DNA from: a virus
Taxonomy: Duplodnaviria; Heunggongvirae; Uroviricota; Caudoviricetes
IMG/VR virus record: IMGVR_UViG_3300008255_000107
Strand: one strand, 5' to 3'
DNA length: 64,000 nt
In this document: positions 1 through 64,000 of the stretch, one piece after another
How the letters are laid out: each line of letters begins with the position of its first letter
Position numbering within the stretch: the first letter of the stretch is position 1
The notes under the pieces: generated by a model
Told to the model about the DNA's origin: nothing
Database searches by the model: none
The model's input: only the letters and a program-made list of their open reading frames with translations
Translations under genes and position numbers: made by a program

Positions 1-283
1 TCCCCAAAAGCAATAATAGCGATGGGCTCAGAGTGGGGGAACTTCACACACAGGTCGCTGTTGATCTTTTCCGCGGCCCACGCACGCTTCTGTTCCTTAA
101 GTCTATCCTGGATGAGCTCTGGTAGCTCCCGGTATTTGTGAGCGGGGGTGTCTACCCAAATGAAATCGGATTTGCTTGTCGATTTACATTTTACGCATTC
201 CCATCTTCCGCCGCCGCGAGCGCTGAACTTAGAGCCCCCACATTTACATTCTAAAGGCCGTTCGGTTTCTTGCTCACTCATGG
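1..283 (-). CDS. Partial CDS running off the window start. ATG at 283 (ctcactcatggc on the plus strand). Translation MSEQETERPLECKCGGSKFSARGGGRWECVKCKS... carries a C4 zinc-ribbon pattern.
   Basis: Manual reverse translation of 1..283. CxC...CxxC motif. Not in the ORF track because no stop falls inside the window. Confidence 0.45.
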
Positions 284-431
284 CTTAGCCCCTTTGGTTG
301 TTTACCCTAGTGTACTTTGAAAAACCGATATGTAAAGAGTATTCAAAAATCTAAAGTAGGGGATCCACCCGCGCATTGTTAAAATATTTTAGCGCGATAG
401 TTAAGAGACCTTTGGGTGGGTCATTCAAAAC

Positions 432-1088
432 CTATAGGACGGGGGTGCTTCGTGTGCCCCCAGGTAAATTAAAATGAATGATTCGGTTTATTTCGTCCAC
501 GTCTTCGGGTGTCACCCCCGCACCAAACAGATTGCCTGATTGGCATATATTCTCTGCAAGTACCTTTTCCAGATCATCGCTTGACCCTAGATAGTCGGTG
601 GGGCATAGCTGCACTTCCCTGGATAAACGCTCCAGATAAGTTCCCGCCAATCGGTCACCGGCGTTCATGGCGTATAGCAGGGTACCTGGTGCAATGATAT
701 GTTCCCTGGGATCACTTAGGGCGTGAAGCAATACCCCAAGTAGTAGCGGTTTCTCAACTATGTGGTAGTTATGAGTGGGATTGCGCTGCAGGTGCCTTTC
801 ACCCAGGTTCATTTCTATTTGCCAGTACCTGTAATCCTCGTCCGGGCTTCCCCTCGTTTCCCGTAGTAGCATTTGGAGGCGGGGTTGTCGGGATGGGGTG
901 TCTAGTTCCTTGCTGTACACATCTCCTAGATGGTGACACCTATCTATGAATCCTTCACCGCAGTCTGGCACAAGGTACACCATACGGTGGGATCGATTAC
1001 CGAACAGTCCTAACCAAAAGTTCTCTTCGAAAACTTTGGAACATATTTCTTGTTCCCAGCGATGTTTCGGATGCTCTTCTAAGGGCAT
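432..1088 (-). CDS. hypothetical protein (218 aa)
   Basis: Long ORF on the dominant strand, no recognisable motif. Confidence 0.5.
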   Translation of the reverse strand: MPLEEHPKHRWEQEICSKVFEENFWLGLFGNRSHRMVYLVPDCGEGFIDRCHHLGDVYSKELDTPSRQPRLQMLLRETRGSPDEDYRYWQIEMNLGERHLQRNPTHNYHIVEKPLLLGVLLHALSDPREHIIAPGTLLYAMNAGDRLAGTYLERLSREVQLCPTDYLGSSDDLEKVLAENICQSGNLFGAGVTPEDVDEINRIIHFNLPGGTRSTPVL

Positions 1089-1500
1089 CGTAAGTACCCC
1101 CCTTATTTTTCCCGTTCCAAAGAACCAAAAGGTAATCGGAGCGATCCACTATGTAACCATTCCGGGCCATGTAATATTTTGGGTCGTACTTCGTATCCTC
1201 GAATAGCACGACTGTACTGGCCGCCTTCTCCATAAGGCGATAGTACTTTAGGCGATCCTGAGGATTCCAAGACAACGGTTGCCCAGACATAGGAACTATC
1301 GCGTTGAAGGGTATGCCCACTTCAACGCATACTTCGGCTACAGCCACGTCCATACCCAAAGCCATCCCTGTAAGTACTAGTCTCGGTTTTAAATCCTCAA
1401 GGTTTTCCTGGATCAAATCTTTTAGGACATCGTACCCATCGGGGTGGTAACCCCATGCTTTGGGACGATGCCCAGAGACACCTAGGACCTCAATACACAC
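997..1500 (-). CDS. SLOG/YpsA-like (DUF1273-like) Rossmann-fold protein
   Basis: GHRPK near the N-terminus and LVLTGMALGMDVAVAEV, resembling the YpsA/SLOG TGHRP and GxxGxD signatures. A paralogous pattern occurs at 47200..47649. Confidence 0.45.
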   Translation of the reverse strand: MCIEVLGVSGHRPKAWGYHPDGYDVLKDLIQENLEDLKPRLVLTGMALGMDVAVAEVCVEVGIPFNAIVPMSGQPLSWNPQDRLKYYRLMEKAASTVVLFEDTKYDPKYYMARNGYIVDRSDYLLVLWNGKNKGGTYDALRRASETSLGTRNMFQSFRRELLVRTVR

Positions 1501-3709
1501 GCTTGGTACGGAACGAGTCCGTCCCCCGTACAGGTACTTTGTGGGCGGCAGCTTTTCTGGCGATGTCTTCCCCGCTTATGAAAAGATCCCTGGACAGATC
1601 CCTGGACAGATCCGTCAGGGCTTCCATTAACGCAGGGTCCTTGAATAGCTCAAAAACTTCTTTTAGGGCTACTGATGCTGCCCTCTCGAGTAATTTCCTA
1701 TCCGTGGACGTTTCTAAGATGTACTCATCGCACTCCGTGTCTTTGGCACCTGCAGAAGCATAGGGGATGTTAACGTCGTAGGGAGGTTTTCTAAAGTGTA
1801 GTAGTGCCCTGCGTACAGGGCCGTAAACCTTTTTCTCCAGACGCGGCCGGAAACCTTCGACTCTAACCATACGTACAAGGTCCCTACCCAATTCCGCCAA
1901 ATCACGGGCATGACCGGTGCATGCTGTTGGACCCTGCAACACGTAGTTGGCTGCATAACCAGCCAGGGATATTAACAGGTGGGACCACATGTTTTCGAAA
2001 TTGTTTAGGTACTCCTCCTCGGCTATCGTCTGGGCACCATCTTCATCGACGAAACAACACACTGGGGCTTTCCCTGTGCAGACCCACACGGCCAAGGCGT
2101 GTCCAATCTCATGAACAGACTTCATGTATGTCTCGGATTCGCTGCCCAAGATCACATCAGCCACACGATCCCTGTCACCTAACATAGGGTAGTACCCATT
2201 CAATTCCGTGTCGCAATTGATAACGAGGGCTTTGTGAAATCTGCTGTATGACACCGTGACGGGCGACTGGGGGTTTTGCTGGTAAAGTGTGGTAAGTATG
2301 AAGGTGCATGTGTCTTGAATGGAGGAGAACACCGGCCGCACACCCTGAACGGGGTATACACCGTTTCTGTACACGTAGTCGTAGACGGATGAGTCAATGT
2401 GTTTGATCTCGAACTCACCCTGAACAGTTCCCAGCACCTGTTCGTCTAGGTTCCGTTTGATCAATTCGCGGAAGTGGGCCTCACCAAGGGTGGGGTACAC
2501 AATATGAATGTTGCCCAGTCTAGCAACTTGTTCTGGAAAAAACAGTTTGGACAGCTCTTTTTTTACGTCGAAGATCGTTATGCGACGGCACCAATCTCGG
2601 TATATGTCTGCTGGAATGAACGGAGAAGTGCTGGGCAAGTTTTCCTCATACACACCATCTAGGTTACCCAGGACAAAAATAAGGTTTTTCCTGAAATCAT
2701 TTTCATAACTGATACGATTGGAAGGGGAGCTGTTGATAACTTTCTCCACGGCCTCCATCAGGCCCTCTACGGTACCATCGTGTGGGTACCCTTTATTGGT
2801 GATGAACTTTGATATTTTTCTAAAGTTTGCACCCAAATCCATTATGTTCTCAGTGCCCCTTCTAGAGTACTCACACATGTAGTACACATTCTCAGGATCA
2901 CGGTATTTCAGATTTTCTAGGAGGTACTCTCTAAGCCAAGGTTCCATGCTAAGCTTGGCTTGGATTAGAGATACTTTTTCCTCTTCCTTGCTAGACTCCT
3001 GGATGCTATCGTAGAACTTATCGGCAGCCTCATCGGTGAGATGCATACCACCGTCCATAACGGATTCCACAAAGGCAGGACTTTCCTTCGCTACCACGGG
3101 ATCTGGGGGTTCCCCCGCTAGATCCTCCAGCATCCTCTCCAAAGCGCTTTCGGCTCTTTTGGAGAACCTAGACACCTGAAAACCGTGAAAGGGGACATAA
3201 CCGAAGTCCCTGCAAGCAGAGTACAGATCGCCCTTGTCCATAGTCTGGACAATGACCCCATCTGACAATATCTGCCAAACGTCTTTGTAACCCAAACCGC
3301 GACGGGACGTACCGTCATTCTCTTTGGTCTTGTATCGTTGGAACTCGTCCAGGACCATGATGCCTGGTAACCCTAGTGATAGATCCATGCAATCCTCATG
3401 CACGGAGTCCAGCAGGGAGTGCTCACCCTCGTGGTCTGAGAATATTTGTTCCAGGAACCTATCTTCCATACCAAGAAACATTTTGAGGTCTCGGACCAGG
3501 TCAGTCTTACCCACACCCGTTGGACCCCACAGATTGATTATGAGGGGGCGGTGCACTCTTTCTGGGGTGACGTACCAGAAGGATATACGGTCGACGATTG
3601 AATCGATCTGATCATCGATACCTATGAACTTATTCTTAAGTTCACTACGTGCGACTTTTAAACGATCCCTGCGCTCAGAGGCCGTTTTAGGGTAGGGGTA
3701 TTGACTCAA
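1490..3709 (-). CDS. AAA+ ATPase fused to an HEXXH zinc metalloprotease (FtsH/M41-like, no TM segment)
   Basis: Walker [14 protein letters not shown] near residue 60 and Walker B-like [16 protein letters not shown] (the FtsH-type HExGH) near residue 540. The 12-nt tandem duplication ccctggacagat x2 at about 1585..1610 encodes LSRDLSRDL. Confidence 0.55.
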
Positions 3710-3927
3710 TTTTTGTACCTGAATGTGATACGACCACGAGAGAGGTCGTAGGGGCTTAACTCAATGACCACACGGTCATCAGGAAGAATGCGAATGAAAT
3801 GCTTACGGATCTTTCCGGAGATGTGCGCCAGCACTTCTGACCCATTGTCCAGCTTTGCTTTGAACCGGTCGCCGCCCAAGGCCTCTGTCACAACCGCTTC
3901 TACTTGGATGCCTTCTTCTTTAGCCAT
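3706..3927 (-). CDS. infA: translation initiation factor IF-1
   Basis: [73 protein letters not shown] aligns residue-for-residue with bacterial IF-1 (AHISGKMRKNYIRIL..GD.V.VELTPYDL..GRI.FR). 73 aa. Confidence 0.9.
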
Positions 3928-4020
3928 GTTTCCTCGTACCCCCTTTGGGGATGGTGTTTGAACTAGTTACTTGAAAACTACAAAGTATATATAGAAACCC
4001 AGTGGTTTTTTAACAAAGCC

Positions 4021-4743
4021 CTATGCTTTTTTACGTACTTCCAGTACAAGGCCACTTCCTGTGTGGACAAACTGAACATCGTAGTCCTCGGGGGACCCGT
4101 CCAAGCTTAACCTTACAAAAGTTCTGTAAACAGGTACACTGCGTGGTGGGTTCTTAACCTTAGTCGCAGGCTTAGCCGATACCCTAGGTTCCTTCTTAGG
4201 GATCTTTTCTGTATTCTTATCCAGGGGTTTGACTCCACCCTCGGGGTAAAGTTTGTGGAATCTTTCTGACGACAAGGCGTCACAGCGATAAGCTACACCG
4301 CGTTGGTCACCCACTACGTCTATGATGTCCTTGTCCTTCATAGAGTAAGGACTGCGGCCCTTGCTTATAAGGTACTCAGCGGTGGCTACGATGCGGTCGA
4401 AGATCTCTCGCTGAAATTTGTTGACAACCCCAATGGCCATCTGAGACCTTCTGAAACAGTCCTGGGAAACTTTGTGCCCTAAGACTGCTTCCACATCGTG
4501 CCTTTTCATATGGGGGTTGTTAGCGATTACTCTGGCGCACTCGTCCCTTCTTTGCGACGATCGGAACCAAGAGTTAACCAGTGGGGGTATTTTTTCCTTC
4601 GCAACTTTTGGCGGAGGAGCTACTGCCGCTAGGGCCATGTCCCAGATGGGGTTGGGTAAGGGATACCCTATCTTGGATTCCAAAACGGATCTTTCCATTT
4701 TTGGATTCTTTTTCAAAAATTTAATGGCCAGAGTTAGGGACAT
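4021..4743 (-). CDS. hypothetical protein (240 aa)
   Basis: ORF on the dominant strand, basic C-terminus. Confidence 0.5.
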   Translation of the reverse strand: MSLTLAIKFLKKNPKMERSVLESKIGYPLPNPIWDMALAAVAPPPKVAKEKIPPLVNSWFRSSQRRDECARVIANNPHMKRHDVEAVLGHKVSQDCFRRSQMAIGVVNKFQREIFDRIVATAEYLISKGRSPYSMKDKDIIDVVGDQRGVAYRCDALSSERFHKLYPEGGVKPLDKNTEKIPKKEPRVSAKPATKVKNPPRSVPVYRTFVRLSLDGSPEDYDVQFVHTGSGLVLEVRKKA

Positions 4744-4791
4744 AGCTTCTCCTAAAGGTGTAGGACAATGTACAGACCCTTACACTTTTTT

Positions 4792-5166
4792 TTAACCATT
4801 TTTCTGCGGACCCCTACGGCGACGGGGTCTGTCCCTCTCAGGACGTTCCCCTTCGGCAGTCGGTTTACGTGGTGGTCTAGGTTTTTCCTTAGAGGCTTCC
4901 TCAGGCTTTCGTGGAGGTGTCCTTACAGTTAGGTTACCGCCTGACCCCATGTTCGCAAAACCAGCCCCTAGGGCTGACCGCTCCCAATGGGATACACTGT
5001 GGTAGGTAGACTTGCACTCGGAGCACACGTGGCGCCAAACAGTTATGCCGCTACCGGGAACCATTATAGGGTCACCTGTTTCGGATTTTTTGGAGAAGTG
5101 CTTGTTCTTGTACTCGGCTACTATCTCCGAGGTGAATATGCACTTGTGGATCTTTATCTTGTTCAT
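4792..5166 (-). CDS. hypothetical small basic protein with a putative zinc ribbon (CSECKS...H..H)
   Basis: ORF only. Arg/Pro-rich C-terminal tail. Confidence 0.4.
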   Translation of the reverse strand: MNKIKIHKCIFTSEIVAEYKNKHFSKKSETGDPIMVPGSGITVWRHVCSECKSTYHSVSHWERSALGAGFANMGSGGNLTVRTPPRKPEEASKEKPRPPRKPTAEGERPERDRPRRRRGPQKNG

Positions 5167-5765
5167 TTTGAATTCCTACGGGCAAAGAGCCCACCTCCTG
5201 CATTCTTCCAACGGGAGTTGGATCGCAGGGGCATGTCTTCTCTGCTAAGAGTGTTTATGGTGTCCGCCACTAGGCGTAACACCTCATCGGGGTCGCCATC
5301 TATCGCAGCATACTCCCGAATTTCTTCTAAAATTTGGCGGGCCCTGTCTTGGTCTATAACGACCAAAGGGTCAGGGTTGACGGGTTGGAAGTACCAATCC
5401 TTTTCCAAAGGTTTGTCGATCGCTGAATCCAGAATCTCCAACCACTGACGCTGTGAAGCTAACCCTTCATTGAATCCCGGTATGATCCTTCCACGGGCGG
5501 CAAGCATCCTCTTAATTTTAGAGGTCATGTACCCGTTGACAGTACCACCTTTTATAGTCTCCAGGATGTAAGGCTTCATGCCGAACTGGCGTATCATCAG
5601 AAGAGTGGTGTCCTCGTCTACACCGGAGAGCCTAGCCACATCGGGTAAAAGTAAAAAGTCTCTCTCAGACAGGTGGACGGCCAGCTTCAGAGGAGGAGCT
5701 TTTTGGCGATGAATTAACTTACGAGGTGGCATCCTATATGTATACCTTTCCTGATACATCCGCAA
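5163..5765 (-). CDS. hypothetical protein (200 aa). The true start may be an internal Met, because the ORF overlaps the upstream gene by about 30 nt.
   Basis: ORF, stop overlaps the next start as ATGA. Confidence 0.45.
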   Translation of the reverse strand: MRMYQERYTYRMPPRKLIHRQKAPPLKLAVHLSERDFLLLPDVARLSGVDEDTTLLMIRQFGMKPYILETIKGGTVNGYMTSKIKRMLAARGRIIPGFNEGLASQRQWLEILDSAIDKPLEKDWYFQPVNPDPLVVIDQDRARQILEEIREYAAIDGDPDEVLRLVADTINTLSREDMPLRSNSRWKNAGGGLFARRNSK

Positions 5766-6987
5766 ACTTAACGGTATCGTTTAACCTGTATAGAGCCCAG
5801 TACTTCTGGGGGTCCAAGGGTCCCTCCCCTAGGAACTTGGTTATCTCCGTGGCTATGATACCCTTTACGTACCTGTCCAGGGTACGGTAGTTGTGCATAA
5901 GCCAGAGTAGGAATAAGTCATACTCCTTTGTGCCGGCATTCCTGATAATAGCAGGAAGTGCCAGACTCAACAAACTGATGGGAAGCTGCACCGACCTACG
6001 CAACTCGATGGATAGGGCCTTAGCTTCTTCAGTGCGCCTACCAAAAGTGGAACTGTAGAAACCCATGTAAGGTATACCGGACTTCTTGGCTACGTACCCG
6101 TTTATTCTGTTGCGGAAGTACAACCCAACATCCGTTAGCTTCTCTTCCCACCAAGGGTCTCCATTAGGCATACCACCTTCAAAGGAACTAGCCTGCTCCA
6201 TCTTGTCATTCACCGCCCACCCACACCAACTAAGGCTGTGTGCGGATATGAGGTCAAGCCAGGCATCGAAGCTATTGAAGTCGGGTACTCCGTCGCCATC
6301 CGCCTCAGACACGCCACACTCACTTATGAATACGGGTAGCTCCGCCTGCAAAGCCCTTAGCAAGCTATTACGATCGGCGTCCTTGTGGGTGGCTGAGTAA
6401 AAGTGAAAGGTGTACATGATGTTTGGCCTGTCTACAGGGTTGTGTAGGGGTGATTCCAGATCCTTACACCAATCAAGAGTACCCACGAGGCACACAGCAC
6501 TGGGGGCAAATGACCTCACTGTGTCTATGGCTTGCTCCGAGTAATGCTTCACGGCCTCCCATATATCCAGTAGGGGCTCGTTCAGAACTTCGTAAATGAT
6601 GTTAGGGATATCCCCGTACTTGGATGCCACTGCTTCCAGAAGGTTTAGGCTTGCACCCAGGTCCCGGAGAGCGTGATGGTTATGAACATCCATGATGACG
6701 TACACCCCCGCAGCAATGGCGGCATCGATGACGGGGAATAGCTGTTCGAGCTCGGCGGCCAAATGCCCAACGTAACCAGTCTCTACCTCATGGGAACCCA
6801 CGGGCAAGCGGATAACATCGCAACCCCATGTTTTGGAAAGATGCTCCACCGATTGGGGGCTCCAGTACTTCTTACCCCACATGCTCCAATACAGGCTCAT
6901 ACCCCGGAGGGATATAACTTGGGGCCCTTGATCTGTAAGTGCTGTGAGTTTACAGTCGATAACCTGTAAAGGCGATATTGTCGTCAT
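5734..6987 (-). CDS. glycoside hydrolase family 5 (cellulase-like) protein
   Basis: VYVIMDVHNHH and NIIYEVLNEP (the GH5 catalytic NEP motif), with a GH5-like (beta/alpha)8 layout. Confidence 0.65.
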   Translation of the reverse strand: MTTISPLQVIDCKLTALTDQGPQVISLRGMSLYWSMWGKKYWSPQSVEHLSKTWGCDVIRLPVGSHEVETGYVGHLAAELEQLFPVIDAAIAAGVYVIMDVHNHHALRDLGASLNLLEAVASKYGDIPNIIYEVLNEPLLDIWEAVKHYSEQAIDTVRSFAPSAVCLVGTLDWCKDLESPLHNPVDRPNIMYTFHFYSATHKDADRNSLLRALQAELPVFISECGVSEADGDGVPDFNSFDAWLDLISAHSLSWCGWAVNDKMEQASSFEGGMPNGDPWWEEKLTDVGLYFRNRINGYVAKKSGIPYMGFYSSTFGRRTEEAKALSIELRRSVQLPISLLSLALPAIIRNAGTKEYDLFLLWLMHNYRTLDRYVKGIIATEITKFLGEGPLDPQKYWALYRLNDTVKFADVSGKVYI

Positions 6988-7050
6988 TGTGGTCCTGCAG
7001 GGGGGTTCATACTTAAGCTAATGTAAAGCTTATTTATGGATTTTTAAACT

Positions 7051-7085
7051 AAAAAGCGCCCTGGAGTACCAGGGCGCCCTAAAAA
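7051..7085. terminator. bidirectional rho-independent terminator hairpin (gcgccctgg agta ccagggcgc) flanked by A/T runs
   Basis: Perfect 9-bp stem at 7056..7077 with A5 upstream and A5 downstream (T-runs on the minus strand). Lies between two convergent or tandem minus-strand genes. Confidence 0.7.
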
Positions 7086-8495
7086 TTATTGGAAGTTTCT
7101 ACGGTAATCAACCAACCAACTGGTACCGTCGTCGTAGGTTACACCTTCTACGCGGTCTACTTCGTTGGGGCCCTGTGAAGGACTGTAACCGGTGCTGCCG
7201 GGGAACTTCCACTCTGCGGGGTTTGCCCATGACCATCCACCAGACCCATCCTGAGACACTCTCATATCAAAAGTATTAACCACACCTGGAGTCACGCCTG
7301 TGATACCGATGGAGGTAACATTTTCAGTAAGGACAATGTCGAAGTAAGAGTCTTGGTACAAGTCCAAAATAAGTTCACCAGACGAGCTTGCAGGTGTGCC
7401 CATGGTCATAACAGGGTACGACCCCGTGACACCTTGAGCACCAGTATCGCCCTGAACACCTGTTTCTCCCATGGGCCCAACAGGTCCTGTGGACCCATCT
7501 ATACCAGTTTCACCCTGTGATCCAGTATCACCTTGTATACCAGTTTCTCCTTGAGATCCGGTTTCACCTTGGGTACCAGTATCACCTTGTGATCCCGTCT
7601 CACCTTGGGGGGCACCTGACGGTCCTGTGGCTCCAGGAGCACCAGTTTCACCTTGTGACCCTGTCTCTCCTTGAGGAGCTCCTGCAGGGCCAGTAGCCCC
7701 TGCTAGGCCTGTATCACCCTGTGGGCCTGTTTCGCCCACACCAGTTTCACCTTGAGAACCCATGGCACCAGTTTCACCAAGAGCTCCGGTAAGACCGCGA
7801 GCCCCTGTGTCACCTTTAAAACCTGTGGCACCCTTAGCACCAGTGGGTCCTGGGAAACCTAGAGGTCCCTGGATACCTTGTACACCTTGGATACCCTGAG
7901 TACCGGTTTCACCTTTGGAACCATCAGTACCCGCGGCACCGGTTTCACCTGGGGCCCCCGTCTCTCCCTGAGATCCGGTTTCACCTTGTGACCCTGTTTC
8001 ACCTTGGGGTCCAGGCCACCCTTGGTATCCTGGGATACCTTGGACACCCGTTTCTCCCTGAGATCCCGTTTCACCTTGAGATCCAGTTTCACCTTTGGGT
8101 CCTACGGGTCCTCCGCTGGGGCCAGTAGCACCAGCTAAACCCGTGTCACCTTGGGATCCTGTTTCACCTTGAGAACCAGTTTCACCCTGAGGGCCAGTTG
8201 CTCCAGCTAAACCAGTTTCACCCTGAGATCCAGTTTCACCCTGGGACCCAGTTTCCCCTTGCGATCCAGTAGCGCCTTGGGGTCCAGTGGACCCTTCAAT
8301 GCCTGTCTCGCCTAGAGGGCCTGTAGCTCCAGGACCCGTATGGCCTTGAGGACCGGTAGCACCAGGTTCACCAGTAGAGCCGGCTTCACCCGTAGCACCC
8401 CATCCTGTTTCTCCTCGCACACCATCAGGTCCGGTGGACCCTACACCGGTCTCTCCTTTCGAATTGGAGATCCATTCTGGTTTAATCTTAGCCAT
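7086..8495 (-). CDS. collagen-like triple-helix repeat protein: about 330 aa of G-X-Y (GETGSQ/GATGPQ) repeats followed by a roughly 110-aa C-terminal globular domain
   Basis: Uninterrupted Gly-X-Y repeats in the translation. N-terminus [16 protein letters not shown] upstream of 8495. Confidence 0.85.
7430..8460. repeat. tandem degenerate 18-nt (6-codon) repeats encoding the collagen-like G-X-Y array
   Basis: Repeated ccagtttcaccttgagatcc, ccagtttcaccctgggaccc and related units visible in the sequence. Confidence 0.8.
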
Positions 8496-8738
8496 ACTAG
8501 CACAGGTCCTTGTTAATTACGTACGATGGGTTGTCTGCTGATAGCGATGGGGTTATGTATGTGGGAGTTGTTCGCAGCACCCGCACGGGATACCTTAAAC
8601 TCTTCCACAGCTTCCGTGGGAGAAACCCCGGCGCGATTACCAGAAGTGGCCTGGGGTACAGGAGACCCCAGTCCTTTCAAAGCACGTGTAGTTCCATTGG
8701 CGATTCCGCCTGGTCTTGAACGGGACATAGAAAACTCC

Positions 8739-9047
8739 TTAAGCCCCGCCTTCCACAAGTCCATCTTCCGTGGCACCTGCTGGAGGTGGGGGTGTGGTAG
8801 GTGGCGCTTCCTGGATGGTAGCAGAGGTTTGTTGGGCAGGTTTTTGAATCCTGATAGGGTTGACGGTAGCAAGAAGCTTCTCAACACGTTCCACCACATG
8901 AGTGTGCACTATGGGCAAACTGTTCTGGAGGTCTTCCAGGATGGCCAGAACCACAAAACCCTTGATGGCGTAATCGCCACTGGGGTGGATTTCTTTGGCG
9001 CCAGGTGGCACTTCTAAAGGCTGTTTTTCTTTTTGTTCTTCGGACAC
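8739..9047 (-). CDS. hypothetical protein (102 aa), Pro/Thr-rich C-terminus
   Basis: SD AAGAGG 8 nt upstream of the ATG at 9047. Preferred over the overlapping ORF 8513..8899. Confidence 0.45.
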   Translation of the reverse strand: MSEEQKEKQPLEVPPGAKEIHPSGDYAIKGFVVLAILEDLQNSLPIVHTHVVERVEKLLATVNPIRIQKPAQQTSATIQEAPPTTPPPPAGATEDGLVEGGA

Positions 9048-9080
9048 GTGTTACCTCTTGTATTTGGATTTGTGATAAAC

Positions 9081-9115
9081 AGAGGGACATAGCCCTCTTC
9101 AGACTATGTCCCTCT
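9081..9115. terminator. hairpin terminator (agagggacatag ... ctatgtccctct) downstream of the 9139..11118 gene
   Basis: 12-bp perfect stem. On the minus strand it is followed by a T-rich stretch. Confidence 0.55.
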
Positions 9116-9138
9116 CGATTAGAAGATTATCCCAAAAA

Positions 9139-11118
9139 TCAGGTCACAACGGCTTCCAAGGTGAAGCTGCTGGAGTAGGTTGCGTTAGCCAACCACAGGT
9201 AATGGTAACCCGTAGATCTTGCTAGGAAAGGTCCTACTTCAGGGTTGTCTGTGATGGCTTGGGCATGGTACCCCTTTGAGTACTTATACCTGGCATCAGA
9301 GCTACTGGAAGAGAAACCAGTTCGGACGTTCTCGGTAGCCTGCCGGGGGCTCATAAGGAACAGCTGTTGCTGGGTCCCCCCTCCAGAGGTTATTTGGAGG
9401 GTGTACCTAGAACCAGCGGTCAGAAGCATGGCATATACTTTATAGCTGTTTGAAGCTACTGTGTCCACCAGTGGTGAAAGGTTCCATAGGGTGGCGCCCG
9501 CGCTGATGGCGGTGGTAGTAACCTGGAAGCTACCTGAAAGGTTCAAATTAGTACAACCGGAGAATGTGGCGTTATACACATTACAACCTCTAAAGGTGGA
9601 CCCCACTAAGTCTAGGCCGTCAAAGTTGGCGTGGCTCAAGTCACACCCTATAAAGTCACAGAAGGCAAATCTGGTTAGGGCGGAGAAGTCCACACCCTTC
9701 ATGTCTACACCCATAAATTTGGTATAAGGTAGAGTGTCCCCAGCCCCGGTTATAGCCGTGGCATTTTGGATACTCCCACCACTGTGGGTACCGCCACCAC
9801 CACCTATGGTGAGCTGGGAGTTACCGTAGTCTTCTCCGTTAGAACGGGAGGTGTTTACGTCATGGCACCAGTTCACCCAACATGCAGATGCAGTTACAGC
9901 CTCATTATAGCCATAACCGTTCCAGGAGCTATTAGCGGGTGAGAAAGCACCCCGAGCCTGCGTACCAGGTTCTACGGCTACTCGGGTCATGGAGCTAGTC
10001 CCTGCGGAAGTGACCATACTAGCCGGTAGCACACTGTCGCACAGGGTGGAAGGGTAAGCACTCACATTGTTGTGAGTGAATGTTATGTTACCTACGATGG
10101 TACTTTCCTCGGCAATAAACTGGGATACTCTGCAATCCACGAAGTAAAGGCTACCCAGAAAACCTATGAGGGAAACATCAAGAGCATCTATAGTGCATTT
10201 AGTGAAGGTAAGACTTCCTAAGTAAGACCCAATCATGGTCATGGTGCTGGGACCGTATAAGGAGCATTTTGTAAAAGAGGTACTACTCAAAGTGGTGCCT
10301 GAGCCGAACACCTGAGCGGATATGTGGGAATCGTAAAAGTTTGAGGAGGAGAGGTCACAGTTAAGGGCGCTGTTGGCGTTAAAGTCGCATCGGTAGAAAT
10401 TACAGCTTGTCAAGTTTCTGCTGGTCATACTTGTTAGGAAGGTACAACCAGTAAAGGTAGCTGAAGCAAAAACAGCATCGTTACCCACAAAATAGGGGTC
10501 CAGGAATGTAGTCCCCTCAAAACTAACCTGATAGTATACACCACTAGTAGCCTTCAGGGTTCCACCGTAAAAATATTGACCGGGAGCTATAGTCATGTCA
10601 ACAGCGTGAACATTCGAACCGTTCCAGGTACCGGACCAAGTACCCGTACCTGTCATGGTAGCACTCCACATACCAGCATCGCTCATGTCAAACGATACAG
10701 CCGTGAAGTTCCCAAAAGCGTTACTACCAAAAGTGGTGGCTACGCAGGACCAACCGGTAACTGTTGTCGGAGAGGAGAATGTGAAGGTCGAACCATTCAT
10801 GACGGCCTGGTCGAGGACTATGTTGTCGTACCCCGTTAAGTCGGCCCAGGTGCACCCTGTCACCGTAGCACCCGTGAAGTCGGCGCCCGTTAGGTTAGCA
10901 CCCGTGAAGTCGACCCCACTAAGATAGGCGAAAGAGAAAATAGCCCCACTCAGGTTGGTACCCACAAAGCTAGCACCACTGAGGTTAGACTCGGAACTAG
11001 GGGCACCCGTAGTCATCATGCCCATAAACACGCCGTTGGATAGATCCAGACCGGCCATGCCCGAGGCGGCACCACTGTAAATGATGCTGCCATCGTTCTT
11101 ATTTTTAACGACTGCCAT
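9139..11118 (-). CDS. beta-helix / pentapeptide-like repeat fibre protein (659 aa)
   Basis: Multiple A(N/D)(L/F)xx-type repeats (ANLTGADFTGATVTGC, SGASFVGTNLSGAIFSFAYLSGVDFTGANL) typical of right-handed beta-helix or pentapeptide repeats. Gly/Ser/Thr-rich. Confidence 0.6.
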   Translation of the reverse strand: MAVVKNKNDGSIIYSGAASGMAGLDLSNGVFMGMMTTGAPSSESNLSGASFVGTNLSGAIFSFAYLSGVDFTGANLTGADFTGATVTGCTWADLTGYDNIVLDQAVMNGSTFTFSSPTTVTGWSCVATTFGSNAFGNFTAVSFDMSDAGMWSATMTGTGTWSGTWNGSNVHAVDMTIAPGQYFYGGTLKATSGVYYQVSFEGTTFLDPYFVGNDAVFASATFTGCTFLTSMTSRNLTSCNFYRCDFNANSALNCDLSSSNFYDSHISAQVFGSGTTLSSTSFTKCSLYGPSTMTMIGSYLGSLTFTKCTIDALDVSLIGFLGSLYFVDCRVSQFIAEESTIVGNITFTHNNVSAYPSTLCDSVLPASMVTSAGTSSMTRVAVEPGTQARGAFSPANSSWNGYGYNEAVTASACWVNWCHDVNTSRSNGEDYGNSQLTIGGGGGTHSGGSIQNATAITGAGDTLPYTKFMGVDMKGVDFSALTRFAFCDFIGCDLSHANFDGLDLVGSTFRGCNVYNATFSGCTNLNLSGSFQVTTTAISAGATLWNLSPLVDTVASNSYKVYAMLLTAGSRYTLQITSGGGTQQQLFLMSPRQATENVRTGFSSSSSDARYKYSKGYHAQAITDNPEVGPFLARSTGYHYLWLANATYSSSFTLEAVVT

Positions 11119-11136
11119 AAACCTAATCTCCTATGA

Positions 11137-14100
11137 TCAGAATGAAACCTTGGATACGGTCACGTGTGCCATCCATCTGGTATCCACCCCTGCTGTACTT
11201 GGTACTGAAATGTCAAACAAAAGCCCAGTAGCACCGATACCCACGTCGACTCCCTGCAACAAGTTATCGTTTGAGCAACCCGTGTAGGAAGCCAGCACAC
11301 TGCTGGTATCAATGTAACTTTCATCCGTGGTCAGGATGCCTTCAAAATGCTGCACAGCACCAATAGCACCCGTGTAACCCTTGGCCACCACTTGGGCTCT
11401 TACCGAGTAAGAGGTATTTGGGAGCAGGTTGTACTGGGCATCAGCGTGGATACCTGTGGTACCCTCAAGCAGCAACGACTGCCCGGTGATACCGGTGTCG
11501 TCTGTGAAACCACGAAGGATGAAGTCTGAGGTTTGGGCATCACCACGGTTCTCGAACTTTCCGTTAGCGTGGGCTATTTCGGAAATGTGGGTGGCCTTGG
11601 CACCCCTACTACCCAGAACTGTGGCGTAGTCAGCCCCTAAGGTATCCGAGTCGTTGGAGTTATAGATACCCTGATGTGTACCCGTGCCACCTACGTCACA
11701 ATCACTAACATTGTGCAAGGATAGATTGGTACCAGACCCCATGGTAGACCTGTTGAAGGCCGTCATGGCTGACGTGATGGTACCACCTGAGACGTAACCG
11801 GACATACCCGCTTCCACTACGGAGTTGGTGACATTCCTTACGTTCGAATAGGACACTGCTCGGATTGCAGCCATGTTGCCCGTGAAAAGGGTAGTGTGCT
11901 CGGAGGATGCCACCGAGGATTTCTCTGACCCACCAGCTCCGGTTATACCGCGAGAAGAATCAATACTAACTGAGTTGGGTCCTTCCAGAAGGTTACAATC
12001 CCGAGAACTACTTATCCTACTGTACTCTCCACTGTGTATTCTGCTGTTCCCAAAGGAAGCCATAGAACTGAAGTTAGAGGATTCCATCGCACCCGAGTAA
12101 CCCGCTTCCATGGAAGCGAATGACGTACTGACCATAAGACCGTTCTTAACAGAACGTAATGAGTCCATGTTAGTACTCTTGGCCGTTATATCCTGGGACG
12201 CGGATATGCTGGTATTGTGGGCGCCCCACATACCGGTGATACCTTGAGAGGAGTCCACGTGCATGTAAGAGTTGGAGTCAGAAAAGTTAACGATCTGCGA
12301 GGACGATACATCGATATGGTTAGAACTGCTAGTTACTCGTACATCCCTGGAACTACCCACCTCAACATAGGCAGCACCACTGCTTAGCTGTACCTGGTGA
12401 GCTGACCTGACTGACGAGTATTGTACTGAGGATATGATGCTGGATTCTAGGACTCCGGACAGAGTGCTGCTGGTAGACCCTGAAATGGCGCCTGAGTAAC
12501 CGGCTTCAATCATGCATTGCTCAGATCCAGTGATATAGGACTGCCTGGAACTAAGCACTGTGCTGTTATGGGAATCAATGTTTTGGCAATCTTCGGAAGA
12601 TGCTAGGAAAAGCATTTCAGATCCATTGGCCACATTCCTGCGCCCGCCAACCATACCGCTGGCACGAACGGCATTAGTCATGCTGTTCTGCTCACCACCT
12701 ATGATAACGGACTCTTCACAGAAGTAAGCCATAAGGTGTTCACGGCCTCCTGCTATGAGGGAGTTGTGGGAGTACCCTGTAATAACACCGCGGTCTACTG
12801 CAAGTATGGAGGAACCCTCGGTGTTACCAGAAACGATAGAGTTCATAGACGATTTTATGGAGCTCCGGGAGCTCATTTCGGATATGGAACTCTCACTGCT
12901 GTTGTGGATGGAGGCATGGTAGGACCCCCCAGAAATGGACACAGAGTAACTGTTGAAGATGCCACTGTAGTCGGTAGCAGGACGAATGAAAGATCCAGCG
13001 GAACCCATAATTACGGCGCTGTTAGATGATTGGACCGTAGAGGCGAAGCAGGCAGCCAGGACAGACTTAGTGGAGTTATCCAGTGTGCTGCTTTCGCTGG
13101 CGGCTATCAAGGAGTCCTTAGCGGAATCCATATTATTGTCTGTGGACAGGGCCAACGCCACGGAGCGATAACTACCCATTACCCGTAAGCCGCTGTCCGA
13201 GCTACTCTGGGTGCAAGCTAGTACAGCGATATCGGTGCTCTTGTCCAGAGTAACGTACGAAGAGGCTGCGGTAAGGATACGGTGGGATGCCGTCAATTTA
13301 ACTTCTGAGCTAGCCGCAATCGAAGCAAAACTTGAAGAAGCCATGTACGTTGATGCCGAAGCACCTATGGTGGCGGTCGCACTATAATACACTTTATTAC
13401 CGGAGGAGGAGCCCGCCACAGATACAGAGGTGCTGTCTATGATGCTGGCCCCGGCTGATCCCGCAATATGGGCGAGACTAGCTGCGGTGATATTCGAATC
13501 ACGGGTACCGTCCATGGACGACACAGCCGCAGACTTTATATAACCACCTGAGGAGGCTTTAATGGAGGTTAGGTTAATGACGTTAGCATAGGTGTTGTAA
13601 ACAGCGGATACGTCGGACCATACTGCATCGTTTACGTAACCAGACACACCTGACCGCACTCCTGAGAATCGGCTATTACGGATGTGACCCCCATCTGAGT
13701 TTCTGAAATCCGCAAAGGTGTTCGCCACCATGGCGCTTCCTACTCTGGAAGTAGCTGCACGGAAAAAGGCGTTAGCCTGTAGGGTAGCACCGTCAGAACT
13801 GTCCACGCCCGAGTAGGTGTTGGACGATTGCATCTGTACATTTCGACTCTGGCCGGCATGGCTATAGGAACTGTTGTAGAAGTATGTATTTTCTGTACCC
13901 TGAGCACTGGAGTGGTGAGAGTACTCCCTAAGGTAAGTGCTTTGTACACCCTGAAGGGTAGAGTAGTTGGTGTTGTACACCTGCCCATTGTAGGAGGCTT
14001 GCACCACGGACTGATGGCTGTAGTCCGTAATCACACAGTCATGGGAAGCTGCCATAAAGGCTTCGTTGGAATCCTGAATGGACGAGTCAGCGGTAGCCAC

Positions 14101-16527
14101 AACCGCTGATCTATCTGACCCCGAAACTTGGGCATTGGATGTACCCAAAAGGGCAGACGTGTTGCTGTGGTCCACATTTCCTTGGTAGGAAGCTAGTATG
14201 GCCACGGCGTTGGTGCTGGAGGTGTTTGAGTCTATGCTGGACTGCATAGAAGAGTTAGTGTCGTCGGTACTGTTGGCATTTGAGGAAGCCTGAATGTAGC
14301 TACGTATACCGTTTACGATCGATGCGTACCTAGACCCACCAATAAAGGATTCTGTGGAATCTTCCATGTGGGTTTCTGAAGAAGCCACCATACCACCGCG
14401 TACAGTTCGCAAGGACGAAGAAGCCAAGTTCCCTAGCAACACACCGCCAAGTCCCATACGGAAGTCACTATCGTGGTTGGCGAAACCAGCACTTAACATC
14501 ATTTCTTTGTAGTTAGTGCTTTGGCCTCCCCCAAAAGAGGATTGGTGGGAGTAGGGTCCCACTCTTAGGCTCCTACCACCAGTAACTGTGGTGGAATCGC
14601 AGTACATAGCAATAAGGTCATTACCGGCAATAGCACCAAATTCGTGGTTAGCCGGTCCTATTATGGACCGGGTCTGGGCCATAACCACTGAGGCAGCGTT
14701 ACCTACCACACTAGTGGACTCTCTAACCCCTGCTATCATGGTTTCAGTGTTACCCGCCATGGAGGTGCCTAGGTAGTTAGCTATGCTTTCATTGGGGAGA
14801 CTCGAAGAACCCTGGAAGAAGTCAGAGTAAGCCCCTGTAAATCCGTCTGGGATTACACCCGATGAAGAGTTCCCTGACGAACGCATCTCTGTCCTTGCCC
14901 CGTATCTTAAATCAGCTACGCTGGAGCTTGCTATCTGAGAAGTACTGGCCAGAGATATGCGAGCACTCTCTGAGGTTCCTATCATGGCCACAGAGCTACC
15001 AGTAATACCTAAATCTCCGGTTCCTACACTTGAACGGGATGAAATAATAGTGCTGAGTTCCGATAATCCTATGTAGGTGCTACTATTGGCTGAGCTGTAA
15101 GAGGATAGGATGGCGGATTCCCTGGATAGGATAATCTGTACCTTGGCGTACCTAGGAGTCCAAGGAGCCTGGGGTATGCCACTATTCATAACGGAGTCAT
15201 AACCCTTGGAAGCGGCGATCAGAGAAGACGTGGTCCCCTCGAGACCGGCGGCAGAGGAACTTGCCAAAATGGAGGAGTACTTTGTGTTTTGGGTTCCGGT
15301 ACCGTTGGACACAGCACATCCCTGCGCGGCGCCTATGAGTACACCATTAGCATTATGGACGTCCACTGCTGATGATCCTAGTACAGCTATCCGCTCAGGG
15401 TAACCTATACCGTAATTGGAGTAACCCTTAGATGCCAAGTCACCTACATTGACACCTATTGAACCCATAATGGCTATGGACTTACCTGCATTAATAAGGG
15501 AGGAAAGAGACGAATGTATGCTGGCGTAGGAAGGGGTCCCCTCATTTACGGCTATGATACGAGATTCGGACGAAGATCCTATATGGGAGGCCGAGGCGTT
15601 CTCTAACCAGGAGTTTTCGGAGGAATCTATGGAAGACACACGGGAACCAGGTACCAAACCTGGAGCAGCTGGTATGGTACCATGAGTGATAGCTGAACCT
15701 GCCGATGCAGTAATGGCTACACTCTGTACGGCTCCCTTTACGTGGGAGTCCGTAGTGGCGGAGATAGCCACGTTTCTAGCGGGACGGCTTGTGGTGATGC
15801 TGGAGGTATCTTCCCCCTCTACGAGGGTATATGTAGAGGCCAATATGGAGGTTTCATCCGTGTAATGGGCCAACACATGTTGGGAGGCCTGTAGAGCGGT
15901 ATTGTACGAGTAAATGGGGTAACTGTACTCTGTAGCTCCACGGATTTCAGCGAGCCCACTGTACCCCGGCATTTGGTTTGAATAGCCTGGTTGTATGGAC
16001 GGAGTGCTTGGTACCCCATTATTGTTCCAAGTAACTGGATCGGATTTGTCAGATTGAGTGATGTCTATGAAATACCGGTTGTCACCCACGGCCCCAGTGT
16101 AACCTGTGGTGGCTTGGATGATGCCACGATTAGCCAGAGAAATGCGAGCGTTACTGGAACTGTAGATACCGCTTGCTATGGCTAATTCTTCGGCCAGGTT
16201 GTCATTTCCACCGATGATAACGGTGTCGTTTGACTCCCCACGGATGATACCCCGTACACCTGCCATAACTGATGAATGTATGGCGTGCTCCACAGTACTG
16301 TCCTGAGTGGATATTTTGGAGCTGTACGCAGTTATAACGGTGGAAGGTTCCACGCCCGTGTAACCGGCGGTTAGAATGGGAGCGTCCCAGGTGCCCGTGG
16401 CACCCCGGAGATCTAAAGATCCTCGCGCTTGGTCTAGGAGGATGGACCCATCGGAGGAAAGGTCGTACGCCAGCTGGAGATCTCCACCGAGTTCTCCGTC
16501 AATCCATTCAGGTTTTACTTTTGCCAT
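11137..16527 (-). CDS. giant (1796 aa) Ser/Thr/Gly-rich repetitive structural (fibre or surface) protein
   Basis: Single uninterrupted ORF of low-complexity S/T/G/A/N-rich degenerate repeats. N-terminus MAKVKPEWI, shared with the collagen-like protein. Confidence 0.7.
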   Translation of the reverse strand: MAKVKPEWIDGELGGDLQLAYDLSSDGSILLDQARGSLDLRGATGTWDAPILTAGYTGVEPSTVITAYSSKISTQDSTVEHAIHSSVMAGVRGIIRGESNDTVIIGGNDNLAEELAIASGIYSSSNARISLANRGIIQATTGYTGAVGDNRYFIDITQSDKSDPVTWNNNGVPSTPSIQPGYSNQMPGYSGLAEIRGATEYSYPIYSYNTALQASQHVLAHYTDETSILASTYTLVEGEDTSSITTSRPARNVAISATTDSHVKGAVQSVAITASAGSAITHGTIPAAPGLVPGSRVSSIDSSENSWLENASASHIGSSSESRIIAVNEGTPSYASIHSSLSSLINAGKSIAIMGSIGVNVGDLASKGYSNYGIGYPERIAVLGSSAVDVHNANGVLIGAAQGCAVSNGTGTQNTKYSSILASSSAAGLEGTTSSLIAASKGYDSVMNSGIPQAPWTPRYAKVQIILSRESAILSSYSSANSSTYIGLSELSTIISSRSSVGTGDLGITGSSVAMIGTSESARISLASTSQIASSSVADLRYGARTEMRSSGNSSSGVIPDGFTGAYSDFFQGSSSLPNESIANYLGTSMAGNTETMIAGVRESTSVVGNAASVVMAQTRSIIGPANHEFGAIAGNDLIAMYCDSTTVTGGRSLRVGPYSHQSSFGGGQSTNYKEMMLSAGFANHDSDFRMGLGGVLLGNLASSSLRTVRGGMVASSETHMEDSTESFIGGSRYASIVNGIRSYIQASSNANSTDDTNSSMQSSIDSNTSSTNAVAILASYQGNVDHSNTSALLGTSNAQVSGSDRSAVVATADSSIQDSNEAFMAASHDCVITDYSHQSVVQASYNGQVYNTNYSTLQGVQSTYLREYSHHSSAQGTENTYFYNSSYSHAGQSRNVQMQSSNTYSGVDSSDGATLQANAFFRAATSRVGSAMVANTFADFRNSDGGHIRNSRFSGVRSGVSGYVNDAVWSDVSAVYNTYANVINLTSIKASSGGYIKSAAVSSMDGTRDSNITAASLAHIAGSAGASIIDSTSVSVAGSSSGNKVYYSATATIGASASTYMASSSFASIAASSEVKLTASHRILTAASSYVTLDKSTDIAVLACTQSSSDSGLRVMGSYRSVALALSTDNNMDSAKDSLIAASESSTLDNSTKSVLAACFASTVQSSNSAVIMGSAGSFIRPATDYSGIFNSYSVSISGGSYHASIHNSSESSISEMSSRSSIKSSMNSIVSGNTEGSSILAVDRGVITGYSHNSLIAGGREHLMAYFCEESVIIGGEQNSMTNAVRASGMVGGRRNVANGSEMLFLASSEDCQNIDSHNSTVLSSRQSYITGSEQCMIEAGYSGAISGSTSSTLSGVLESSIISSVQYSSVRSAHQVQLSSGAAYVEVGSSRDVRVTSSSNHIDVSSSQIVNFSDSNSYMHVDSSQGITGMWGAHNTSISASQDITAKSTNMDSLRSVKNGLMVSTSFASMEAGYSGAMESSNFSSMASFGNSRIHSGEYSRISSSRDCNLLEGPNSVSIDSSRGITGAGGSEKSSVASSEHTTLFTGNMAAIRAVSYSNVRNVTNSVVEAGMSGYVSGGTITSAMTAFNRSTMGSGTNLSLHNVSDCDVGGTGTHQGIYNSNDSDTLGADYATVLGSRGAKATHISEIAHANGKFENRGDAQTSDFILRGFTDDTGITGQSLLLEGTTGIHADAQYNLLPNTSYSVRAQVVAKGYTGAIGAVQHFEGILTTDESYIDTSSVLASYTGCSNDNLLQGVDVGIGATGLLFDISVPSTAGVDTRWMAHVTVSKVSF

Positions 16528-16749
16528 AATCTAGACCTAACCGGTTAGTCCCAAGACCAAAAGGGCTTGAAATATCAAATTTTCAACAAAGCCACGCTTT
16601 CTCCCTGCCCTGTACTGTATTAGAAGTTTATTCGAACCATAACCTTCTAATACGGGGCACCTATGAATTGAATTGTCTTTTTCTTATGCCATGAGGTACC
16701 TAACGGGGTTTTAGTCCTTGCTGGGGTATCCCAAAATAGAGGATGTAGT

Positions 16750-18399
16750 ATGGCCACCGGAGTAACTTACCAAGACCTTGACGTGCTTACCCTTAATAGC
16801 AGTGAGAGTTATGTAAACTGTGTTTTCCTTCGAATTAAGAAGATCCAGGTAGCTTCCGCGGGCTCCAATGCCATGGTCACCTGTACATTTACAGACTGCC
16901 CTGACGTACTTTGCGATTTTAGTCTGATGCAAACTTGCGTGGTTACACGCTGTACCTTCACAGTCAACCAAAGCGGCTCTACATTGTACTGGTACTCCAC
17001 GACCGCCACGGATTCTTATTTCTACAAGACTTCGTCCAGGACCGTGTCACTAAGCGCAGGGACTTACACTGGGGGCGTCATAGCGGGAAGGTTCAATGTA
17101 GAGTACAATGGTTCCCCTGTGGTCCTTACGGGTGTTACTGTTAAAGGGTCCCCTGCTTACGACGGGGTACTTTTGGGTAACAACTTGAATATGACGGACT
17201 GTGTTTTCGAAAACATCGTTACTGTGTCCGTAAGTAACCTGAGCCTTGCAAACTGCTCTGGTCCAAAGCCGTCCAAGGTGACTTTGCAGAATTGCTCAGG
17301 AGGAGGTGTCTCCGGGGGTACGTACGACATCCTGATCATGGACGGTGCTAACTCATCTTTTTCTTTCCAGCCCTCTAAAGTTTCGGTGGTAAACTACCCT
17401 AGTTATGGCACATGGAGCTCTGTCCCTCTTACCACCGCCGTGGATACTATACAATACCCCGTACCAATGAACATGACAAGCTGCTCTGTTTATGGTGCTA
17501 AGGGGATAGATGTGCGTAAGCACAGCGTAGCGTGGACTGACGTAACATGGCAGGCTCCCGCCCACAACTTGAAGTTGCCCAGGTTGTCCCGTATCATTCT
17601 AGGCCATCACGCATCCCCCACTACTAACCCTTTTCGAAACTGTGACCTGACGGACTCTCCTCGATTAGAATTCACAGCGGGTGGGTTCTACGTAAGAGAT
17701 TTTGACATGTCCGGCTCCAACCTCTACAACACTCCCTCTGGGGCCATGTTTATGGGGAACAATGTTAAGGGCAGGGGGTGCAACATGAGCAACCTTTTCC
17801 GAGCGGATATCTCCAAGGGTACCACCATTAGGGGTTGGGATTTCCGGGATGCTGTATGGAACGACGCTTATCTAAACGGCCTTAAATTTGTGGATTGCGA
17901 CTTCCGCGGAACAGTGTTTAACGGCGGATACATGCAAAACTGCTCTTTTGCTAATACCTCTTTCAAAGGGGCCAATTTCAATTTTATAGACACCACAGGT
18001 ACGGATTTCTCCGGCGCCGACATGACTTCTGGTTATACCAGGTTCGATGACCAACTATCGGGATGGTCCCCATGGCCATACCAGACCAGCTCCAATGCCT
18101 TTAGCGTTGGATCGGGGCAATCCGCTGCGTTCAGCGTAATTGTTAATTACATAGGACGTAGCATATCCACAGGTCTACTTTCTGGTATCGTCTGGGTCCT
18201 TTCCGAAAAAACGGCAGACAGCCACTATATACAGAGTCTGGTGTCCGTGAATGAGGATTATCTGGATGCGAATGCCATTCAGAAAATCACTGTAAGTGCG
18301 GGTGCATCCATAACTTTCGCTGCGACCCCGGTTGCGGGAAGATATTACCTGGTGGTCAAAAACACAGGAAGCACTACCAGGACTGTGCAGATGCAGTAG
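16750..18399 (+). CDS. pentapeptide-repeat-containing fibre-like protein (549 aa)
   Basis: C-terminal half contains consecutive pentapeptide repeats (FRGTVFNGGYMQNCSFANTSFKGANFNFIDTTGTDFSGADMT). Followed by a terminator. Confidence 0.6.
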   Translation: MATGVTYQDLDVLTLNSSESYVNCVFLRIKKIQVASAGSNAMVTCTFTDCPDVLCDFSLMQTCVVTRCTFTVNQSGSTLYWYSTTATDSYFYKTSSRTVSLSAGTYTGGVIAGRFNVEYNGSPVVLTGVTVKGSPAYDGVLLGNNLNMTDCVFENIVTVSVSNLSLANCSGPKPSKVTLQNCSGGGVSGGTYDILIMDGANSSFSFQPSKVSVVNYPSYGTWSSVPLTTAVDTIQYPVPMNMTSCSVYGAKGIDVRKHSVAWTDVTWQAPAHNLKLPRLSRIILGHHASPTTNPFRNCDLTDSPRLEFTAGGFYVRDFDMSGSNLYNTPSGAMFMGNNVKGRGCNMSNLFRADISKGTTIRGWDFRDAVWNDAYLNGLKFVDCDFRGTVFNGGYMQNCSFANTSFKGANFNFIDTTGTDFSGADMTSGYTRFDDQLSGWSPWPYQTSSNAFSVGSGQSAAFSVIVNYIGRSISTGLLSGIVWVLSEKTADSHYIQSLVSVNEDYLDANAIQKITVSAGASITFAATPVAGRYYLVVKNTGSTTRTVQMQ

Positions 18400-18420
18400 T
18401 CCCCTAATAAATGCTATAGA

Positions 18421-18449
18421 AAAGGCTGCCCCAAAAGCAGCCCTTTTTC
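18421..18449. terminator. rho-independent terminator (ggctgc cccaaaa gcagcc + T5), bidirectional between convergent genes
   Basis: 6-bp GC stem plus ctttttc immediately after the stop of the 16750..18399 gene. An A-run on the other side serves the minus-strand gene. Confidence 0.65.
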
Positions 18450-18452
18450 ATT

Positions 18453-19208
18453 TCAGAAGTTAAACCCTACTTCTTCACCTGGTCCCAAATCACCCCCGCA
18501 TGATCTCTTTTTCCAGGAAGCGTACCCCGGGTTGGTCTCACGAGGGTGAAACACCTTGGCATCTTCCAAAACGGGAACATTCAAATGTTCTTTGAAGCAG
18601 TCCCGCATGAAAAAAGCGTCGTTTCCCCCGTAAGTGCTGTGGGGGACAGTCTTGTACCCACCTATCTTTTCCCACACAGGAACGGGTATCAGAATCACAC
18701 CCCCGGCGACACCCTGGTTCTCCCGGTAATAACGCAGGGTGTAATCCCCCTTATGACAAACTTCACTGTTGTGCTTCCAGTGGCAGCAGTTACCAACCTG
18801 TTCTGCCGCTACCCCACCTAGCCCACCAACTTTTCGAAAGGCACCAATCATTTTCGTGAGGAAATCGGGATCGGGGTATGTGATGTCGGAGTCGGCGCTT
18901 AACAGAAAATCGTAGCCATTATCCTTGCACTCCTGGTAGATCCTGTTTACGGCCGGACCCTTACCAATATTTTTATCAAAATCTTTTACCGCCACGGATC
19001 GGAAGCATCCCGCTGACACCAGCTCAGGTAGATAGTACCCCAAGGCTTTGGCTATGGTGTCGTCTACGCCGTTTAAACCAAAAACCAAATCTATTGATAC
19101 ACCAGGATCCACCTTAAGCGTGGCCATACTCTCCAGAGCCTTGACCACCTTTTCAGACTGGTAGTAAACAGGTACACACATCAGTATAGAGATTTTATCG
19201 AGGGACAT
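18453..19208 (-). CDS. glycosyltransferase family 2-like protein
   Basis: N-terminal ISILMCVPVYYQSEKVV... Rossmann-like GT-A start, and a DxD-like SADSDITYPD motif. Confidence 0.5.
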   Translation of the reverse strand: MSLDKISILMCVPVYYQSEKVVKALESMATLKVDPGVSIDLVFGLNGVDDTIAKALGYYLPELVSAGCFRSVAVKDFDKNIGKGPAVNRIYQECKDNGYDFLLSADSDITYPDPDFLTKMIGAFRKVGGLGGVAAEQVGNCCHWKHNSEVCHKGDYTLRYYRENQGVAGGVILIPVPVWEKIGGYKTVPHSTYGGNDAFFMRDCFKEHLNVPVLEDAKVFHPRETNPGYASWKKRSCGGDLGPGEEVGFNF

Positions 19209-21252
19209 ATTGCTCTGAATTCCTTGAGAAGTTCGGATTGAAAAAGGGGTCGTTCTGTATCTCGTGCATCCACGTGTCGTGCATGTATTTTATAGAGGAT
19301 GCGAAAGATGTATCCTTGTGATTGTCCTTACCACGTGAAATCGACTCGTGATGGTAAAGCATTACCCAAGGGTTGTATATGATACGGTGACCGGCTTTGC
19401 GGATCTTTAGGCAAAGGTCTACATCGTTGAAAGCCTGGGGAAGATCCTCATTGAAACCCCCCACTTTGTCGAAGACACTTTTTCTAACAAGCATGCAAGC
19501 ACCGGTGACAGCCGACACCTCATGGACGGTCATAGCCCTGCAGAAATATCCTCCGCTTCCATAAGGAGTACCCCTTAGCGTGTGGCCGGCTACTCCTCCT
19601 ACCCCCATATCAACCCCACCGTGCTGCAGGGTACCGTTAGGGTACAGAAGTCTGGCGCCAACGGCACCTATGTCTGGATAAACCTCCATCCACGAAACCA
19701 TCTCCCTAAGCCAGTGGTGGTCCATTATTTCAGTGTCGTTGTTAAGGAACAGGACGTAGTCAGTGTTGAACATTCCTGCTCCCGCATTGGATTGCTTGGA
19801 GAAATTGAAGGGGTATTCACCTAAAGAGATGGCGTAATCCAGGGGCTTAAGGGTGGTGTCGTATTCCGGATTCAAACAACCCTCGTAAAAAGATTTAGCC
19901 TTTTCGGCAGGACTACCGTTATCCACTATGCTTACACAAGCGCTATCGTACTGGGTCTTGTATAGGGACTCCAAGCAATTGGCTGTAACATCAAATTGGT
20001 CTTTAGCTGGAATCACGATATTCACCGTAGGTTCGCTGGGTAGGTAAAGAACGGGTCGGTACACACTTAGGTTAGTGGTGTTGAAAACATCCCCATCACC
20101 GGTACTAAGCACCAAGAGCTCAGTAAGAGCCTCACGGGCCACTCTAAGGGCGTACGGCTTGGCAGATAGGCTCGAGGCTACCGACGTGGGTAAAGTTCTC
20201 CAGTGGTACAGAATACGGGGTATGTGCACCACCTTAGCAATCGGAAGCAAGGTGTCCTGATCCTCACCCCATAGGTATTTGATCAGAAAGCGGTAATCCT
20301 GGGAACCGTTGTACTTGGTCTCATAACCAAAGGCATGGCTTCGTACGCGGTCCATTCTGAAAGCTGTTAGGTGATTTATGTAGTTTTGGCACATAAACAA
20401 GGCAGGGGACCAATCAGGTTTGAAGAACGGGGCACTTCTCACACCGTCCTCACCCACCTTGTCCTCGTCAGTGTATATGAGGTCCACACCGGGGTTACTG
20501 TCCACGCACAACGCTATCTCCATAAGGGCTGTCCTTTCAAGGAGGTCATCGTGGTCTAGAACCACCATCCATTCACCCTTTACTTTCTCAAGGGCTTTAT
20601 TTTGAGCTTCGGATATCCCCTCGTTGTTTTTTGATAGAACGACTTGGATACCCTTTTCTTTACGGGCTAGGGAGCTAAGGTACTTGGACAACTCTTCATC
20701 TTGAGATCCGTCATCTACGATCACCCATTCCCAATTACTGTAGGACTGGGATAGCACTGACTGCACCGTTTCCTGCAAAACTGCCATAGGTGTCTTGTAG
20801 GTGGCCGTGATGATACTTATCAAGGGCATGCCCATAGGACCCATGGCCACTTCTTTTTCTTTGAGTAAACGATGGGAGGGAACATTGTTCCCGTACCATA
20901 ACGCTAAGCTAGTGGTGGGGTCTGTGTACTGGGGGACCAAAGTTATTTCTACAGCTGCCCCTACGAAGTGGTCCCCTAGGTCGAACATAAATGGTTCGTT
21001 GTCCTGGATGACAGACATATCAAACTTGAAAGCTTTTTCTTCCTCTCCAATCTTAAAGGAAGAGTACAGAACGCCTTGGGGTACACGGCAGTATGTAGCA
21101 AATACCAATTCCACATACCTGACTGGTTTTCCATCGGGTACCGCTAGCTGCACCTTGTGCTGGGCACCCAAAAGAACAGGAAGTTTTGCTACCTGTTCTT
21201 CGGACACCACTTCCGTGGATGGAACGCTACTTTCCTGAGGATCCGAAGCCAT
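19195..21252 (-). CDS. two-domain glycosyltransferase (tandem GT2/GT-A domains). The start is probably Met58 (MASDPQ) of the 742-aa ORF, which avoids overlap with the dUTPase gene.
   Basis: ISIITATYKTP ... VVDDGSQDE and VNIVIPAKDQ ... VDNGS GT2 signatures. DxD motifs HDD and TDED. Confidence 0.55.
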   Translation of the reverse strand: MASDPQESSVPSTEVVSEEQVAKLPVLLGAQHKVQLAVPDGKPVRYVELVFATYCRVPQGVLYSSFKIGEEEKAFKFDMSVIQDNEPFMFDLGDHFVGAAVEITLVPQYTDPTTSLALWYGNNVPSHRLLKEKEVAMGPMGMPLISIITATYKTPMAVLQETVQSVLSQSYSNWEWVIVDDGSQDEELSKYLSSLARKEKGIQVVLSKNNEGISEAQNKALEKVKGEWMVVLDHDDLLERTALMEIALCVDSNPGVDLIYTDEDKVGEDGVRSAPFFKPDWSPALFMCQNYINHLTAFRMDRVRSHAFGYETKYNGSQDYRFLIKYLWGEDQDTLLPIAKVVHIPRILYHWRTLPTSVASSLSAKPYALRVAREALTELLVLSTGDGDVFNTTNLSVYRPVLYLPSEPTVNIVIPAKDQFDVTANCLESLYKTQYDSACVSIVDNGSPAEKAKSFYEGCLNPEYDTTLKPLDYAISLGEYPFNFSKQSNAGAGMFNTDYVLFLNNDTEIMDHHWLREMVSWMEVYPDIGAVGARLLYPNGTLQHGGVDMGVGGVAGHTLRGTPYGSGGYFCRAMTVHEVSAVTGACMLVRKSVFDKVGGFNEDLPQAFNDVDLCLKIRKAGHRIIYNPWVMLYHHESISRGKDNHKDTSFASSIKYMHDTWMHEIQNDPFFNPNFSRNSEQYVPR

Positions 21253-21835
21253 CTTCGCCTCTGGAAGTTTCCCCAAGTTCCTCGGGACTCTTGACCCGTT
21301 CCAACTCGGGCATAGGAACCTCTGCAGGCACCAATTGGGCGATCTTGTCCCCCAAGGTGATCCTTTGGGCATTCCCGCTGGTGTTGGTGATGCACACACA
21401 GATTTCACCCCTGTAGGGGTCATCTACGGTTCCAGGGGTATTGGTGACGACCAGGCCCTGCTTCGTAGCGTTCCCACTACGAGGACGCACCTGTAGCTCA
21501 TATACCTTACCGGGATCACCGGTAACATGAGCTTTGATCCCAGTACCCATCATGACTCTGTCCCCAGGATTCACGACGACTGCATGCGGCTTTAAGTTGT
21601 CACGGATTTCCTTGGGGGTCTGCCCTGGGGTGCCATCTCCGTCCAAAGGTATGGAGATACCTTCAATGATACCACGCTCGTCGGATTCCAGCATCTCTTC
21701 TTTAAAGCTGCCTCGGATCCAGGCTTTTTTGAACGAATGCACGAACACGTCGAATCCCGAATCAGTAGGGTTAGCTTTGACTGGGGCTAGTGCCTTGTCG
21801 TCCAGTAGGTAGTAGCGGAACTTAAGCTTGCTCAT
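21227..21835 (-). CDS. dut: dUTP diphosphatase (trimeric dUTPase family)
   Basis: Motifs DSGFDVF (motif 1), RPRSGNATKQGL (motif 3) and GTVDDPYRGEI (motif 4). Strong SD AAGGAGG before MSKLKF at 21835. Confidence 0.75.
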   Translation of the reverse strand: MSKLKFRYYLLDDKALAPVKANPTDSGFDVFVHSFKKAWIRGSFKEEMLESDERGIIEGISIPLDGDGTPGQTPKEIRDNLKPHAVVVNPGDRVMMGTGIKAHVTGDPGKVYELQVRPRSGNATKQGLVVTNTPGTVDDPYRGEICVCITNTSGNAQRITLGDKIAQLVPAEVPMPELERVKSPEELGETSRGEDGFGSSGK

Positions 21836-22574
21836 CGTTGGAGACCTCCTTATCCTTCCAGGTACGCAACTCATGGTAGCGGGAAGAGGGGCAGGGGAAT
21901 TCCAGATCAATCTTCATGCGGTCAGAGTCATTCCCCAGAAAACTATTTTGGATAAGGGTGATGGCCTTTTTGGCATTTTCTTCCAATGACCCCTCACCGG
22001 TGATTATTTCCACGGGACCCCGTACGAATTGCTGAGTGCTGAGGTAGGCATCACGGATGCCATTCAAGCGATCCATGGAAACTTCGGGCTCACGTTGGTG
22101 GCAAAGTTCCACGGGGGTGTCCACAAAAATGGTAAGGTCAGGCATGATAAAGATGTCTTCCTGTGTGTAGAGCTTGGTGGTGAAGTCGAAGCATGAAGGG
22201 GAGAACATCTTGGCGTAGGCCATGCCTGTCCATAGGTAACGATCCAGAATGGTAGAGCGAAGGGAATAGGTCCTTTGCTGCCTAAGGCGGCTAGCCAGGA
22301 AAAGAACTTCACGTTCGTTTTGGTCCATTTTAACTTTGGGGTCGTTGAGGCGATCGGCTTCTTCGGTTGAGAAGGTAGGTTCTTTCTGCCATTGCCAAGA
22401 GTTTCGGGAGGTACCAATGTATTTGGACAAAAATTCGTCGGTGTTTTCTCTGGCATGCAACATGCTCACGCCAATGGCGTCGTCGCGAAGGATACGGTGA
22501 ACTTCCTGGGAGATGGAGGTCTTGCCGCTGTTGTCAATTCCTTCGAATACCACTAATAAGGGTTTCACGTTCAT
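21822..22574 (-). CDS. tmk: thymidylate kinase-like dNMP kinase
   Basis: P-loop LLVVFEGIDNSGKTSIS matches the dTMP kinase EGxDGxGKT pattern. The start is taken at MNVKP (SD AAGGAGAGC upstream). Confidence 0.55.
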   Translation of the reverse strand: MNVKPLLVVFEGIDNSGKTSISQEVHRILRDDAIGVSMLHARENTDEFLSKYIGTSRNSWQWQKEPTFSTEEADRLNDPKVKMDQNEREVLFLASRLRQQRTYSLRSTILDRYLWTGMAYAKMFSPSCFDFTTKLYTQEDIFIMPDLTIFVDTPVELCHQREPEVSMDRLNGIRDAYLSTQQFVRGPVEIITGEGSLEENAKKAITLIQNSFLGNDSDRMKIDLEFPCPSSRYHELRTWKDKEVSNDEQA

Positions 22575-23461
22575 TTGCTCTCCTTGTCTGAGCTTACTAT
22601 GGATTTGATATCTGGTTGGTACTCTTTCAGCCCTTCCGAAAAATCTTCCCACCTACCCTTTACTTCAGGGACATAGTCCGCTGTCTGCTTGCTGAGCTTG
22701 GGGTTTTTGGTCTTATAGTACAGGGCACTCCACGGACCACCATTATACTCTGCTAAAACCAGTTCCCAGTCCCCGTACAGGGAGTAGGAAATGTCCAGGT
22801 ACTTAGCTGCCATTTCCGTGCTGATCTTGTCGTCGTCCAGCATGTTTTGTGAAAAGGATATACCCATAGCGTCTGCTAGAAGTTTACCGGTAAGGGGCAT
22901 GATATGGTTTAGACCCGTGGCCCCCACTTCACTCTTGCGATGGATACCCCATCGGGATTCCTGGTATTGCAGAGAGGTGAGTAGCAGGGCATCCACGTTG
23001 GGGTAAATCTCTGCCACCTCCACATTACGCCTTGCTAGGTTAAAAGCTTTATCGATCGAATAATTCTTGGCGGGTTGTTTAAGATCCCGAGTGATCACCG
23101 TGATATTCTTCTGCCAGTATTCGTAGACCATGTCCCTAATGAACAAGATTATCCTTTGGCGTTCTTCCCCGTAGGTGATCTGTGAAACCAAAAAGTGCTT
23201 TTGCTGGGTCTGCTGAAGTTCTATGTTCTCTAACTTCACAGCGATGGCTTGGCTCCGTTGTTCACTGGCTTGCTGCGTGGATTTCCCCATGTAGTAGAAA
23301 ACCACGGACACCAGGGCTATGAATATAAATAGGGTTGCCCCTATTATCGTCCAAATCTCCTTCAACTCCATCCGCATGATGAACTGTGTGTTCTTGGGGC
23401 TTTCCTTAATAGGGGGTGCGTCGATGCTTTTATCTTCGATGTTTTCACCTTCTATGTGCAT
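22571..23461 (-). CDS. membrane-anchored lytic transglycosylase (SLT domain)
   Basis: N-terminal TM helix IIGATLFIFIALVSVVFYY. SLT catalytic region ESRWGIHRKSEVGATGLNHIMP ... AEYNGGP. Confidence 0.7.
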   Translation of the reverse strand: MHIEGENIEDKSIDAPPIKESPKNTQFIMRMELKEIWTIIGATLFIFIALVSVVFYYMGKSTQQASEQRSQAIAVKLENIELQQTQQKHFLVSQITYGEERQRIILFIRDMVYEYWQKNITVITRDLKQPAKNYSIDKAFNLARRNVEVAEIYPNVDALLLTSLQYQESRWGIHRKSEVGATGLNHIMPLTGKLLADAMGISFSQNMLDDDKISTEMAAKYLDISYSLYGDWELVLAEYNGGPWSALYYKTKNPKLSKQTADYVPEVKGRWEDFSEGLKEYQPDIKSIVSSDKESK

Positions 23462-23462
23462 A

Positions 23463-24200
23463 TCACATCCTTAGTTTGGGGTCCACAGGGACGAAAGTGT
23501 CCATATCCGTGATTTCATAGGTGTACGGTTCTCCGTAACCTGCTTTTCGGGGATCGTCCTTGATGTCCTCTTCGGAGTATCCCCAATTTTTTGTTTGGCC
23601 CTTGTGCAAGCAATACATGTCCCTACAAAAGGCGACCTTGTACGACTTCTCTCGAACAAGCTGAGACACAAGTCCATCGTCTCCGAAGGCATCCATACTT
23701 TGGGGATAGCCCTCAACTGGGTACGCTTCACGACGAACCATCTTAAAGGTATTGCCTACAGCCTTACAGTATACCAAGTCTTCGGAGGCTTGGGTAGGCA
23801 TCTGCAGCCATTGAGGAGGGAGCTGAGGAGTCAGAAAAGCCACATCCTGATGCTTATTCATGAGCTCCACCATACGGGCTAGCCAGTCCTTACCTTCCAA
23901 ACGAGGTGGGATGACGTCATTATCCGTTACCACATAATAGGGGTTGGATGAATCCACCATGGCGTGGAATACGTACTTACCCCATAGGCACCTGGTGTTG
24001 GTTTTGTGGGAGATGACAGCTTCCACTAATCCTTCATCCATCAAATTGGATAGCAAAGAACGAGTCACCGGAGTGCATTCGTTGTCCAGCACTGTGATCT
24101 TAAAGGTGCCTGGGGCGGTGCGATCGTGGATGCTGCGAATAACTTCTTCCGTCATGTGGGGGCGGCGCCAAGAGGTAATGAAAATGTCGATGGGCTTCAT
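23463..24200 (-). CDS. glycosyltransferase (GT-A fold, GT2-like)
   Basis: MKPIDIFITSWRRPHMTEEVIRSI ... VLDNECTP, typical of an N-terminal GT-A nucleotide-binding region. A DxD-like motif is present. Confidence 0.45.
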   Translation of the reverse strand: MKPIDIFITSWRRPHMTEEVIRSIHDRTAPGTFKITVLDNECTPVTRSLLSNLMDEGLVEAVISHKTNTRCLWGKYVFHAMVDSSNPYYVVTDNDVIPPRLEGKDWLARMVELMNKHQDVAFLTPQLPPQWLQMPTQASEDLVYCKAVGNTFKMVRREAYPVEGYPQSMDAFGDDGLVSQLVREKSYKVAFCRDMYCLHKGQTKNWGYSEEDIKDDPRKAGYGEPYTYEITDMDTFVPVDPKLRM

Positions 24201-24739
24201 AGGTAGATCCTTGTCAACTCTCGCAGAGTTTTACGATGGGAATCAAGTAGGTTTTTGGAACGAACGTCCGTTTTCTTGGAAAGCATATCTATGAGGTTTC
24301 TCAGTATGGTAGTAGTCCCAGCTATGGTCTTCCTGTTAACAGCAGTGTGGCTTTCCGTTAGGCGCCATGCTCCAGGAATTGACAGGGTGCCGTCCGAGTG
24401 CACTATGATGCGAGGGAAGATATCCTCAGTATTTGGTTTAGCCTCAGGAGGCTTAGAAGTCACAATGGGCCTCCGTGGCCTAGGTGTGGTTTCTTGAATG
24501 GGTGCCGGCCTCGGTGCAGGTTTCTTTTCCTTAGGGGACGGTCCCCTCAGTGGGGGCATGGGTACAGGGTCAAAAGCTTTCTGAAGCGAGCTTCTCTCGT
24601 CTGCTTTAGGATTGTACCGCTTACGGCGAGGTGGTTCTATTAGGGCATTGGCACTCACACGAACCCCTAGCTTCCTCAAATCCTCTTTGATCTTAAGCTT
24701 CCACTCTTCCAGTTCTTTTTCGTGCTCTTCGGGCGTCAT
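24197..24739 (-). CDS. hypothetical Pro-rich basic protein
   Basis: ORF. Pro/Lys/Arg-rich low-complexity centre. Confidence 0.4.
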   Translation of the reverse strand: MTPEEHEKELEEWKLKIKEDLRKLGVRVSANALIEPPRRKRYNPKADERSSLQKAFDPVPMPPLRGPSPKEKKPAPRPAPIQETTPRPRRPIVTSKPPEAKPNTEDIFPRIIVHSDGTLSIPGAWRLTESHTAVNRKTIAGTTTILRNLIDMLSKKTDVRSKNLLDSHRKTLRELTRIYL

Positions 24740-24763
24740 GTGTCTCCTGTATAATTCGGGGGC

Positions 24764-25894
24764 TCAAAACCCTAAAACGGATAGGGCCGCCTGGATCTTG
24801 GATAGTATACGACTCCTGATCGATTTTTTAAACGAACCTTGCAGATAATCGTACACAAAGTCACCTACTCGGATGCAGCCATTACTGGATACTGACACTG
24901 TTCCTGACAGGGGACCCTTTCTTTCAAAAGATCTTCCCTTTATTATAATTGTTCTGGGGTTGACATCAATATCCCCTAGTGAGATGGAGGATACGTCAGC
25001 AACAGGTTTATCCTCCAAATGCTGGAGAATGTGCCGGTACCGCTCCATGATGAGATGCTTACCGTGGACATGGGCAAATAGGTCATCACCTCTTCCGTGC
25101 ATGAAATGTATCACGCGGCTTTGGTCCTGGATGTGCACATCAACACCGGCGTAAAGAGCGTCCACACCGAAGGCTATATCCTCGTAACCCCACTGTTCCC
25201 TGAAGGCTACCTCGTCGAAGTGCATACCCTCCAGGCCGTAGACCTTTTTCATGAAAAGTTGGACTAGGTCCAGGGCGGACCGCGTAACTGCGAAATTACA
25301 GGACCAGCTAACCATACCCGTCAGCATGTAGTCAATCTTATCGTTAAAGTCTGACAATGCTTCGAACCCATTTACAACACCGGCCACTTCCCGCAGATCC
25401 CTGTGGTCCAGGGGCAGCCCGTCTCGTAAATTGTCCATGTTAGCTGTCAAAAGGTCAGATGGCTTGTTCTTGTACCTCTCGTAAAAAACATTTTCCCCAT
25501 TCAACCATTTGTCGAAATCGTAGGGACGCTCCACGTGGACCCGGGTTCCGAACAACAAGGTGGGTACCGAGGGGTCGTCAAAGTAGGTGGACAGACGATC
25601 AAAATAAAGGTCGTCCTCAGCTATGCTGTCCCCATCCATGAAAACCACAATATCGGCGCCTATGGCCAACGCTTCTTGTATGCCACGGTTACGGGTGGAT
25701 GAGCGCCCTCTCTCATCACCGCGAACAACACGCAGCCAACCATCTTCGGAGGATCTCAGGGTCTGCACATCACTGTGGTCATCTATCACAACCACGTGGT
25801 CCGGCTTAGTGGTCATTTTCCTAAGGATACCCAAATGAAATTGGACGATATCTTCTTGGTTATGGCACGGTAGAACTAATACTGTTTTTCTCAT
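24764..25894 (-). CDS. glycosyltransferase family 2
   Basis: VLVLPCHNQEDIV ... VVVIDDHSD ... DxD. Classic GT2 N-terminal signature. Confidence 0.6.
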   Translation of the reverse strand: MRKTVLVLPCHNQEDIVQFHLGILRKMTTKPDHVVVIDDHSDVQTLRSSEDGWLRVVRGDERGRSSTRNRGIQEALAIGADIVVFMDGDSIAEDDLYFDRLSTYFDDPSVPTLLFGTRVHVERPYDFDKWLNGENVFYERYKNKPSDLLTANMDNLRDGLPLDHRDLREVAGVVNGFEALSDFNDKIDYMLTGMVSWSCNFAVTRSALDLVQLFMKKVYGLEGMHFDEVAFREQWGYEDIAFGVDALYAGVDVHIQDQSRVIHFMHGRGDDLFAHVHGKHLIMERYRHILQHLEDKPVADVSSISLGDIDVNPRTIIIKGRSFERKGPLSGTVSVSSNGCIRVGDFVYDYLQGSFKKSIRSRILSKIQAALSVLGF

Positions 25895-25918
25895 TTTTGA
25901 GTAATTCTCATTGATAGT

Positions 25919-26269
25919 TTATGGCCTGACATCTTCGGGTTTAACAATGAACTCCTCGAAAGGGGCATTCAATCCATAAACATTCTTCATCAACCCGTTT
26001 TGCTCCGACCTAGGGTATATGTACCGATAGGGTTCAATACCATCTTCAAACACTTTACAAATATGCTCCAAATTCTTTAGGGGGTCAATTAGCATCTCCC
26101 CCAGTAGCGACATATCCTCACGAGGCCCCCCTAATAGACTTAGACCCGTGCCGGCATTTAGGTGCTCCAGGGATATATAGCAAAACATGTTTCCTGAGTG
26201 GGGTGGCACCCCCTTGATAAAATACAGAACACCACCCATGCACACGAATGATGGTACCGCATCTTCCAC
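25919..26269 (-). CDS. hypothetical protein
   Basis: ORF on the dominant strand. Confidence 0.4.
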   Translation of the reverse strand: MEDAVPSFVCMGGVLYFIKGVPPHSGNMFCYISLEHLNAGTGLSLLGGPREDMSLLGEMLIDPLKNLEHICKVFEDGIEPYRYIYPRSEQNGLMKNVYGLNAPFEEFIVKPEDVRP

Positions 26270-26293
26270 TACATTGTCGGGGTCCGCTTTGAT

Positions 26294-26518
26294 TTATTTC
26301 CTATGCGATCGGGGAGGACGTGGGAACATCACCCTTATCTCACGCACCTTACCACCCCTGGGGTAGGGCACTCCAGAGGTTCTCATATTATTAGCCAAGC
26401 GGCAAGTTTCCGAATCGATTAGGGTAGAACCCATGTAGACACCAACATAATTGGAACCGTCCACACCCTTATCCACTTTTCTCAGATCGGGATCCATGTA
26501 GTCCCCCCAATCACTCAT
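26294..26518 (-). CDS. hypothetical protein (74 aa)
   Basis: ORF, overlaps the next gene by 8 nt. Confidence 0.35.
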   Translation of the reverse strand: MSDWGDYMDPDLRKVDKGVDGSNYVGVYMGSTLIDSETCRLANNMRTSGVPYPRGGKVREIRVMFPRPPRSHRK

Positions 26519-27011
26519 ACTTATCCATCATTTTTTCCCGGGCGCTAAACAGCTCGGGTAGGGTTACTTCGTAATCCCGGAACTTACCCTGGGGGTACTT
26601 TAGGTCCAACATTTTCAGGGGGACTTTACTAAAGTCCGCTCCTGCGTACGGGTTTTCATCATAAACACGTGCTACTTTACCATGCCCCAGCCGGGGGTCT
26701 AGGATGTACTCCCCCAGGAGCCTGTGCCATGGTAGCATCTCAGCAACCAATGTAGTCGCCATAAGGGACGCACCCGGGAACCTTTCGTACAAACCTATAC
26801 GCCCTTCATTATCGTAGTTAGCATGGAACCAGAATATATGACCGTTGTACAGAACCAGATGGGGGTAGGAACCACCCCAAGTCGTGGCTGGAAAACAAGC
26901 GCACAAAAAAGTCGTATCGTAGGACCCAGTCAAAGGGATTCTCAAGCGCTCCACCAGCGCAGGTTTATTGCCCTGCTCAATTTTTACAAAATACCCTGGT
27001 CTCATTATCAT
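26511..27011 (-). CDS. hypothetical protein
   Basis: ORF, ATGA overlap with the upstream gene. Confidence 0.45.
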   Translation of the reverse strand: MIMRPGYFVKIEQGNKPALVERLRIPLTGSYDTTFLCACFPATTWGGSYPHLVLYNGHIFWFHANYDNEGRIGLYERFPGASLMATTLVAEMLPWHRLLGEYILDPRLGHGKVARVYDENPYAGADFSKVPLKMLDLKYPQGKFRDYEVTLPELFSAREKMMDKYE

Positions 27012-28195
27012 GATACGTGGTAATCCCTCCCCACCACCTCTTCCACGACACCCTTTCCTTTTGAGTAGGGCTCGATCCAGGTCATGCGACGGAGACTTCT
27101 TTCAGGCCCGTGAGCCTGATTGCGCCAGTGACCCCGAACCACCCAGTGGGGTGAGCTAATGGTGAATGTCTTGAGGGTACCGTTTCTGTAGGCTTGGCGG
27201 AAATCGTGGGTGATGTGCACTGAGGAACCTACAGTCACCACATCTATGTGGCTAAGACCATCGATAACGGGAACCTTACCCTTAACGGCCTTCTTAAACT
27301 TTGCATGGGTCCGGACAAGGTCCGCTGATGGGTTGGTGATGTACATAAGGGCATTCAGTACAAAAGAGAACAGCTTGTGCATGTACTGCTTCTGATCCTC
27401 TCCCCCATCCATTTGTGTGTAACGGTCTGCTGCTGCCTTCACTTGTGGGAATACATCACCAGGGGCCAGGAAAAAGGTCATGTAGAAAGTTGCGTCATCT
27501 AAGGCATTGTCAGAGTTTGCGTTCGGGCCAGCAACCGCTAGGATGCGGATAACCTTGTTGGCGGGTACCCCGTCAAACTTTAGGGCCGGGTGTATACCGT
27601 CCCTGTCCGGTCCACCCTCAAGGGGGAGATTGACTCCCTTCACATCGATGTCGTGCCCGTAGGAGACGTATATACCCTTGACTTTGTGTAACCCCGTCAA
27701 ATGGTTTGGGATGAAAAGCTCTTCATTGTACGGCAGGTCGATGTAAATGGATTCGAAGGGGCTGGTGAGGAAAGAGCTATCCACCTTGGTAAGATCGGTG
27801 TGCAGCAACTTGGCAGTAAGGGCTTCTTCAAAACGGAAGATCATTCGGTTCTTGGAAAACCTGTACGTGTGGTGGAGTACATTCATGACGGAACGATATT
27901 CATTCAGGATGTTGGGGTCTCCCTCATAGATCGTTTTGTAGGCCAGATTCGGACCTTTGTACCCCATGCTGCGGAGCCGGGAGTTGAATATGATTACTGC
28001 CGCTTCCTGGTACGGTGTGTCGTCCAGTGTACTGGGCTCGTAACCGGTCATGTCCCTGAGGGTATTGATTACATCTTGGACGATTTTTAGGGGGCTGACC
28101 CCTAGCATCTTCTTGTATACCCGTACGAATTCCTCGTAATGGGTCTCTTTGAGCTTGGCTGTGGCGCCTTTGTCGGAAATAGCGAGATTAGGCAC
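27008..28195 (-). CDS. hypothetical protein (395 aa)
   Basis: Long ORF, no motif recognised. Confidence 0.5.
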   Translation of the reverse strand: MPNLAISDKGATAKLKETHYEEFVRVYKKMLGVSPLKIVQDVINTLRDMTGYEPSTLDDTPYQEAAVIIFNSRLRSMGYKGPNLAYKTIYEGDPNILNEYRSVMNVLHHTYRFSKNRMIFRFEEALTAKLLHTDLTKVDSSFLTSPFESIYIDLPYNEELFIPNHLTGLHKVKGIYVSYGHDIDVKGVNLPLEGGPDRDGIHPALKFDGVPANKVIRILAVAGPNANSDNALDDATFYMTFFLAPGDVFPQVKAAADRYTQMDGGEDQKQYMHKLFSFVLNALMYITNPSADLVRTHAKFKKAVKGKVPVIDGLSHIDVVTVGSSVHITHDFRQAYRNGTLKTFTISSPHWVVRGHWRNQAHGPERSLRRMTWIEPYSKGKGVVEEVVGRDYHVS

Positions 28196-28247
28196 GTAGG
28201 TCTCCTTTGCGTACTTTCAGTATATAAAGGAGACCGCTGATTTTAAC

Positions 28248-28745
28248 TTAGAAAGCAGCAGCCCCCACTAAGCCACCCAGCAGGAAAATGCCAACCGCGT
28301 AGGTTACTTTTTCCATGAAAGTGAGTTTGCTCTCCTCACACCTGGCAAGCTGGCCTTCTGTAAGGGCCCGGATCTGTTTCATGTCACCCTGAATGGTGTC
28401 CGTTAGAAAAAGGACCTTTCGAAGCGTGTCCACTTGCTGCTGCATTTTGGAGTCGACCAAAACCATTGCCTTGTAGGCAGAGTCCGATTGTAAAATGATA
28501 TTGTTTTGAAGAGCTATGGTGGTGTCCCTGCGGAGGATCCTCACACGGCGTTCTTCAGAAACCCTCATGAGGTCTTCAAGCTGTCCCTGGTTCATGCAAG
28601 TGTAAATGGTTTTACCCGACTGCACGATAGCTGTGGTGTCTATTTTACCTTCAACAGTGGTCGAAGTGTCCGTGGCTACCACGGAGCACTTATCTGCGGT
28701 CCATGCGGCCGAGGCCAGCATTAGAAAAAGTACAACGATCTTCAT
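28248..28745 (-). CDS. secreted or periplasmic hypothetical protein (signal peptide MKIVVLFLMLASAAWTA)
   Basis: N-terminal signal-peptide-like sequence and a C-terminal hydrophobic helix. Confidence 0.45.
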   Translation of the reverse strand: MKIVVLFLMLASAAWTADKCSVVATDTSTTVEGKIDTTAIVQSGKTIYTCMNQGQLEDLMRVSEERRVRILRRDTTIALQNNIILQSDSAYKAMVLVDSKMQQQVDTLRKVLFLTDTIQGDMKQIRALTEGQLARCEESKLTFMEKVTYAVGIFLLGGLVGAAAF

Positions 28746-29236
28746 AGTCTACCATCCTTTCTTCTTTGCTTCAATGCTTCCAGCAGAGCCTTGGAGTCCG
28801 CCATGGCGTCACCAGTGTTCGGGGGTAGGCCTGCGTCTACGGGGGCGTCCTGGTTGACAATCTGGCTCTTAACCAGGCTATTGAGGGAGTCCACGTTTTT
28901 CTTGTACTCCTGGGCCTTTTTTCGAAGATCTTCTGCTTCCTTCTCAATAGCATCCGCGGAGGCTACCCCTTCGTTCTTTTTGGTTTCCAAGTCCTTGATG
29001 TTCTTGTCAAGTTCCTCAATCTTGCTGTCTGCAAATCTATCCTTCACCCAAGCAATAATGTTGCTGATGATGGGGATACGACGCTTCATGCTGATAAGCA
29101 CTAGAACACCGATAACCACAAAGATGGCCACCATACCTACTTTTCTACCGGTGGGGGTGTCCTTGGTGGCGAACCACGCTATACCGGCCGCTGCCATAAC
29201 GACAAAGGCCAAGATGTATATGGTCAGGTCTTGCAT
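28742..29236 (-). CDS. membrane protein with two TM helices and a coiled-coil C-terminus
   Basis: Hydrophobic N-terminal segments followed by a KEEL-rich coiled-coil region. ATGA overlap with the neighbouring gene. Confidence 0.45.
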   Translation of the reverse strand: MQDLTIYILAFVVMAAAGIAWFATKDTPTGRKVGMVAIFVVIGVLVLISMKRRIPIISNIIAWVKDRFADSKIEELDKNIKDLETKKNEGVASADAIEKEAEDLRKKAQEYKKNVDSLNSLVKSQIVNQDAPVDAGLPPNTGDAMADSKALLEALKQRRKDGRL

Positions 29237-29817
29237 ACGAAATCCTCCTTGGTGATGAGTATGTATTTATAACGGTACCCTGCATCACCCGGACCTACAT
29301 AGTACTTGAGGTTTTCCCCAGTGTAGGCCTCTACTGCCTCTAGGTAGCCGTTAGCTAATGTATGTGACGAGATGAAATGATCGTGCTCGCTGTCTGCGGA
29401 AAACCCGTTCCCAAAGATACGAAGAACCCCCTCCACATTTTCCTTAAGAAACTTATCGGAATCAGCCTTAGCGGATTCTATGCTACTGAGATACCTTTCC
29501 TGGGCTCCTCTTACGATGCTTAGGTCCGCATCGTGGGATTCCGTCGTCATGGTAAAGTACAAGTATATCGGTGGGATAGGGTTAGCTTTCAAGTAGCGGG
29601 TAAAAGCGTGCATATCCATTTGGGAACTGTGCACCTTAAAAAATCTGGCACACATCTTGAAACGGTTAGGTTCCAGGTTTTCCGACAAGGGTCGGGAAAG
29701 TGCTAAGGAGTAGAACACATCTCCATCCAAAGCGCTTTTGGTGTGATCCCCAGCTGCTTGCCTTAACTTTTCCTCCGCGGCGACCTTGTTCCTGGTGAAT
29801 AAACTTAGGAGCCCCAT
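29224..29817 (-). CDS. hypothetical protein
   Basis: ORF. Confidence 0.45.
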   Translation of the reverse strand: MGLLSLFTRNKVAAEEKLRQAAGDHTKSALDGDVFYSLALSRPLSENLEPNRFKMCARFFKVHSSQMDMHAFTRYLKANPIPPIYLYFTMTTESHDADLSIVRGAQERYLSSIESAKADSDKFLKENVEGVLRIFGNGFSADSEHDHFISSHTLANGYLEAVEAYTGENLKYYVGPGDAGYRYKYILITKEDFVCKT

Positions 29818-29819
29818 GG

Positions 29820-30707
29820 TTACACACTCAGCGGGTAAACGGTGTACATGAAGGACGGGTGGGCCGTACTTATGATGAAAGTCGTATCCCTGAACGGGTT
29901 ACGAAATTTTATAAACCCCTTCTCTGGGACGGTAACCCCCTCGGTTCCTATGTACTCTACCACCTCAGACCCGCTACCATTTTTGACACGCACGACACCG
30001 CCCACAAACATTTCCATAAACCTGTCAGCTTCATTCAGAGTATTCTGAATGTAGCTAAGATGGGAGTCCAACGCCGTCTTCACCTTTTCCGCGTTCAGGT
30101 TGGAGTCCCCAGCTACGGCGGATATACCCCCCACCTCTATGGAGTGGAACTTAGGTAGTTTGTTGACTTCTATGTATTCTTTGACATGGCCTGGAAGGTC
30201 CCTAGAGAAATAGAAGTATATGGAGGCGCTTGCTCTTTCCCGTGGATTGATGCCTAAATTGATATCGTTTAGTACCACGTTACTGTTTTCAAAACTAATG
30301 GGTACTTCGGGAAATACTTTTAATCCATTTTCTATGATGGCCTTAATTTTTCTCTCGATGGCATACCCTATGTGGTCTAAGGGTGCTTCACTTAGGATGA
30401 CTTTACGATCATCCGTAGACAGCACAAGGGGTTTGTCACTTATATGAGGAATCAACCCTTGCATATCACCTTTGGTACCCGGTATAGGTGTGTTTGAGAT
30501 TACACCATTTAGTGCGTACCAACAAGGCATAACATGGCCACGATAGTGGAAAGACACCATACCGTTTTCTCGGGACATGGTAGCCCCTGGAAGCAATCCA
30601 TCCAGTTCACCTTCGATTATATCGAGGCACCTGTTCAATTCCTTCTTGAATTTTTTAGTTCTGTTGAAAATCATTGGAAAATATCCTCCCACTTTTCTTC
30701 CTTCCAT
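29820..30707 (-). CDS. hypothetical protein
   Basis: ORF. Confidence 0.45.
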   Translation of the reverse strand: MEGRKVGGYFPMIFNRTKKFKKELNRCLDIIEGELDGLLPGATMSRENGMVSFHYRGHVMPCWYALNGVISNTPIPGTKGDMQGLIPHISDKPLVLSTDDRKVILSEAPLDHIGYAIERKIKAIIENGLKVFPEVPISFENSNVVLNDINLGINPRERASASIYFYFSRDLPGHVKEYIEVNKLPKFHSIEVGGISAVAGDSNLNAEKVKTALDSHLSYIQNTLNEADRFMEMFVGGVVRVKNGSGSEVVEYIGTEGVTVPEKGFIKFRNPFRDTTFIISTAHPSFMYTVYPLSV

Positions 30708-31531
30708 ACCACTGTGTACGACCTAACACCCCCATTTAATAGGATGAACTGGGGTACACCGGGTGGAGGGTCAGTAATGGTTATTAAACCCTTCCCGTCT
30801 GCTGGCATTTCGAAGTCACTATAGAAAGGATAGTTCACCACATCACCGGAATGGTAGGTAACTCGTATGACCCCTAGAGCGCTATCAAGTGACTCTATAG
30901 CCTTGCTGGTGGCCGCGGCTACAGCACGCCGATACTTCTCAATGGTCGCACTCACCATTTTCTGGTTACCGCCGAGGGTCTTGTTACGGACCATGAGGCT
31001 TACCGTTTCTTCCACACTTGGACTAAGAACCTTTTCTAGCTCCTTTTTAAGAGCTGGGTGGTGTGCCGACCAACTCATCTGGAGATGTAGGAGACCACCA
31101 TCGTCCATAGGCACACCCTTAACAAAAATGCATACGCCACTGCAGGCTAATACACTACTGGGTACCTCATAGGATTCTTTGATACCGTCAAGCACTTGCC
31201 CCACCAGATTACGGATTGCCCCACTGACATTGAGTTGGTAATCATCCATTTCAAACCACACAAGGGGTATGCCTATAAGTGCAAGGGTAACCTTACGGGT
31301 TTTTTTGACCTGTACACTAAATTCGTAGCCCGCGTAGGACAATAAAGCATTGTCCCCGTTTCTTCTCAAAGAAACAGATTCACCCTCGAGGGAACTAGGT
31401 GTGCTTTTGTGCAACTTCTCGGTGAGGACTTCCAAACCTTTTTGGAGATATTCGCCTTGCTCCCGTATAAACTCTTCTTCAGACTTACTATAAATAATCA
31501 CCCGGCACCTACTTATTAATGAGGATCCCAT
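30671..31531 (-). CDS. hypothetical protein
   Basis: ORF. Confidence 0.45.
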   Translation of the reverse strand: MGSSLISRCRVIIYSKSEEEFIREQGEYLQKGLEVLTEKLHKSTPSSLEGESVSLRRNGDNALLSYAGYEFSVQVKKTRKVTLALIGIPLVWFEMDDYQLNVSGAIRNLVGQVLDGIKESYEVPSSVLACSGVCIFVKGVPMDDGGLLHLQMSWSAHHPALKKELEKVLSPSVEETVSLMVRNKTLGGNQKMVSATIEKYRRAVAAATSKAIESLDSALGVIRVTYHSGDVVNYPFYSDFEMPADGKGLITITDPPPGVPQFILLNGGVRSYTVVWKEEKWEDIFQ

Positions 31532-32075
31532 TAGGGGTTTGAGTTTTAAAAATCAGATCTTCCCTAGAATATCTGGTCATGAGCTGTATGCTTAAGCTCC
31601 TAAAAGATAATCTATCATACGTCACAAATCCAAGGTCCAAAGCGGACCCCATAGGGAAAAAGGTATCGCACTTATGGGTACCATCTAGTTTGGTAACGTA
31701 AATCTCCGAAACTTCTGGTATGGTGAGGGACTGACCATAAACTGATCCGCCCCCTATGACAAAGACCTTGCCTACACCCGAGATAGTTTTTAGAGCTACA
31801 CTAAGGTTGGCAAACACCCTCACTTCCTCGGTAGCCCCATCGACCTTGCCTGAGTGGGAAATAACCACATTGACGCGGTCCTTGAGAGGTCCTGGTAAAC
31901 TTTTCCACGTATTGTACCCCATGACCACAGCATTTGGTTTACCCTCGACAAAGGGGTACGTGGTAAGCGTACGGAACCACTTGAAGTCGTCCTTATTGTG
32001 CCAGGGCATAGCCCCGTCTTTCCCTATACCGTACTCGTCATCGACGGCGGTAACCAATGCTATGTCATTTCTCAT
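31509..32075 (-). CDS. folA: dihydrofolate reductase
   Basis: IALVTAVDDEYGIGKDGAMPWH..DFKWFRTLT ... VVMGYNTWKSLPGPLKDRVNVVIS matches the DHFR fold signature. Adjacent to thyA, as in the T4 frd-td arrangement. Confidence 0.8.
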   Translation of the reverse strand: MRNDIALVTAVDDEYGIGKDGAMPWHNKDDFKWFRTLTTYPFVEGKPNAVVMGYNTWKSLPGPLKDRVNVVISHSGKVDGATEEVRVFANLSVALKTISGVGKVFVIGGGSVYGQSLTIPEVSEIYVTKLDGTHKCDTFFPMGSALDLGFVTYDRLSFRSLSIQLMTRYSREDLIFKTQTPNGILINK

Positions 32076-32087
32076 GGGTCTTACGTC

Positions 32088-33065
32088 CTAAATGGCGATG
32101 GGCATCTTAACAGCTTCCTGGGGATCGTAACCCTTGAGGATGTCTGAAGCCTTTTCCGGTGGTTCCCATGAAAAGATATCAATCTTTTCAGGAAGTTCCA
32201 GAGTGGGCAGCTTACCCGGTGTCCTGGACAACAAGATGTCCACACCTTCCTGCTGGTTCACATAGTAATGAACATCTGCCAGGAACCCAATCAACTTACG
32301 TGGAATCATACCCACGTGCCGGGCGATGAGTTCCAGGATCAGTCCATAACTGGCGATGTTGAAGGGGAGCCCTAGGGGGGTATCCACGCTGCGTTGGTTC
32401 CACAGCAGGTCCACGTGCTTACCATCGGAAAGGATCTGAAAGCTGTAGTGGCAAGGAGGTAAAGCCATTTGGTCAAGTTTTGCTGGGTTCCAGGCACTGA
32501 CGATCATGCGGCGATCAAACGGATTGGTCTGGAGCTTTTCAATCACATTTTTGAGTTGGTCCACACCAAGATTTGGCTGCATCTCTCGGTCCATGTATTC
32601 CTTAATGACCCTCCGGGTATCAATAGAACTGGAGGGTAGGCTATCGATAGCCACGAGCATAGCAGCCATGGCGCTGAACTTGCGATTCATCTCGTGTGTC
32701 GTGTCACGGTTAAAACCGCGCCATTGTACACCGTAGATCTCCCCAAGATCGGTTTCCTCTGCCATCTTGGCCTGGGTGGCCTCATCGGTACCGTATGGTA
32801 CCTTCTTGGGGTTTGCCCATTGGTTCCAGATGTTACAGTTGCGGTCCTTGAGCCACTGCTTGTTGTTGTACCCGCGAAGAAAGAAAACAGCTTCAGTAGC
32901 TACCGTCTTGAATCCCACCTTCTTGGTGGTCTGCAGAGGGAACCCTTCACGCATGTCATGTTCGAACATGGCACCTGTGATGGAAATGGTATCTATGCCC
33001 GTACGGTTTTCCTTTAGAATACCGTTTTCCTTAATCTTACGTAAGATGTCTAAATAGGATTTCAT
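32088..33065 (-). CDS. thyA: thymidylate synthase (ThyA type)
   Basis: RRMIVSAWNPAKLDQMALPPCHYSFQ (active-site Cys within the ALPPCH motif), NIASYGLILELIA and DVHYYVNQ. Confidence 0.9.
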   Translation of the reverse strand: MKSYLDILRKIKENGILKENRTGIDTISITGAMFEHDMREGFPLQTTKKVGFKTVATEAVFFLRGYNNKQWLKDRNCNIWNQWANPKKVPYGTDEATQAKMAEETDLGEIYGVQWRGFNRDTTHEMNRKFSAMAAMLVAIDSLPSSSIDTRRVIKEYMDREMQPNLGVDQLKNVIEKLQTNPFDRRMIVSAWNPAKLDQMALPPCHYSFQILSDGKHVDLLWNQRSVDTPLGLPFNIASYGLILELIARHVGMIPRKLIGFLADVHYYVNQQEGVDILLSRTPGKLPTLELPEKIDIFSWEPPEKASDILKGYDPQEAVKMPIAI

Positions 33066-33085
33066 CTCGTTTCCTTTTTTAAAAA

Positions 33086-33901
33086 TTACTTGAACATACC
33101 ACTGCGGAATATGTGACTCTTAGGAAGTGAATCGGTATCGTAGTGTGATGTGCCGCTAACCGCCTGGTCTGAGGTAACACCCACATGCCTATCAAGCGCG
33201 TGGTGAGGCCCAGTTACACCATGGTGGTACAACGCAGGCCCAGTTACACCCCGATCCGACAGGCCTTCTTCCGATGGGTCGTTGTATCCTTGTATTCCCA
33301 AGGTGGCTATTTTCCCATCTTTGGCGATAGCAGCAGTCTCGTGTTGCATCACGTGGTAGTACAGGTCCCTGGTCCACTTGGCATCCACAAGGGCATTGTG
33401 AGCCCCTACGGGGTCAGGTAGCGAACTAGCACCACTGGCGTCCATGATCTGTTTAACGTCCCTGCAGTACATGGGGAATCCCTTAGGTAGATCCACCATC
33501 TTACCAAAAAGCCAGCAAAACACGACCCAGTCATATGCCGCATAATAGCCCCAGAACTCTGGATTGGTGGTTTCCGCATGGACGAATTCAATGATCTCCT
33601 GAGCGATAACCCTCTTAGGCTTACGCAGCCTTCGGACGGGAAGATCTTTCAGAACATTAGCCTTTACCCAGGAGTCTGCTTTGGATGAGTCAAATTCCTG
33701 GGATACAGCATAATACTCCCTGCCTGAATCGCTCACTATCCCTATGGATACCAAATCGATGCTGCAGGGGTATTCTATGAATTCAGTGTCCAGGAAAAAC
33801 TTCACATTCCCACGTCCACCCATGTGGACCCGGGAAGCCCTGGGGGCAGAAGTTTCTTCCTGGTATAACCATTCTTCTTTGATCTTAGCCATCTTCTTCA
33901 A
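33086..33901 (-). CDS. DEDDh-family 3'-5' exonuclease
   Basis: Exo I FLDTEFIEY, Exo II AYDWVVF and Exo III HNALVDAKW motifs. N-terminus MAKIKEEWL. Confidence 0.6.
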   Translation of the reverse strand: MKKMAKIKEEWLYQEETSAPRASRVHMGGRGNVKFFLDTEFIEYPCSIDLVSIGIVSDSGREYYAVSQEFDSSKADSWVKANVLKDLPVRRLRKPKRVIAQEIIEFVHAETTNPEFWGYYAAYDWVVFCWLFGKMVDLPKGFPMYCRDVKQIMDASGASSLPDPVGAHNALVDAKWTRDLYYHVMQHETAAIAKDGKIATLGIQGYNDPSEEGLSDRGVTGPALYHHGVTGPHHALDRHVGVTSDQAVSGTSHYDTDSLPKSHIFRSGMFK

Positions 33902-34148
33902 CAGCCAGGATGTCGGTACGTTCCAGCACGGCTACAGTTTCACCACCATGGGTGATTTCCATAGCCTTATCCACCGCGTAGAAAACGGTTTTACCTACCA
34001 GTGGGTCTTCTTCGTTGGAAAACATGACCACACCCTTACGGACACGGCTATCGTCCCTTGGGTTGGTGATGGTGAGACCGGATGCGGTTACAGTTTCTTT
34101 TTCGTCGTCCACAGTTACTAGGACGCGACCGTTCATGGGCTTGAGCAT
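33885..34148 (-). CDS. groES: co-chaperonin GroES
   Basis: 87 aa. Pattern RVLV..DE.ET.T.SGL.I ... DILAV matches GroES. Immediately upstream of groEL. Confidence 0.8.
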   Translation of the reverse strand: MLKPMNGRVLVTVDDEKETVTASGLTITNPRDDSRVRKGVVMFSNEEDPLVGKTVFYAVDKAMEITHGGETVAVLERTDILAVEEDG

Positions 34149-34202
34149 GATACTCTCCTCGTGTAAAATGAAAAGGGGCCTGGATCGACCCCTTTATGGT
34201 TT

Positions 34203-35828
34203 TCAGTAATGGTTGAGATCGGTTGCCTGAGTAGAAGCACGATCGTAGGTGATGGCGCAACTGGCTGTAAGCAACATACCTGCGATGGATACCGCGTTAC
34301 GGAGAGCCGTTACAGTTACCTTCACGGGGTCAATGACACCAGTCTCCAAAAGATCCTCGTACTTACCAGTATGGGCATTAAAACCCTTCTCGATACCTTC
34401 GTTGATCTTTTCGATGATGATGTCAGGGCTTTGGCCGGCATTCAGAAGAATGTTACGGATAGGTGCTTCGATGGCCTTTAACACGATATTATAGCCACGA
34501 ACCTGTTCAGGGCTCATGTCCACAGGAGCCTGGAGATTTTTACGGGCCAATATCAAAGCTGTTCCGCCACCGGGCACGATGCCTTCTTCCACGGCGGCGC
34601 GAGTGGCATGCATGGCATCTTCCACACGGTCGCGAAGTTCCTTGGCTTCCACTTCCGATCTACCACCAACATAAACCACGGCCATGGCTCCGGAAAGCTT
34701 TGCCACACGGTTCAAGATCTTTTCGCGATCATACTCGGACTCAGTGCTCTTTGCTGAAGCCTGCAGGGCTTCCACACGTGCATGCACTTGTTCGGGGTCA
34801 CCCATGGGTTCGAAGATGGTTGTGGTCTTGCTGGAGATGCGTACGCGGCCAGCTTGGCCCATCTTTTCTACACTGGCTTCGGATAGGGGTAAACCACCTG
34901 AGGAGGCGTCACCAAACACTTCACCACCCAATGCAGTGGCCATGTCATACATGTTGTCATTTTTCTGATCACCGAAACCGGGGATACGAATGACAGTCAT
35001 GTTCACAGCACCCTTAAGCACGTTGGCCAGAATCTGATCCAAAGCGGGCTTGCTGATATTGTGGCAGACTAACACGATTGGAGGACGTTCCTTCACCTTG
35101 AGAACTGATTCGATGCCCGGCAAAATTTCCTGGATGGTGGCCACGTTCTTGTTCACCAAGAAAAACACAGCATCGCTGATGTTGATTTCCGAGGAGTTTT
35201 CTGCAGTGATGAAATGAGGAGAAACCATACCCTCAGGAAGTTCCATACCTTCAATGAATTCCAAGCGGATACCCGGTTCACTACCTTCTTCGATAGTCAC
35301 CACGCCCGCTTGACCCACCTTATCAATGGCTTCAGCCAGTACCGCCCCAATCTTGGGTTCGTTGTTGGCGGAGATGGTTCCCACACGAGCCACAGTTTCC
35401 AGATCGTCGGCAGGTTTTGCCATATGGCGAAGTACCACTTCCAGGTCGTCGACGGCACGGTCCATACCGCGCTTGAGTTCCACAGGAGAACCACCATTCA
35501 GAATGACTCGAACGCCTTCGTCCGTGACAGCTTGTGCCAGCACCGTAGCGGTAGTCGTACCGTCACCGGCTTCGTCACAAGTCTTGGCGGCTACATCCTT
35601 GGCCATTTGGGCACCAAGGTTTTCAAAGGGGTCTGCGAGATCGATCTCTTTGGCTACAGAAACACCGTCTTTCGTTACAGATGGTGATCCGTACCCACGT
35701 TCGATGATTACGTTTCTGCCACGGGGTCCCAAGGTTTCCTTAACGGCATCAGCCAATTGGTCCAGGCCGGACTTCAGGGCTTTGATGGCTTGGTCTCGGA
35801 AAATGAGATTCTTGGGTCTATCTTGCAT
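34203..35828 (-). CDS. groEL: chaperonin GroEL (Hsp60)
   Basis: LGPRGRNVIIERGYGSPSVTKDGVSVAKEI ... AGDGTTTATVLAQA. Full 541-aa GroEL without the GGM tail. Confidence 0.9.
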   Translation of the reverse strand: MQDRPKNLIFRDQAIKALKSGLDQLADAVKETLGPRGRNVIIERGYGSPSVTKDGVSVAKEIDLADPFENLGAQMAKDVAAKTCDEAGDGTTTATVLAQAVTDEGVRVILNGGSPVELKRGMDRAVDDLEVVLRHMAKPADDLETVARVGTISANNEPKIGAVLAEAIDKVGQAGVVTIEEGSEPGIRLEFIEGMELPEGMVSPHFITAENSSEINISDAVFFLVNKNVATIQEILPGIESVLKVKERPPIVLVCHNISKPALDQILANVLKGAVNMTVIRIPGFGDQKNDNMYDMATALGGEVFGDASSGGLPLSEASVEKMGQAGRVRISSKTTTIFEPMGDPEQVHARVEALQASAKSTESEYDREKILNRVAKLSGAMAVVYVGGRSEVEAKELRDRVEDAMHATRAAVEEGIVPGGGTALILARKNLQAPVDMSPEQVRGYNIVLKAIEAPIRNILLNAGQSPDIIIEKINEGIEKGFNAHTGKYEDLLETGVIDPVKVTVTALRNAVSIAGMLLTASCAITYDRASTQATDLNHY

Positions 35829-35913
35829 ATTATCCTCTCGATTTCGGGGTTCCCCCGGTATGTTGTTCGATGGGATAATATAGAGGACTAATGCTATTTT
35901 TTAAACCAACATC

Positions 35914-36975
35914 CTAGAAAATAATTTTCACCATAGCGGAGTAACCGTACACAGCTTCGTAGTCCGAGTATTCCTCGGTGAATTGGTCCTTGTACTCCTG
36001 CAGGTCGTGGCCAACGGGTACGTGCCCTTCGTTTACTCCCACGGGGTAAATCTGAGATGCGGGTGCCGCGTAAGATGTCTTAACGAAGGCTTCTGCAGAG
36101 GCCCTCATACGGAAGTTACCCAGTCTGAAATTCATACCGACTATGACAGATGCATCGAGGTTAGCCAGAAGATCATATTCTTCATGACTAAGGTAATAGC
36201 CATCCAGTCCCACATCCTGATTTTCACCGAGGGGGCTTTCCGAAACACCGACGGTACCCTGAAAGGTATAGGTTAAGTACAATCGTCCCGAGGGGTCGGG
36301 AGCACGGAATATGCCGGCAACAAACCCATTCACTTCCTTATTGTATGGTCCACGGGTGCTGAGTACCTTCACATTACCGTTGTCGTCCACCTGGCCTATG
36401 CGGAGCAAACGAAGTGTTCGAAAGCGCTGATACTCTGCCACCATACCTACGGCACCAGGTCTTGATCTACCATAAGCCTTTAACCCCACTTTAAGCATGC
36501 TGGAGGTATAAGCCTTGTGTGAGTCGGATCCTAAGGTGTATGTTCCGTACCTATTGAAGCTACGAAGCAGGTACAGGTCCACTTGGTCGTTACTAAGTCC
36601 TAACTCCAAAAACTTGGCCAGATCCTCTTTTCGAAAAAAGTCTTCACGAGTTGTACCGTTTTTGAATCGTTGGATGGCGGAACTTACCTGCTCATCATAG
36701 TAGGCAGCCCGAAGGGTGTACTGGCGGGAAATGACTTCAGCCTTGATGCCCTGGCGGTCATCCCACTTGGAGTCAACTTTCATCTTCTGGGTTTCCCCAT
36801 CAGAGTAGACGTAGTGGTCTCCGTCCACATACTTGTACCCACTACCCTCCGTTACTATGGCTACCCCAAAGTATAGGGTGTCGTCTTCGCCCTGGATGTC
36901 CAAGTCGAAGTCCATGGTATTGGAGGCGCTGCATAAACCGGCTAAAATGATCAGTGTTGTGAATAGATTTTTCAT
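35914..36975 (-). CDS. secreted protein or lipoprotein, hypothetical
   Basis: Signal peptide MKNLFTTLIILAGLCSASN (possible lipobox LAGLC). Confidence 0.5.
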   Translation of the reverse strand: MKNLFTTLIILAGLCSASNTMDFDLDIQGEDDTLYFGVAIVTEGSGYKYVDGDHYVYSDGETQKMKVDSKWDDRQGIKAEVISRQYTLRAAYYDEQVSSAIQRFKNGTTREDFFRKEDLAKFLELGLSNDQVDLYLLRSFNRYGTYTLGSDSHKAYTSSMLKVGLKAYGRSRPGAVGMVAEYQRFRTLRLLRIGQVDDNGNVKVLSTRGPYNKEVNGFVAGIFRAPDPSGRLYLTYTFQGTVGVSESPLGENQDVGLDGYYLSHEEYDLLANLDASVIVGMNFRLGNFRMRASAEAFVKTSYAAPASQIYPVGVNEGHVPVGHDLQEYKDQFTEEYSDYEAVYGYSAMVKIIF

Positions 36976-37051
36976 ACTTACCTTTCCCTGTGTGTAAGTA
37001 TATAGAAAGGGTCCCCGCTTTTAACGAGGACCCCCACGGTTACTACTCTAA

Positions 37052-38644
37052 TCAGGAACAGGAATCGGGCTCGAGGTTAACGGATTCGTCCACTAAGCGC
37101 CCCCTGACACGTGTTAAATGGGCATTTCTTGAGGTAGCCGATACTTTATCCACAGCTTTCATTAAGTCATCCAGCGTCAGAGCTTTGGAGGAGTAAACCT
37201 CTGCAGTCTCAAATACCGAGAATATCTGCACGTGGGTGAAATTGTTTTGCAACATAGCTGCCTTGAGCTGCTCCACCTCTTCCACGTTTAGGGTGTTTAC
37301 ATACAAACCCATATGATACTCCACCAGATACTTGATTTCCTCCACACCAGGCCTTGTAAGCTCGATGACCTCATCAAACCTTTTACCTCTATCCAGTAAA
37401 GAACTTTCCACTGCTCTGGGGTCGTTTAAAGTGGCTATGAGAAAGAAGTTGTTCTCCTTGTACGCCATACATTGGATAAGGGTGGTCACCTCACTGGTCT
37501 TATCGCGAAGAGTCTTGTGGCTGTCCATGTCATCGATGAAAACCACGGCACCGGGTACGGAACGGATGTGTGCGAAAACAGTGTTGATGGTCTCACTGTT
37601 TAAGAAACATTCAGGGGCCAACCATATCACGGGTACATTCCCCATGTGTTTAATGATAGCCTTACCTGCTTCCGTTTTACCGACACCGGGATCACCTATG
37701 AGGGCAACACCTCTCTTACCACCCCTTTTAAGGACTTTAAGGGCTGCGGATGCCATCTCCTTGACATCCAAATTCTGGATGGTGTATACGGAATCCAATT
37801 CATGAAGACTCCTCATAGCCATCTTGCTACCACGGATCTCCAGGTAACCCTTAGTGAAATCGCAGGATGTGAAGAATGCCCTAGGAAGTATTTGTTTTTC
37901 CAACAATTCACAACCATCAATCATAAACTCTGATCCGTAAACTTTCCCATCTTTAGTAATGGCCCTACACTCTATCTGACTGTCCGCATAGTAGCTATGA
38001 ACTACTGTACTACCCCAGGCCGTGGCCACCTCTTTAATTTGGAGCATAAAGGATGAGGGGTTCACCAATTCTATTCGGGGTGGTAGAAGGTGCTTTAGAT
38101 TTTCAATCCGGAAGATGTACTCCTCCTCCGAGCCACCATCGGACTTTTTGTGCTCGTGGGATACACGTGTGATACCCATTTCATCCATCATTTTTTTGGG
38201 AGGGATCTTTATAAAGGATTCCACGTATTTGTTGTTTTGTGCGTACACCTGGTTGTGTTGCAGGGACCACCCGCTTTTCATACCAAGTTTTAACGCGATA
38301 TCGTGGTGGGGGGCCTCAGACTCCTTCGCGTAGAACGGGCAGAATACATCCTGAAGTATTACACCTAGAGATACGATGTCCAAGGCAGTACCTAGGGTAC
38401 CCGCGTACTTACTTACTTCCCTACTGGATGACGCCTTGGCAGCCACCTTTAAAGAGGTACTAATAATGCTTTCTAGAAAAGGCCAAGATTTACTGTCAAG
38501 GGTTACATTGCCATTGGTATAGGATTCCCATAGCAGAATGGCTTTTTTAGTCAAACCCCGTACTTTCTTAATTTTATTCATGTCCACATAGATTGTGGGC
38601 AGATTCTTAAATAGGTCCAGGGCGTCGTTTGGTTCAAGTCGCAT
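37052..38644 (-). CDS. AAA+ ATPase
   Basis: Walker A GDPGVGKTEAGKAI and Walker B VVFIDDMD. Confidence 0.6.
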   Translation of the reverse strand: MRLEPNDALDLFKNLPTIYVDMNKIKKVRGLTKKAILLWESYTNGNVTLDSKSWPFLESIISTSLKVAAKASSSREVSKYAGTLGTALDIVSLGVILQDVFCPFYAKESEAPHHDIALKLGMKSGWSLQHNQVYAQNNKYVESFIKIPPKKMMDEMGITRVSHEHKKSDGGSEEEYIFRIENLKHLLPPRIELVNPSSFMLQIKEVATAWGSTVVHSYYADSQIECRAITKDGKVYGSEFMIDGCELLEKQILPRAFFTSCDFTKGYLEIRGSKMAMRSLHELDSVYTIQNLDVKEMASAALKVLKRGGKRGVALIGDPGVGKTEAGKAIIKHMGNVPVIWLAPECFLNSETINTVFAHIRSVPGAVVFIDDMDSHKTLRDKTSEVTTLIQCMAYKENNFFLIATLNDPRAVESSLLDRGKRFDEVIELTRPGVEEIKYLVEYHMGLYVNTLNVEEVEQLKAAMLQNNFTHVQIFSVFETAEVYSSKALTLDDLMKAVDKVSATSRNAHLTRVRGRLVDESVNLEPDSCS

Positions 38645-38924
38645 CGTTTAATAACCCCTCTCCCATAAGGGTGGACATACTTACGTGGTGGATTTCATTA
38701 TTAACTGCTTTAGCCATCTCTGGCATATCAGCCTCTACTCCATTAGACCTCTTTTTATTGATGTACCCCTCTGGGTCTCTGTACACTGATACCCAGCGGC
38801 GCAGGGTTACCACTGCTACCCCTAGTATGCTCGCTAATATGACGGCTTGGCGTACTCGATCGTGTTTGTTCAAAATTGGTTCTCCTTTAAAAAATGCCTT
38901 AATGTCCAATAATATGCGGACCAC
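38634..38924 (-). CDS. hypothetical small membrane protein
   Basis: ORF. Hydrophobic segment AVILASILGVAVV. Confidence 0.35.
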   Translation of the reverse strand: MVRILLDIKAFFKGEPILNKHDRVRQAVILASILGVAVVTLRRWVSVYRDPEGYINKKRSNGVEADMPEMAKAVNNEIHHVSMSTLMGEGLLNDAT

Positions 38925-38989
38925 GGGACTCGAACCCGCATCTTCCCCTTGCGTCCGTAGGGTGGTGCTAGACGGACACGCTTATCCGC
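38915..38989 (-). tRNA. tRNA-like gene. Acceptor GCGGATA/GGTCCGC, T-arm GCGGG-TTCGAGT-CCCGT, candidate anticodon GAC (Val). D-loop is non-canonical.
   Basis: Manual fold of the reverse complement. T-loop and acceptor are good, D-arm is irregular, so the isotype is uncertain. Confidence 0.5.
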
Positions 38990-39282
38990 CCCTACTTAAC
39001 CTGGAGAAGTGATTCGTCCCCGCTCTCTCAAGCATGGGTACCCCCGCCAGGTGGGCCCTCGTGGACCACTTCGGCCTCATTTGTACCAAATCCGCAAATC
39101 CTTATCCCTTAGATCCGCCGGATATCTCCCTCCATATAATGAGGAGTACCGCGTATCCCATTATGCCCGAGGTTAATAACAGGGCAACAAAAAACGAGAC
39201 TACCTTCCAAATACCATGGAAAAAGAACTTAACATAGCCCAGCATCACACACCTACCTTTTTCCTGGGGTACCCCGCAATAA

Positions 39283-39729
39283 CTAATTATTACGGCGGCT
39301 AAGATCGTCTTGAGACCCCGTAAGCAACTTCTTGATCAGATGCAGAACACCTGATTGCTTCTCCTTCACTTCCTCTGTGATCTTGACATTTCCGCTGGTA
39401 CCATTCAAATTAATGGGGGTACTGATTTCTGTAACGGTAGTTCGAATCGCTGAGGGTGTCAGAAACTCCTGAGGTATTTCCACGTTAACCACATGTGGTT
39501 GGAATAGACTCAAGGGAAGCATGACTCGCAAGTTGATGTTGGCGTGCTCGTCCCCCGGCTCAGGGTTATCAAGACATAGGTCATCCCAGTCCTCAACAGC
39601 ATGCATGATGTCCTGATCCAAGGAGATGCACATGCTAGTGTTAACCAGTACCACTCCTCTTTCCCTATCCACAAAAATTCCTTCATGGGTGGGGAGGGAT
39701 CCATCTTCTAGGGTGGCTTTTAAACTCAT
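39283..39729 (-). CDS. hypothetical protein
   Basis: ORF. Confidence 0.4.
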   Translation of the reverse strand: MSLKATLEDGSLPTHEGIFVDRERGVVLVNTSMCISLDQDIMHAVEDWDDLCLDNPEPGDEHANINLRVMLPLSLFQPHVVNVEIPQEFLTPSAIRTTVTEISTPINLNGTSGNVKITEEVKEKQSGVLHLIKKLLTGSQDDLSRRNN

Positions 39730-39968
39730 TTGGCACTCTCCTCTAAGGGTACAATGTTGGCTTTAAAAATTCGGTGTTCCTTGGAGTCCTCGGTGCACCC
39801 CTCGACTAAGCAGAACAACCCCGAGCTGTATCCGTCTTCGTAGACCACATGCACATTGTGCATATCGCTGCAGTCCACGATCTTACCGGTCATTCCTTCG
39901 TTGTCAAATACGTGCATGCCCCTTCGGACATCTTTACCTGTTAAAGCTTTCAATCGCGACCCGCCCAT
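39726..39968 (-). CDS. hypothetical protein (80 aa)
   Basis: ORF, ATGA overlap. Confidence 0.35.
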   Translation of the reverse strand: MGGSRLKALTGKDVRRGMHVFDNEGMTGKIVDCSDMHNVHVVYEDGYSSGLFCLVEGCTEDSKEHRIFKANIVPLEESAK

Positions 39969-41940
39969 GGGCTACCTCCACAAATTGTGATTCTGTCAAA
40001 AGAAGAGTGCCGTACTCACGAGCTTTGTCAAGCTTCGATCCAGCCCCTTCTCCGTATACCACAATAGTGGTCTTTTTGGAAACAGACCCGGTGGTCTTGC
40101 CACCAAGGCTTTTAACCAGGTCCTGGGCTTCTTCCCTGTCCATGGTTTCGAGTCCACCGGTAAAAACTACAGTGTGCCCAAATAAGACCCCGCCCTTCAC
40201 TACTTCCGCAGCCTTGGTACTGAGTCCGAGATCCTTAAGCTCCTGGATGATGCCAGGATTCTCCTTGAAAAACTTTACCACATTCTTGGCGGCCACTTCA
40301 CCTACATCTCGGATCTTGGCGATGTCCTTCATGGGGGTTTCAGCCAATACCTCAAAGTCGTTGTATACGGCTAGGATACGACCGGATGTGCCGGCGCCCA
40401 CATGACGTATACACATACTGGCCAGCACACGATCGGCTCCGGACCTCTTGGCCGCGTCGATACCGTCAAGAGCTCTCCCTACGCTACTGGCCCCCATACC
40501 CTCCACATCTTCAAAGTCCAACGGGGTCAGCCTGAAGATATCCAGAGGCTTCTGGAGGATTCCAAGTTTGATCAACTTGGCGAGAAGTGAAGGACCTACG
40601 TTCATCACATTCATGACCTTGCGGGAAACCACATAGTCCATGGCCTTCTGCAAACGGTCGGGGCACAACTCGTTCGTGCAATACAAGTCAACGTCGTCCC
40701 CACGCTCCACGGTCGTTCCACAACAGGGGCATTTGCTGATGGGGACCACTTTAATGGCATCCTCATCACGTGCGGAGGTATCCACACCAATAACCTTGGG
40801 TATGATCTCTCCACCCTTTTCGATGTACACCTCATCACCAAGGTGAAGATCCAATCTCTCGATCTCATCACAGTTGTGCAGGGTAGCACGTCTAACCGTG
40901 GTCCCACACAGAAAAACCGGGTCCAACTCGGCCACGGGGGTTATCCTCCCCGTGCGACCAACTTGCCAAGTCACGGAATGAGCAGGAGTACGGGCCTGCT
41001 CTGCTTCGAACTTGAAAGCTTTCGCCCACTTAACATGCTTCGAGGTTCTTCCCAACCTCTCGCGTAGGGCCTTGTCGGTTACCTTGATCACGACACCATC
41101 AATGTCAAATGGTAAGATGTGTCGGGCATTCCCGATCTTACCCATAGAAGAATCAAAATTGGTTTTGTCCAGGGCAAAGGCCCCGTTAACATTGGGGAAA
41201 CCCATAGCCTTCATGGCTGCGATTTCTTCTTGCTGGTTTTTGGTATCCGTGCCACGGGCGATGCCGAAGGCAAAGAACTGAAGTCGTTTGCGGGCAACTT
41301 CCCGTGGATCGCTACTTTTCAGGATACCTGCGGCAGCATTACGGGTATTTTGGTAGATAGTCTCTTTGGTCTTAGCGTTAGCAGCGTTGATCGCCTCAAA
41401 CTGCTTTTTACCCAAGATAACTTCACCACGGACTTCGATAGTTCCACCCGTATCGTTTTTAATGATGAGGGGGATATCCGCGATGGTTCGTGCGTTTTTC
41501 GTGACATCGTCGCCCACTGCACCATCACCACGGGTTACTGCCCTGACCAGATTACCTGCAGCGTCGTATTCGACGCCAAGGGATAGTCCATCAAGTTTGA
41601 ACTCCGCAGTGTACTCAGGTGTGACCCCTAGCTCGTTCTCCACGGAATTGGTAAATGCCAGAAATTCTTCGTAAGTGTGTATGTTGTCGATACTGATCAT
41701 GGGGACCACGTGGGTCACCTTTTCGAAACGTGACGACAAATCACTACCCACCCGCTTAGTGGGGGAGTGGGGGTCTGCAAATTCAGGATGATCTTCTTCG
41801 AGAGCAGCAAGTTCGCGGAGCTTACCGTCGAACAGCTGGTCACTCATACGAGAAACACCCTCCTGGTAATAGGAGTCCGATGCGTTCTTTAGCTCCATCG
41901 AGAGGATAGTTATCTGGGCTTTAGCCTCGGCTTTATCCAC
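39934..41940 (-). CDS. ligA: NAD-dependent DNA ligase
   Basis: Adenylation motif EFKLDGLS (KxDG). OB-fold, Zn-finger CPCCGTTVERGDDVDLYCTNELCPDR, HhH region and C-terminal BRCT. 668 aa. Confidence 0.9.
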   Translation of the reverse strand: MDKAEAKAQITILSMELKNASDSYYQEGVSRMSDQLFDGKLRELAALEEDHPEFADPHSPTKRVGSDLSSRFEKVTHVVPMISIDNIHTYEEFLAFTNSVENELGVTPEYTAEFKLDGLSLGVEYDAAGNLVRAVTRGDGAVGDDVTKNARTIADIPLIIKNDTGGTIEVRGEVILGKKQFEAINAANAKTKETIYQNTRNAAAGILKSSDPREVARKRLQFFAFGIARGTDTKNQQEEIAAMKAMGFPNVNGAFALDKTNFDSSMGKIGNARHILPFDIDGVVIKVTDKALRERLGRTSKHVKWAKAFKFEAEQARTPAHSVTWQVGRTGRITPVAELDPVFLCGTTVRRATLHNCDEIERLDLHLGDEVYIEKGGEIIPKVIGVDTSARDEDAIKVVPISKCPCCGTTVERGDDVDLYCTNELCPDRLQKAMDYVVSRKVMNVMNVGPSLLAKLIKLGILQKPLDIFRLTPLDFEDVEGMGASSVGRALDGIDAAKRSGADRVLASMCIRHVGAGTSGRILAVYNDFEVLAETPMKDIAKIRDVGEVAAKNVVKFFKENPGIIQELKDLGLSTKAAEVVKGGVLFGHTVVFTGGLETMDREEAQDLVKSLGGKTTGSVSKKTTIVVYGEGAGSKLDKAREYGTLLLTESQFVEVAHGRVAIESFNR

Positions 41941-42538
41941 GGTGTTTACCCCCGAACAATTTCAATTGGCCAGAATCCACCTTCTGGGAACAGAACTCCA
42001 TCAGGGCTTCCAGAGCATCATCACAAAGGTATGTGGTGGTGTCGTTTCCTGTGAGAGCCCGCATGCGTCCCTTTAGGATCTTACGAGTCTCACTGTTTTG
42101 TTCCGTGACTTCCCCCTGGGTACTAGTCAGGATGTCATTCATCATGGCCGAGGATAGCTCGTCCAGGACGGAGCTCATCTCCGTAAACGTGATGAGGTCA
42201 GCATGGGTCAAGGAACACTTCAAACCTTTTTTGTCTCCCAGGTAGGGGACTGTGTTTCCGCCACCATAGGCTAAGGCCAGGTGTTTCACAAAACCGGTCT
42301 TACCCGATTCCCAGAGACGTTCCAGTTCCACAAAGGCTTTGAACTTCAAAGGGTTTTCCTTTTGAAGGTTGGCATAAGCCATGCGAGCTTTTTCCCTGTG
42401 GATACGATCCTGGAGTTTCCTCTCCTTGGCACGCTCCACCTCTTGGGCTTCAAGACCCTTGGCGAATTCCACACTGGCACGGTCACCCACACCTTTAAGA
42501 ACACGCTGCATCTGCTTAAGACTTTTGAATTCCCTCAT
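41933..42538 (-). CDS. hypothetical protein
   Basis: ORF. Confidence 0.45.
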   Translation of the reverse strand: MREFKSLKQMQRVLKGVGDRASVEFAKGLEAQEVERAKERKLQDRIHREKARMAYANLQKENPLKFKAFVELERLWESGKTGFVKHLALAYGGGNTVPYLGDKKGLKCSLTHADLITFTEMSSVLDELSSAMMNDILTSTQGEVTEQNSETRKILKGRMRALTGNDTTTYLCDDALEALMEFCSQKVDSGQLKLFGGKHRG

Positions 42539-43743
42539 GTCATCATTCCTTTTTGTTTTGCGAACTCGTAAAGGGCCTTTAGAGCTACCATGTTTAGTAA
42601 TTCATTGGATTCCTTGCTACCTATGGCCAGACGTAGCAACTCATGCTCCGTCAGGCTAGCCAAGGAATTATAGCTAAAGTACTTAGACTTTATGATAGAT
42701 TTCACCCTATAGGGTAGGTATGGGCCTGCTGCGGGAAATATCCTTAAAAAGGATAGGGGGCATTGCCTGGATAAACTCGCACTCGTGGTAGGGTGGTCGG
42801 ACTTCAGAACAAAGAGTTCCCCGTTATAAAATTCGTTGAACAGCCTCTGGATGTAGGCCTTACCCAGTCCATTTGGGTGTTTCCATGTCTTTCGAAGATG
42901 GGTCACAGTCCTTTTTTCATAATTATTCATGGGGCCTTGTCTGGAGCTTATTTCTTGTATGACCCTTTCCCTAATCCTCTGGTTCTCGGAGGAGTCTTCC
43001 GAGTAGGCAAACTCTGCAGATATTTCTTTGGGTGCTACGTGGGCTTCGTCCAGTATGCCCAAACCCCTGTAGTAATCGGATACGTCCATGGATTCAGAAG
43101 CACTCTTGGCCCAGACTACCACGGCGAACAACTCATGGGGCCGACCCCTGTTGGACTTGTCCTGCCTGATTTTATCTACCCACGACCTAACGTACTGGGT
43201 TATGCTCTTAGTGCCTGTGAGGGCTTCCTGGGTTCCGTACTGGAGGCTGAATAAGTCGTCCACCTCGCTTAGCTGAACCCACGCTTCGGTTCTTCGCTCT
43301 ACGTGGCCCTCGGGGTAAACCAGGGTGAACTTAATCCTAGGATTTTTGGAAGAAGCTATCAACCCGTTCCGAATAAGTTGCTCGGTAGCTTTAACTTTGT
43401 TTTCGGAAAGATTCACAGCATGCTTTTGAGTGGCATAGATTTCTTCCGTTAGCACAGTCTTGACCCCGCCATCCTGTCCTATGATCACCACAAACCATTT
43501 CTTGTTTTCTGTGTAGTACAGGAAATGGAAAGAGTCCTTTCCGTTCAGGTGCGCCTCTGCACGACACATAAAGAACAGTCCGTGGTTGTCCACATGGTAT
43601 TTAAACCTTTCCCATGATCCAGGGTTACGTTCTTCCCACCTTTCCGCAAAATGGTTGGTAACAAAAACCTCACGGATACTTGGGGCACTAAGGTAGTCCC
43701 CCAACTTCAATTCCGTGGTTATGGTGCTATGTACTTCTTGCAT
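42535..43743 (-). CDS. hypothetical protein (402 aa)
   Basis: ORF. Confidence 0.5.
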   Translation of the reverse strand: MQEVHSTITTELKLGDYLSAPSIREVFVTNHFAERWEERNPGSWERFKYHVDNHGLFFMCRAEAHLNGKDSFHFLYYTENKKWFVVIIGQDGGVKTVLTEEIYATQKHAVNLSENKVKATEQLIRNGLIASSKNPRIKFTLVYPEGHVERRTEAWVQLSEVDDLFSLQYGTQEALTGTKSITQYVRSWVDKIRQDKSNRGRPHELFAVVVWAKSASESMDVSDYYRGLGILDEAHVAPKEISAEFAYSEDSSENQRIRERVIQEISSRQGPMNNYEKRTVTHLRKTWKHPNGLGKAYIQRLFNEFYNGELFVLKSDHPTTSASLSRQCPLSFLRIFPAAGPYLPYRVKSIIKSKYFSYNSLASLTEHELLRLAIGSKESNELLNMVALKALYEFAKQKGMMT

Positions 43744-43753
43744 GTTTCCCTTA

Positions 43754-43827
43754 TGATCGCAACTGGATTCGAACCAGTGGCCTGCTCCTTAGGAGGGAGC
43801 CGCTCTATCCAACTGAGCTATGCGACC
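43754..43827 (-). tRNA. tRNA-Arg (anticodon CCT)
   Basis: Reverse complement GGTCGCA TA GCTCAGTTGGATAGAGC G GCTCC CTCCTAA GGAGC AGGCC ACTGG TTCGAAT CCAGT TGCGATC A. Canonical cloverleaf, 74 nt. Confidence 0.85.
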
Positions 43828-43847
43828 TGTTGTACACCCCTATATAA

Positions 43848-44171
43848 TCAAAAACCAGTTTTGTAACGAAATTGAGACCTTAATTGGTCTTCAAAACTCG
43901 GACTAGGACCAGACGAAGCGTGTATGGGTTTGTACGGCCCTTTATGCCACTCACCTTCCAGAACTTTGTGATCCTCAAAGACTACGCTCTCTATCATGGC
44001 CACTGGAAGAACTAGGGAAGCCCCTTGAGCCATGGGTATTTTCAAAGACTTATCGGCATAGGAAGGATCAGCCATCATCCTTTCACAGGAATCACGAAAG
44101 GACATCTCCCTCTCGAAAGACGATAGGTTGAAGACATGGAGCCTTCCCTTTTTCATTTGTAATCGGATCAC
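43848..44171 (-). CDS. hypothetical protein
   Basis: ORF. Confidence 0.4.
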   Translation of the reverse strand: MIRLQMKKGRLHVFNLSSFEREMSFRDSCERMMADPSYADKSLKIPMAQGASLVLPVAMIESVVFEDHKVLEGEWHKGPYKPIHASSGPSPSFEDQLRSQFRYKTGF

Positions 44172-44258
44172 GTTACCCCTACAGTACCAGGTTCTGACCT
44201 AATGTATGACAAAAGCCCCATGGATTTAACCACGGGGCTCTAGTTTTTTGAGAAAAAC

Positions 44259-45113
44259 TTATGAGATGGGGCCCAATCGTGATACGGAGTTAACCCCATC
44301 CACGTAACGACCACTAAAGGTAGCACCGCGGGGTAAGAAACCTTTGAACCCATCGGCGATTGCCTTAGCATTCCATTCCTCGAAATTAGACCACACGTTA
44401 TCCTGGCAGTGGTATAGCCACATCTTGGCTTTAACCTCAGCGGGGAAAGTACGAAGATCGTCGTAGTGGGCGTGGACACCCGAACGGAATCCAGTTTCAC
44501 AATCATGGAAGATCACATCCGACTCCCCATAATAGGCCCTCATGGTGGTCTCAGGGCTAAACTGGGTGTCGGTGGTCAGAAAATATCGTATACCCACGTC
44601 GGGGTCATTCCACATCAGTCCGTACGAGCTGCAGGTCATGTACTTGGCTGTCACATGGGTAGTCTGGACGATGTCAAACGTAATGTCCTTCCAGGTGAAA
44701 CTTTCATTTCTGTTCACAGGTCGAAGGTCAAAATAGGTGGACAGGGATACGATACGCTCACCTTCCAAGTAGCTGGTACCTTCTAAACCTTCTAGGCCAC
44801 CACGTAATGACTTCTCCCAGGCCTCATTCATTAAGCCACCTTCCATGTAAAGGGTAGGCTTTTCTCGTCCCGGTATAAATTTAGTGACCTGCCCCAAATT
44901 CTCCACCCCACCAATGTGGTCGTTGTGAAGATGGGACACGAAGAAAGCGTTGATGTCGTTGATAGTCTTACCCTGCTGCCTAAGGGCATGCCTGGCGTCC
45001 CCACCACAATCCACTAGGAAATTCTCATTATCCCTAGTGATCAATAAGTTGGAATGCCAATTGTACTCGTAGCTGCAATTGGCGGAACCTGTTCCAATGA
45101 AGTTTAAAATCAT
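44259..45113 (-). CDS. metallo-beta-lactamase-fold hydrolase
   Basis: HLHNDHIGG (the HxHxDH motif) and downstream His/Asp ligands. Confidence 0.6.
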   Translation of the reverse strand: MILNFIGTGSANCSYEYNWHSNLLITRDNENFLVDCGGDARHALRQQGKTINDINAFFVSHLHNDHIGGVENLGQVTKFIPGREKPTLYMEGGLMNEAWEKSLRGGLEGLEGTSYLEGERIVSLSTYFDLRPVNRNESFTWKDITFDIVQTTHVTAKYMTCSSYGLMWNDPDVGIRYFLTTDTQFSPETTMRAYYGESDVIFHDCETGFRSGVHAHYDDLRTFPAEVKAKMWLYHCQDNVWSNFEEWNAKAIADGFKGFLPRGATFSGRYVDGVNSVSRLGPIS

Positions 45114-45208
45114 GGTGTATCCTTGGGTTTGCTATTTCCTTATATAAAGATAGGGCTCCCTTTTATCTAAAAAAGAGAGCCCCATCACACTGTGTTGTTC
45201 TTCACACC

Positions 45209-46105
45209 TTATATTCTTCTTCGGAACTTGTCCCAGAACCAATCTTTCTGCCAACCCCTTCCGTCATGTGGACTCACGGGGTCCACGGGGTCCACGGGGT
45301 CTGGATCGGGAGGAACCACCGGATCTACGGGATCTGGGTCTGGGGGTACCACGGGATCTGGTTCAGGAGGGATTACAGGATCAGGCTCCGGCGGCACCAC
45401 AGGGAGAGAACCTGAGTCTGCATCGATGGTAGTCCACACTTCCCAATGATCACCCCAATCCGAGTAGGGGAACAACGTGAGTCCTTCTACGCCCCAATAG
45501 TTACCCCAGCTGTTCCGGATTATGAATCCAAAGGGGTTGTACCCCACTACCGCCATAGCATGCCCGCCTATGTAGGTATCCCCTTCAAAGGCATGCCATA
45601 ACCTTGTAGTGGTATTGAGCACGGGTACAGCCATGACACAAGGTCCATTCGCATACAAAGCGTTTTTCAGCCCTTCAATAGTTAGGACCTGGGCATAGGC
45701 GCTGATCTTATACTGGGCAGCTTTGCCTAGCACAGTAGCATTGGGCTCAGACAGATTCCAGTAAACAAAGTCCTCTTCGAAGCAATCCCCGTAATTCCTT
45801 AGGATGTTCATGAGATCCCTCATGTACATTCCCTCGGCTGGGGCGTTACTTCTCAAGTTGTAAATGAACTGAGGGGACATGTAACCACCGTAGGCCACAT
45901 CCTGTTTCTCTTGCCATTCCTTCATGGCGGCGCCGGCCATCGCCGCACAAGTTCCCTGTGAACCTTGGTCCCTAATCGGATTCATCTCTGAAGCGTAGGA
46001 CAGGTACATAGGGAGTTGTGTGCTATAGGGTACGAGGTTTTCCGAGATATAATCTCGTCTGTCCACCGGACTCTTGATTACGTTAAGATGAAATTGCATT
46101 ACCAC
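45209..46105 (-). CDS. papain-like (C1 family) cysteine peptidase with a C-terminal Pro-rich PEPDPV repeat tail
   Basis: QGSQGTCAAMAGA (catalytic Cys in QGxCGSC-like context), a downstream His in GGHAMAVVGYN, and NSWG. C-terminal (PPEPDPV)n. Confidence 0.65.
   Translation of the reverse strand: MVMQFHLNVIKSPVDRRDYISENLVPYSTQLPMYLSYASEMNPIRDQGSQGTCAAMAGAAMKEWQEKQDVAYGGYMSPQFIYNLRSNAPAEGMYMRDLMNILRNYGDCFEEDFVYWNLSEPNATVLGKAAQYKISAYAQVLTIEGLKNALYANGPCVMAVPVLNTTTRLWHAFEGDTYIGGHAMAVVGYNPFGFIIRNSWGNYWGVEGLTLFPYSDWGDHWEVWTTIDADSGSLPVVPPEPDPVIPPEPDPVVPPDPDPVDPVVPPDPDPVDPVDPVSPHDGRGWQKDWFWDKFRRRI
45270..45400. repeat. tandem degenerate repeats (ggatctgg/ggtccacgggg units) encoding the PEPDPV proline-rich tail
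   Basis: Visible direct repeats in the sequence. Confidence 0.6.
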
Positions 46106-46881
46106 CCCTTAAGCGAAGGCCAGTCAGTCAACAAGTAGGTTAGCAATTCCACAATCTTATCGAACCAGCTACGCTTTTTGACGGGCTTGATGCTGTTTTC
46201 GTCAATCGTGGTCCAGGCTTCCCAAATCCATCTCCAGTCTTCGTAGGGGAGTATCGTGTAACCCTTGTCTCCCCACTCTGGTCCCCAACTGTTTCTGAGT
46301 ATGAACCCCTCATAGTTGTAGCCTACCACAGCCATGGCATGCCCACCGAGCATCAACTCCCCATATTCCTTAAGCCACATGCGGGGACCGTTGTTGTAAA
46401 CCGGTACGGCCACGAGGCACACACCATTGGTGTTCAGGGCCAGCTTCATGTTATCGATGTCCTCGATCTTGGCATACCCCTTTATCTTGAAGTTGGAGGC
46501 TTTAGCCAACACATCCTCATTAGCCGCCTCCGTAGACCCGTAGGGGTAGTCCTCTTCAGGACAATCACCGAACTTATTCAGGATCCTCATGAGATCACGC
46601 GGATACATACCTTCTACTGAGGTATTCTCCCTTAGGTTGTAAATGAACTGAGGGGAGAAGTACCCCTCGTGTTGGATGTCCAATTGCTCCTGCCATTCTT
46701 TCATGCAGGCAGCCGACATCGCCACACAGCTACCCTGGACCCCTTGGTTCCTGATGGGGGGCAGCTTAGGTCTTAAATCCAAAACGCTAGGGAGTTCCTG
46801 GCCTTGGGTTAGTAATTTTCTGGTTTTCCAATCCCTTTCGTCTACTGGACTTTTTTCCAGTTTCAGCAAGTTAGCGTTCAT
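46099..46881 (-). CDS. papain-like (C1 family) cysteine peptidase, tandem paralogue of 45209..46105
   Basis: QGVQGSCVAMSAA, GGHAMAVVGYN, NSWG. The same domain order as the downstream gene, which indicates tandem duplication. Confidence 0.65.
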   Translation of the reverse strand: MNANLLKLEKSPVDERDWKTRKLLTQGQELPSVLDLRPKLPPIRNQGVQGSCVAMSAACMKEWQEQLDIQHEGYFSPQFIYNLRENTSVEGMYPRDLMRILNKFGDCPEEDYPYGSTEAANEDVLAKASNFKIKGYAKIEDIDNMKLALNTNGVCLVAVPVYNNGPRMWLKEYGELMLGGHAMAVVGYNYEGFILRNSWGPEWGDKGYTILPYEDWRWIWEAWTTIDENSIKPVKKRSWFDKIVELLTYLLTDWPSLKGW

Positions 46882-47199
46882 GGGACCCTCCTAGGTTCTG
46901 AGTGGGTCCCTCACATAAAAACATTATTGTTCAAAAAATGGGCATCAACAGGTATATTGTAGGACCATGGCACTTTTTTTCACAAAAATGAGGGGATCCG
47001 TCCAGATGGACGGTCTTCGAAACGCTACCGCTACTGATGCTATCACTGAGGCTCTCACCTTGTCACGCACCACGGGGCTTATAGTTGAGCTCACCTTGTT
47101 TACCGGTGAGGTTTGCTTGATCAACCCCACAGATAAAAGGGCAGACCTATTGGCGCCCTTTTGTAGTGAAAAGATTTTTCATTCCAGTGATTCGGGTCG

Positions 47200-47649
47200 C
47201 TAGACGACCAACCCCCGCAAGCTTTTGATGAACTCCTGTGCTGCCCGCTTGCTCATACCTTGGACAGCACTTAGGACTCCGCGGCGGATGATGTTTTGGT
47301 GAGTTCCGCTTCCTTCTCTGCCCGCTTCCACAAAAGCGATATCGAAGTCGGAGGCCAAAGTCATAGCCAGGTCTCTTTCGTGATCGGTCTTAAAACCACC
47401 CACGGTAGGAAACCCTCCCACGTTAGCACGTGGGGTCCCAAGCATGTGGTAGACGGTGACATCCACGTTAGTACCCTCGTCACGGATATCGCTCAGATAA
47501 CTCTGGGCAGCTTGGTCCACACCATAATAGTCTCCTACCACAAAGCGGGCACTTGGATCGGTCCCCAACACCTTTGTTATGCGGTCAAAATATAGGAGTT
47601 TTGTTTCTGGGTAAACTTCTCTGTGACCTGATATGAAGTATGTAGCCAT
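47200..47649 (-). CDS. SLOG/YpsA-like Rossmann-fold protein (second paralogue)
   Basis: ISGHREVYP and FVVGDYYGVDQAAQSYL, paralleling GHRP ... TGMALGMDVAVAEV in 997..1500. Confidence 0.4.
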   Translation of the reverse strand: MATYFISGHREVYPETKLLYFDRITKVLGTDPSARFVVGDYYGVDQAAQSYLSDIRDEGTNVDVTVYHMLGTPRANVGGFPTVGGFKTDHERDLAMTLASDFDIAFVEAGREGSGTHQNIIRRGVLSAVQGMSKRAAQEFIKSLRGLVV

Positions 47650-47663
47650 GTGGTTACCTCTCT

Positions 47664-47697
47664 AAATAAAAATCCCCCTCCCGGCCAGGAGGGGGAT
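47664..47697 (-). terminator. rho-independent terminator closing the minus-strand Y-RNA-like array (stem atccccctcc / ggagggggat followed by T-run on the minus strand)
   Basis: 10-bp perfect stem at 47672..47697 with loop cggcca. Plus-strand A-run 47664..47671 gives U-run on the minus transcript. Confidence 0.7.
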
Positions 47698-47844
47698 TTC
47701 ATCAAAGTACGCTAGTGTTATCGGTCAGCCCAGCAACCCTTGTGCACCAAGCTGCTTTGCTGTTTTAGGGACAGTATCCTCCAAGGGAGCTTACCCCCAG
47801 AGTCCCACCAAGCCCGCAGTAACCTTTTTTCGCGTACCTCAAAT

Positions 47845-48003
47845 AAATCAGAGTCTGGAATAGTCGGGTAAAGATTCGTTTTCAGGTGCGTCTACCAATT
47901 CCGCCACTCTGACATGTACGCCAGAGAAAGGATTCGAACCCCTACGCCTTACGGCCCCTGATTGGGTATAGAAGTAACTCTACCCTACGCCAAGACTCTA
48001 AAC
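47845..48003 (-). ncRNA. Y-RNA-like (YrlA-like) unit D. Carries a circularly permuted Leu-type (class II D-arm) tRNA-like domain: T-arm AGGGG-TTCGAAT-CCTTT 47943..47927, 3' acceptor CTCTGGC 47926..47920, 6-nt loop, 5' acceptor GTCAGAG 47913..47907, D-arm GCGGAATTGGTAGACGC 47904..47888.
   Basis: Minus-strand reading. The acceptor strands pair 7/7 (one G-U). The T-arm precedes the D-arm. Terminal stem TTAGAGTCTTGG / CCAGACTCTGA. Conserved flanks TTGGCGTAGG ... TTACTTCTATACC and CGACTATTCC. No anticodon arm. Confidence 0.6.
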
Positions 48004-48007
48004 TAAA

Positions 48008-48160
48008 AATATGCCTGGAATTGTCGGAAAAAGGTATTTATCGTGCTCTACCAACTGAGCTAACCCCCATCAGTTTTTCAAGTTACTGGGGGTGCAGGAC
48101 TCGAACCTGCGACCACGTCGTTATCAGCGAAGTATCTCTTTCCTGCGCCAAGGCACACTA
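48008..48160 (-). ncRNA. Y-RNA-like unit C with a permuted tRNA-like domain: T-arm GCAGG-TTCGAGT-CCTGC 48110..48094, 3' acceptor ACCCCCA 48093..48087, 17-nt loop GTAACTTGAAAAACTGA, 5' acceptor TGGGGGT 48069..48063, D-arm GCTCAGTTGGTAGAGC 48060..48045. A CTGATAA (Ile-type) loop lies upstream of the T-arm.
   Basis: 7/7 Watson-Crick acceptor pairing between the upstream 3' strand and the downstream 5' strand. Conserved CTTGGCGCAG-GAAAGAG-ATACTTCGC 5' element and ...AATACC 3' element. Terminal stem TGTGCCTTGG / CCAGGCATA. Confidence 0.6.
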
Positions 48161-48170
48161 AAAATCAAAA

Positions 48171-48320
48171 CCTTAAAAGTACCTGGTATAGTCGTGAAGG
48201 CGACTATTACGGTGTCCTAACCACTAGACGAACCCACGGTGGGGTAGGGGATTCGAACCCCTGTAACCGGCTTGACTTGCGAAGTATGCCTTCACTGCGC
48301 CAAGATACTTTTAGGATCCT
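48171..48320 (-). ncRNA. Y-RNA-like unit B with a permuted Glu-type tRNA-like domain: T-arm AGGGG-TTCGAAT-CCCCT 48262..48246 (identical to the E. coli tRNA-Glu T-arm), 3' acceptor ACCCCAC 48245..48239, 1-nt loop, 5' acceptor GTGGGTT 48237..48231, D-arm GTCTAGTGGTTAGGAC 48229..48214, then hairpin ATAGTCG-CCTTCAC-CGACTAT.
   Basis: As above. Terminal stem CCTAAAAGTATCTTGG / CCAGGTACTTTTAAGG. Conserved CTTGGCGCAG-TGAAGGC-ATACTTCGC and CGACTATACC elements. Confidence 0.6.
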
Positions 48321-48490
48321 GATTCTTGATAGGCCCCGGTATAGTCGAACAGAGGACTGTAACCTTGCTCTACCAGCTGAGCTAACCCCCTAAGTTTTTC
48401 AAGTTACGGGGGTGCGGGATTCGAACCCGCGACCAAGGGCTCCTAAAGCGAAGTATCTCTAATCTGCGCCAGGGGCCTATCAAGAATCAA
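48319..48490 (-). ncRNA. Y-RNA-like unit A with a permuted tRNA-like domain: T-arm GCGGG-TTCGAAT-CCCGC 48430..48414, 3' acceptor ACCCCC 48413..48408, 16-nt loop GTAACTTGAAAAACTT, 5' acceptor (A)GGGGGT 48390..48385, D-arm GCTCAGCTGGTAGAGC 48382..48367. Closed by an 18-bp perfect terminal stem TTGATTCTTGATAGGCCCC (48490..48472) / GGGGCCTATCAAGAATCA (48337..48320).
   Basis: Direct base-pair inspection. The 18-bp terminal helix and conserved CCTGGCGCAG-ATTAGAG-ATACTTCGC / CGACTATACC elements define a discrete 172-nt RNA. Confidence 0.6.
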
Positions 48491-48526
48491 TATAAGAGAT
48501 GGGATGGTCGGTAACGGTGCTTTTGG

Positions 48527-48576
48527 TATAACAAGAAAGGTATAGAAGTAACCGTTACCTGCGCCAATCTCTTGTA
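48527..48576 (-). ncRNA. stem-only element (GGCGCAG-GTAACGG-TTACTTCTATACC) lacking a tRNA-like module. It may be a degenerate or minimal unit at the head of the Y-RNA-like array.
   Basis: Contains the conserved 5' and 3' flank motifs directly juxtaposed. Short terminal pairing ACAAGAGA / TTTCTTGT. Confidence 0.35.
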
Positions 48577-48703
48577 CACCAATATAGTATCTCCTCCCAC
48601 GTTTTTTAACAAAAAAAATAAAAAATGTGAATTTAGTTAAAAAAGCACTTGTCTTCTATATAATGTAGCAGCATATTTAAAGGTTCCACTGGAGGACACC
48701 ACC

Positions 48704-48922
48704 ATGGCTAAAACTTCGAGAATCCCACCGATTATCAAAGGACTGCCTGATGAAAGACTCCGGGCAGCTATTAGGGAACTAGGTAACATGACCTGGGACG
48801 ATGATGCAGAACTCCGCAAGGTCTCGAAAGAGGTCTACGGTGAAGAAGAAGGTGACCTAGTTATGCAGATGTTGTCATTGGCTATACCAATGGCAAGAGA
48901 AATTGAAGAACGCACACGTTGA
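48704..48922 (+). CDS. hypothetical protein (72 aa), first gene of the rsr operon
   Basis: SD GGAGGA before the ATG. Acidic small protein. Confidence 0.45.
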   Translation: MAKTSRIPPIIKGLPDERLRAAIRELGNMTWDDDAELRKVSKEVYGEEEGDLVMQMLSLAIPMAREIEERTR

Positions 48923-48941
48923 AATACCATAGGAGATATCA

Positions 48942-50270
48942 ATGGCAACTTCCTTGAATCAAGCCCGCCACAATAAGGTGCATACCCACGAAGGGGCACC
49001 TGTCATTAAAGTTGGCGCCCACGAAGAACTTACCCGTACCGTGTGTTCCTGCTTGCTTTTCGAAAAAACTTTCTACGAAAGTGGTCAATCTGTCGCGGAC
49101 CGCATCCGGGGTCTGGTACCCCGGTGTGACCCACTGTTCGTCGCTGACACGGCTATCCGTGCCCGTAACGAAATGAAACTACGTCACGTGCCCCTTCTCC
49201 TGGCACGTGAGCTGGCTCGGGAACCTAAGAGCCGCAATCTGTTGGTGTCGTTGCTCCCCAACATCATCAACCGTGCCGACGAACTCGCTGAGTTCATGGC
49301 CATCTACTGGAGCGAAGGCCGTTCACCTGTGGCCTACGCTGTACGCCGTGGCCTTGGAGCAGCTTTCAACAAGTTTGACGAATACCAATTCGCCAAATAC
49401 AACCGTGACAAGGATATCAAGCTTCGTGACGTCCTCCGTGTGGTGCATCCTGTGCCCAAGGATGACGCTCAGTCAGCTATCTTCAAGAAATTGAAGGAAG
49501 GTACCCTTGCTACTCCCGATACCTGGGAAGTAGCTCTGTCCGCATGCAGTGACAAGTCCGCCGAGTGGACTCGTCTTTTGAAGGAGCATAAACTCGGAGC
49601 TATGGCCCTCCTTCGGAACTTGCGTAACATGGGAGAAGCAAACGTGGATCGTGCCTTGGTACGAGAAGAACTGGCTAACGCCAGAACTGACAAGATCCTA
49701 CCTTTCAGATTCATCTCCGCTGCGGACCACAATCCCCATCTGGAAGATGTGCTGGAAACTATGATGCTCAAGAACCTGGAAGGAATTAAAAAGCTTCCTG
49801 GTAAAACTGTACTCCTATCTGATGTTTCCTGGTCTATGGACGACAAGCTGTCCGCCAAGTCCACTATGAAACGAGATGACGCTGCCAGTGGCATCGCCGT
49901 CATCACCCGGGAATTGTGCGAGGAAGTAGAGATCTACGCCTTCGGCAACAATATCTATGCAGTGCCTAACCGCCGGGGTTTCGCTCTTCGCGAACGTCTC
50001 AAAGCCAAACAGGAAGGAACCAAACTGGGTCAGGCTGTCGAGTACATTCAAAAAAATGTACCCTGTGACCGAATCATCGTCTTCACTGACGAACAAACCC
50101 AAGACCGTATCCCTAATGCCGCAAAAGGTGTCAAGGGCTACATCGTGAATGTGGCCGCTAACCAAAATGGCGTGGGGTACGACGGTGGCTGGGTCCATGT
50201 ACACGGTTGGAGCGAATCCGTGATGCGCTACATTTCCGAGTACGAAGACCTGGGGTCCAAAGATGCGTGA
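48942..50270 (+). CDS. rsr: Ro60/Rsr homologue (TROVE domain plus von Willebrand A domain with MIDAS)
   Basis: N-terminal NQ..N...G ... TFYESGQ, LRDVLRVVHPVP (human Ro60 LLRLSHLKP), ALLRNLRNMGEA (Ro60 ALLRNLGKM), ILPFRFISA (IHPFHILIA). vWA MIDAS VLLSDVSWSMDD (Ro60 LLAVDVSASMN) and IVFTDEQT (IVFTDNET). SD AGGAGA upstream. Confidence 0.8.
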   Translation: MATSLNQARHNKVHTHEGAPVIKVGAHEELTRTVCSCLLFEKTFYESGQSVADRIRGLVPRCDPLFVADTAIRARNEMKLRHVPLLLARELAREPKSRNLLVSLLPNIINRADELAEFMAIYWSEGRSPVAYAVRRGLGAAFNKFDEYQFAKYNRDKDIKLRDVLRVVHPVPKDDAQSAIFKKLKEGTLATPDTWEVALSACSDKSAEWTRLLKEHKLGAMALLRNLRNMGEANVDRALVREELANARTDKILPFRFISAADHNPHLEDVLETMMLKNLEGIKKLPGKTVLLSDVSWSMDDKLSAKSTMKRDDAASGIAVITRELCEEVEIYAFGNNIYAVPNRRGFALRERLKAKQEGTKLGQAVEYIQKNVPCDRIIVFTDEQTQDRIPNAAKGVKGYIVNVAANQNGVGYDGGWVHVHGWSESVMRYISEYEDLGSKDA

Positions 50271-50565
50271 GTGTACACCAGAGGAGTTGGCCTTCTTTCG
50301 CTTGAACAAGGAGCATAACGAGCTCCTTGAGAAACAAGGCCAAATGGTTTCCGTGGAATTTGATTTCCAGGGGGATACTCTCAAGGTACTCAAGAAGATG
50401 GCCAAGGATATGGGTGTTAGTATCGACGATGTCGTGTCAGGCGCCCTACGCATCACTTTGGCTAGGCTCGAACAGAAAGGTGTGAAGAAAGGGCCCGCGG
50501 CCCTGAAAAATACTCCTACGCACATCGAGCTTCTTACCAAGAAGAAAACGAAGAAAGCCCGGTAG
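50263..50565 (+). CDS. hypothetical protein (100 aa), co-transcribed with rsr (start overlaps the rsr stop)
   Basis: ORF. Lys-rich C-terminus. Followed by a terminator. Confidence 0.45.
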   Translation: MRECTPEELAFFRLNKEHNELLEKQGQMVSVEFDFQGDTLKVLKKMAKDMGVSIDDVVSGALRITLARLEQKGVKKGPAALKNTPTHIELLTKKKTKKAR

Positions 50566-50586
50566 CTACTTCGTGGACTAAAAGGA

Positions 50587-50617
50587 AACCCAGGTTTTTG
50601 ACCTGGGTTTTTCTTTT
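50587..50617 (+). terminator. rho-independent terminator (aacccaggt ttttg acctgggtt + T-run) ending the rsr operon
   Basis: 9-bp stem plus ttttcttt tail. Confidence 0.7.
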
Positions 50618-50909
50618 ATCTGCAGATGAGCTCTAAAAGTTTACGCCACAGACTTTTGCTACCGAACCTTACAGGTAGAGGCTTGCTCATAGCCCTTTTA
50701 AGTTCCCGTTCTGAGGGTCTCGGTGGAAGCGTCTTCATAATCTCGCCTCTTAGGTAACCCCAAGCGGCAAACTCACTATCAAAAAAAAGACCCCTCCAGG
50801 ACAAGCCATCCGACACTAGGATGTCCTGCTCTTTTGGGGTGATCACCTCATACACGATCCACATAGTGGGTAAATGTATGAGGCAAAATTTGGGGAAGTC
50901 GTCAGACAT
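50616..50909 (-). CDS. hypothetical protein
   Basis: ORF. Confidence 0.35.
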   Translation of the reverse strand: MSDDFPKFCLIHLPTMWIVYEVITPKEQDILVSDGLSWRGLFFDSEFAAWGYLRGEIMKTLPPRPSERELKRAMSKPLPVRFGSKSLWRKLLELICR

Positions 50910-51183
50910 CGTCTACGATTTTACCCACATACTCCTTCAGTCTCTTCCTTTCGGAGTACGCGGCCAGTAGCACAACGCCCACCATCGAAACTTGAATAAC
51001 AGTTCGTACGAATGAAGGGATACGCCCACCAACGTCCATGGCTACCTTGGCTTCGTCAGAATCTTCTAACTGGGCCACGGCCAGCTGGTTGGTTAGCAGC
51101 ACATCGCTGTTGTTATCGAGGAACGTAAGCGTAAGCTTGGCACCCAAAAGAAAAACCACGAGTAGAACAATCTTCGTCTTCAT
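50902..51183 (-). CDS. small membrane protein (N-terminal TM helix)
   Basis: MKTKIVLLVVFLLGAKL hydrophobic start. Confidence 0.4.
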   Translation of the reverse strand: MKTKIVLLVVFLLGAKLTLTFLDNNSDVLLTNQLAVAQLEDSDEAKVAMDVGGRIPSFVRTVIQVSMVGVVLLAAYSERKRLKEYVGKIVDDV

Positions 51184-51185
51184 GG

Positions 51186-52160
51186 CTATTTACCTGTTGT
51201 GATCTTCATAGCTGCCAAACCCATCAGGTCGCCGGCCATGGATGTTGGGTACACACCATTCCACTTGTTGAGGTAGTTGGCCTGGGCATGCATAAGGGCG
51301 ATATTGGCGTCCAGCATCTTTTGGGCCTCAATAGCGCTCTTAGCCTTCAAGAACTCTTTAGCAGCCTCTGCTTCGTCCTTGGCAGCCTTTACCTTCATCT
51401 CCGCGGAGAACTTGCTATTGATGGCTTCCTGGATCTCTTTTTCAGTGTAGATGAATTGACCGGCGGCACCGATGTTTTCGATGTAGATACCCTTCTTCAA
51501 AAAGAACTGACGGGCTTCTGTGCGTAAGTTATCGAACACTTGAGCTTTCTTTGTCCGGGCGGTATCTAGCACAAAAGCGACGAATGACTTGGATAGGTAG
51601 TCCTGAACAAAGGAACGTACGTTCTTATCCATGATATCTGCCAAAGTCTTACCACTGTAATTGTACAAGAACTTGGATGTCATTTCCTCGGGGATACTGG
51701 CTGAAACGGTCACACCTACTCCAAACCCGATGGACTCTTTGGATTCTACTTCGATGGCCTCATTCTTATTTGTGGTACCCTTGGAAGGGTCTGCAGTCCA
51801 TTCACGAGTGACAGGGCTACGATCCACCTTGATGACCATCACTGTGGGGATCCACTCACCTTCCCAGTCACGGCGACCATTCTGATGGAAGCGGGTAGGG
51901 ATCTCGATACGCTTGGCAGCAACCTTGCTTTCCTGAAGATATTCCTCAGAACCGAACTTACCCTGGTTCGTCTTGTTGGCACCTTCCAGTGGAATAACAA
52001 AGGCGGTTTCATTGGGGGCAATCACCTCGTATCGCTTTTCTTGATACGGACGCCGGCAACTTACCAGGGCGAGAACCAAAAGCATGGCAACCAGTAGTAA
52101 ACTATTCTTCTTCATCTGAATCTCCTTATGATTCTTGTGTGCAGTAGTTACAATGTACAC
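51186..52160 (-). CDS. lipoprotein, possibly SPFH/band-7-like
   Basis: Signal peptide with lipobox (LALVSC). Overall composition reminiscent of the SPFH domain. Weak call. Confidence 0.4.
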   Translation of the reverse strand: MYIVTTAHKNHKEIQMKKNSLLLVAMLLVLALVSCRRPYQEKRYEVIAPNETAFVIPLEGANKTNQGKFGSEEYLQESKVAAKRIEIPTRFHQNGRRDWEGEWIPTVMVIKVDRSPVTREWTADPSKGTTNKNEAIEVESKESIGFGVGVTVSASIPEEMTSKFLYNYSGKTLADIMDKNVRSFVQDYLSKSFVAFVLDTARTKKAQVFDNLRTEARQFFLKKGIYIENIGAAGQFIYTEKEIQEAINSKFSAEMKVKAAKDEAEAAKEFLKAKSAIEAQKMLDANIALMHAQANYLNKWNGVYPTSMAGDLMGLAAMKITTGK

Positions 52161-52189
52161 GTATGTCCCCGGTATTTAAACCAGTTTTT

Positions 52190-54484
52190 CTAAAAAGATC
52201 CGCGTCCGGCACCTTGAGGAAGCCTGACCGTCACTAGGGGGTGCCTTACCACTTTTTCTTCAGGGAAGTACTTTGATGCAAGCCCCGTGATGTAGTGGCC
52301 ATCAGCCGCAGCACATGAGGGCCAGTGCCCTTTTTTAGCTATCGAAGCATCCATCACAAAACAGGGGGTACCTATCTTACCTATCTCAATGACCTTGGTA
52401 CCCAAATCCCAAGCGGGGATTACTGCCCTGTTTTTTTGTTCATTCACCATCTGGAAAACGTGCAGCTTGTCCCTACCTTCTAGGACCTTAGCCATATCGT
52501 TAAGAGTGTGGTTGTCGAATAACACATCGTCATCGTCCATGAAGAACACCCAGCCTTCTTCCACCTCTGCTAGCAAGGTGTTCATGTAGCCGTTGTAGAA
52601 GTGAGTGCCCTCGCCGGGAGTGACACGAACCACTTTGTTGGCCCTACCGTCACCATCCACATAAACTTGGGTGCTATCGTTATCCACAGACACTATGATA
52701 TTAAGGTCAGGGTAGCATTGGTCCGTTAAACAATCCATCAACCGAGTGTAATACGCTTGCCTGGACGAAGTTCTCACCAACATGTTTATCTTGGGCCTGT
52801 TACCGTAACCATCCGGAATAAAGGGGTTGGTCGCGGGTATGTCCCTAAGGACTTTGGTGGCAAGTACCCCTGAGAATCTGCCAGACTCATACACAGCTCT
52901 CATATCACTTCCTGCACTTGCTCTTTGTACGGGCCTAAGCAAATCCATTAGAGCCCTCTGCCACTCATCATCACTGTGACAGAGTTTACCTGACCCCCTA
53001 AGCAACCTGATGGAGTTTGGACCCCTAGCAGCCAGTACAGGTACACCCTTAGCAAATAGGTAGGCTTCCGGTATGGGTAGGGAAGGGGTATCGTCTAACA
53101 AGATGGCGTCCACCTTAAGTCTCATAAAAAGTTCGGGATCTGCTGCATGCGTTCGGTACTCTCCATCTGTCATTCTCAGAAGCTGGAAGTTGTTGCTGGG
53201 AACATATTTCATAATGTTCTCCATCCGATAAGCTTCCAAATCTGTACCCAGAAAAAGAACCCTTATGCACCAATCTTCTTTACTCACAGGGGTCATGGAC
53301 AAGCCAGGTACCGGTGTAGCCACATAGGTGCTATTTATTCCGTCCAACCCAAACAAGTTGGATGCCACTGGGGAATTACCCGATATAACCGACGAAAACT
53401 TTGGTAGCATACTCCGGTAAGGAGCAAAGTCGTAATTTGTGTCCGTCACGTCCAGAATGACTTTCTTACCCATCCTTATAAGATACTGGGTTAGAGCATG
53501 CATTTCAGGAAACGTGTAGGTTATCACAATGGTGTCAAATTCACGAAGATCCCTAAGAGAATCCATCAGTGTGGTGAATCCGAACTGGTTAACTCCGGGT
53601 CGGGTAGTTCTGAGAACTGATTTACCCTGCCTCTCCAATATATCGGACAGCTCCGCCCATCGGCGCCATACGGGGTAGGGGCCATTGTACTTGGGAGCCA
53701 CTAAAAAGCAGAAGTCTTCAACAGAGGCTTGGTCATGGCCAAAGTTTGTAGGGATACTAAGTTTCATGTTCCGAGGACTAATCTGCCCATGTATGCGATG
53801 CATGAGATCCACATCACGCTTACGATTCCCTTTGGTGTTTTTGCAACGGAAGTGGTAAACGTCCTCACAGGCCAAACCTAGTTCCTCATAGTCCACAGAG
53901 CCATCGAAACCTACACAGTCGTACCTGTTTAAAGCCGTTAGGGGTAGGCGGTGACCTCGGGCTAGCACCCCCACCGTCACATCATCAGGCCTACCCTCTC
54001 CCCATGTCTGTTCTTGGTTATGGGTTATAGCAGATACCGCTTCCCTACTTAGGAAGTATCCACTTCCGGAGGCATAGATCAAGTGTTCCCGTTCGGCGTT
54101 GTAATAGCATTTCCCCTTTTTAGGAACTCCGGCGTATGGTGCCCTAGCTAAATGTAGGGCTTCGCCTACTTTACGCATGAGACCCATGTTTATGTATGAG
54201 CTGGTGTTGGTCCGATAGATGTAATCGAACTGCTCATTTTCCAGAAGATATTCGAAAGCTGCTTTGGTCTTTAGTGCTATGTTTTCGGACCCCTCGGGTA
54301 TGTTGAAGAATAGACGATCTCCTTCTCTATGCGAGAAAGCCCCCTCACCAACCCCTGGGAAAGATCCACCGTAATAGTAAAGGACATCCTCGGCATCCTT
54401 AGCCCAGGTCTTTCTAATGCCCTCATCTTCTATGTAGTCCCAGGGTTCTTGCCTGAAGGACAGGACCAAAGTAATGATTCTCAT
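52190..54484 (-). CDS. large multi-domain glycosyltransferase (764 aa)
   Basis: Several GT-A-like regions (DxD motifs DDDD and VDND, NIIVSVDNDS). Length and composition consistent with fused glycosyltransferase modules. Confidence 0.5.
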   Translation of the reverse strand: MRIITLVLSFRQEPWDYIEDEGIRKTWAKDAEDVLYYYGGSFPGVGEGAFSHREGDRLFFNIPEGSENIALKTKAAFEYLLENEQFDYIYRTNTSSYINMGLMRKVGEALHLARAPYAGVPKKGKCYYNAEREHLIYASGSGYFLSREAVSAITHNQEQTWGEGRPDDVTVGVLARGHRLPLTALNRYDCVGFDGSVDYEELGLACEDVYHFRCKNTKGNRKRDVDLMHRIHGQISPRNMKLSIPTNFGHDQASVEDFCFLVAPKYNGPYPVWRRWAELSDILERQGKSVLRTTRPGVNQFGFTTLMDSLRDLREFDTIVITYTFPEMHALTQYLIRMGKKVILDVTDTNYDFAPYRSMLPKFSSVISGNSPVASNLFGLDGINSTYVATPVPGLSMTPVSKEDWCIRVLFLGTDLEAYRMENIMKYVPSNNFQLLRMTDGEYRTHAADPELFMRLKVDAILLDDTPSLPIPEAYLFAKGVPVLAARGPNSIRLLRGSGKLCHSDDEWQRALMDLLRPVQRASAGSDMRAVYESGRFSGVLATKVLRDIPATNPFIPDGYGNRPKINMLVRTSSRQAYYTRLMDCLTDQCYPDLNIIVSVDNDSTQVYVDGDGRANKVVRVTPGEGTHFYNGYMNTLLAEVEEGWVFFMDDDDVLFDNHTLNDMAKVLEGRDKLHVFQMVNEQKNRAVIPAWDLGTKVIEIGKIGTPCFVMDASIAKKGHWPSCAAADGHYITGLASKYFPEEKVVRHPLVTVRLPQGAGRGSF

Positions 54485-54502
54485 ATGTGTTATCCATAAA
54501 AG

Positions 54503-54529
54503 GAGAGAGGCGCATTAACACGCCTCTCT
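54503..54529. terminator. hairpin terminator (gagagaggcg cattaaca cgcctctctc) downstream of the nrdJ stop
   Basis: 10-bp perfect stem. T-run on the minus strand (plus-strand aaaa at 54497..54500). Confidence 0.65.
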
Positions 54530-54536
54530 CAGTGTA

Positions 54537-57500
54537 TCAGCTACATTTTGAATAACCACACCTGGCTTCACAGGTGAGGCATTTTTCCACGAAGATCATC
54601 CGGGCGCCGCAGGATGGACACTTCTCCTGGAACAGAAGCTTATCGTTCATCTTATCGGGCTTGGCCGGAGCCACATTCGCCGTCACGGGGGAACCAGTGG
54701 TTACCGGAGGTAAACCCGGCTTCTTGTGCAATTCCTCAGGAGTCAACTCCCCAAGTAAAAGCTTGGACAATCCGTGGTGCTTGGCATTGCGGTACTTGGT
54801 CAGAGCCTTGGCTAGTGCATCGGCCAAACTGCCAACAGTACCTTCCCTGGTGGGGATGGTCTTGGAGCTTCCGATTCCTTCCAACTGATTGACGATCTCC
54901 CCCATGTCCCCACCCATACGGAGGAATAGACTGGCGAGGCGGCAGATGGCTTCCAGATCCGAGGACATCACGTCACCGGCCTTACCGAGTTGTGCAAATA
55001 CTTCGCTTTCCTTGCCGTTAACAGGGTCCACCGACACATTGACATGCATATGACCAAAAGGAGTGTTCTGGCGTAGGCGGACAGAAGTAGTGATGTCTGG
55101 GGTCTTTAGGGGCTTGCGGATCTTGTAATCTTCCTTGGACCTCTTCTCTACGACTTCTTCTTTCTTCTTGTCGTTGACGAGGGACATGGGCTGGGAGGCG
55201 CGGCAATTGTTACGGTACACGGTGATACCCTTACACTTGAGCTTCCAAGCCAACATGTAGGTATCCATGACATCTGCACGAGTGGCTTCCTCAGTGAAAT
55301 TGATTGTCTTGGATATGGACGAATCGCAATGCTCTTGGAAGGCAGCCTGCATCTTCACATGCCATTCAGGAGAAATGTCATGTGTGCACACGAACAGATC
55401 CTTGACATCCTGGGGCACTTCGTCGATATGGGCCACAGATCCCTCACGAATGATGCGATCCATCATTTCCTCGCTGTAGAATCCTCGGTCTTGGGCAACC
55501 TTCTTGAAGTGCTTGTTCACTTCGTACATCACCTTACCGTTCAGAACTTGGCGTTTAAAGGCCAGGCTGAACAGGGGTTCTATACCACCGGAGCAGTCGG
55601 CAATGATGGAGATGGTACCAGTAGGTGCTACCGTGGTCACGGCACTGTTACGCATGGGCTTCACACCGTCATACATGCTTCCCACGTAATTTGGGAAATT
55701 GCCACGTTCACTAGCCAAGGCTCCCGAGGCCTTGTGGCCTTCTTCATTGATGATCTTCATGATGTGCCGGCCCATGTTCACACCTGCTTCGGTGTTATAG
55801 GCAATACCCATGTTGAAGAGGGCGTCTGCAAAACCCATGAGCCCTAAACCGATCTTTCGGTTGCTCTTGCAGATGTGGTCGATCTGCGGGATAGGGTAGG
55901 GGTTGATTTCAATGATGTCTTCGAGGAAACGCACAGAGTGCCTGATGGCTGCCCTGAGTCTCTTCTCATCCAGCTTGCCTTGGACCACGAACTTGGAAAC
56001 ATCGATGGACCCCAGGTTACAGGCTTCGTAGGGAAGCAGAGGTTGCTCGCCACAGTTCCCTGCGCCGATACAGCCAAACACTCCCCTGTGCCTCTTGGGT
56101 TCTGTAAAGCAATAAACCTTTGGAGCTTTTTTCTCCAGTTTATCCACGCTCACTACTCTCACTGAAAAGTTTTTCTGTTGAGAATCACGGGAGATATCAA
56201 CGCGGTGGCACTCCAACCCGTTCTCTTTGAGAATGCTCATTCCCCAAAGAGGGATAAGAAGCCTCCAGGATTCCTGGCAACTGTACTCTTTGCTTCCACC
56301 TAATCCGTCGGGCATCATCTTCCGACAGGCGGACTTCCCAGGAATGATGGAGGAGTGCGTGCCGGAAATAAAGAGCATCTCTTTTACTTCCTGTAAAAAA
56401 TCCTTATCCACTGACCAGATCTGCACACCACCGTCTTTAGTCACCGAACCGTCAGAGTCTACGAGACCGGCGAGCCAAGCCATACGAGAAGTAACATCCC
56501 ATGTTACAGGGGGGACAAAACTCTTTCTCCACCCACCCGCTATGTTCCTACTCAAAGACACAAAAATACGATCGTGTCCACATTCGTTAGCATGCTCGTA
56601 CTTTAGCTTATCCAGGAGATCTTTCTTTTCACCATAGAGCCAAACGGAATCCCTATCTCTCCCAGACTCGCTAGAACCGTCACCACTGAAGAATCCGTGG
56701 GTGTACGCCTCTTCCACGGAAACTACTACCTCTCCTGAAATAACAGGATGATCCCAGCTGGCAAGGCGGTGCCCAGGCTTCAAATACTTGGCCTCTACTT
56801 TGATATCAGATTTATTATCACGGGGTGCACCATCTTGCAAGTAAAAAGAATGGTAGGGGGTACAATCCAAAGAAGATCCGTCACTGAAAGCTACTCGAAG
56901 GAGATCTTGGTTCTCACCCGTTACGGAGGGGGTAACTGTGCTCCACTCTTCTCCGTTCCACACACCAACCCGTTGGTCAACAAGGGAGTCAATACGCTTG
57001 AAACCTTGATTGGTGAGAATTTTGGTTTCACCCGTGACACAGGGGTTTGTAGCTTCGATCTCACCAATATGGGGAGTGGGGTTTTTGGCATTGATTTCAT
57101 CAATGAAGATCAGACCGGGTTCACCGGTACGCCACGCACAGTCCACAATGACATCGAACACTTGCTTGCGGGTCCAATACTCTTCGGGGTTGTACGAACC
57201 ATTGGGGTCGTACTCCACCAAATCCACCAGGCCGTAATTCATGATGTTGATGTTCTCGTTGCGGAACTTACGCGGAACGATGAACCTCTTACCACTATGG
57301 GTGTTGGTGACCACGTGGATGCCCTCGGGATCCAAGTCGTAGGACAGCATCCACAGCTCGGGTATCTTGACGGAGATGTTGTAGTTGTTGAAGACATTGA
57401 GGTCTTGCTTGGCATGGATGAATTTCAGGATGTCGGGGTGAGTTACCGTCATCATGCCCATGTTGGCGCCACGGCGGAAGGCACCCTGCTGGATGGCATT

Positions 57501-59147
57501 GGTGGCTTCTGAAAGCACTTTCCAAAAACTGATGGGGCCCGAAGTGGTTCCACCAGAGGACTTGATGTACTCGCCAGTTGGGCGGAGCTTATCGAAGGAG
57601 AAACCGGTACCCCCACCAGCCTTCTGGATAATAGCAGTGTCCTTGACAGTGTCAAAGATACCATCGATGGAGTCTTCAATAGGTAAGACAAAACAGTTAT
57701 GAACAAGAACTCCATCTACCACAAACGAACCGTTACCATCATCGGCTGTCTGTATATCGTACACCTCCATATCACCCAGGTACTCGCACCCCCTGTACTT
57801 CATGCGTACAGGCCCCGAACCTTCCTCCGTGGTAAGATTACCCAGTATTTCATTTTTACGATCGGAGATGAAACCAATTCTACTTCTAAAATTAAGGATA
57901 TGGTCCCTATGGTTAATTTGTACAGTCCACCCGTCCAGACGGTTGGGTCTTCCATCCCTTTTCAGGTTCACTTGGTTGTACACACCAAAAAGATCTAGCA
58001 TTCTGGACACCCCGAAAGCCAGTTCCTTTGAAACTGTTTGGAAACCTATACCTGTACTACTAATACACCCGTCTGCTTCAAAAATAACCTTAAGGAATTC
58101 TTTTTTGGTCAAGTAATTGGATGACTCCACCTGAGGTGGTAGGGTCTTGGTGTCTTTACGGGAAAATAGTCCATATTTTTCACATAGAACAGCAAGATTT
58201 CTGTCGTAAGAGCGTATGCGCGTGAATCTTTCCACACCACCTACCCCTTCCTCTTCTTTCTGGGTATAGCTAAAACCTAGCTTATCCATAAGATTGACAA
58301 CATGGTCCAGGGATTTACTGTCAATAACTTGGATCTCTCCTACAAAAAACTCGCTATTACCTTTCGACTGAGGGTACCAGTTACAACCCCCATCTGTCAA
58401 AATCCATGCAGCTAGTGCTATTTCAAGATCCAAAGTTTGTTCCATACGGGGGTATTCCCCCTGAACACCCTCTTTTATGTACTTACCCTCGGGTATCTTA
58501 CCTATCTCCTCCCACACAAACTCACCGGGGACCCGTTTAGAACCCGACCCTTTACCGGCCTCATAGTACTGATACCGGTGGTCCAAGGTGCTGTCCACGA
58601 CCCTACTAGAGCCCATGTAGTGCCTATACACAGGTCTCACCCCCTGTCTAGCTGCGACACGTACCCTGACCCACGTACCCTGACCGCTAGAAACTATTAC
58701 CGTTTCTCCGCGCTCCACCATTAACACAATTTCTTTCATAGGGACGTACCCGTACCTAGTTAGTACGGGGGCATCGCCGGATATACAGGCACTTAGCAAA
58801 TTGTCGTTGCGGCCTGCATTCATGAGGGTGGGGCTGTTGGGCATGAATTCACCCGTGGCCATTAGATTGTAGAAACGCTTGCGCCATTTCTTCTCGTCAC
58901 CATTGTAGGGACGCTCCCCTGAGGCGGTAGCGGCGGCTACCCTATAGAAAAGGTCCTTGGCTGTCTCCACATTGGCACCTTGCTCATTTTTCTGCAGGTA
59001 GCGGTCCTTGAGGACGGTCATGGCATTGGGGGTGAGCTCGGGCTCCTGGTAAGACGGATCGGTCTCACGGAATTCGTTTGTCATCTGTTCTCCTTTAGAA
59101 TTGTACAAAACACTATATCCCACGTGCGGTGGTGGGTTAAACCACAA
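54537..59147 (-). CDS. nrdJ: class II (adenosylcobalamin-dependent, NrdJ-type) ribonucleotide reductase interrupted by two inteins. The extein is about 840 aa. The true start is possibly Met22 or Met43 of the ORF.
   Basis: Extein motifs LKDRYL, TLMNAGR..LLSA|CFVLP (catalytic Cys region), IGEIEATNP|CGEQPL (NPCGE motif) and a C-terminal Zn ribbon CPSCG...CLTCEARCG. Total 1536 aa. Confidence 0.85.
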   Translation of the reverse strand: MWFNPPPHVGYSVLYNSKGEQMTNEFRETDPSYQEPELTPNAMTVLKDRYLQKNEQGANVETAKDLFYRVAAATASGERPYNGDEKKWRKRFYNLMATGEFMPNSPTLMNAGRNDNLLSACISGDAPVLTRYGYVPMKEIVLMVERGETVIVSSGQGTWVRVRVAARQGVRPVYRHYMGSSRVVDSTLDHRYQYYEAGKGSGSKRVPGEFVWEEIGKIPEGKYIKEGVQGEYPRMEQTLDLEIALAAWILTDGGCNWYPQSKGNSEFFVGEIQVIDSKSLDHVVNLMDKLGFSYTQKEEEGVGGVERFTRIRSYDRNLAVLCEKYGLFSRKDTKTLPPQVESSNYLTKKEFLKVIFEADGCISSTGIGFQTVSKELAFGVSRMLDLFGVYNQVNLKRDGRPNRLDGWTVQINHRDHILNFRSRIGFISDRKNEILGNLTTEEGSGPVRMKYRGCEYLGDMEVYDIQTADDGNGSFVVDGVLVHNCFVLPIEDSIDGIFDTVKDTAIIQKAGGGTGFSFDKLRPTGEYIKSSGGTTSGPISFWKVLSEATNAIQQGAFRRGANMGMMTVTHPDILKFIHAKQDLNVFNNYNISVKIPELWMLSYDLDPEGIHVVTNTHSGKRFIVPRKFRNENINIMNYGLVDLVEYDPNGSYNPEEYWTRKQVFDVIVDCAWRTGEPGLIFIDEINAKNPTPHIGEIEATNPCVTGETKILTNQGFKRIDSLVDQRVGVWNGEEWSTVTPSVTGENQDLLRVAFSDGSSLDCTPYHSFYLQDGAPRDNKSDIKVEAKYLKPGHRLASWDHPVISGEVVVSVEEAYTHGFFSGDGSSESGRDRDSVWLYGEKKDLLDKLKYEHANECGHDRIFVSLSRNIAGGWRKSFVPPVTWDVTSRMAWLAGLVDSDGSVTKDGGVQIWSVDKDFLQEVKEMLFISGTHSSIIPGKSACRKMMPDGLGGSKEYSCQESWRLLIPLWGMSILKENGLECHRVDISRDSQQKNFSVRVVSVDKLEKKAPKVYCFTEPKRHRGVFGCIGAGNCGEQPLLPYEACNLGSIDVSKFVVQGKLDEKRLRAAIRHSVRFLEDIIEINPYPIPQIDHICKSNRKIGLGLMGFADALFNMGIAYNTEAGVNMGRHIMKIINEEGHKASGALASERGNFPNYVGSMYDGVKPMRNSAVTTVAPTGTISIIADCSGGIEPLFSLAFKRQVLNGKVMYEVNKHFKKVAQDRGFYSEEMMDRIIREGSVAHIDEVPQDVKDLFVCTHDISPEWHVKMQAAFQEHCDSSISKTINFTEEATRADVMDTYMLAWKLKCKGITVYRNNCRASQPMSLVNDKKKEEVVEKRSKEDYKIRKPLKTPDITTSVRLRQNTPFGHMHVNVSVDPVNGKESEVFAQLGKAGDVMSSDLEAICRLASLFLRMGGDMGEIVNQLEGIGSSKTIPTREGTVGSLADALAKALTKYRNAKHHGLSKLLLGELTPEELHKKPGLPPVTTGSPVTANVAPAKPDKMNDKLLFQEKCPSCGARMIFVEKCLTCEARCGYSKCS
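56055..57041 (-). mobile_element. intein 2 (329 aa) inserted at the NP^CGE active-site motif of NrdJ. Contains a LAGLIDADG homing-endonuclease domain.
   Basis: Starts CVTGETKIL (Hint block A) directly after EATNP. LAGLVDSDG motif. Ends ...GAGN followed by +1 Cys of CGEQPL. Excision restores the canonical NPCGEQPL. Confidence 0.75.
57696..58787 (-). mobile_element. intein 1 (364 aa) inserted between LLSA and CFVLP of NrdJ. LAGLIDADG-type (two motifs).
   Basis: Starts CISGDAPVLTRYG. LAAWILTDGG and LKVIFEADGC LAGLIDADG-like motifs. Ends VLVHN followed by +1 Cys. Excision restores NAGR..LLSACFVLP. Confidence 0.8.
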
Positions 59148-59312
59148 GATGTTGTGTAGGCGTAGGGGTAAACTTACTCACTACATCACAACACGACAAG
59201 GGTGGCCATTCCATACCCAACAGTGAAAATTCCATGAGACACTATAAAATACTTTCTGTAGTTTTTTAACTTGATACACTGGTTTTACCTTAAAAAACTT
59301 TCCGATAAAATG

Positions 59313-59341
59313 TTACACGTGCCTGACCCCAGTTATATAAT
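59313..59341 (+). promoter_or_regulatory. sigma70-like promoter: -35 TTACAC (59313..59318), 17-nt spacer, -10 TATAAT (59336..59341), then RBS GGGAGA 6 nt before the ATG at 59372
   Basis: Consensus hexamers with optimal spacing in an AT-rich divergent intergenic region between nrdJ (minus) and the plus-strand gene block. Confidence 0.6.
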
Positions 59342-59371
59342 ACCATAGAAAGTAATCCTCGGGAGACACAT

Positions 59372-59854
59372 ATGAATCATGCACACGTCGTAAAATACGG
59401 AGATTGGGACAAAGCTTTAGAGGTCGCGTCCAATGGATTTGCTGGTCCCCTGAGCGAGCACGAAAGAGTATCAGTCATGCGGTCATGGCACATACGCCTG
59501 GAATGGTCTCGAAAAGGAAGGGCCTTTGTTTTAAGTAAAGCCCGAGAAACACTCACCCGCATCTCCAGGTACATCATGGATAACCGAGAGGTATTAGGTG
59601 AGGGGAACGTGGCAAAGCTTTTCTCCAAAACTCTTATACCCCTTGAGGGGGTTTTCACCTCCCCCAAAGACCCCAGTATCTTGGAGGAGGTGGTCAACAT
59701 CGTGGAAGCAGCCAAAGAGTTCCACGGGTACAAGGGGGACCTGATAGAATCTGCACAGTACATCGTCTGGAACCTAAACAGCCTGAAAACATGTGCTCGA
59801 ATAATGGAAGACATCAAGCACGGTCATGGCATTGGGGAGGAATCTCATGCCTAA
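59372..59854 (+). CDS. hypothetical protein (160 aa)
   Basis: ORF with a strong SD. First gene of the plus-strand block. Confidence 0.5.
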   Translation: MNHAHVVKYGDWDKALEVASNGFAGPLSEHERVSVMRSWHIRLEWSRKGRAFVLSKARETLTRISRYIMDNREVLGEGNVAKLFSKTLIPLEGVFTSPKDPSILEEVVNIVEAAKEFHGYKGDLIESAQYIVWNLNSLKTCARIMEDIKHGHGIGEESHA

Positions 59855-60056
59855 GAAAAAAAACATTGTGGATCGATTCAAGAATGGGACCAAAGTTTTG
59901 GAATGCACCCAGACCGAATCCAACACCGTGGTGTGTGACGGCCGCGGAAATATCCTCTTCTCCCTGGGGGAGACTCTTGACGGCGCCTGGTCCGAAAGAC
60001 GTATCCTAAGGGCTATGCACAAAGCCTATTTGCAGGGATTAAAAAAGAATGTATAA
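59826..60056 (+). CDS. hypothetical protein (76 aa)
   Basis: ORF overlapping its neighbours in the operon-like block. Confidence 0.35.
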   Translation: MALGRNLMPKKKNIVDRFKNGTKVLECTQTESNTVVCDGRGNILFSLGETLDGAWSERRILRAMHKAYLQGLKKNV

Positions 60057-60729
60057 AAAGAGCGACCTAGGGGCCCTTAAGAAACTCAAGGGCATCCTTA
60101 CCATAGATACGGGTGCAAAGGTAATCGACCAGCTAATCAGTGGTAAGGGGCTGCCCCGCCACCACTTATCACCACTTATGTCTAGCACCCCCTACAGTGT
60201 CACAAATTTATACTATGGGCAATATGAGGAGTGGTCATCCTTCTGTACACTTCTGGATACAAACGGCATCCTTAATATGGCAGAGAGGGCATCGGAGGGC
60301 ATCCAGAATAAACCTTATCCCGCAGAAGAATGGGAGGTTCCCCTGGAGGAAAACACTGTGCTAAAGGTTTTCACCTCAAACTTTGGTTTTCCTGGTCAAG
60401 ACGTGCCCAGTGAGAAACACCTTATCATTTACCACAATGGGGTGGGACTGGGTAACGCTAAAGCAGTTATACAATCTAGGTCACTTTCGGAATGCTCTTT
60501 CAGGGTGTTTCACAGAATTTGGAGTATACGCAGGAGCGATGGGGAACCGTACCCGGAGGGGTGCCTGGTGGAATTGTGTAGGGTACTCTACCCAGAACTC
60601 TTGAATATTCTTTTAACTAGGAGCCCCGGGGACAACATCGCAGCCATGGACGATCGCCCCGGAAAAGGTACTACAGCCCTAAACGATCTTATAGCGGAAG
60701 GTGTTAAGACTTCGTGGGGAAGACTATGA
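60049..60729 (+). CDS. hypothetical protein (226 aa)
   Basis: ORF. Confidence 0.5.
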   Translation: MYKKSDLGALKKLKGILTIDTGAKVIDQLISGKGLPRHHLSPLMSSTPYSVTNLYYGQYEEWSSFCTLLDTNGILNMAERASEGIQNKPYPAEEWEVPLEENTVLKVFTSNFGFPGQDVPSEKHLIIYHNGVGLGNAKAVIQSRSLSECSFRVFHRIWSIRRSDGEPYPEGCLVELCRVLYPELLNILLTRSPGDNIAAMDDRPGKGTTALNDLIAEGVKTSWGRL

Positions 60730-61361
60730 GCTCTCTAAAAAAAATTAAAAACTTCAAGGGTAAGTACCTACCTACCTTCATGGAAGAGCAGCTAAGATCC
60801 CCAGAAGAATATGTGATGGGGTACAGCGGATCATATTATCCTACCCAACCAAGGGTGGAAACCTCGAGCCTAGCCTCCAGCACGATCCCCTTTAACATCC
60901 TTAATTTTTTGGATGGGCTCAGCTTGGAATCAGTCTATGACAAGTTGTCCCTTATTGTGGACGCACCCAGGGAGAGACCCCTAGCGATAATTAGGACTAA
61001 TCCCCAGTACTGTCATCAGTACGCTGTATGGTTGGGGGTAGAGTACGGAAGGTACGCCGGCCAGTATAGGGCCTGTATCCTAGTGGACCGCCATCATGTG
61101 CTGACCATTGTAAAACACAAGGATTTGGGTTTAGCCATTCTTACCTCTATCCTAAAGCTGAATGACGGCTTAGGTGGGTGCAGCGTCAACCCCCTAGAGT
61201 TAGCTAGGGCAGTACACCCAGAATACCTGGAAAGCCTACGGAGAAAAGGTACCATTCCCCTTTTGTTCGAGCTACCTTTCCTGGATAACGACAGAGAGAA
61301 CCCCCTCTTCTTTTTAGCAAAACCTATTCTGAATGACAAACACTTCTGGGAGGAACCATGA
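60714..61361 (+). CDS. hypothetical protein (215 aa)
   Basis: ORF. Confidence 0.5.
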   Translation: MGKTMSSLKKIKNFKGKYLPTFMEEQLRSPEEYVMGYSGSYYPTQPRVETSSLASSTIPFNILNFLDGLSLESVYDKLSLIVDAPRERPLAIIRTNPQYCHQYAVWLGVEYGRYAGQYRACILVDRHHVLTIVKHKDLGLAILTSILKLNDGLGGCSVNPLELARAVHPEYLESLRRKGTIPLLFELPFLDNDRENPLFFLAKPILNDKHFWEEP

Positions 61362-61756
61362 GCGATATAGTGATCGATTTTGACGGTACAGTGGTTACTC
61401 ACAACTACCCCAATATGGGGGTGGATATTGGTGCCGTCCCTGTTTTAAAACAGCTGGTGGCCAAGGGACACCGCTTGGTCCTATCCACTATGAGGGGTAC
61501 GCATGGTCCTTACGGGGATACCTTGAAGCCGGCCGTAAAATGGTTTGCGGATAATGGTATTGATCTGTATGGTGTCCAGGAGAACCCCAGCCAGCACACG
61601 TGGACCAACTCACCTAAAGCATACGGGCAGCTCATCATCGATGACGCCGCATTAGGCTGCCCTCTCAAAATGGACCACTCCCTCAGTGATGCTCCCTTCG
61701 TTAATTGGGACGTCGTTAATCAACATCTCGTTATGGGAGGTTTCTTGGGGCCATGA
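61358..61756 (+). CDS. HAD-superfamily phosphatase-like protein
   Basis: Motif I VIDFDGTVV (DxDGT). Motif II LVLST. 132 aa. Confidence 0.55.
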   Translation: MSDIVIDFDGTVVTHNYPNMGVDIGAVPVLKQLVAKGHRLVLSTMRGTHGPYGDTLKPAVKWFADNGIDLYGVQENPSQHTWTNSPKAYGQLIIDDAALGCPLKMDHSLSDAPFVNWDVVNQHLVMGGFLGP

Positions 61757-62217
61757 CCGAAAACACAGTAACGGTTAATACCGACGCTTCCTTTTGCCCA
61801 CACACCAAAGCTGCGGGGTACGCTTTTTGGATATCCTGCAATGGGGGGCGATATAAGAAGCACGGAGTGCTCAAGGGGGTAAAGAACCCCGGTGAAGCAG
61901 AGATGCATGCGATAGCAAACGCTCTGCACTACCTATACAGTAGCCCTTATACGAAGGACCAGGTATTCAGTAAAATCTGGATCAACTCCGATTGCCTGGA
62001 TGCCCTGAGCCGGATCCAGGACGAGTCCGAGGGCACGGAGGCAGAGAGGTTCATCCAGATACGGTTGGCCCTACTCCTCGAAGATAAGGGAGAGCTACTG
62101 TGCCGCCACGTAAGGGCACATAGGCATACCCGCACGCCTCGAAACTACGTAAACGATTGGTGTGATACCATGGCTAAGAAGTCCATGAGGATTAGGCGTA
62201 AAGAGCTACGCGAGTAA
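61753..62217 (+). CDS. rnhA: ribonuclease H (RNase HI-like)
   Basis: NTDASF (catalytic Asp), AGYAFWI, EAEMHAIANAL (Glu), INSDCLDAL (Asp), HVRAHRHT...NDWCD (His/Asp). DEDD(h) RNase H fold order. Confidence 0.65.
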   Translation: MTENTVTVNTDASFCPHTKAAGYAFWISCNGGRYKKHGVLKGVKNPGEAEMHAIANALHYLYSSPYTKDQVFSKIWINSDCLDALSRIQDESEGTEAERFIQIRLALLLEDKGELLCRHVRAHRHTRTPRNYVNDWCDTMAKKSMRIRRKELRE

Positions 62218-62256
62218 CTCAGGTAATACCCGTGATGAACACCACTACCCTAGTTC

Positions 62257-62838
62257 CTATTTTTCAACCAAAGAAAAAAAATGTTCTCGGTTGCAGAACA
62301 CATCTTTTCTGCTTTTAGGTACTTTACCTTTTCTTTTTGAAAAAGTGCAGCCACACCAAGAACAAGTGAAACTTTCGTATTGCATTTTTTTCCTATGTTC
62401 TTTAGAATGCTGGGAGGCGGTCATCACCTCTAGGTTATTGGGTCTGTTATCCTTCTTGTCCCCATTGACATGGTGAACTACCTCTCCAGGTTTTAGTAAC
62501 CTGCCTAAGGACTTCTCAGCAACTAGGCGATGCTCAAGTACGTACCCTGATCCTCGTAGGTCCTTCCCTTCGTATCCCGCAGGAGCCTTAACAGCCCAAT
62601 ACCCCGACCACCAGATTCTTTCTTTTATGGGCACATGTATTCTGCCATTTTGTATCTTTCTTAATCGCTCCCTTTTCTGATGGGATCTGTATTCAGAAGT
62701 AAACTTTTCAGGCTGGGGTATGTCTCGTACCCAAGCGGATACCGAGGACTTAGCTACCCTAAGATTAGCAGCTATAATGGTTATGGGTAAACCCTCTTTC
62801 CTGAGTTTACGTGCCTCTTCTCTTTGCTTTTTCTTCAT
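62257..62838 (-). CDS. HNH homing endonuclease with an N-terminal HTH/NUMOD-like region
   Basis: [42 protein letters not shown] (HNH motif). Basic N-terminus with an HTH. Inserted next to the tRNA cluster. Confidence 0.7.
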
Positions 62839-62839
62839 A

Positions 62840-62910
62840 TGAACCTACAGGGGCTCGAACCCCGACTTAGAGAATCAGAATCTCTTGTGCTACCATTACA
62901 CCATAAGTCC
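62840..62910 (-). tRNA. tRNA-Gln-like (anticodon CTG) with an aberrant acceptor. The 5' strand GGACTTA does not pair with the 3' end GTAGGTT but with TAAGTC in the variable region. Possible pseudo-tRNA or rearranged tRNA.
   Basis: D-arm GTG-TAATGGTAG-CAC, anticodon arm AGAGA-TTCTGAT-TCTCT and T-arm CGGGG-TTCGAGC-CCCCT are good. The acceptor is mismatched. The 3' end abuts the HNH gene ATG. Confidence 0.4.
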
Positions 62911-62949
62911 TAAGATAAGAAATAAGGAAAGGAAGGGTACATTACATAA

Positions 62950-63025
62950 AGGGGCAGCTGGATTCGAACCAGCGACATATGCCGGCGTCAAAGGCCGGAG
63001 TCTTGAACCACTTGACGATACCCCC
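62950..63025 (-). tRNA. tRNA-Gln (anticodon TTG)
   Basis: GGGGGTA TC GTC AAGTGGTTCAAG AC T CCGGC CTTTGAC GCCGG CATAT GTC GCTGG TTCGAAT CCAGC TGCCCCT. Aligns with bacterial tRNA-Gln. Acceptor 7 bp with two G-U pairs. Confidence 0.7.
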
Positions 63026-63027
63026 AT

Positions 63028-63058
63028 TAAAAAACCCCCAGTTTTCACCGGGGGTTTC
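63028..63058. terminator. hairpin (aaaccccc agttttcacc gggggttt), a bidirectional terminator-like structure inside the tRNA cluster
   Basis: 8-bp stem flanked by A-run and T-run. Confidence 0.5.
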
Positions 63059-63159
63059 AGTATTGACATCTTTACACGACAGTCATACCAAACACCCCCT
63101 GGGAGTTTGTTGCTGTTGCTGCTGTTGTGTATTCTTTTTCATTTTCCTATTCCTGTTAT

Positions 63160-63230
63160 CGCTGGAGGGGGACTTGAACCCCCGGCATCCTCCGTATGAA
63201 GGAGGCACTCTACCGGCTGAGTTACCCAGC
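63160..63230 (-). tRNA. tRNA-Met (anticodon CAT; elongator or lysidine-Ile type not distinguishable)
   Basis: GCTGGGT AA CTCA GCCGGTA GAGT G CCTCC TTCATAC GGAGG ATGCC GGGGG TTCAAGT CCCCC TCCAGC G. Canonical cloverleaf. Confidence 0.8.
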
Positions 63231-63244
63231 ACTAAATTTTCCGA

Positions 63245-63318
63245 TGGGGGTGGCGGGACTTGAACCCGCAACTTCGACCTTATAAGAGCCGCGCTCTGAC
63301 CAATTGAACTACACCCCT
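63245..63318 (-). tRNA. tRNA with anticodon TAT (Ile-UAU type), A1:C72 mismatch at the top of the acceptor stem
   Basis: AGGGGTG TA GTTC AATTGGTCA GAGC G CGGCT CTTATAA GGTCG AAGTT GCGGG TTCAAGT CCCGC CACCCCC A. Confidence 0.7.
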
Positions 63319-63478
63319 ATGTGAGGTATGCATCAACTTGGTTCGTATATGTCTTTTGATATGAATCCTCATACCATTTTTCTCCTTCTCAAAATGGAGG
63401 GGTCCAATCTTGCCGTACTTCGATCGGTTGTTGTGCAGGTCTATTATAGTATCGACCTAAACCCCATAAATTTCCTAG

Positions 63479-63551
63479 TGGTACCGATCAGAATTGAACT
63501 GATGACGCGAGGCGTTTCGGACCTCCGCTCTACCTACTGAGCTACGGCACC
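63479..63551 (-). tRNA. tRNA with an unusual anticodon loop CCGAAAC (anticodon GAA/Phe-like with C33, or CGA)
   Basis: GGTGCCG TA GCTC AGTAGGTA GAGC G GAGGT CCGAAAC GCCTC GCGTC ATCAG TTCAATT CTGAT CGGTACC A. Acceptor, D-arm and T-arm are canonical. Confidence 0.65.
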
Positions 63552-63656
63552 AAAGTGCCAGCACGGGTAACGATCCCGATCTCCGCATTTTCAGGGCGGC
63601 GCATTAACCAATCTATGCTATCACTGGCAGATGTAAACTCTGCTTCACTGTCAGTG

Positions 63657-64000
63657 CTAGTAAATCGCTCTAATCCCATCTTTCGTCTCCAGTTCAATTA
63701 CTTCCAGTTGTGCCAGGCACTTATACCTTATCTCCCCGATACTCACTTCCTGCGAGTAGTGGTAGTGTCCGCACAGCCACCACTCGGGTTTGTGCTGGCC
63801 CGCTAGTTCATCCAGTCCCGTGGTAGTCAAGCTACCGTAGTCGCTGTAGGGCACCAACCTCTTTTCAAATTCAGTAGTGGTGCAATGGCTTACAATGATG
63901 TGAGGCTTCGCCTCTACCAGCATCGTGACTGCTTTGTCCAATTCCCGATAGTGGAGCTGTTCCCCAGCCCACCAATCCTGCCCAGGAATTCTGGCATACG
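63657..64000 (-). CDS. calcineurin-like metallophosphoesterase, C-terminal part. The gene start lies beyond the window end.
   Basis: GHYHYSQE (GHxH motif of metallophosphoesterases). The reading frame stays open to position 64000. Confidence 0.45.
   Translation of the reverse strand, partial: YARIPGQDWWAGEQLHYRELDKAVTMLVEAKPHIIVSHCTTTEFEKRLVPYSDYGSLTTTGLDELAGQHKPEWWLCGHYHYSQEVSIGEIRYKCLAQLEVIELETKDGIRAIY

What the first reader, a model, noticed from the sequence alone, without database searches (positions are those of the whole stretch)
33885..35828. Complete GroES-GroEL chaperonin pair in a phage-like context, adjacent to the thyA-folA-exonuclease block
Both chaperonin subunits are encoded with bacterial spacing (GroES 33885..34148, GroEL 34203..35828), directly downstream of nucleotide-metabolism genes. 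Phage GroEL or GroES alone occur sporadically. A full pair is uncommon and suggests folding of the very large repetitive structural proteins encoded nearby.
Basis: partly seen in the sequence, partly recalled or inferred. Interest (0 to 1): 0.5.

Follow-up and report, generated by a model that had tools for sequence, protein, structure and literature searches.

The report
Phage GroEL-GroES chaperonin pair, reversed order
An uncultured giant phage carries its own protein-folding machine (GroEL plus a trimmed-down GroES lid) with the two genes in the opposite order to bacteria; the pair is real, but this arrangement was already described in marine viruses in 2017, so it is a new example and not a new kind of system.

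Summary
Window 34203..35828 encodes a 541-aa Cpn60/GroEL and 33885..34148 an 87-aa Cpn10/GroES. Both are on the minus strand, so the order is GroEL > 54 nt > GroES, the reverse of bacterial groES-groEL. The window matches a 208,623-bp metagenomic contig exactly. It is 93% coding, mostly ORFans, with tRNAs, anti-defence genes and no housekeeping genes, so it is best read as a jumbo phage. The GroEL is only 42-47% identical to any bacterial GroEL, while bacterial phyla are 65-78% identical to E. coli. It forms its own metagenomic clade, and in 9 of 9 clade contigs GroEL precedes the small ORF. ATP-site residues are intact, the C-terminal GGM tail is absent, and ring-interface residues differ. 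The GroES keeps a mobile loop (G-L-T-I) but lacks the roof hairpin, and it diverges about twice as fast as GroEL. Marine et al. 2017 described exactly this class: reversed viral GroEL>GroES operons with roofless GroES, and 40% of their GroEL contigs carried GroES. The pair is therefore not rare. The proposal that it folds the giant repetitive proteins nearby has no support. Verdict: a real, self-contained phage chaperonin system, a new member of a known kind, of low to moderate interest.

The parts
34203..35828 (-). GroEL (Cpn60, group I chaperonin large subunit), 541 aa, first gene of the pair
   Evidence: Pfam Cpn60_TCP1 199 bits and PHROG 5725 482 bits. Best PDB matches are bacterial GroELs at E 1e-146 to 1e-136. 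Collinear with E. coli GroEL apart from 1-2 aa indels and a 13-aa C-terminal deletion. D52, D87, T89-91, D398, G415/416 and D495 are conserved. There is no GGM tail. R197E, E257P, E461S, S463D and A109N are changed.
33885..34148 (-). GroES (Cpn10 co-chaperonin), 87 aa, second gene. It has a mobile loop with G-L-T-I, and the roof hairpin is deleted
   Evidence: Pfam Cpn10 35.5 bits against a cut-off of 21.1, and PHROG 3188. Alignment with E. coli GroES shows a gap at the roof hairpin, about E. coli residues 46-57. PDB profile hits are all Cpn10. The AF2 model's top 35 Foldseek hits are all Cpn10, including T4 gp31.
34172..34195 (-). Stem-loop in the GroEL-GroES spacer: 9-bp stem, 6-nt loop, followed by a T-rich run. 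It is terminator-like or an RNA-stability hairpin
   Evidence: Terminator-like site. MFE -14.7 kcal/mol, z -2.25. Hairpins of different sequence lie at the same place in L025, L026 and L031. Similar hairpins occur in nearly every intergenic spacer of 45 nt or more in the window, so this is a generic genome feature and not a dedicated regulator.
34155..34160 (-). Shine-Dalgarno GAGGAG, 6 nt before the GroES ATG
   Evidence: Read directly from the sequence.
35833..35839 (-). Shine-Dalgarno GAGAGGA, 4 nt before the GroEL ATG
   Evidence: Read directly from the sequence.
35877..35905 (-). Sigma-70-like promoter candidate (TTTAAA - 17 nt - TATATT) in the 85-nt gap upstream of GroEL. Weak evidence
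   Evidence: Consensus scan, 9 of 12 matches. The number of such sites in the region is no higher than in shuffles.
33086..33892 (-). Rv2179c-like / RNase H-like 3'-5' exonuclease. Its ATG overlaps the GroES stop (ATGGCTAA), so it is probably translationally coupled. Context gene, not part of the chaperonin
   Evidence: Pfam PF16473 42 bits and PHROG 2259 178 bits. Gene call of 268 aa on the source contig. The overlap was read. The same GroES-exonuclease adjacency occurs in L037.
32088..33065 (-). Thymidylate synthase (thyA). Conserved downstream neighbour of the chaperonin genes in all relatives
   Evidence: Pfam Thymidylat_synt 276 bits. Synteny.
31509..32075 (-). Dihydrofolate reductase (folA). 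Conserved neighbour
   Evidence: Pfam DHFR_1 108 bits. Synteny.
35914..36975 (-). 353-aa ORF directly upstream of GroEL. A 353-aa ORF lies at the same position in L025 and L029, compared by length and position only. It has a signal-peptide-like N-terminus and ends ...YGYSAMVKIIF. Function unknown
   Evidence: ORF. No Pfam or PHROG hit. A 353-aa ORF sits at the same position in L025 and L029.

Best explanation
This is a self-contained group I chaperonin system of an uncultured large (jumbo-size) phage. A GroEL and its own GroES lie on the same strand in the reversed order GroEL>GroES. They are co-oriented and probably co-transcribed with an exonuclease-thyA-DHFR nucleotide-metabolism block. Shown: both proteins are full-length members of Cpn60 and Cpn10. 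GroEL keeps every ATP-binding and hydrolysis residue examined and is collinear with E. coli GroEL. GroES keeps the Cpn10 fold and a mobile loop with glycine plus a mostly hydrophobic tripeptide (G-L-T-I). The pair and its order are conserved in a clade of metagenomic phage contigs. The GroEL lineage is far from every cellular GroEL. Inferred: GroEL forms heptameric rings that bind non-native protein on the apical domains. ATP binding recruits the phage GroES through its mobile loop to cap the ring, and the client folds inside. Loss of the GroES roof hairpin and of the GroEL C-terminal GGM tail would enlarge the cage, as in the T4 gp31-GroEL complex. The most likely clients are the phage's own folding-limited proteins, such as the major capsid protein, not the giant repeat proteins nearby. 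Carrying both subunits makes folding capacity independent of the host's GroEL/ES. The fast divergence of GroES may reflect co-adaptation to the phage GroEL.
For: Domain calls are above curated cut-offs. PDB sequence and fold matches are exclusively chaperonin. Functional residues are conserved and GroEL is collinear with E. coli GroEL. GroEL precedes the small ORF in 9 of 9 clade contigs: the window, L025, L026, L027, L028, L029, L030, L031 and L037. The small ORFs reach Cpn10 at 35.5 and 33.5 bits (above cut-off) and at 20.2, 16.7 and 16.3 bits (just below). Viral context: exact match to a 208,623-bp contig; 93% coding, mostly one strand; 7 tRNAs; PHROG tail-fibre and lytic-transglycosylase hits; Apyc1-like and AcrVA2-like anti-defence genes; intein-bearing RNR, NAD-ligase and HNH; no housekeeping genes on any of the related contigs. 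It is not a recent host copy. Identity to bacterial GroELs is 42-47%, while bacteria from different phyla are 65-78% identical to E. coli. It forms a separate clade in an NJ tree, and the best of 185,579 reference genomes is at most 47% identical. G+C shows no anomaly. The literature describes this same class: reversed order, roofless GroES, polar residue in the loop tripeptide, large genomes (PMC5649160).
Against: No capsid, portal or terminase gene lies inside the window, and I could not read beyond it, so the viral assignment rests on gene content and not on a hallmark gene. The sequence is not in the IMG/VR collection and has no cultured relative. Physical interaction of the two proteins, ring stoichiometry and clients are all inferred. 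Apical residues that contact GroES and substrate are partly changed (Y199M, Y203H, V264A). The sister clade keeps GroEL-thyA without any GroES, which shows this GroEL lineage can apparently do without a linked co-chaperonin. The small ORF in L028/L029 is not recognisable as Cpn10.
Confidence: 0.8

Rival explanations
1. It is simply the host's groESL heat-shock operon on a bacterial chromosome or a mis-binned bacterial contig.
For: The GroEL is a typical full-length group I chaperonin whose best solved relatives are bacterial. No virion hallmark gene was found in the window.
Against: The gene order is reversed. In 80 bacterial control loci Cpn10 lies upstream in 57 and downstream in 1. Identity to any cellular GroEL is only 42-47%, against 65-78% between bacterial phyla. 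There is no GGM tail, no CIRCE element and no sigma-32-like promoter. The surroundings are ORFans, tRNAs, anti-defence genes, an intein-bearing RNR and HNH, with no housekeeping genes on about 10 related contigs.
Confidence: 0.03
2. The two proteins do not work as a dedicated pair. Either the phage GroES mainly re-programmes the host GroEL (T4 gp31/CocO style), or the phage GroEL works without a lid (phage EL gp146 style). In that case adjacency is historical.
For: The sister clade has GroEL-thyA with no GroES. In L037 three small ORFs separate GroEL from GroES. GroES diverges much faster than GroEL, at 25-40% against 55-68% identity. Lid-independent phage chaperonins exist (PMC7185714).
Against: The GroEL-before-GroES order is kept in 9 of 9 clade contigs across deep divergence. 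This GroEL is 42.5% identical to E. coli GroEL and collinear with it, unlike gp146, which is 22% identical with many indels. The apical hydrophobic positions that bind the GroES loop (L234, L237, L259, V263) stay hydrophobic.
Confidence: 0.13
3. One reading: the pair exists to fold the very large repetitive structural proteins encoded nearby.
For: Large proteins are encoded within about 25 kb: a 1796-aa ORFan, 659-aa and 549-aa pentapeptide-repeat proteins and a 469-aa collagen-like fibre. A roofless GroES and tail-less GroEL would give a somewhat larger cage.
Against: From established knowledge the GroEL/ES cis cavity accommodates about 60 kDa, and a 200-kDa protein cannot be enclosed. The chaperonin genes sit in a nucleotide-metabolism block that is syntenic across relatives whatever large genes are nearby. 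Known phage clients are a 56-kDa capsid protein (T4) and a 32-kDa endolysin (EL).
Confidence: 0.07
4. The 87-aa ORF is a decaying, non-functional remnant of GroES.
For: It is shortened (87 aa against 97 aa) and highly divergent. Only 6 proteins among 1.84 billion representatives match it at E<=0.001.
Against: The reading frame is intact with a strong Shine-Dalgarno. The motifs that matter are kept: N-terminal GRvLV, the loop Gly plus tripeptide, and C-terminal DILAV. It passes the Pfam cut-off end to end. A roofless GroES is a recurrent, apparently functional viral form (T4 gp31; PMC5649160).
Confidence: 0.04

Closest known systems
Viral 'GroEL>GroES' operons of the virioplankton (Marine et al. 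2017, ISME J 11:2479, PMC5649160)
   Same: GroEL upstream of GroES on the same strand. GroES lacks the roof hairpin. A polar residue sits inside the mobile-loop tripeptide (here G-L-T-I). The viral GroEL is divergent from cellular ones. The genome is large.
   Different: Those contigs were marine and mostly short, with hints of podovirus-like Cellulophaga-phage relatives and a conserved downstream ORF from fosmid Oxic3_1. Here the contig is 208 kb and the downstream genes are exonuclease-thyA-DHFR. I could not test whether this GroEL falls inside their clades GroEL>GroES-1 or -2.
Bacterial GroEL/GroES (E. coli groESL; PDB 1AON)
   Same: Same two folds, the same ATP-site residues, collinear sequence and a similar spacer length. 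The expected mechanism is the same.
   Different: The order is reversed. Identity is 42.5% (GroEL) and about 28% (GroES). There is no GGM tail and no roof hairpin. R197E, E257P and the ring-interface residue E461 are changed. No heat-shock promoter or CIRCE match was found.
Phage T4 gp31 / RB49 CocO co-chaperonins
   Same: A phage-encoded Cpn10-fold lid lacking the roof hairpin, thought to enlarge the cage for the capsid protein. gp31 (1G31) is among the fold matches (literature).
   Different: T4 and RB49 encode only the lid and use host GroEL. Here the phage brings its own GroEL. By sequence the window GroES is closer to bacterial Cpn10 than to gp31, which is not hit in the sequence search.
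Pseudomonas phage EL gp146 (and OBP and AR9 homologues, from memory): lid-independent jumbo-phage chaperonins
   Same: A jumbo-size phage encoding its own Cpn60-family chaperonin.
   Different: gp146 is only 22% identical to GroEL with many indels, does not bind GroES, has no linked co-chaperonin and cycles to single rings (PMC7185714). It is absent from the top 60 PDB matches of this GroEL.
Flavobacterium phage immuto / Cellulophaga phage phi38:1 GroES>GroEL pairs
   Same: Cultured phages of 70 kb or more that encode both subunits.
   Different: They have the canonical GroES>GroEL order, and their GroEL is only about 41% identical to this one.

Membership tests
Cpn60 / GroEL (group I chaperonin large subunit) | Full-length Cpn60_TCP1 domain above the curated threshold | tested here: met
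   199 bits against a cut-off of 34.3, residues 25-523. E 1e-136 to E. coli GroEL chains.
Cpn60 / GroEL (group I chaperonin large subunit) | Nucleotide-binding and hydrolysis residues (GDGTTT with D87, D52, D398, GGG 414-416, D495) | tested here: met
   All are identical to E. coli in the window protein and in 10 relatives.
Cpn60 / GroEL (group I chaperonin large subunit) | Hydrophobic apical surface (helices H/I) that binds substrate and the GroES loop | tested here: inconclusive
   F204, L234, L237(I), L259 and V263(L) stay hydrophobic. Y199M, Y203H and V264A are changed.
Cpn60 / GroEL (group I chaperonin large subunit) | Assembly into heptameric rings (double ring) with ATPase activity | not testable with these tools
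   Ring-interface residues differ (E461S, S463D, A109N). The oligomeric state is unknown.
Cpn10 / GroES | Cpn10 domain above the curated threshold and the Cpn10 fold | tested here: met
   35.5 bits against 21.1, covering profile positions 2-92 of 93. Top 35 Foldseek PDB hits are all Cpn10. A clade profile without bacterial sequences hits only Cpn10.
Cpn10 / GroES | Mobile loop with a conserved Gly followed by three small hydrophobic residues | tested here: met
   S-G-L-T-I aligns with E. coli G-G-I-V-L, with a polar Thr at position 2. The same variation is seen in 23% of viral GroES.
Cpn10 / GroES | Roof beta-hairpin closing the dome. Typical of cellular GroES but not universal | tested here: not met
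   About 10-12 residues are missing at E. coli positions 46-57 in the window, L031, L026 and L025. The same deletion is known in T4 gp31, CocO and viral GroEL>GroES clusters.
Cpn10 / GroES | Heptamer that binds GroEL-ATP | not testable with these tools
   No multimer modelling or biochemistry is available.
Viral GroEL>GroES operon class (Marine et al. 2017) | GroEL immediately upstream of GroES on the same strand of a viral contig | tested here: met
   The order is conserved in 9 of 9 clade contigs.
Viral GroEL>GroES operon class (Marine et al. 2017) | GroEL falls in their phylogenetic clades GroEL>GroES-1 or -2 | not tested
None of 22 IMG/VR GroEL loci (33-45% identity) had the reversed arrangement.
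Viral GroEL>GroES operon class (Marine et al. 2017) | Large dsDNA viral genome (>70 kb) | tested here: met
   The source contig is 208,623 bp. The viral nature is inferred from gene content and not from a hallmark gene.
Bacterial groESL heat-shock operon | Order groES then groEL | tested here: not met
   Reversed here. The bacterial control gave 57 upstream against 1 downstream.
Bacterial groESL heat-shock operon | Heat-shock control element (CIRCE or sigma-32 promoter) upstream | tested here: not met
   There are 0 matches to CIRCE with up to 3 mismatches and 0 to a sigma-32-like pattern in the whole window. The host is unknown, so this is only weakly informative.
Bacterial groESL heat-shock operon | Sequence nested within cellular GroEL diversity | tested here: not met
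   It is 42-47% identical to all bacteria, against 65-78% among phyla, and forms a separate clade.
Phage EL gp146-type lid-independent chaperonin | No cognate co-chaperonin, and about 22% identity to GroEL with many indels | tested here: not met
   An adjacent Cpn10 is present. The GroEL is 42.5% identical to E. coli GroEL and collinear with it. gp146 properties come.
T4 gp31 / CocO-type system | Phage encodes only the co-chaperonin and uses host GroEL | tested here: not met
   The phage encodes its own GroEL.

The most novel reading that the evidence does not exclude
The pair could be an orthogonal, enlarged-cage chaperonin that is insulated from the host system. A tail-less GroEL with a rewired ring interface (E461 lost clade-wide, R197E, E257P) might cycle as a single ring like mitochondrial Hsp60. 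It would be capped by a roofless, fast-evolving GroES that recognises only the phage GroEL. This would give an uncultured jumbo-phage lineage private folding capacity for its capsid. The sister lineage that lost GroES would show a natural transition towards lid-independent chaperonins of the phage EL type.
Probability: 0.2. Interest if true: 0.5.

Novelty: new member of a known kind. Interest (0 to 1): 0.25.

Why it matters
It adds a well-documented example, with conserved synteny across about 10 metagenomic contigs, to the class of viral GroEL>GroES operons. It shows that the class also occurs in a jumbo-size phage lineage with no cultured relatives. The clade offers a natural series for studying how lid dependence evolves in chaperonins and how phages tune cage size. 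The series runs from long GroES to roofless GroES to no GroES, and in two relatives GroEL has an intein-like insertion in the ATP motif. None of this changes current understanding. No viral GroEL>GroES pair has been characterised biochemically as far as I could find, so this is a reasonable candidate for expression but not a discovery.

Tried and rejected
(1) A dedicated attenuator between GroEL and GroES. A stable hairpin lies in the spacer and recurs with different sequence in three relatives. Almost every intergenic spacer of 45 nt or more in the window folds into a comparable hairpin, so I rejected it as a specific regulator.

(2) A functional link between the chaperonin and thyA/DHFR. The adjacency is conserved, but so is the whole region from NAD-ligase to the AcrVA2-like gene. 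It is therefore best explained by shared ancestry.

(3) A mobile GroES-exonuclease cassette without GroEL, suggested by L037. This was rejected because L037 begins with the last 19 codons of a GroEL that is 95% identical.

(4) IMG/VR relatives. The 22 loci found are only 33-45% identical. None shows the reversed pair and two show the canonical pair. The window itself is not in IMG/VR.

(5) Single-sequence AlphaFold of GroES gave pLDDT 48.7 and was unusable. A 6-sequence alignment then gave pLDDT 74.

(6) Reading past the window edge for capsid or terminase genes failed, because two window proteins were not on record.

(7) tblastn of the 1796-aa and AAA proteins against cultured phages gave no match.

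(8) The first PDB profile search included E. coli GroES and was therefore circular. I repeated it without E. coli.

(9) Rfam on the structured 1089-1489 region found nothing.
Full report
1. THE OBSERVATION

ORF listing shows a 541-aa ORF at 34203..35828 and an 87-aa ORF at 33885..34148, both on the minus strand. The large one matches Pfam Cpn60_TCP1 (199 bits, E 1.6e-58) and PHROG 5725 'chaperonin groEL' (482 bits). The small one matches Pfam Cpn10 from end to end (35.5 bits against a curated cut-off of 21.1) and PHROG 3188 'co-chaperonin GroES'.

Transcription runs GroEL (35828->34203), a 54-nt spacer, then GroES (34148->33885). This is the reverse of the bacterial groES-groEL order.

Each gene has its own Shine-Dalgarno: GAGAGGA before GroEL and GAGGAG before GroES. 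The GroES stop overlaps the ATG of the next gene (ATGGCTAA), an Rv2179c-like/RNase H-like exonuclease. That gene is followed by thyA and DHFR.

2. PHAGE OR CHROMOSOME

- The window matches a 208,623-bp metagenomic contig exactly (ENA ERZ27293386 k141_252269).
- It is 93% coding, mostly on one strand, with 67 ORFs, most of which have no family match.
- It carries 7 tRNA genes.
- Annotated genes include a collagen-like tail-fibre-type protein, a lytic transglycosylase, glycosyltransferases, an NAD-ligase, an RNR large subunit of 1536 aa with LAGLIDADG intein signatures, a Ro60/TROVE protein, an HNH endonuclease, and Apyc1-like and AcrVA2-like anti-defence genes.
- No ribosomal or other housekeeping gene appears here or on about 10 related contigs.
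- G+C is flat across the chaperonin genes.
- No capsid, portal or terminase gene lies within the window, and my attempts to read beyond it failed. The viral assignment is therefore strong but rests on gene content.
- There is no cultured relative.

3. NOT A HOST COPY

Against trimmed alignments, bacterial GroELs from Gammaproteobacteria, Betaproteobacteria, Bdellovibrionota and Balneolaceae are 65-78% identical to E. coli GroEL. The window protein is 42-47% identical to all of them. It falls in a separate clade with metagenomic proteins P0002-P0011 (57-69%), with a sister group P0013-P0023 (about 50%).

A scan of one genome for each of 185,579 prokaryotic species found nothing above 47% identity, and the best hits scatter over many phyla. 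In those 80 bacterial loci, Cpn10 lies upstream of GroEL in 57 and downstream in 1. No CIRCE element or sigma-32-like promoter is present.

4. CONSERVATION OF THE PAIR

Every contig of the clade has GroEL followed by a small ORF of 82-108 aa and then thyA, usually with DHFR. NAD-ligase often lies upstream and an AcrVA2-like gene downstream (L025-L031).

The closest GroES relative (59% identity, found by an exhaustive phmmer search that returned only 6 hits in 1.84 billion representatives) lies on L037. L037 begins with the last 19 codons of a GroEL 95% identical to the window's. It then has three small ORFs, GroES, the same exonuclease (64% identity) and, further on, thyA (73%). GroEL-before-GroES therefore holds in 9 of 9 contigs.

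How well the small ORFs are recognised as Cpn10:
- The window's and L027's pass the Pfam Cpn10 cut-off.
- Those of L031, L025 and L030 are just below it.
- L037's carried only a weak precomputed Cpn10 hit.
- L026's aligns with the others but scores nothing.
- Those of L028/L029 are not recognisable.
- A profile of seven of them, with no bacterial sequence included, hits only Cpn10 chains in the PDB (18 of 18, best 3e-11).

GroES partners are 25-40% identical where their GroELs are 55-68% identical, so the lid evolves about twice as fast. The sister clade keeps GroEL-thyA-DHFR with no GroES in between.

5. ANATOMY OF THE PROTEINS

GroEL is collinear with E. coli GroEL apart from 1-2-residue indels and a 13-residue C-terminal deletion that removes the GGM repeats. 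Residue comparison with E. coli:
- ATP-site residues D52, D87, T89-91, D398, G415/416 and D495 are all conserved.
- Apical hydrophobic positions are mostly kept (F204, L234, I237, L259, L263) and partly changed (Y199M, Y203H, V264A).
- R197E and E257P are clade-wide.
- The ring-interface residue E461 is lost, and S463 and A109 are changed.

GroES aligns with E. coli GroES over its whole length. It keeps the N-terminal GRvLV and C-terminal DILAV strands and a mobile loop, S-G-L-T-I against G-G-I-V-L. It lacks the roof hairpin, as do the copies in its three closest GroEL-clade relatives (L031, L026, L025). The other subclade has longer, variable inserts at that position. An AlphaFold model from a 6-sequence alignment (pLDDT 74) matches only Cpn10 structures in its top 35 PDB hits, with T4 gp31 at rank 28.

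6. REGULATION

A promoter-like site lies in the 85-nt gap before GroEL, and a terminator-like hairpin lies in the GroEL-GroES spacer. Hairpins of unrelated sequence occupy the same spacer in L025, L026 and L031. That looked like a conserved attenuator which could set the GroEL:GroES ratio. However, nearly every spacer of 45 nt or more in the window folds into a similar hairpin. It is a general feature of this genome and I do not claim a specific role.

7. COMPARISON WITH WHAT IS KNOWN

Marine et al. 2017 (PMC5649160) reported the following:
- Viral GroEL clades track the presence and orientation of GroES.
- 133 of 337 GroEL contigs carry GroES, and 70 of those are in the reversed GroEL>GroES order.
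- GroES from the reversed operons lacks the roof hairpin.
- 23% of viral GroES have a polar residue in the loop tripeptide.
- Such viruses have large genomes.
- The capsid protein is the probable client.

The window fits every one of these points. Bracher et al. 2020 (PMC7185714) also list phages with both homologues as a recognised category. They contrast these with phage EL gp146, which is 22% identical to GroEL and lid-independent. Cultured Flavobacterium phage immuto has an annotated canonical GroES>GroEL pair, while the Vibrio phages checked have GroEL only.

The finding is therefore a new member of a known kind. What is specific here:
- the jumbo-size, uncultured lineage;
- the conserved placement in an exonuclease/thyA/DHFR block;
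- the graded series within the clade, from long GroES to roofless GroES to no GroES.

The best-supported reading is a self-contained, ATP-driven folding cage that makes the phage independent of host GroEL/ES. The loss of the lid's roof and of the GGM tail probably enlarges the cage. That the two proteins are Cpn60 and Cpn10 with intact catalytic and loop motifs is shown. That they bind each other, the ring number and the clients are inferred.

The proposal that the pair folds the giant repeat proteins nearby is not supported. Those proteins (about 50 to 200 kDa) mostly exceed what a GroEL/ES cage can enclose, according to established knowledge. The synteny of the whole region also argues that neighbourhood reflects descent and not function.

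9. VERDICT

The finding is real, correctly identified, and in a phage context. The gene order was mis-described, the rarity was overstated, and the functional speculation is unsupported. Interest is 0.25. The most novel reading still open is an orthogonal, possibly single-ring, enlarged-cage system, with probability about 0.2.

Noticed in passing
window 48042-48117 (-) and 48362-48438 (-), inside the 1054-nt non-coding stretch 47650-48703, next to the Ro60/TROVE gene 48942..50270 (+): Two YrlA (Y-RNA-like) covariance-model matches (41.7 and 38.4 bits, E 2e-7 and 2e-6, below the gathering score of 69) lie beside a phage-encoded Ro60 homologue (Pfam TROVE 56 bits). This looks like a phage Ro60/Y-RNA module. 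The region is highly structured (MFE -363 kcal/mol).
   Followed up: partly
window 54537..59147 (-): The ribonucleotide reductase large subunit is 1536 aa. Its barrel domain is split into two stretches and it has a LAGLIDADG_3 domain (85 bits), so it probably carries one or more inteins. It also has a TSCPD domain.
   Followed up: partly
L028 5659-8295 and L029 8001-10637 (proteins P0009, P0010, P0012; 878-881 aa): GroEL relatives carry an insertion of about 335 aa exactly inside the ATP-binding GDG|TTT motif. The insertion ends ...VVTHN|TTT and has a weak LAGLIDADG hit (17.5 bits). It is an intein-like element in a phage chaperonin. The small ORF that follows these GroELs is not recognisable as Cpn10.
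   Followed up: partly
window 35914..36975 (-): A 353-aa ORF sits directly upstream of GroEL and has no family match. It has a signal-peptide-like N-terminus and a C-terminus ending YGYSAMVKIIF, which resembles an outer-membrane beta-barrel signal. An ORF of the same length sits at the same position in L025 and L029. This may hint at a Gram-negative host.
   Followed up: no
window 44259..45113 (-) and 27008..28195 (-): Two anti-defence-type genes: an Apyc1-like (anti-Pycsar) metallo-beta-lactamase-fold protein and an AcrVA2-like protein. The AcrVA2-like gene is also conserved downstream of thyA-DHFR in relatives L027, L031 and L036.
   Followed up: no
L035 6001-8535 and L036 6001-8770: Sister-clade contigs (GroEL about 50% identical; contigs of 174,663 bp and 25,661 bp) have GroEL followed by thyA with no GroES. 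In L036 a 199-nt gap holds no plausible ORF. The co-chaperonin was apparently lost or never gained.
   Followed up: partly
L037 79-1174: In the closest relative, three small ORFs (146, 59 and 87 aa, no family) are inserted between the 3' end of GroEL and GroES, and about nine small ORFs lie between the exonuclease and thyA. This is local mosaicism inside the otherwise conserved block.
   Followed up: partly
L026 9332-10915; window 32088..33065 (-): thyA of L026 is 527 aa, with the Thymidylat_synt domain split into two stretches, which suggests an inserted element. The window's thyA (325 aa) and those of L036/L037 are about 40 aa longer than the 285-299-aa versions in other relatives.
   Followed up: no
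window 1089-1489: A 401-nt stretch with no ORF of at least 60 aa in my ORF set has a very stable predicted fold (-145 kcal/mol). It has no Rfam match at E<=1.
   Followed up: partly
window 62840-63628 (-) and 62257..62838 (-): A cluster of six tRNA genes (Gln x2, Met, Ile-tat, Phe x2) lies next to an HNH endonuclease gene. A seventh tRNA (Arg-cct) is at 43754-43827.
   Followed up: no
window 5734..6987 (-), 45209..46881 (-), 9139..11118 (-), 16750..18399 (+), 11137..16527 (-): Unusual cargo for a phage: a GH5 cellulase (155 bits), two tandem papain-like (Peptidase_C1) paralogues, two pentapeptide-repeat proteins, and a 1796-aa ORFan with no match in Pfam, PHROGs or cultured phages.
   Followed up: no
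window-wide intergenic spacers, e.g. 36976-37051, 45114-45208, 54485-54536: Almost every intergenic spacer of 45 nt or more folds into a stable hairpin with a 9-20-bp stem. This suggests gene-by-gene terminators or RNA-processing and stability elements throughout this genome.
   Followed up: partly

What the first reader, a model, noticed from the sequence alone, without database searches (positions are those of the whole stretch)
47845..50565. Phage-encoded Ro60/Rsr next to an array of about four Y-RNA-like RNAs with circularly permuted tRNA-like domains
Reading the minus strand from 48576 down to 47845, canonical tRNA T-arms with a 3' acceptor strand are each followed, after a 1-17 nt loop, by the complementary 5' acceptor strand and a canonical D-arm. 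The four matching pairs are ACCCCC/GGGGGT, ACCCCAC/GTGGGTT, ACCCCCA/TGGGGGT (7/7 WC) and CTCTGGC/GTCAGAG. Every 5' half matches the T-arm upstream of it, not the one downstream, so these are not ordinary tRNAs. There is no anticodon arm in the tRNA position. Each unit is instead enclosed by a long terminal helix (18 bp perfect in unit A) and by conserved flanking elements (YTTGGCGCAG-N7-ATACTTCGC on the 5' side, CGACTATACC on the 3' side). As I recall it, this is the architecture of bacterial YrlA-type Y RNAs: a Ro60-binding stem plus a tRNA mimic whose acceptor ends are joined by a loop. The Rsr homologue at 48942..50270 starts only about 370 nt from the array head (48576), divergently transcribed. 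That mirrors the rsr / Y-RNA linkage in bacteria. What is new here: the module sits in a phage-like genome. It is multiplied into a tandem array. The units carry different tRNA identities (Glu-like T-arm identical to E. coli tRNA-Glu, Ile/Ala-like D-arm, class II Leu-like D-arm). The array includes minimal stem-only units. This suggests a viral Ro60 RNP that presents several tRNA mimics, for example to recruit host tRNA-processing or decay enzymes, or to act as decoys for tRNA-targeting defence nucleases.
Basis: partly seen in the sequence, partly recalled or inferred. Interest (0 to 1): 0.92.

Follow-up and report, generated by a model that had tools for sequence, protein, structure and literature searches.

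The report
Phage Ro60 gene with Y-RNA array
A jumbo-phage-like genome carries a Ro60/Rsr RNA-binding protein gene next to five small Y RNAs, four of which contain a rearranged tRNA look-alike; this kind of system is already known in bacteria and phages, so it is a good new example and not a new kind of thing.

Summary
On the minus strand, 48573..47848, five tightly packed units share one design. Each has a terminal helix, a conserved bulged internal loop (5' UGGCGYAG, 3' CGAC.AU.CC), a 7-bp covarying helix and WUACUUC. In four units a T arm, a closed acceptor-like hairpin and a D arm follow, with no anticodon loop. ARAGORN calls no tRNA there. Rfam YrlA matches two units (41.7 and 38.4 bits, below its cut-off of 69, as for phage CcrColossus at 42.3). 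The divergent ORF 48942..50270 is a TROVE/Ro60 protein.

This is the published YrlA-type Y RNA / Rsr system. Chen et al. 2014 reported it in 254 bacteria and 22 phages, and Thermus phage phiLo Ro60-Yrl was characterised in 2025.

The claimed novelties are overstated. Arrays with stem-only units and with Glu-like or Leu-like tRNA modules also lie upstream of rsr in CcrColossus, Brevundimonas jumbo phages and many viral contigs.

Three things are unusual here:
- The array is on the strand opposite to rsr. About 135 model hits and 76 tRNA-like modules in other loci are all on the rsr strand.
- Four of five units carry tRNA mimics (Lys-like twice, Glu-like, class II Leu-like).
- The 5' motif is GGCGCAG.

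Function is inferred only.

The parts
48581..48612 (-). Promoter-like site for the Y-RNA array. Either TTAAAA-17-TATATT, or TTGTTA-17-TACTAT read by eye. It ends 5-10 nt before the first unit.
   Evidence: Consensus scan. The number of such sites in the region is no higher than in shuffles, so only the position is suggestive. Sequence.
48494..48573 (-). Unit U0, a stem-only Y RNA of 80 nt: P1 of 7 bp, UGGCGCAG, P2 GUAACGG/CCGUUAC, UUACUUCUAUACC, 3' CGACCAUCCC.
   Evidence: R2 40.4 bits; z -3.96.
48320..48489 (-). Unit UA, a YrlA-type Y RNA of 170 nt. It has an 18-bp perfect P1, the Ro-type loop and P2. Its tRNA-like module has T arm GCGGG/CCCGC, a 6-bp acceptor-like stem with a 17-nt loop, and D arm GCUC/GAGC.
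   Evidence: Rfam YrlA 41.7 bits, E 1.6e-7. Fold z -5.51. De-permuted chimera called a tRNA.
48175..48312 (-). Unit UB, a Y RNA of 138 nt with a permuted tRNA-Glu-like body. The acceptor-like hairpin is short (4 bp, 6-nt loop).
   Evidence: Against E. coli tRNA-Glu: T arm 17/17, 3' half 24/25, 5' half 20/24. Fold. Not detected by Rfam YrlA at E<=10.
48008..48159 (-). Unit UC, a YrlA-type Y RNA of 152 nt. It has a tRNA-Lys-like T arm and D arm and a 7-bp acceptor stem closed by a 17-nt loop.
   Evidence: Rfam YrlA 38.4 bits, E 1.5e-6. Both arms match E. coli tRNA-Lys at 90%. The minimum-energy fold reproduces P1, P2, T arm, acceptor stem and D arm.
47848..48001 (-). Unit UD, a Y RNA of 154 nt with a class II (tRNA-Leu-like) module. 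It has a variable-arm hairpin GCC-GUAA-GGC, T arm AGGGG/CCUUU, a 7-bp acceptor stem with a 6-nt loop, and D arm GCG-GAAUUGGUAGA-CGC. Nucleotides 15 and 48 are A and U.
   Evidence: D side 26/28 to E. coli tRNA-Leu. The de-permuted chimera is called as an 87-nt tRNA. Also.
47702..47842 (-). Sixth structured RNA (U6) between the last unit and the terminator. It has an 11-bp terminal helix and contains GCGAAAAAAG-GUUACUGCG. It lacks the UGGCGYAG/P2 design, so whether it belongs to the array is unresolved.
   Evidence: Fold (z -5.3, terminator included). Not found by model R2.
47664..47700 (-). Intrinsic terminator-like hairpin followed by a T run. It would end a transcript of about 910 nt.
   Evidence: terminator-type matches.
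48637..48664 (+). Promoter-like site (TTAAAA-16-TATAAT) for the divergent orf72-rsr-orf100 operon.
   Evidence: consensus match only.
48704..48922 (+). orf72, a small ORF with a strong ribosome-binding site just upstream of rsr. Function unknown, and not conserved next to rsr elsewhere.
48942..50270 (+). rsr, a Ro60/Rsr homologue of 442 aa with a TROVE ring domain and a vWA domain carrying a DxSxS (DVSWS) MIDAS motif.
   Evidence: Pfam TROVE E 5e-15, with vWA_Ro60 weak. PDB 9L5Y/9KOP, Thermus phage phiLo Ro60, E 1e-25 over residues 13-434. phrog_850 E 1.8e-42.
50263..50565 (+). orf100, overlapping the rsr stop codon. Function unknown, and not conserved next to rsr elsewhere.

Best explanation
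This is a phage-encoded Ro60 (Rsr) ribonucleoprotein module.

Transcription and processing (inferred). Two back-to-back promoters in the 125-bp gap would drive orf72-rsr-orf100 rightwards. Leftwards they would drive a precursor of about 910 nt holding five Y RNAs and a sixth structured RNA, ended by an intrinsic terminator. The precursor would be cut into individual RNAs of 80-170 nt whose ends are held together by the terminal helix. This follows M. smegmatis, where YrlA and YrlB come from one precursor.

Rsr binding (inferred). Rsr would bind the conserved bulged helix and internal loop (bulged U, GG:CC, 5' CGYAG, 3' CGAC.AU.), which is a variant of the YrlA GNCGAAN0-1G site. The inference rests on conservation of this element in about 140 units that lie next to rsr genes.

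Distal module (shown at the sequence and fold level). The distal end of four units is a circularly permuted tRNA body with T arm, closed acceptor stem and D arm. The elbow contacts are present: G18, G19, U54/U55/C56/A58, and the 15:48 pair as G:C or A:U.

Function of the tRNA-like module (inferred from published systems). By analogy with D. radiodurans, S. Typhimurium and Thermus phage phiLo, it would make the RNA nuclease-resistant. It would also tether Rsr to a host effector, most likely a 3'-5' exoribonuclease such as PNPase, so that the phage redirects decay or quality control of structured RNA during infection. UC and UD have 7-bp acceptor stems. Like M. smegmatis YrlA, they are predicted to be cut by RNase P and to receive CCA.

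Confidence. About 0.9 that this is an Rsr/Y-RNA system, and about 0.4 for the exoribonuclease-tether mechanism. The overall figure given for this explanation is 0.78.
For: Architecture and covariation of P1 and P2 are shown within the array and across 22 units from 7 loci. The second set was partly selected for pairing.

Rfam YrlA matches UA and UC over the T arm, acceptor stem and D arm core, model positions 23-86. The scores equal those of phages already credited with YrlA: CcrColossus 42.3 bits and Xanthomonas phage MET23-P3 52.3 bits.

There are no tRNA calls in native order, but all four de-permuted modules are called.

The Rsr identity of the ORF rests.

My model R1 of the Ro-binding module finds about 135 further units, always next to rsr genes, in viral contigs, isolated phages and metagenomes.

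No ORF of 50 aa or more lies in 47650-48636 on either strand.

Promoter and terminator positions fit the model.

The published basis for the mechanism is PMC4201824, bioRxiv 10.1101/312249 and PMC12135203.
Against: There is no expression, processing or binding data, because the sequence comes from metagenome assemblies.

The Rfam scores are below the curated cut-off, and UB and UD are not detected at all.

The 5' motif is GGCGCAG, not GNCGAA.

The array is on the strand opposite to rsr, unlike every related locus examined. Co-regulation is therefore assumed, not given.

The D and T stems differ between units, whereas they are described as nearly invariant in YrlAs. The modules may therefore not share one effector.

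No phage or host PNPase link can be tested, since the host is unknown.

The promoter matches are not enriched over shuffles.
Confidence: 0.78

Rival explanations
1. The tRNA-like modules act mainly as decoys or sponges. With or without Rsr, they would present Lys-, Glu- and Leu-type tRNA bodies. These would sequester or misdirect host factors that recognise tRNA shape, such as tRNA-targeting defence nucleases, toxins, modification enzymes or synthetases. Rsr would only stabilise or deliver them.
For: Three different tRNA types sit on one scaffold. The same non-canonical types recur in unrelated phage arrays, which suggests that module identity is selected. An Apyc1-like anti-defence gene lies 3 kb away. 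The phiLo authors also propose an anti-defence role.
Against: No unit has an anticodon stem-loop, which is the target and main recognition site of known anticodon nucleases. The acceptor ends are closed, so there is no CCA end unless RNase P opens them. There is no direct evidence. The neighbouring small ORFs are not conserved.
Confidence: 0.12
2. The units are permuted or split tRNA genes that mature into working tRNAs. RNase P and RNase Z would open the acceptor loop, and the outer stem would be cut and ligated, as in the permuted tRNA genes of the red alga Cyanidioschyzon.
For: The order is 3' half then 5' half. Seven-bp acceptor stems occur in UC and UD. All tRNA tertiary-contact nucleotides are kept. 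Processing towards canonical tRNAs is raised as a possibility in the YrlA structure paper.
Against: No anticodon loop sequence exists anywhere in the units. The stem in the anticodon position runs into the conserved Ro-type loop and P1. UB cannot form a 7-bp acceptor stem. U0 has no tRNA part but shares the same flanks. No bulge-helix-bulge motif is present, and no bacterial splicing endonuclease is known.
Confidence: 0.03
3. The region is debris of tandemly duplicated tRNA genes, or ordinary tRNAs that were misparsed, and has no present function.
For: The phage carries many tRNA genes. Chen et al. list dimeric tRNAs as a source of false YrlA hits. Halves of units can be mis-called as tRNA, for example the annotated tRNA-Gln of CcrColossus and L017.
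Against: No tRNA is called in the region. Compensatory changes keep P1, P2, the T stems and the acceptor stems paired in every unit. The non-tRNA flanks are conserved across distant phages and always sit beside rsr. The packing is tight, with a promoter and a terminator at the ends.
Confidence: 0.02
4. The RNAs are Rsr-independent structured small RNAs, for example regulators or processing and stability elements of a phage early transcript. On this reading their position next to rsr is coincidental in this genome.
For: The array is on the opposite strand with its own promoter-like site and terminator. In Sinorhizobium phage Phosso, two similar Y-like RNAs have no rsr within 3.5 kb.
Against: The same module sits beside rsr in more than 60 independent loci. 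The conserved loop resembles the experimentally defined Ro60 site.
Confidence: 0.05

Closest known systems
YrlA RNAs of S. Typhimurium and M. smegmatis and relatives (Rfam RF02553; Chen et al. 2014, PMC4201824; structure PDB 6CU1)
   Same: - Encoded within 4 kb of rsr.
- The 5' and 3' ends pair in a long stem that carries a Ro60-site motif near the 5' end.
- The distal domain is a T arm, a closed acceptor-like stem-loop and a D arm, with the tRNA tertiary contacts and no anticodon loop.
- A second, simpler Y RNA (YrlB-like, stem-only or T arm only) accompanies it, co-transcribed as a precursor.
- UA and UC match the Rfam core.
   Different: - The array is on the strand opposite to rsr.
- The 5' motif is GGCGCAG, not GNCGAAN0-1G.
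- There are five units, not one or two.
- UB and UD have Glu-type and class II Leu-type arms, whereas YrlA D and T stems are nearly invariant, and the Rfam model does not see them.
- All scores are below the Rfam cut-off.
Caulobacter phage CcrColossus and Brevundimonas jumbo phages (Dolichocephalovirinae): rsr with upstream Y-RNA arrays
   Same: - The Rsr is 43-44% identical.
- The unit design is the same (GGUGGCGUAG-N7-UUACUUC ... CGNYUGUUCCCC).
- CcrColossus has about 8 units, at least 5 of them tRNA-like and of different types. These include a Leu-like D arm identical to that of UD and one unit that uses GGCGCAG.
- All are jumbo-phage genomes with many tRNAs.
   Different: - Their arrays lie upstream of rsr on the same strand.
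- Their 3' motif is ...UGUUCCCC, against CGACUAUACC here.
- The arrays are not annotated in the records, and one unit is annotated as tRNA-Gln.
Thermus phage phiLo Ro60 with Yrl1 and Yrl2 (PMC12135203; PDB 9KOP, 9L5Y)
   Same: It is the closest solved structure to this Rsr (E 1e-25). The Y-like RNAs are phage-encoded beside the gene. In vitro it forms a complex with host PNPase, which is the model for the mechanism proposed here.
   Different: Two Yrls lie upstream on the same strand and were identified by a CGAA motif. No tRNA-like domain is described for them in the text I could read.
D. radiodurans Rsr-Yrn1-PNPase (RYPER)
   Same: It is a Ro60 ring plus a modular Y RNA that tethers an exoribonuclease. 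The Y RNA has a T-arm-like element.
   Different: Yrn1 keeps both strands of the metazoan-type helix and has a different order of tRNA-like elements. It is a bacterial stress system, not a phage one.
Circularly permuted tRNA genes (Cyanidioschyzon merolae) and two-piece tmRNA genes
   Same: The 3' half (T arm and 3' acceptor strand) precedes the 5' half (5' acceptor strand and D arm), and the two are joined by a loop.
   Different: Those genes encode a complete anticodon arm, or a tag reading frame, and mature to functional tRNA or tmRNA. Here there is no anticodon loop. ARAGORN finds no tmRNA. Rfam tmRNA matches are limited to the T arm.

Membership tests
YrlA-type bacterial/phage Y RNA (RF02553; Chen et al. 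2014) | Encoded within about 4 kb of a Ro60/Rsr orthologue | tested here: met
   The array head at 48573 is 369 nt from the rsr start at 48942.
YrlA-type bacterial/phage Y RNA (RF02553; Chen et al. 2014) | On the same DNA strand as rsr ('nearly all' in Chen et al.) | tested here: not met
   The array is on the minus strand and rsr on the plus strand. All other R1 hits (about 135) and all 76 other tRNA-like modules are on the rsr strand. The paper presents this as a usual property and a search criterion, not a functional requirement.
YrlA-type bacterial/phage Y RNA (RF02553; Chen et al. 2014) | GNCGAAN0-1G motif near the 5' end (putative Ro60 site) | tested here: inconclusive
   All five units have GGCG(C/U)AG at that position, which is one substitution from GNCGAAG. 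Related phage units have GGCGUAG, and L005 has GGUGAAAG. The position and context are conserved, but the exact motif is not.
YrlA-type bacterial/phage Y RNA (RF02553; Chen et al. 2014) | T-arm-like and D-arm-like stem-loops separated by an acceptor-like stem-loop, with tRNA tertiary-contact nucleotides including a covarying 15:48 pair | tested here: met
   Present in UA, UB, UC and UD. The 15:48 pair is G15:C48 in UA, UB and UC and A15:U48 in UD, read directly. U0 lacks the domain and is YrlB-like.
YrlA-type bacterial/phage Y RNA (RF02553; Chen et al. 2014) | Nearly invariant D- and T-stem sequences (GCUC/GAGC, GCGGG/CCCGC type) | tested here: not met
   Met by UA and UC only. UB has GUCU/GGAC with AGGGG/CCCCU. 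UD has GCG/CGC with AGGGG/CCUUU.
YrlA-type bacterial/phage Y RNA (RF02553; Chen et al. 2014) | Score at or above the Rfam gathering threshold (69 bits) | tested here: not met
   UA scores 41.7 bits and UC 38.4 bits. The calibration phages also fail: CcrColossus 42.3, and MET23-P3 52.3 and 37.5. None of 17 viral rsr loci reaches the threshold.
YrlA-type bacterial/phage Y RNA (RF02553; Chen et al. 2014) | Bound by Rsr in vivo; modified by TruB and DusA | not testable with these tools
   Needs immunoprecipitation and modification mapping.
Ro60/Rsr protein | TROVE (HEAT-repeat ring) domain followed by a vWA domain with a MIDAS motif | tested here: met
   Pfam TROVE E 5e-15. vWA_Ro60 scores 21.6 bits, below its cut-off of 27.7. 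The full-length match to solved phage Ro60 9L5Y/9KOP has E 1e-25. phrog_850 E 1.8e-42. A DVSWS motif is in the translation. The ring fold itself was not modelled.
Ordinary (contiguous) tRNA genes | Cloverleaf with an anticodon arm, detected by tRNA finders | tested here: not met
   ARAGORN finds none in 47848-48573. The best Rfam tRNA score is 19.3 bits against a cut-off of 29.
Circularly permuted tRNA genes that mature to tRNAs | A complete anticodon stem-loop is reconstituted from the transcript termini | tested here: not met
   The stem in the anticodon position continues into P2, the Ro-type loop and P1. No 7-nt anticodon loop is present.
tmRNA (including two-piece, permuted) | tRNA-like domain plus a tag reading frame; detected by ARAGORN or Rfam | tested here: not met
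   ARAGORN finds no tmRNA. Rfam tmRNA and beta_tmRNA match only the 17-18 nt T arm.

The most novel reading that the evidence does not exclude
Phage Y-RNA arrays may be panels of different tRNA-body mimics mounted on one Ro60-binding scaffold. Here the panel is Lys, Glu and class II Leu. The same Leu-like and Glu-like arms recur in CcrColossus and in unrelated viral contigs.

On this reading the tRNA type of each module is functionally selected. Each RNA would bring Rsr, and whatever nuclease it gates, to a different tRNA-specific host factor, or would titrate that factor. Candidates are a synthetase, a modification enzyme or a tRNA-directed immune nuclease. The phage Ro60 RNP would then be a tRNA-surveillance or counter-defence device and not a general RNA-decay helper.

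The published view is that YrlA D and T stems are nearly invariant and bind one unknown factor. The diversity seen here is not described in the literature I could read.
Probability: 0.15. Interest if true: 0.75.

Novelty: new member of a known kind. Interest (0 to 1): 0.38.

Why it matters
What the tRNA-like domain of bacterial Y RNAs does is still an open question. The published structure paper says only that the conserved D and T stems may bind 'an unknown factor'.

This locus, and the related phage arrays found here, offer a natural experiment. The same Ro60-binding scaffold carries no tRNA module, canonical YrlA modules, a tRNA-Glu body, or a class II tRNA-Leu body. Acceptor stems range from 4 to 7 bp, so RNase P susceptibility is predicted to differ between units.

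This gives ready-made constructs for asking which tRNA features matter for effector recruitment, processing and stability.

There is also an annotation lesson. Rfam's YrlA model misses phage Y RNAs at its cut-off, and tRNA finders can mis-call halves of these units, as with the 'tRNA-Gln' of CcrColossus. Beyond that, the finding adds one more phage to a known class.

Tried and rejected
(1) Rfam at gathering thresholds found nothing in the array. Only the permissive scan showed YrlA.

(2) My covariance models R1 and R2 used a 4-nt linker in place of the variable insert. They cannot span the 80-100 nt inserts of the window's long units and split them into partial hits. They are good for short units and for related loci, and poor for the window itself. 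R2 did not support U6 as a sixth unit.

(3) The IMG/VR scan for TTGGCGYAG-N7-WTACTTC gave 85 loci, but only 8 were confirmed by R1. The rest are chance matches of a 14-base pattern in a very large collection.

(4) No close relative of this locus exists in the collections. The best Rsr identity is 54%, and the two contigs that carry the identical protein are identical in sequence. Orthologous covariation and population variation could therefore not be tested, and the covariation evidence comes from paralogous units and distant loci.

(5) The units used for alignment A1 were chosen partly by their pairing, so the 91.6% paired figure is biased upward. The independent support is that the complementary 7-mer always sits immediately before the conserved 3' motif.

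(6) The shared 17-nt acceptor loop of UA and UC looked like a conserved functional element. However, the whole tRNA module of the two units is about 93% identical and the loop occurs nowhere else, so recent duplication explains it.

(7) The neighbouring ORFs (orf72, orf100, orf149, orf97, orf93) have no Pfam or PHROG match and are not found next to rsr elsewhere. They are not conserved partners.

(8) The supplementary tables of Chen et al. 2014 and two Wolin-lab reviews are not held. I could not check how many YrlAs were listed per phage or whether non-canonical modules were noted.

(9) The reading as tandem tRNAs, a permuted tRNA gene or a tmRNA was rejected, as set out under rival explanations.

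Full report
**What is there**

Read on the minus strand, 48573 to 47848 holds five tightly packed units separated by 3-15 nt. Each unit has, in order:
- A terminal helix P1 of 7-18 bp, including the perfect 18-bp helix 48489-48472 with 48337-48320 in UA.
- A bulged U and two G:C pairs.
- The 5' strand CG(C/U)AG.
- A 7-bp helix P2.
- The block (A/U)UACUUC.
- A variable insert.
- The 3' strand of P2.
- CGAC(U/A/C)AU(A/U/C)CC.
- The 3' strand of P1.

A regular expression for the 5' signature (GGCGYAG-N7-NTNCWTC) hits only these five places in the 64-kb window on either strand. It hits 17 further places in six related loci, each with a complementary 7-mer immediately before the 3' motif.

Covariation. 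On the five window units, 98.5% of P1/P2 cells are paired. Twelve of 13 pairs change on both sides, and no shuffle out of 500 reaches the observed values. Sliding the partner by 1-3 columns drops pairing to 23-52%. The 22-unit set gives 91.6% paired and 0 of 500 shuffles, with the caveat that those units were partly selected by pairing.

Folding. Folding energies are below those of shuffles: z = -3.96 (U0), -5.51 (UA), -2.63 (UB), -2.24 (UC) and -2.48 (UD). The minimum-energy fold of UC reproduces the whole proposed structure.

Coding. No ORF of 50 aa or more lies in 47650-48636.

**The tRNA-like inserts**

In UA, UB, UC and UD the insert is a T arm, then a hairpin made of the 3' and 5' acceptor strands, then a D arm. 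A short helix in the position of the anticodon stem closes the junction. There is no anticodon loop.

In native order, ARAGORN finds no tRNA and the Rfam tRNA model reaches only 19.3 bits against a cut-off of 29. I then reordered each module (5' acceptor strand and D arm, a synthetic anticodon arm, then variable region, T arm and 3' acceptor strand). ARAGORN called all four as tRNAs, and UD as an 87-nt class II tRNA.

Compared with E. coli tRNAs, used only as a reference set:
- UB is a tRNA-Glu body. The T arm is 17/17 identical, the 3' half 24/25 and the 5' half 20/24. The differences lie in the D loop, and the top three pairs of the anticodon stem are kept.
- UC, and its roughly 93% identical twin module in UA, matches tRNA-Lys in both arms at 90%.
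- The D side of UD matches tRNA-Leu at 26/28, and UD has a variable-arm hairpin.

The 15:48 pair is G:C in UA, UB and UC and A:U in UD (read). Chen et al. used the same covariation as evidence for a tRNA fold.

- The 7-bp acceptor pairing proposed for UB would leave a 1-nt loop. Only a 4-bp hairpin with a 6-nt loop can form.
- UA has 6 bp plus an A-G mismatch.
- UC and UD have true 7-bp stems.

**The protein and the genome**

ORF 48942-50270 (442 aa) matches:
- Pfam TROVE, E 5e-15, with a weak Ro60-type vWA match.
- The solved Ro60 of Thermus phage phiLo over residues 13-434, E 1e-25.
- phrog_850 'RNA-binding protein', E 1.8e-42.

It carries a DVSWS MIDAS motif.

The exact protein is encoded on a 208,623-bp metagenome contig and on a second, independent assembly. 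Both are identical to the window over the region, so the divergent arrangement is not an assembly accident.

The window also encodes GroEL, an NAD-dependent ligase, a collagen-like tail fibre, glycosyltransferases, a ribonucleotide reductase with an intein, and seven tRNAs. It is therefore a jumbo-phage-like genome.

**Transcription (inferred)**

The 125-bp gap between the array and orf72 holds back-to-back sigma-70-like sites. The leftward one ends 5-10 nt before U0. An intrinsic terminator lies at 47700-47664. The promoter matches are consensus hits whose number is not above that in shuffles, and only their placement is suggestive.

Between UD and the terminator lies a sixth structured RNA (47842-47702) with an 11-bp terminal helix and a GCGAA...GUUACUGCG stretch. 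It lacks the unit design, and model R2 did not detect it.

**Comparison with what is known**

The Rfam YrlA model matches UA (41.7 bits, E 1.6e-7) and UC (38.4 bits, E 1.5e-6) over its core of T arm, acceptor stem and D arm. This is below the 69-bit cut-off. The phages already credited with YrlA also fall below it: CcrColossus 42.3 bits and MET23-P3 52.3 bits. None of 17 viral rsr loci reaches the cut-off either.

Published background:
- Chen et al. 2014 (PMC4201824) reported 355 YrlA-like RNAs within 4 kb of Ro60 in 254 bacteria and 22 phages. They described a GNCGAAN0-1G motif near the 5' end, and T-like and D-like arms separated by an acceptor-like stem-loop. They also reported companion YrlB RNAs processed from the same precursor. 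In M. smegmatis YrlA, the 7-bp acceptor stem is cut by RNase P and receives CCA.
- The Ro60 of Thermus phage phiLo binds two phage-encoded Y-like RNAs and, in vitro, host PNPase.

**How unusual is this array?**

Model R1 of the Ro-binding module found about 135 further units in rsr loci from IMG/VR, isolated phages and metagenomes, commonly 2-5 per locus.

Read by eye, CcrColossus has about eight units in the unannotated gap upstream of rsr. At least five have tRNA-like modules of different types. One has a D arm (GCG-GAAUUGGUAGA-CGC) identical to that of UD, and one uses GGCGCAG. Brevundimonas phage Marchewka is similar. Viral contig L005 has four units, all tRNA-like, one with a Glu-type D arm.

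A structural scan found permuted modules (T arm, hairpin, D arm) in about two thirds of 110 rsr loci. Of the D stems, 52 were canonical and 28 non-canonical.

Arrays, stem-only units and mixed tRNA types are therefore a recurrent feature of phage rsr loci and are not new to this window. I found no paper in the held library that describes this diversity.

Features that do set the window apart:
- All R1 hits and all 76 tRNA-like modules elsewhere are on the rsr strand. This array is divergent from rsr.
- Its 3' motif (CGACUAUACC) and the GGCGCAG motif form a distinct sub-lineage.
- The nearest Rsr is only 54% identical.
- Four of its five units carry tRNA mimics.

**Mechanism**

Shown at sequence level:
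- The unit design and its covariation.
- The permuted tRNA bodies.
- The Rsr identity of the neighbouring gene.
- The association of this RNA module with rsr across many loci.

Inferred:
- Co-transcription and processing of the array.
- Rsr binding at the conserved bulged loop.
- Nuclease resistance conferred by the tRNA fold.
- Tethering of Rsr to a host exoribonuclease such as PNPase.
- RNase P opening of UC and UD.

Rivals are a decoy for tRNA-binding factors, maturation to real tRNAs, tRNA debris, and Rsr-independent small RNAs. They are weighed in their own section. The absence of any anticodon loop and the conservation of the non-tRNA flanks argue against the second and third.

**Verdict**

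This is a real and correctly recognised feature, and a new member of a known kind. The remaining interest lies in the divergent orientation and in the under-described diversity of tRNA types in phage Y-RNA arrays.

Noticed in passing
window 38915-39095 (-): An RNA-like element of about 175 nt in an intergenic gap. It has a 7-bp acceptor-type helix (GCGGAUU/GGUCCGC), a canonical T arm (GCGGG-UUCGAGU-CCCGU) and A73, but about 100 nt of extra structure where the D and anticodon arms should be. ARAGORN makes no tRNA or tmRNA call, Rfam has no match at E<=1, and the fold z-score is only -1.25.
   Followed up: partly
window 47702-47842 (-): A sixth structured RNA between the last Y-RNA unit and the terminator. 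It has an 11-bp terminal helix, a GCGAAAAAAG stretch (a CGAA motif as in other Y RNAs) and GUUACUGCG resembling the units' UUACUUCG. It lacks the UGGCGYAG/P2 design. It may be a degenerate or different kind of Y RNA.
   Followed up: partly
window 44259-45113 (-): The ORF matches Pfam Anti-Pycsar Apyc1 (86.6 bits, cut-off 50), a metallo-beta-lactamase fold and a candidate anti-defence cyclic-nucleotide phosphodiesterase. It lies 3 kb from the array, next to tRNA-Arg (43754-43827).
   Followed up: no
window 45209-46881 (-): Two tandem papain-family (Peptidase_C1) ORFs. The first ends in a Pro/Asp-rich repeat tail. This is unusual cargo for a phage.
   Followed up: no
window 54537-59147 (-): A ribonucleotide reductase large subunit of 1536 aa interrupted by a LAGLIDADG-type intein. 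An HNH endonuclease ORF lies at 62257-62838, beside the tRNA cluster at 62840-63628.
   Followed up: no
window 34203-35828 (-) and 39934-41940 (-): A phage-encoded GroEL chaperonin (phrog_5725, E 5e-144) and an NAD-dependent DNA ligase (phrog_3869, E 3.5e-179). Both fit a jumbo phage, and the source contig is 208,623 bp.
   Followed up: partly
L113 (Caulobacter phage CcrColossus NC_019406) 1217-2415: The unannotated gap upstream of the rsr gene holds about eight Y-RNA units. The record's 'tRNA-Gln' (locus 1628-1695) lies inside one of them and looks like a mis-call. The 5' half of these units (GGUGGCG-UAG ... T arm) resembles a tRNA enough to reach the Rfam tRNA cut-off in L017 5985-6052 (30 bits). 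This hints that the whole Y RNA may descend from a tRNA dimer.
   Followed up: partly
L198 (Sinorhizobium phage Phosso PV764938) 3240-3600, minus strand of the locus: Two unannotated Y-like RNAs, each followed by a terminator. One has a Glu-type permuted tRNA module 81% identical to UB, and the other a class II-type D arm. No rsr gene is annotated within 3.5 kb.
   Followed up: partly
L009, L010, L014, L015 (viral contigs): In several distant rsr loci the gene sits inside or beside large tRNA gene clusters of 10-20 tRNAs within 9 kb. Ro60 genes and tRNA islands seem to travel together in large phages.
   Followed up: no
window 48524-48549 and 47958-47977 (-), in U0 and UD: U0 and UD share UUACUUCUAUACC on the 5' side. 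Its CUAUACC repeats the tail of the 3' motif CGACUAUACC. In UD it can pair with the 5' strand of P2 as an alternative hairpin (RNAfold). This may be an alternative conformation or a relic of duplication.
   Followed up: no
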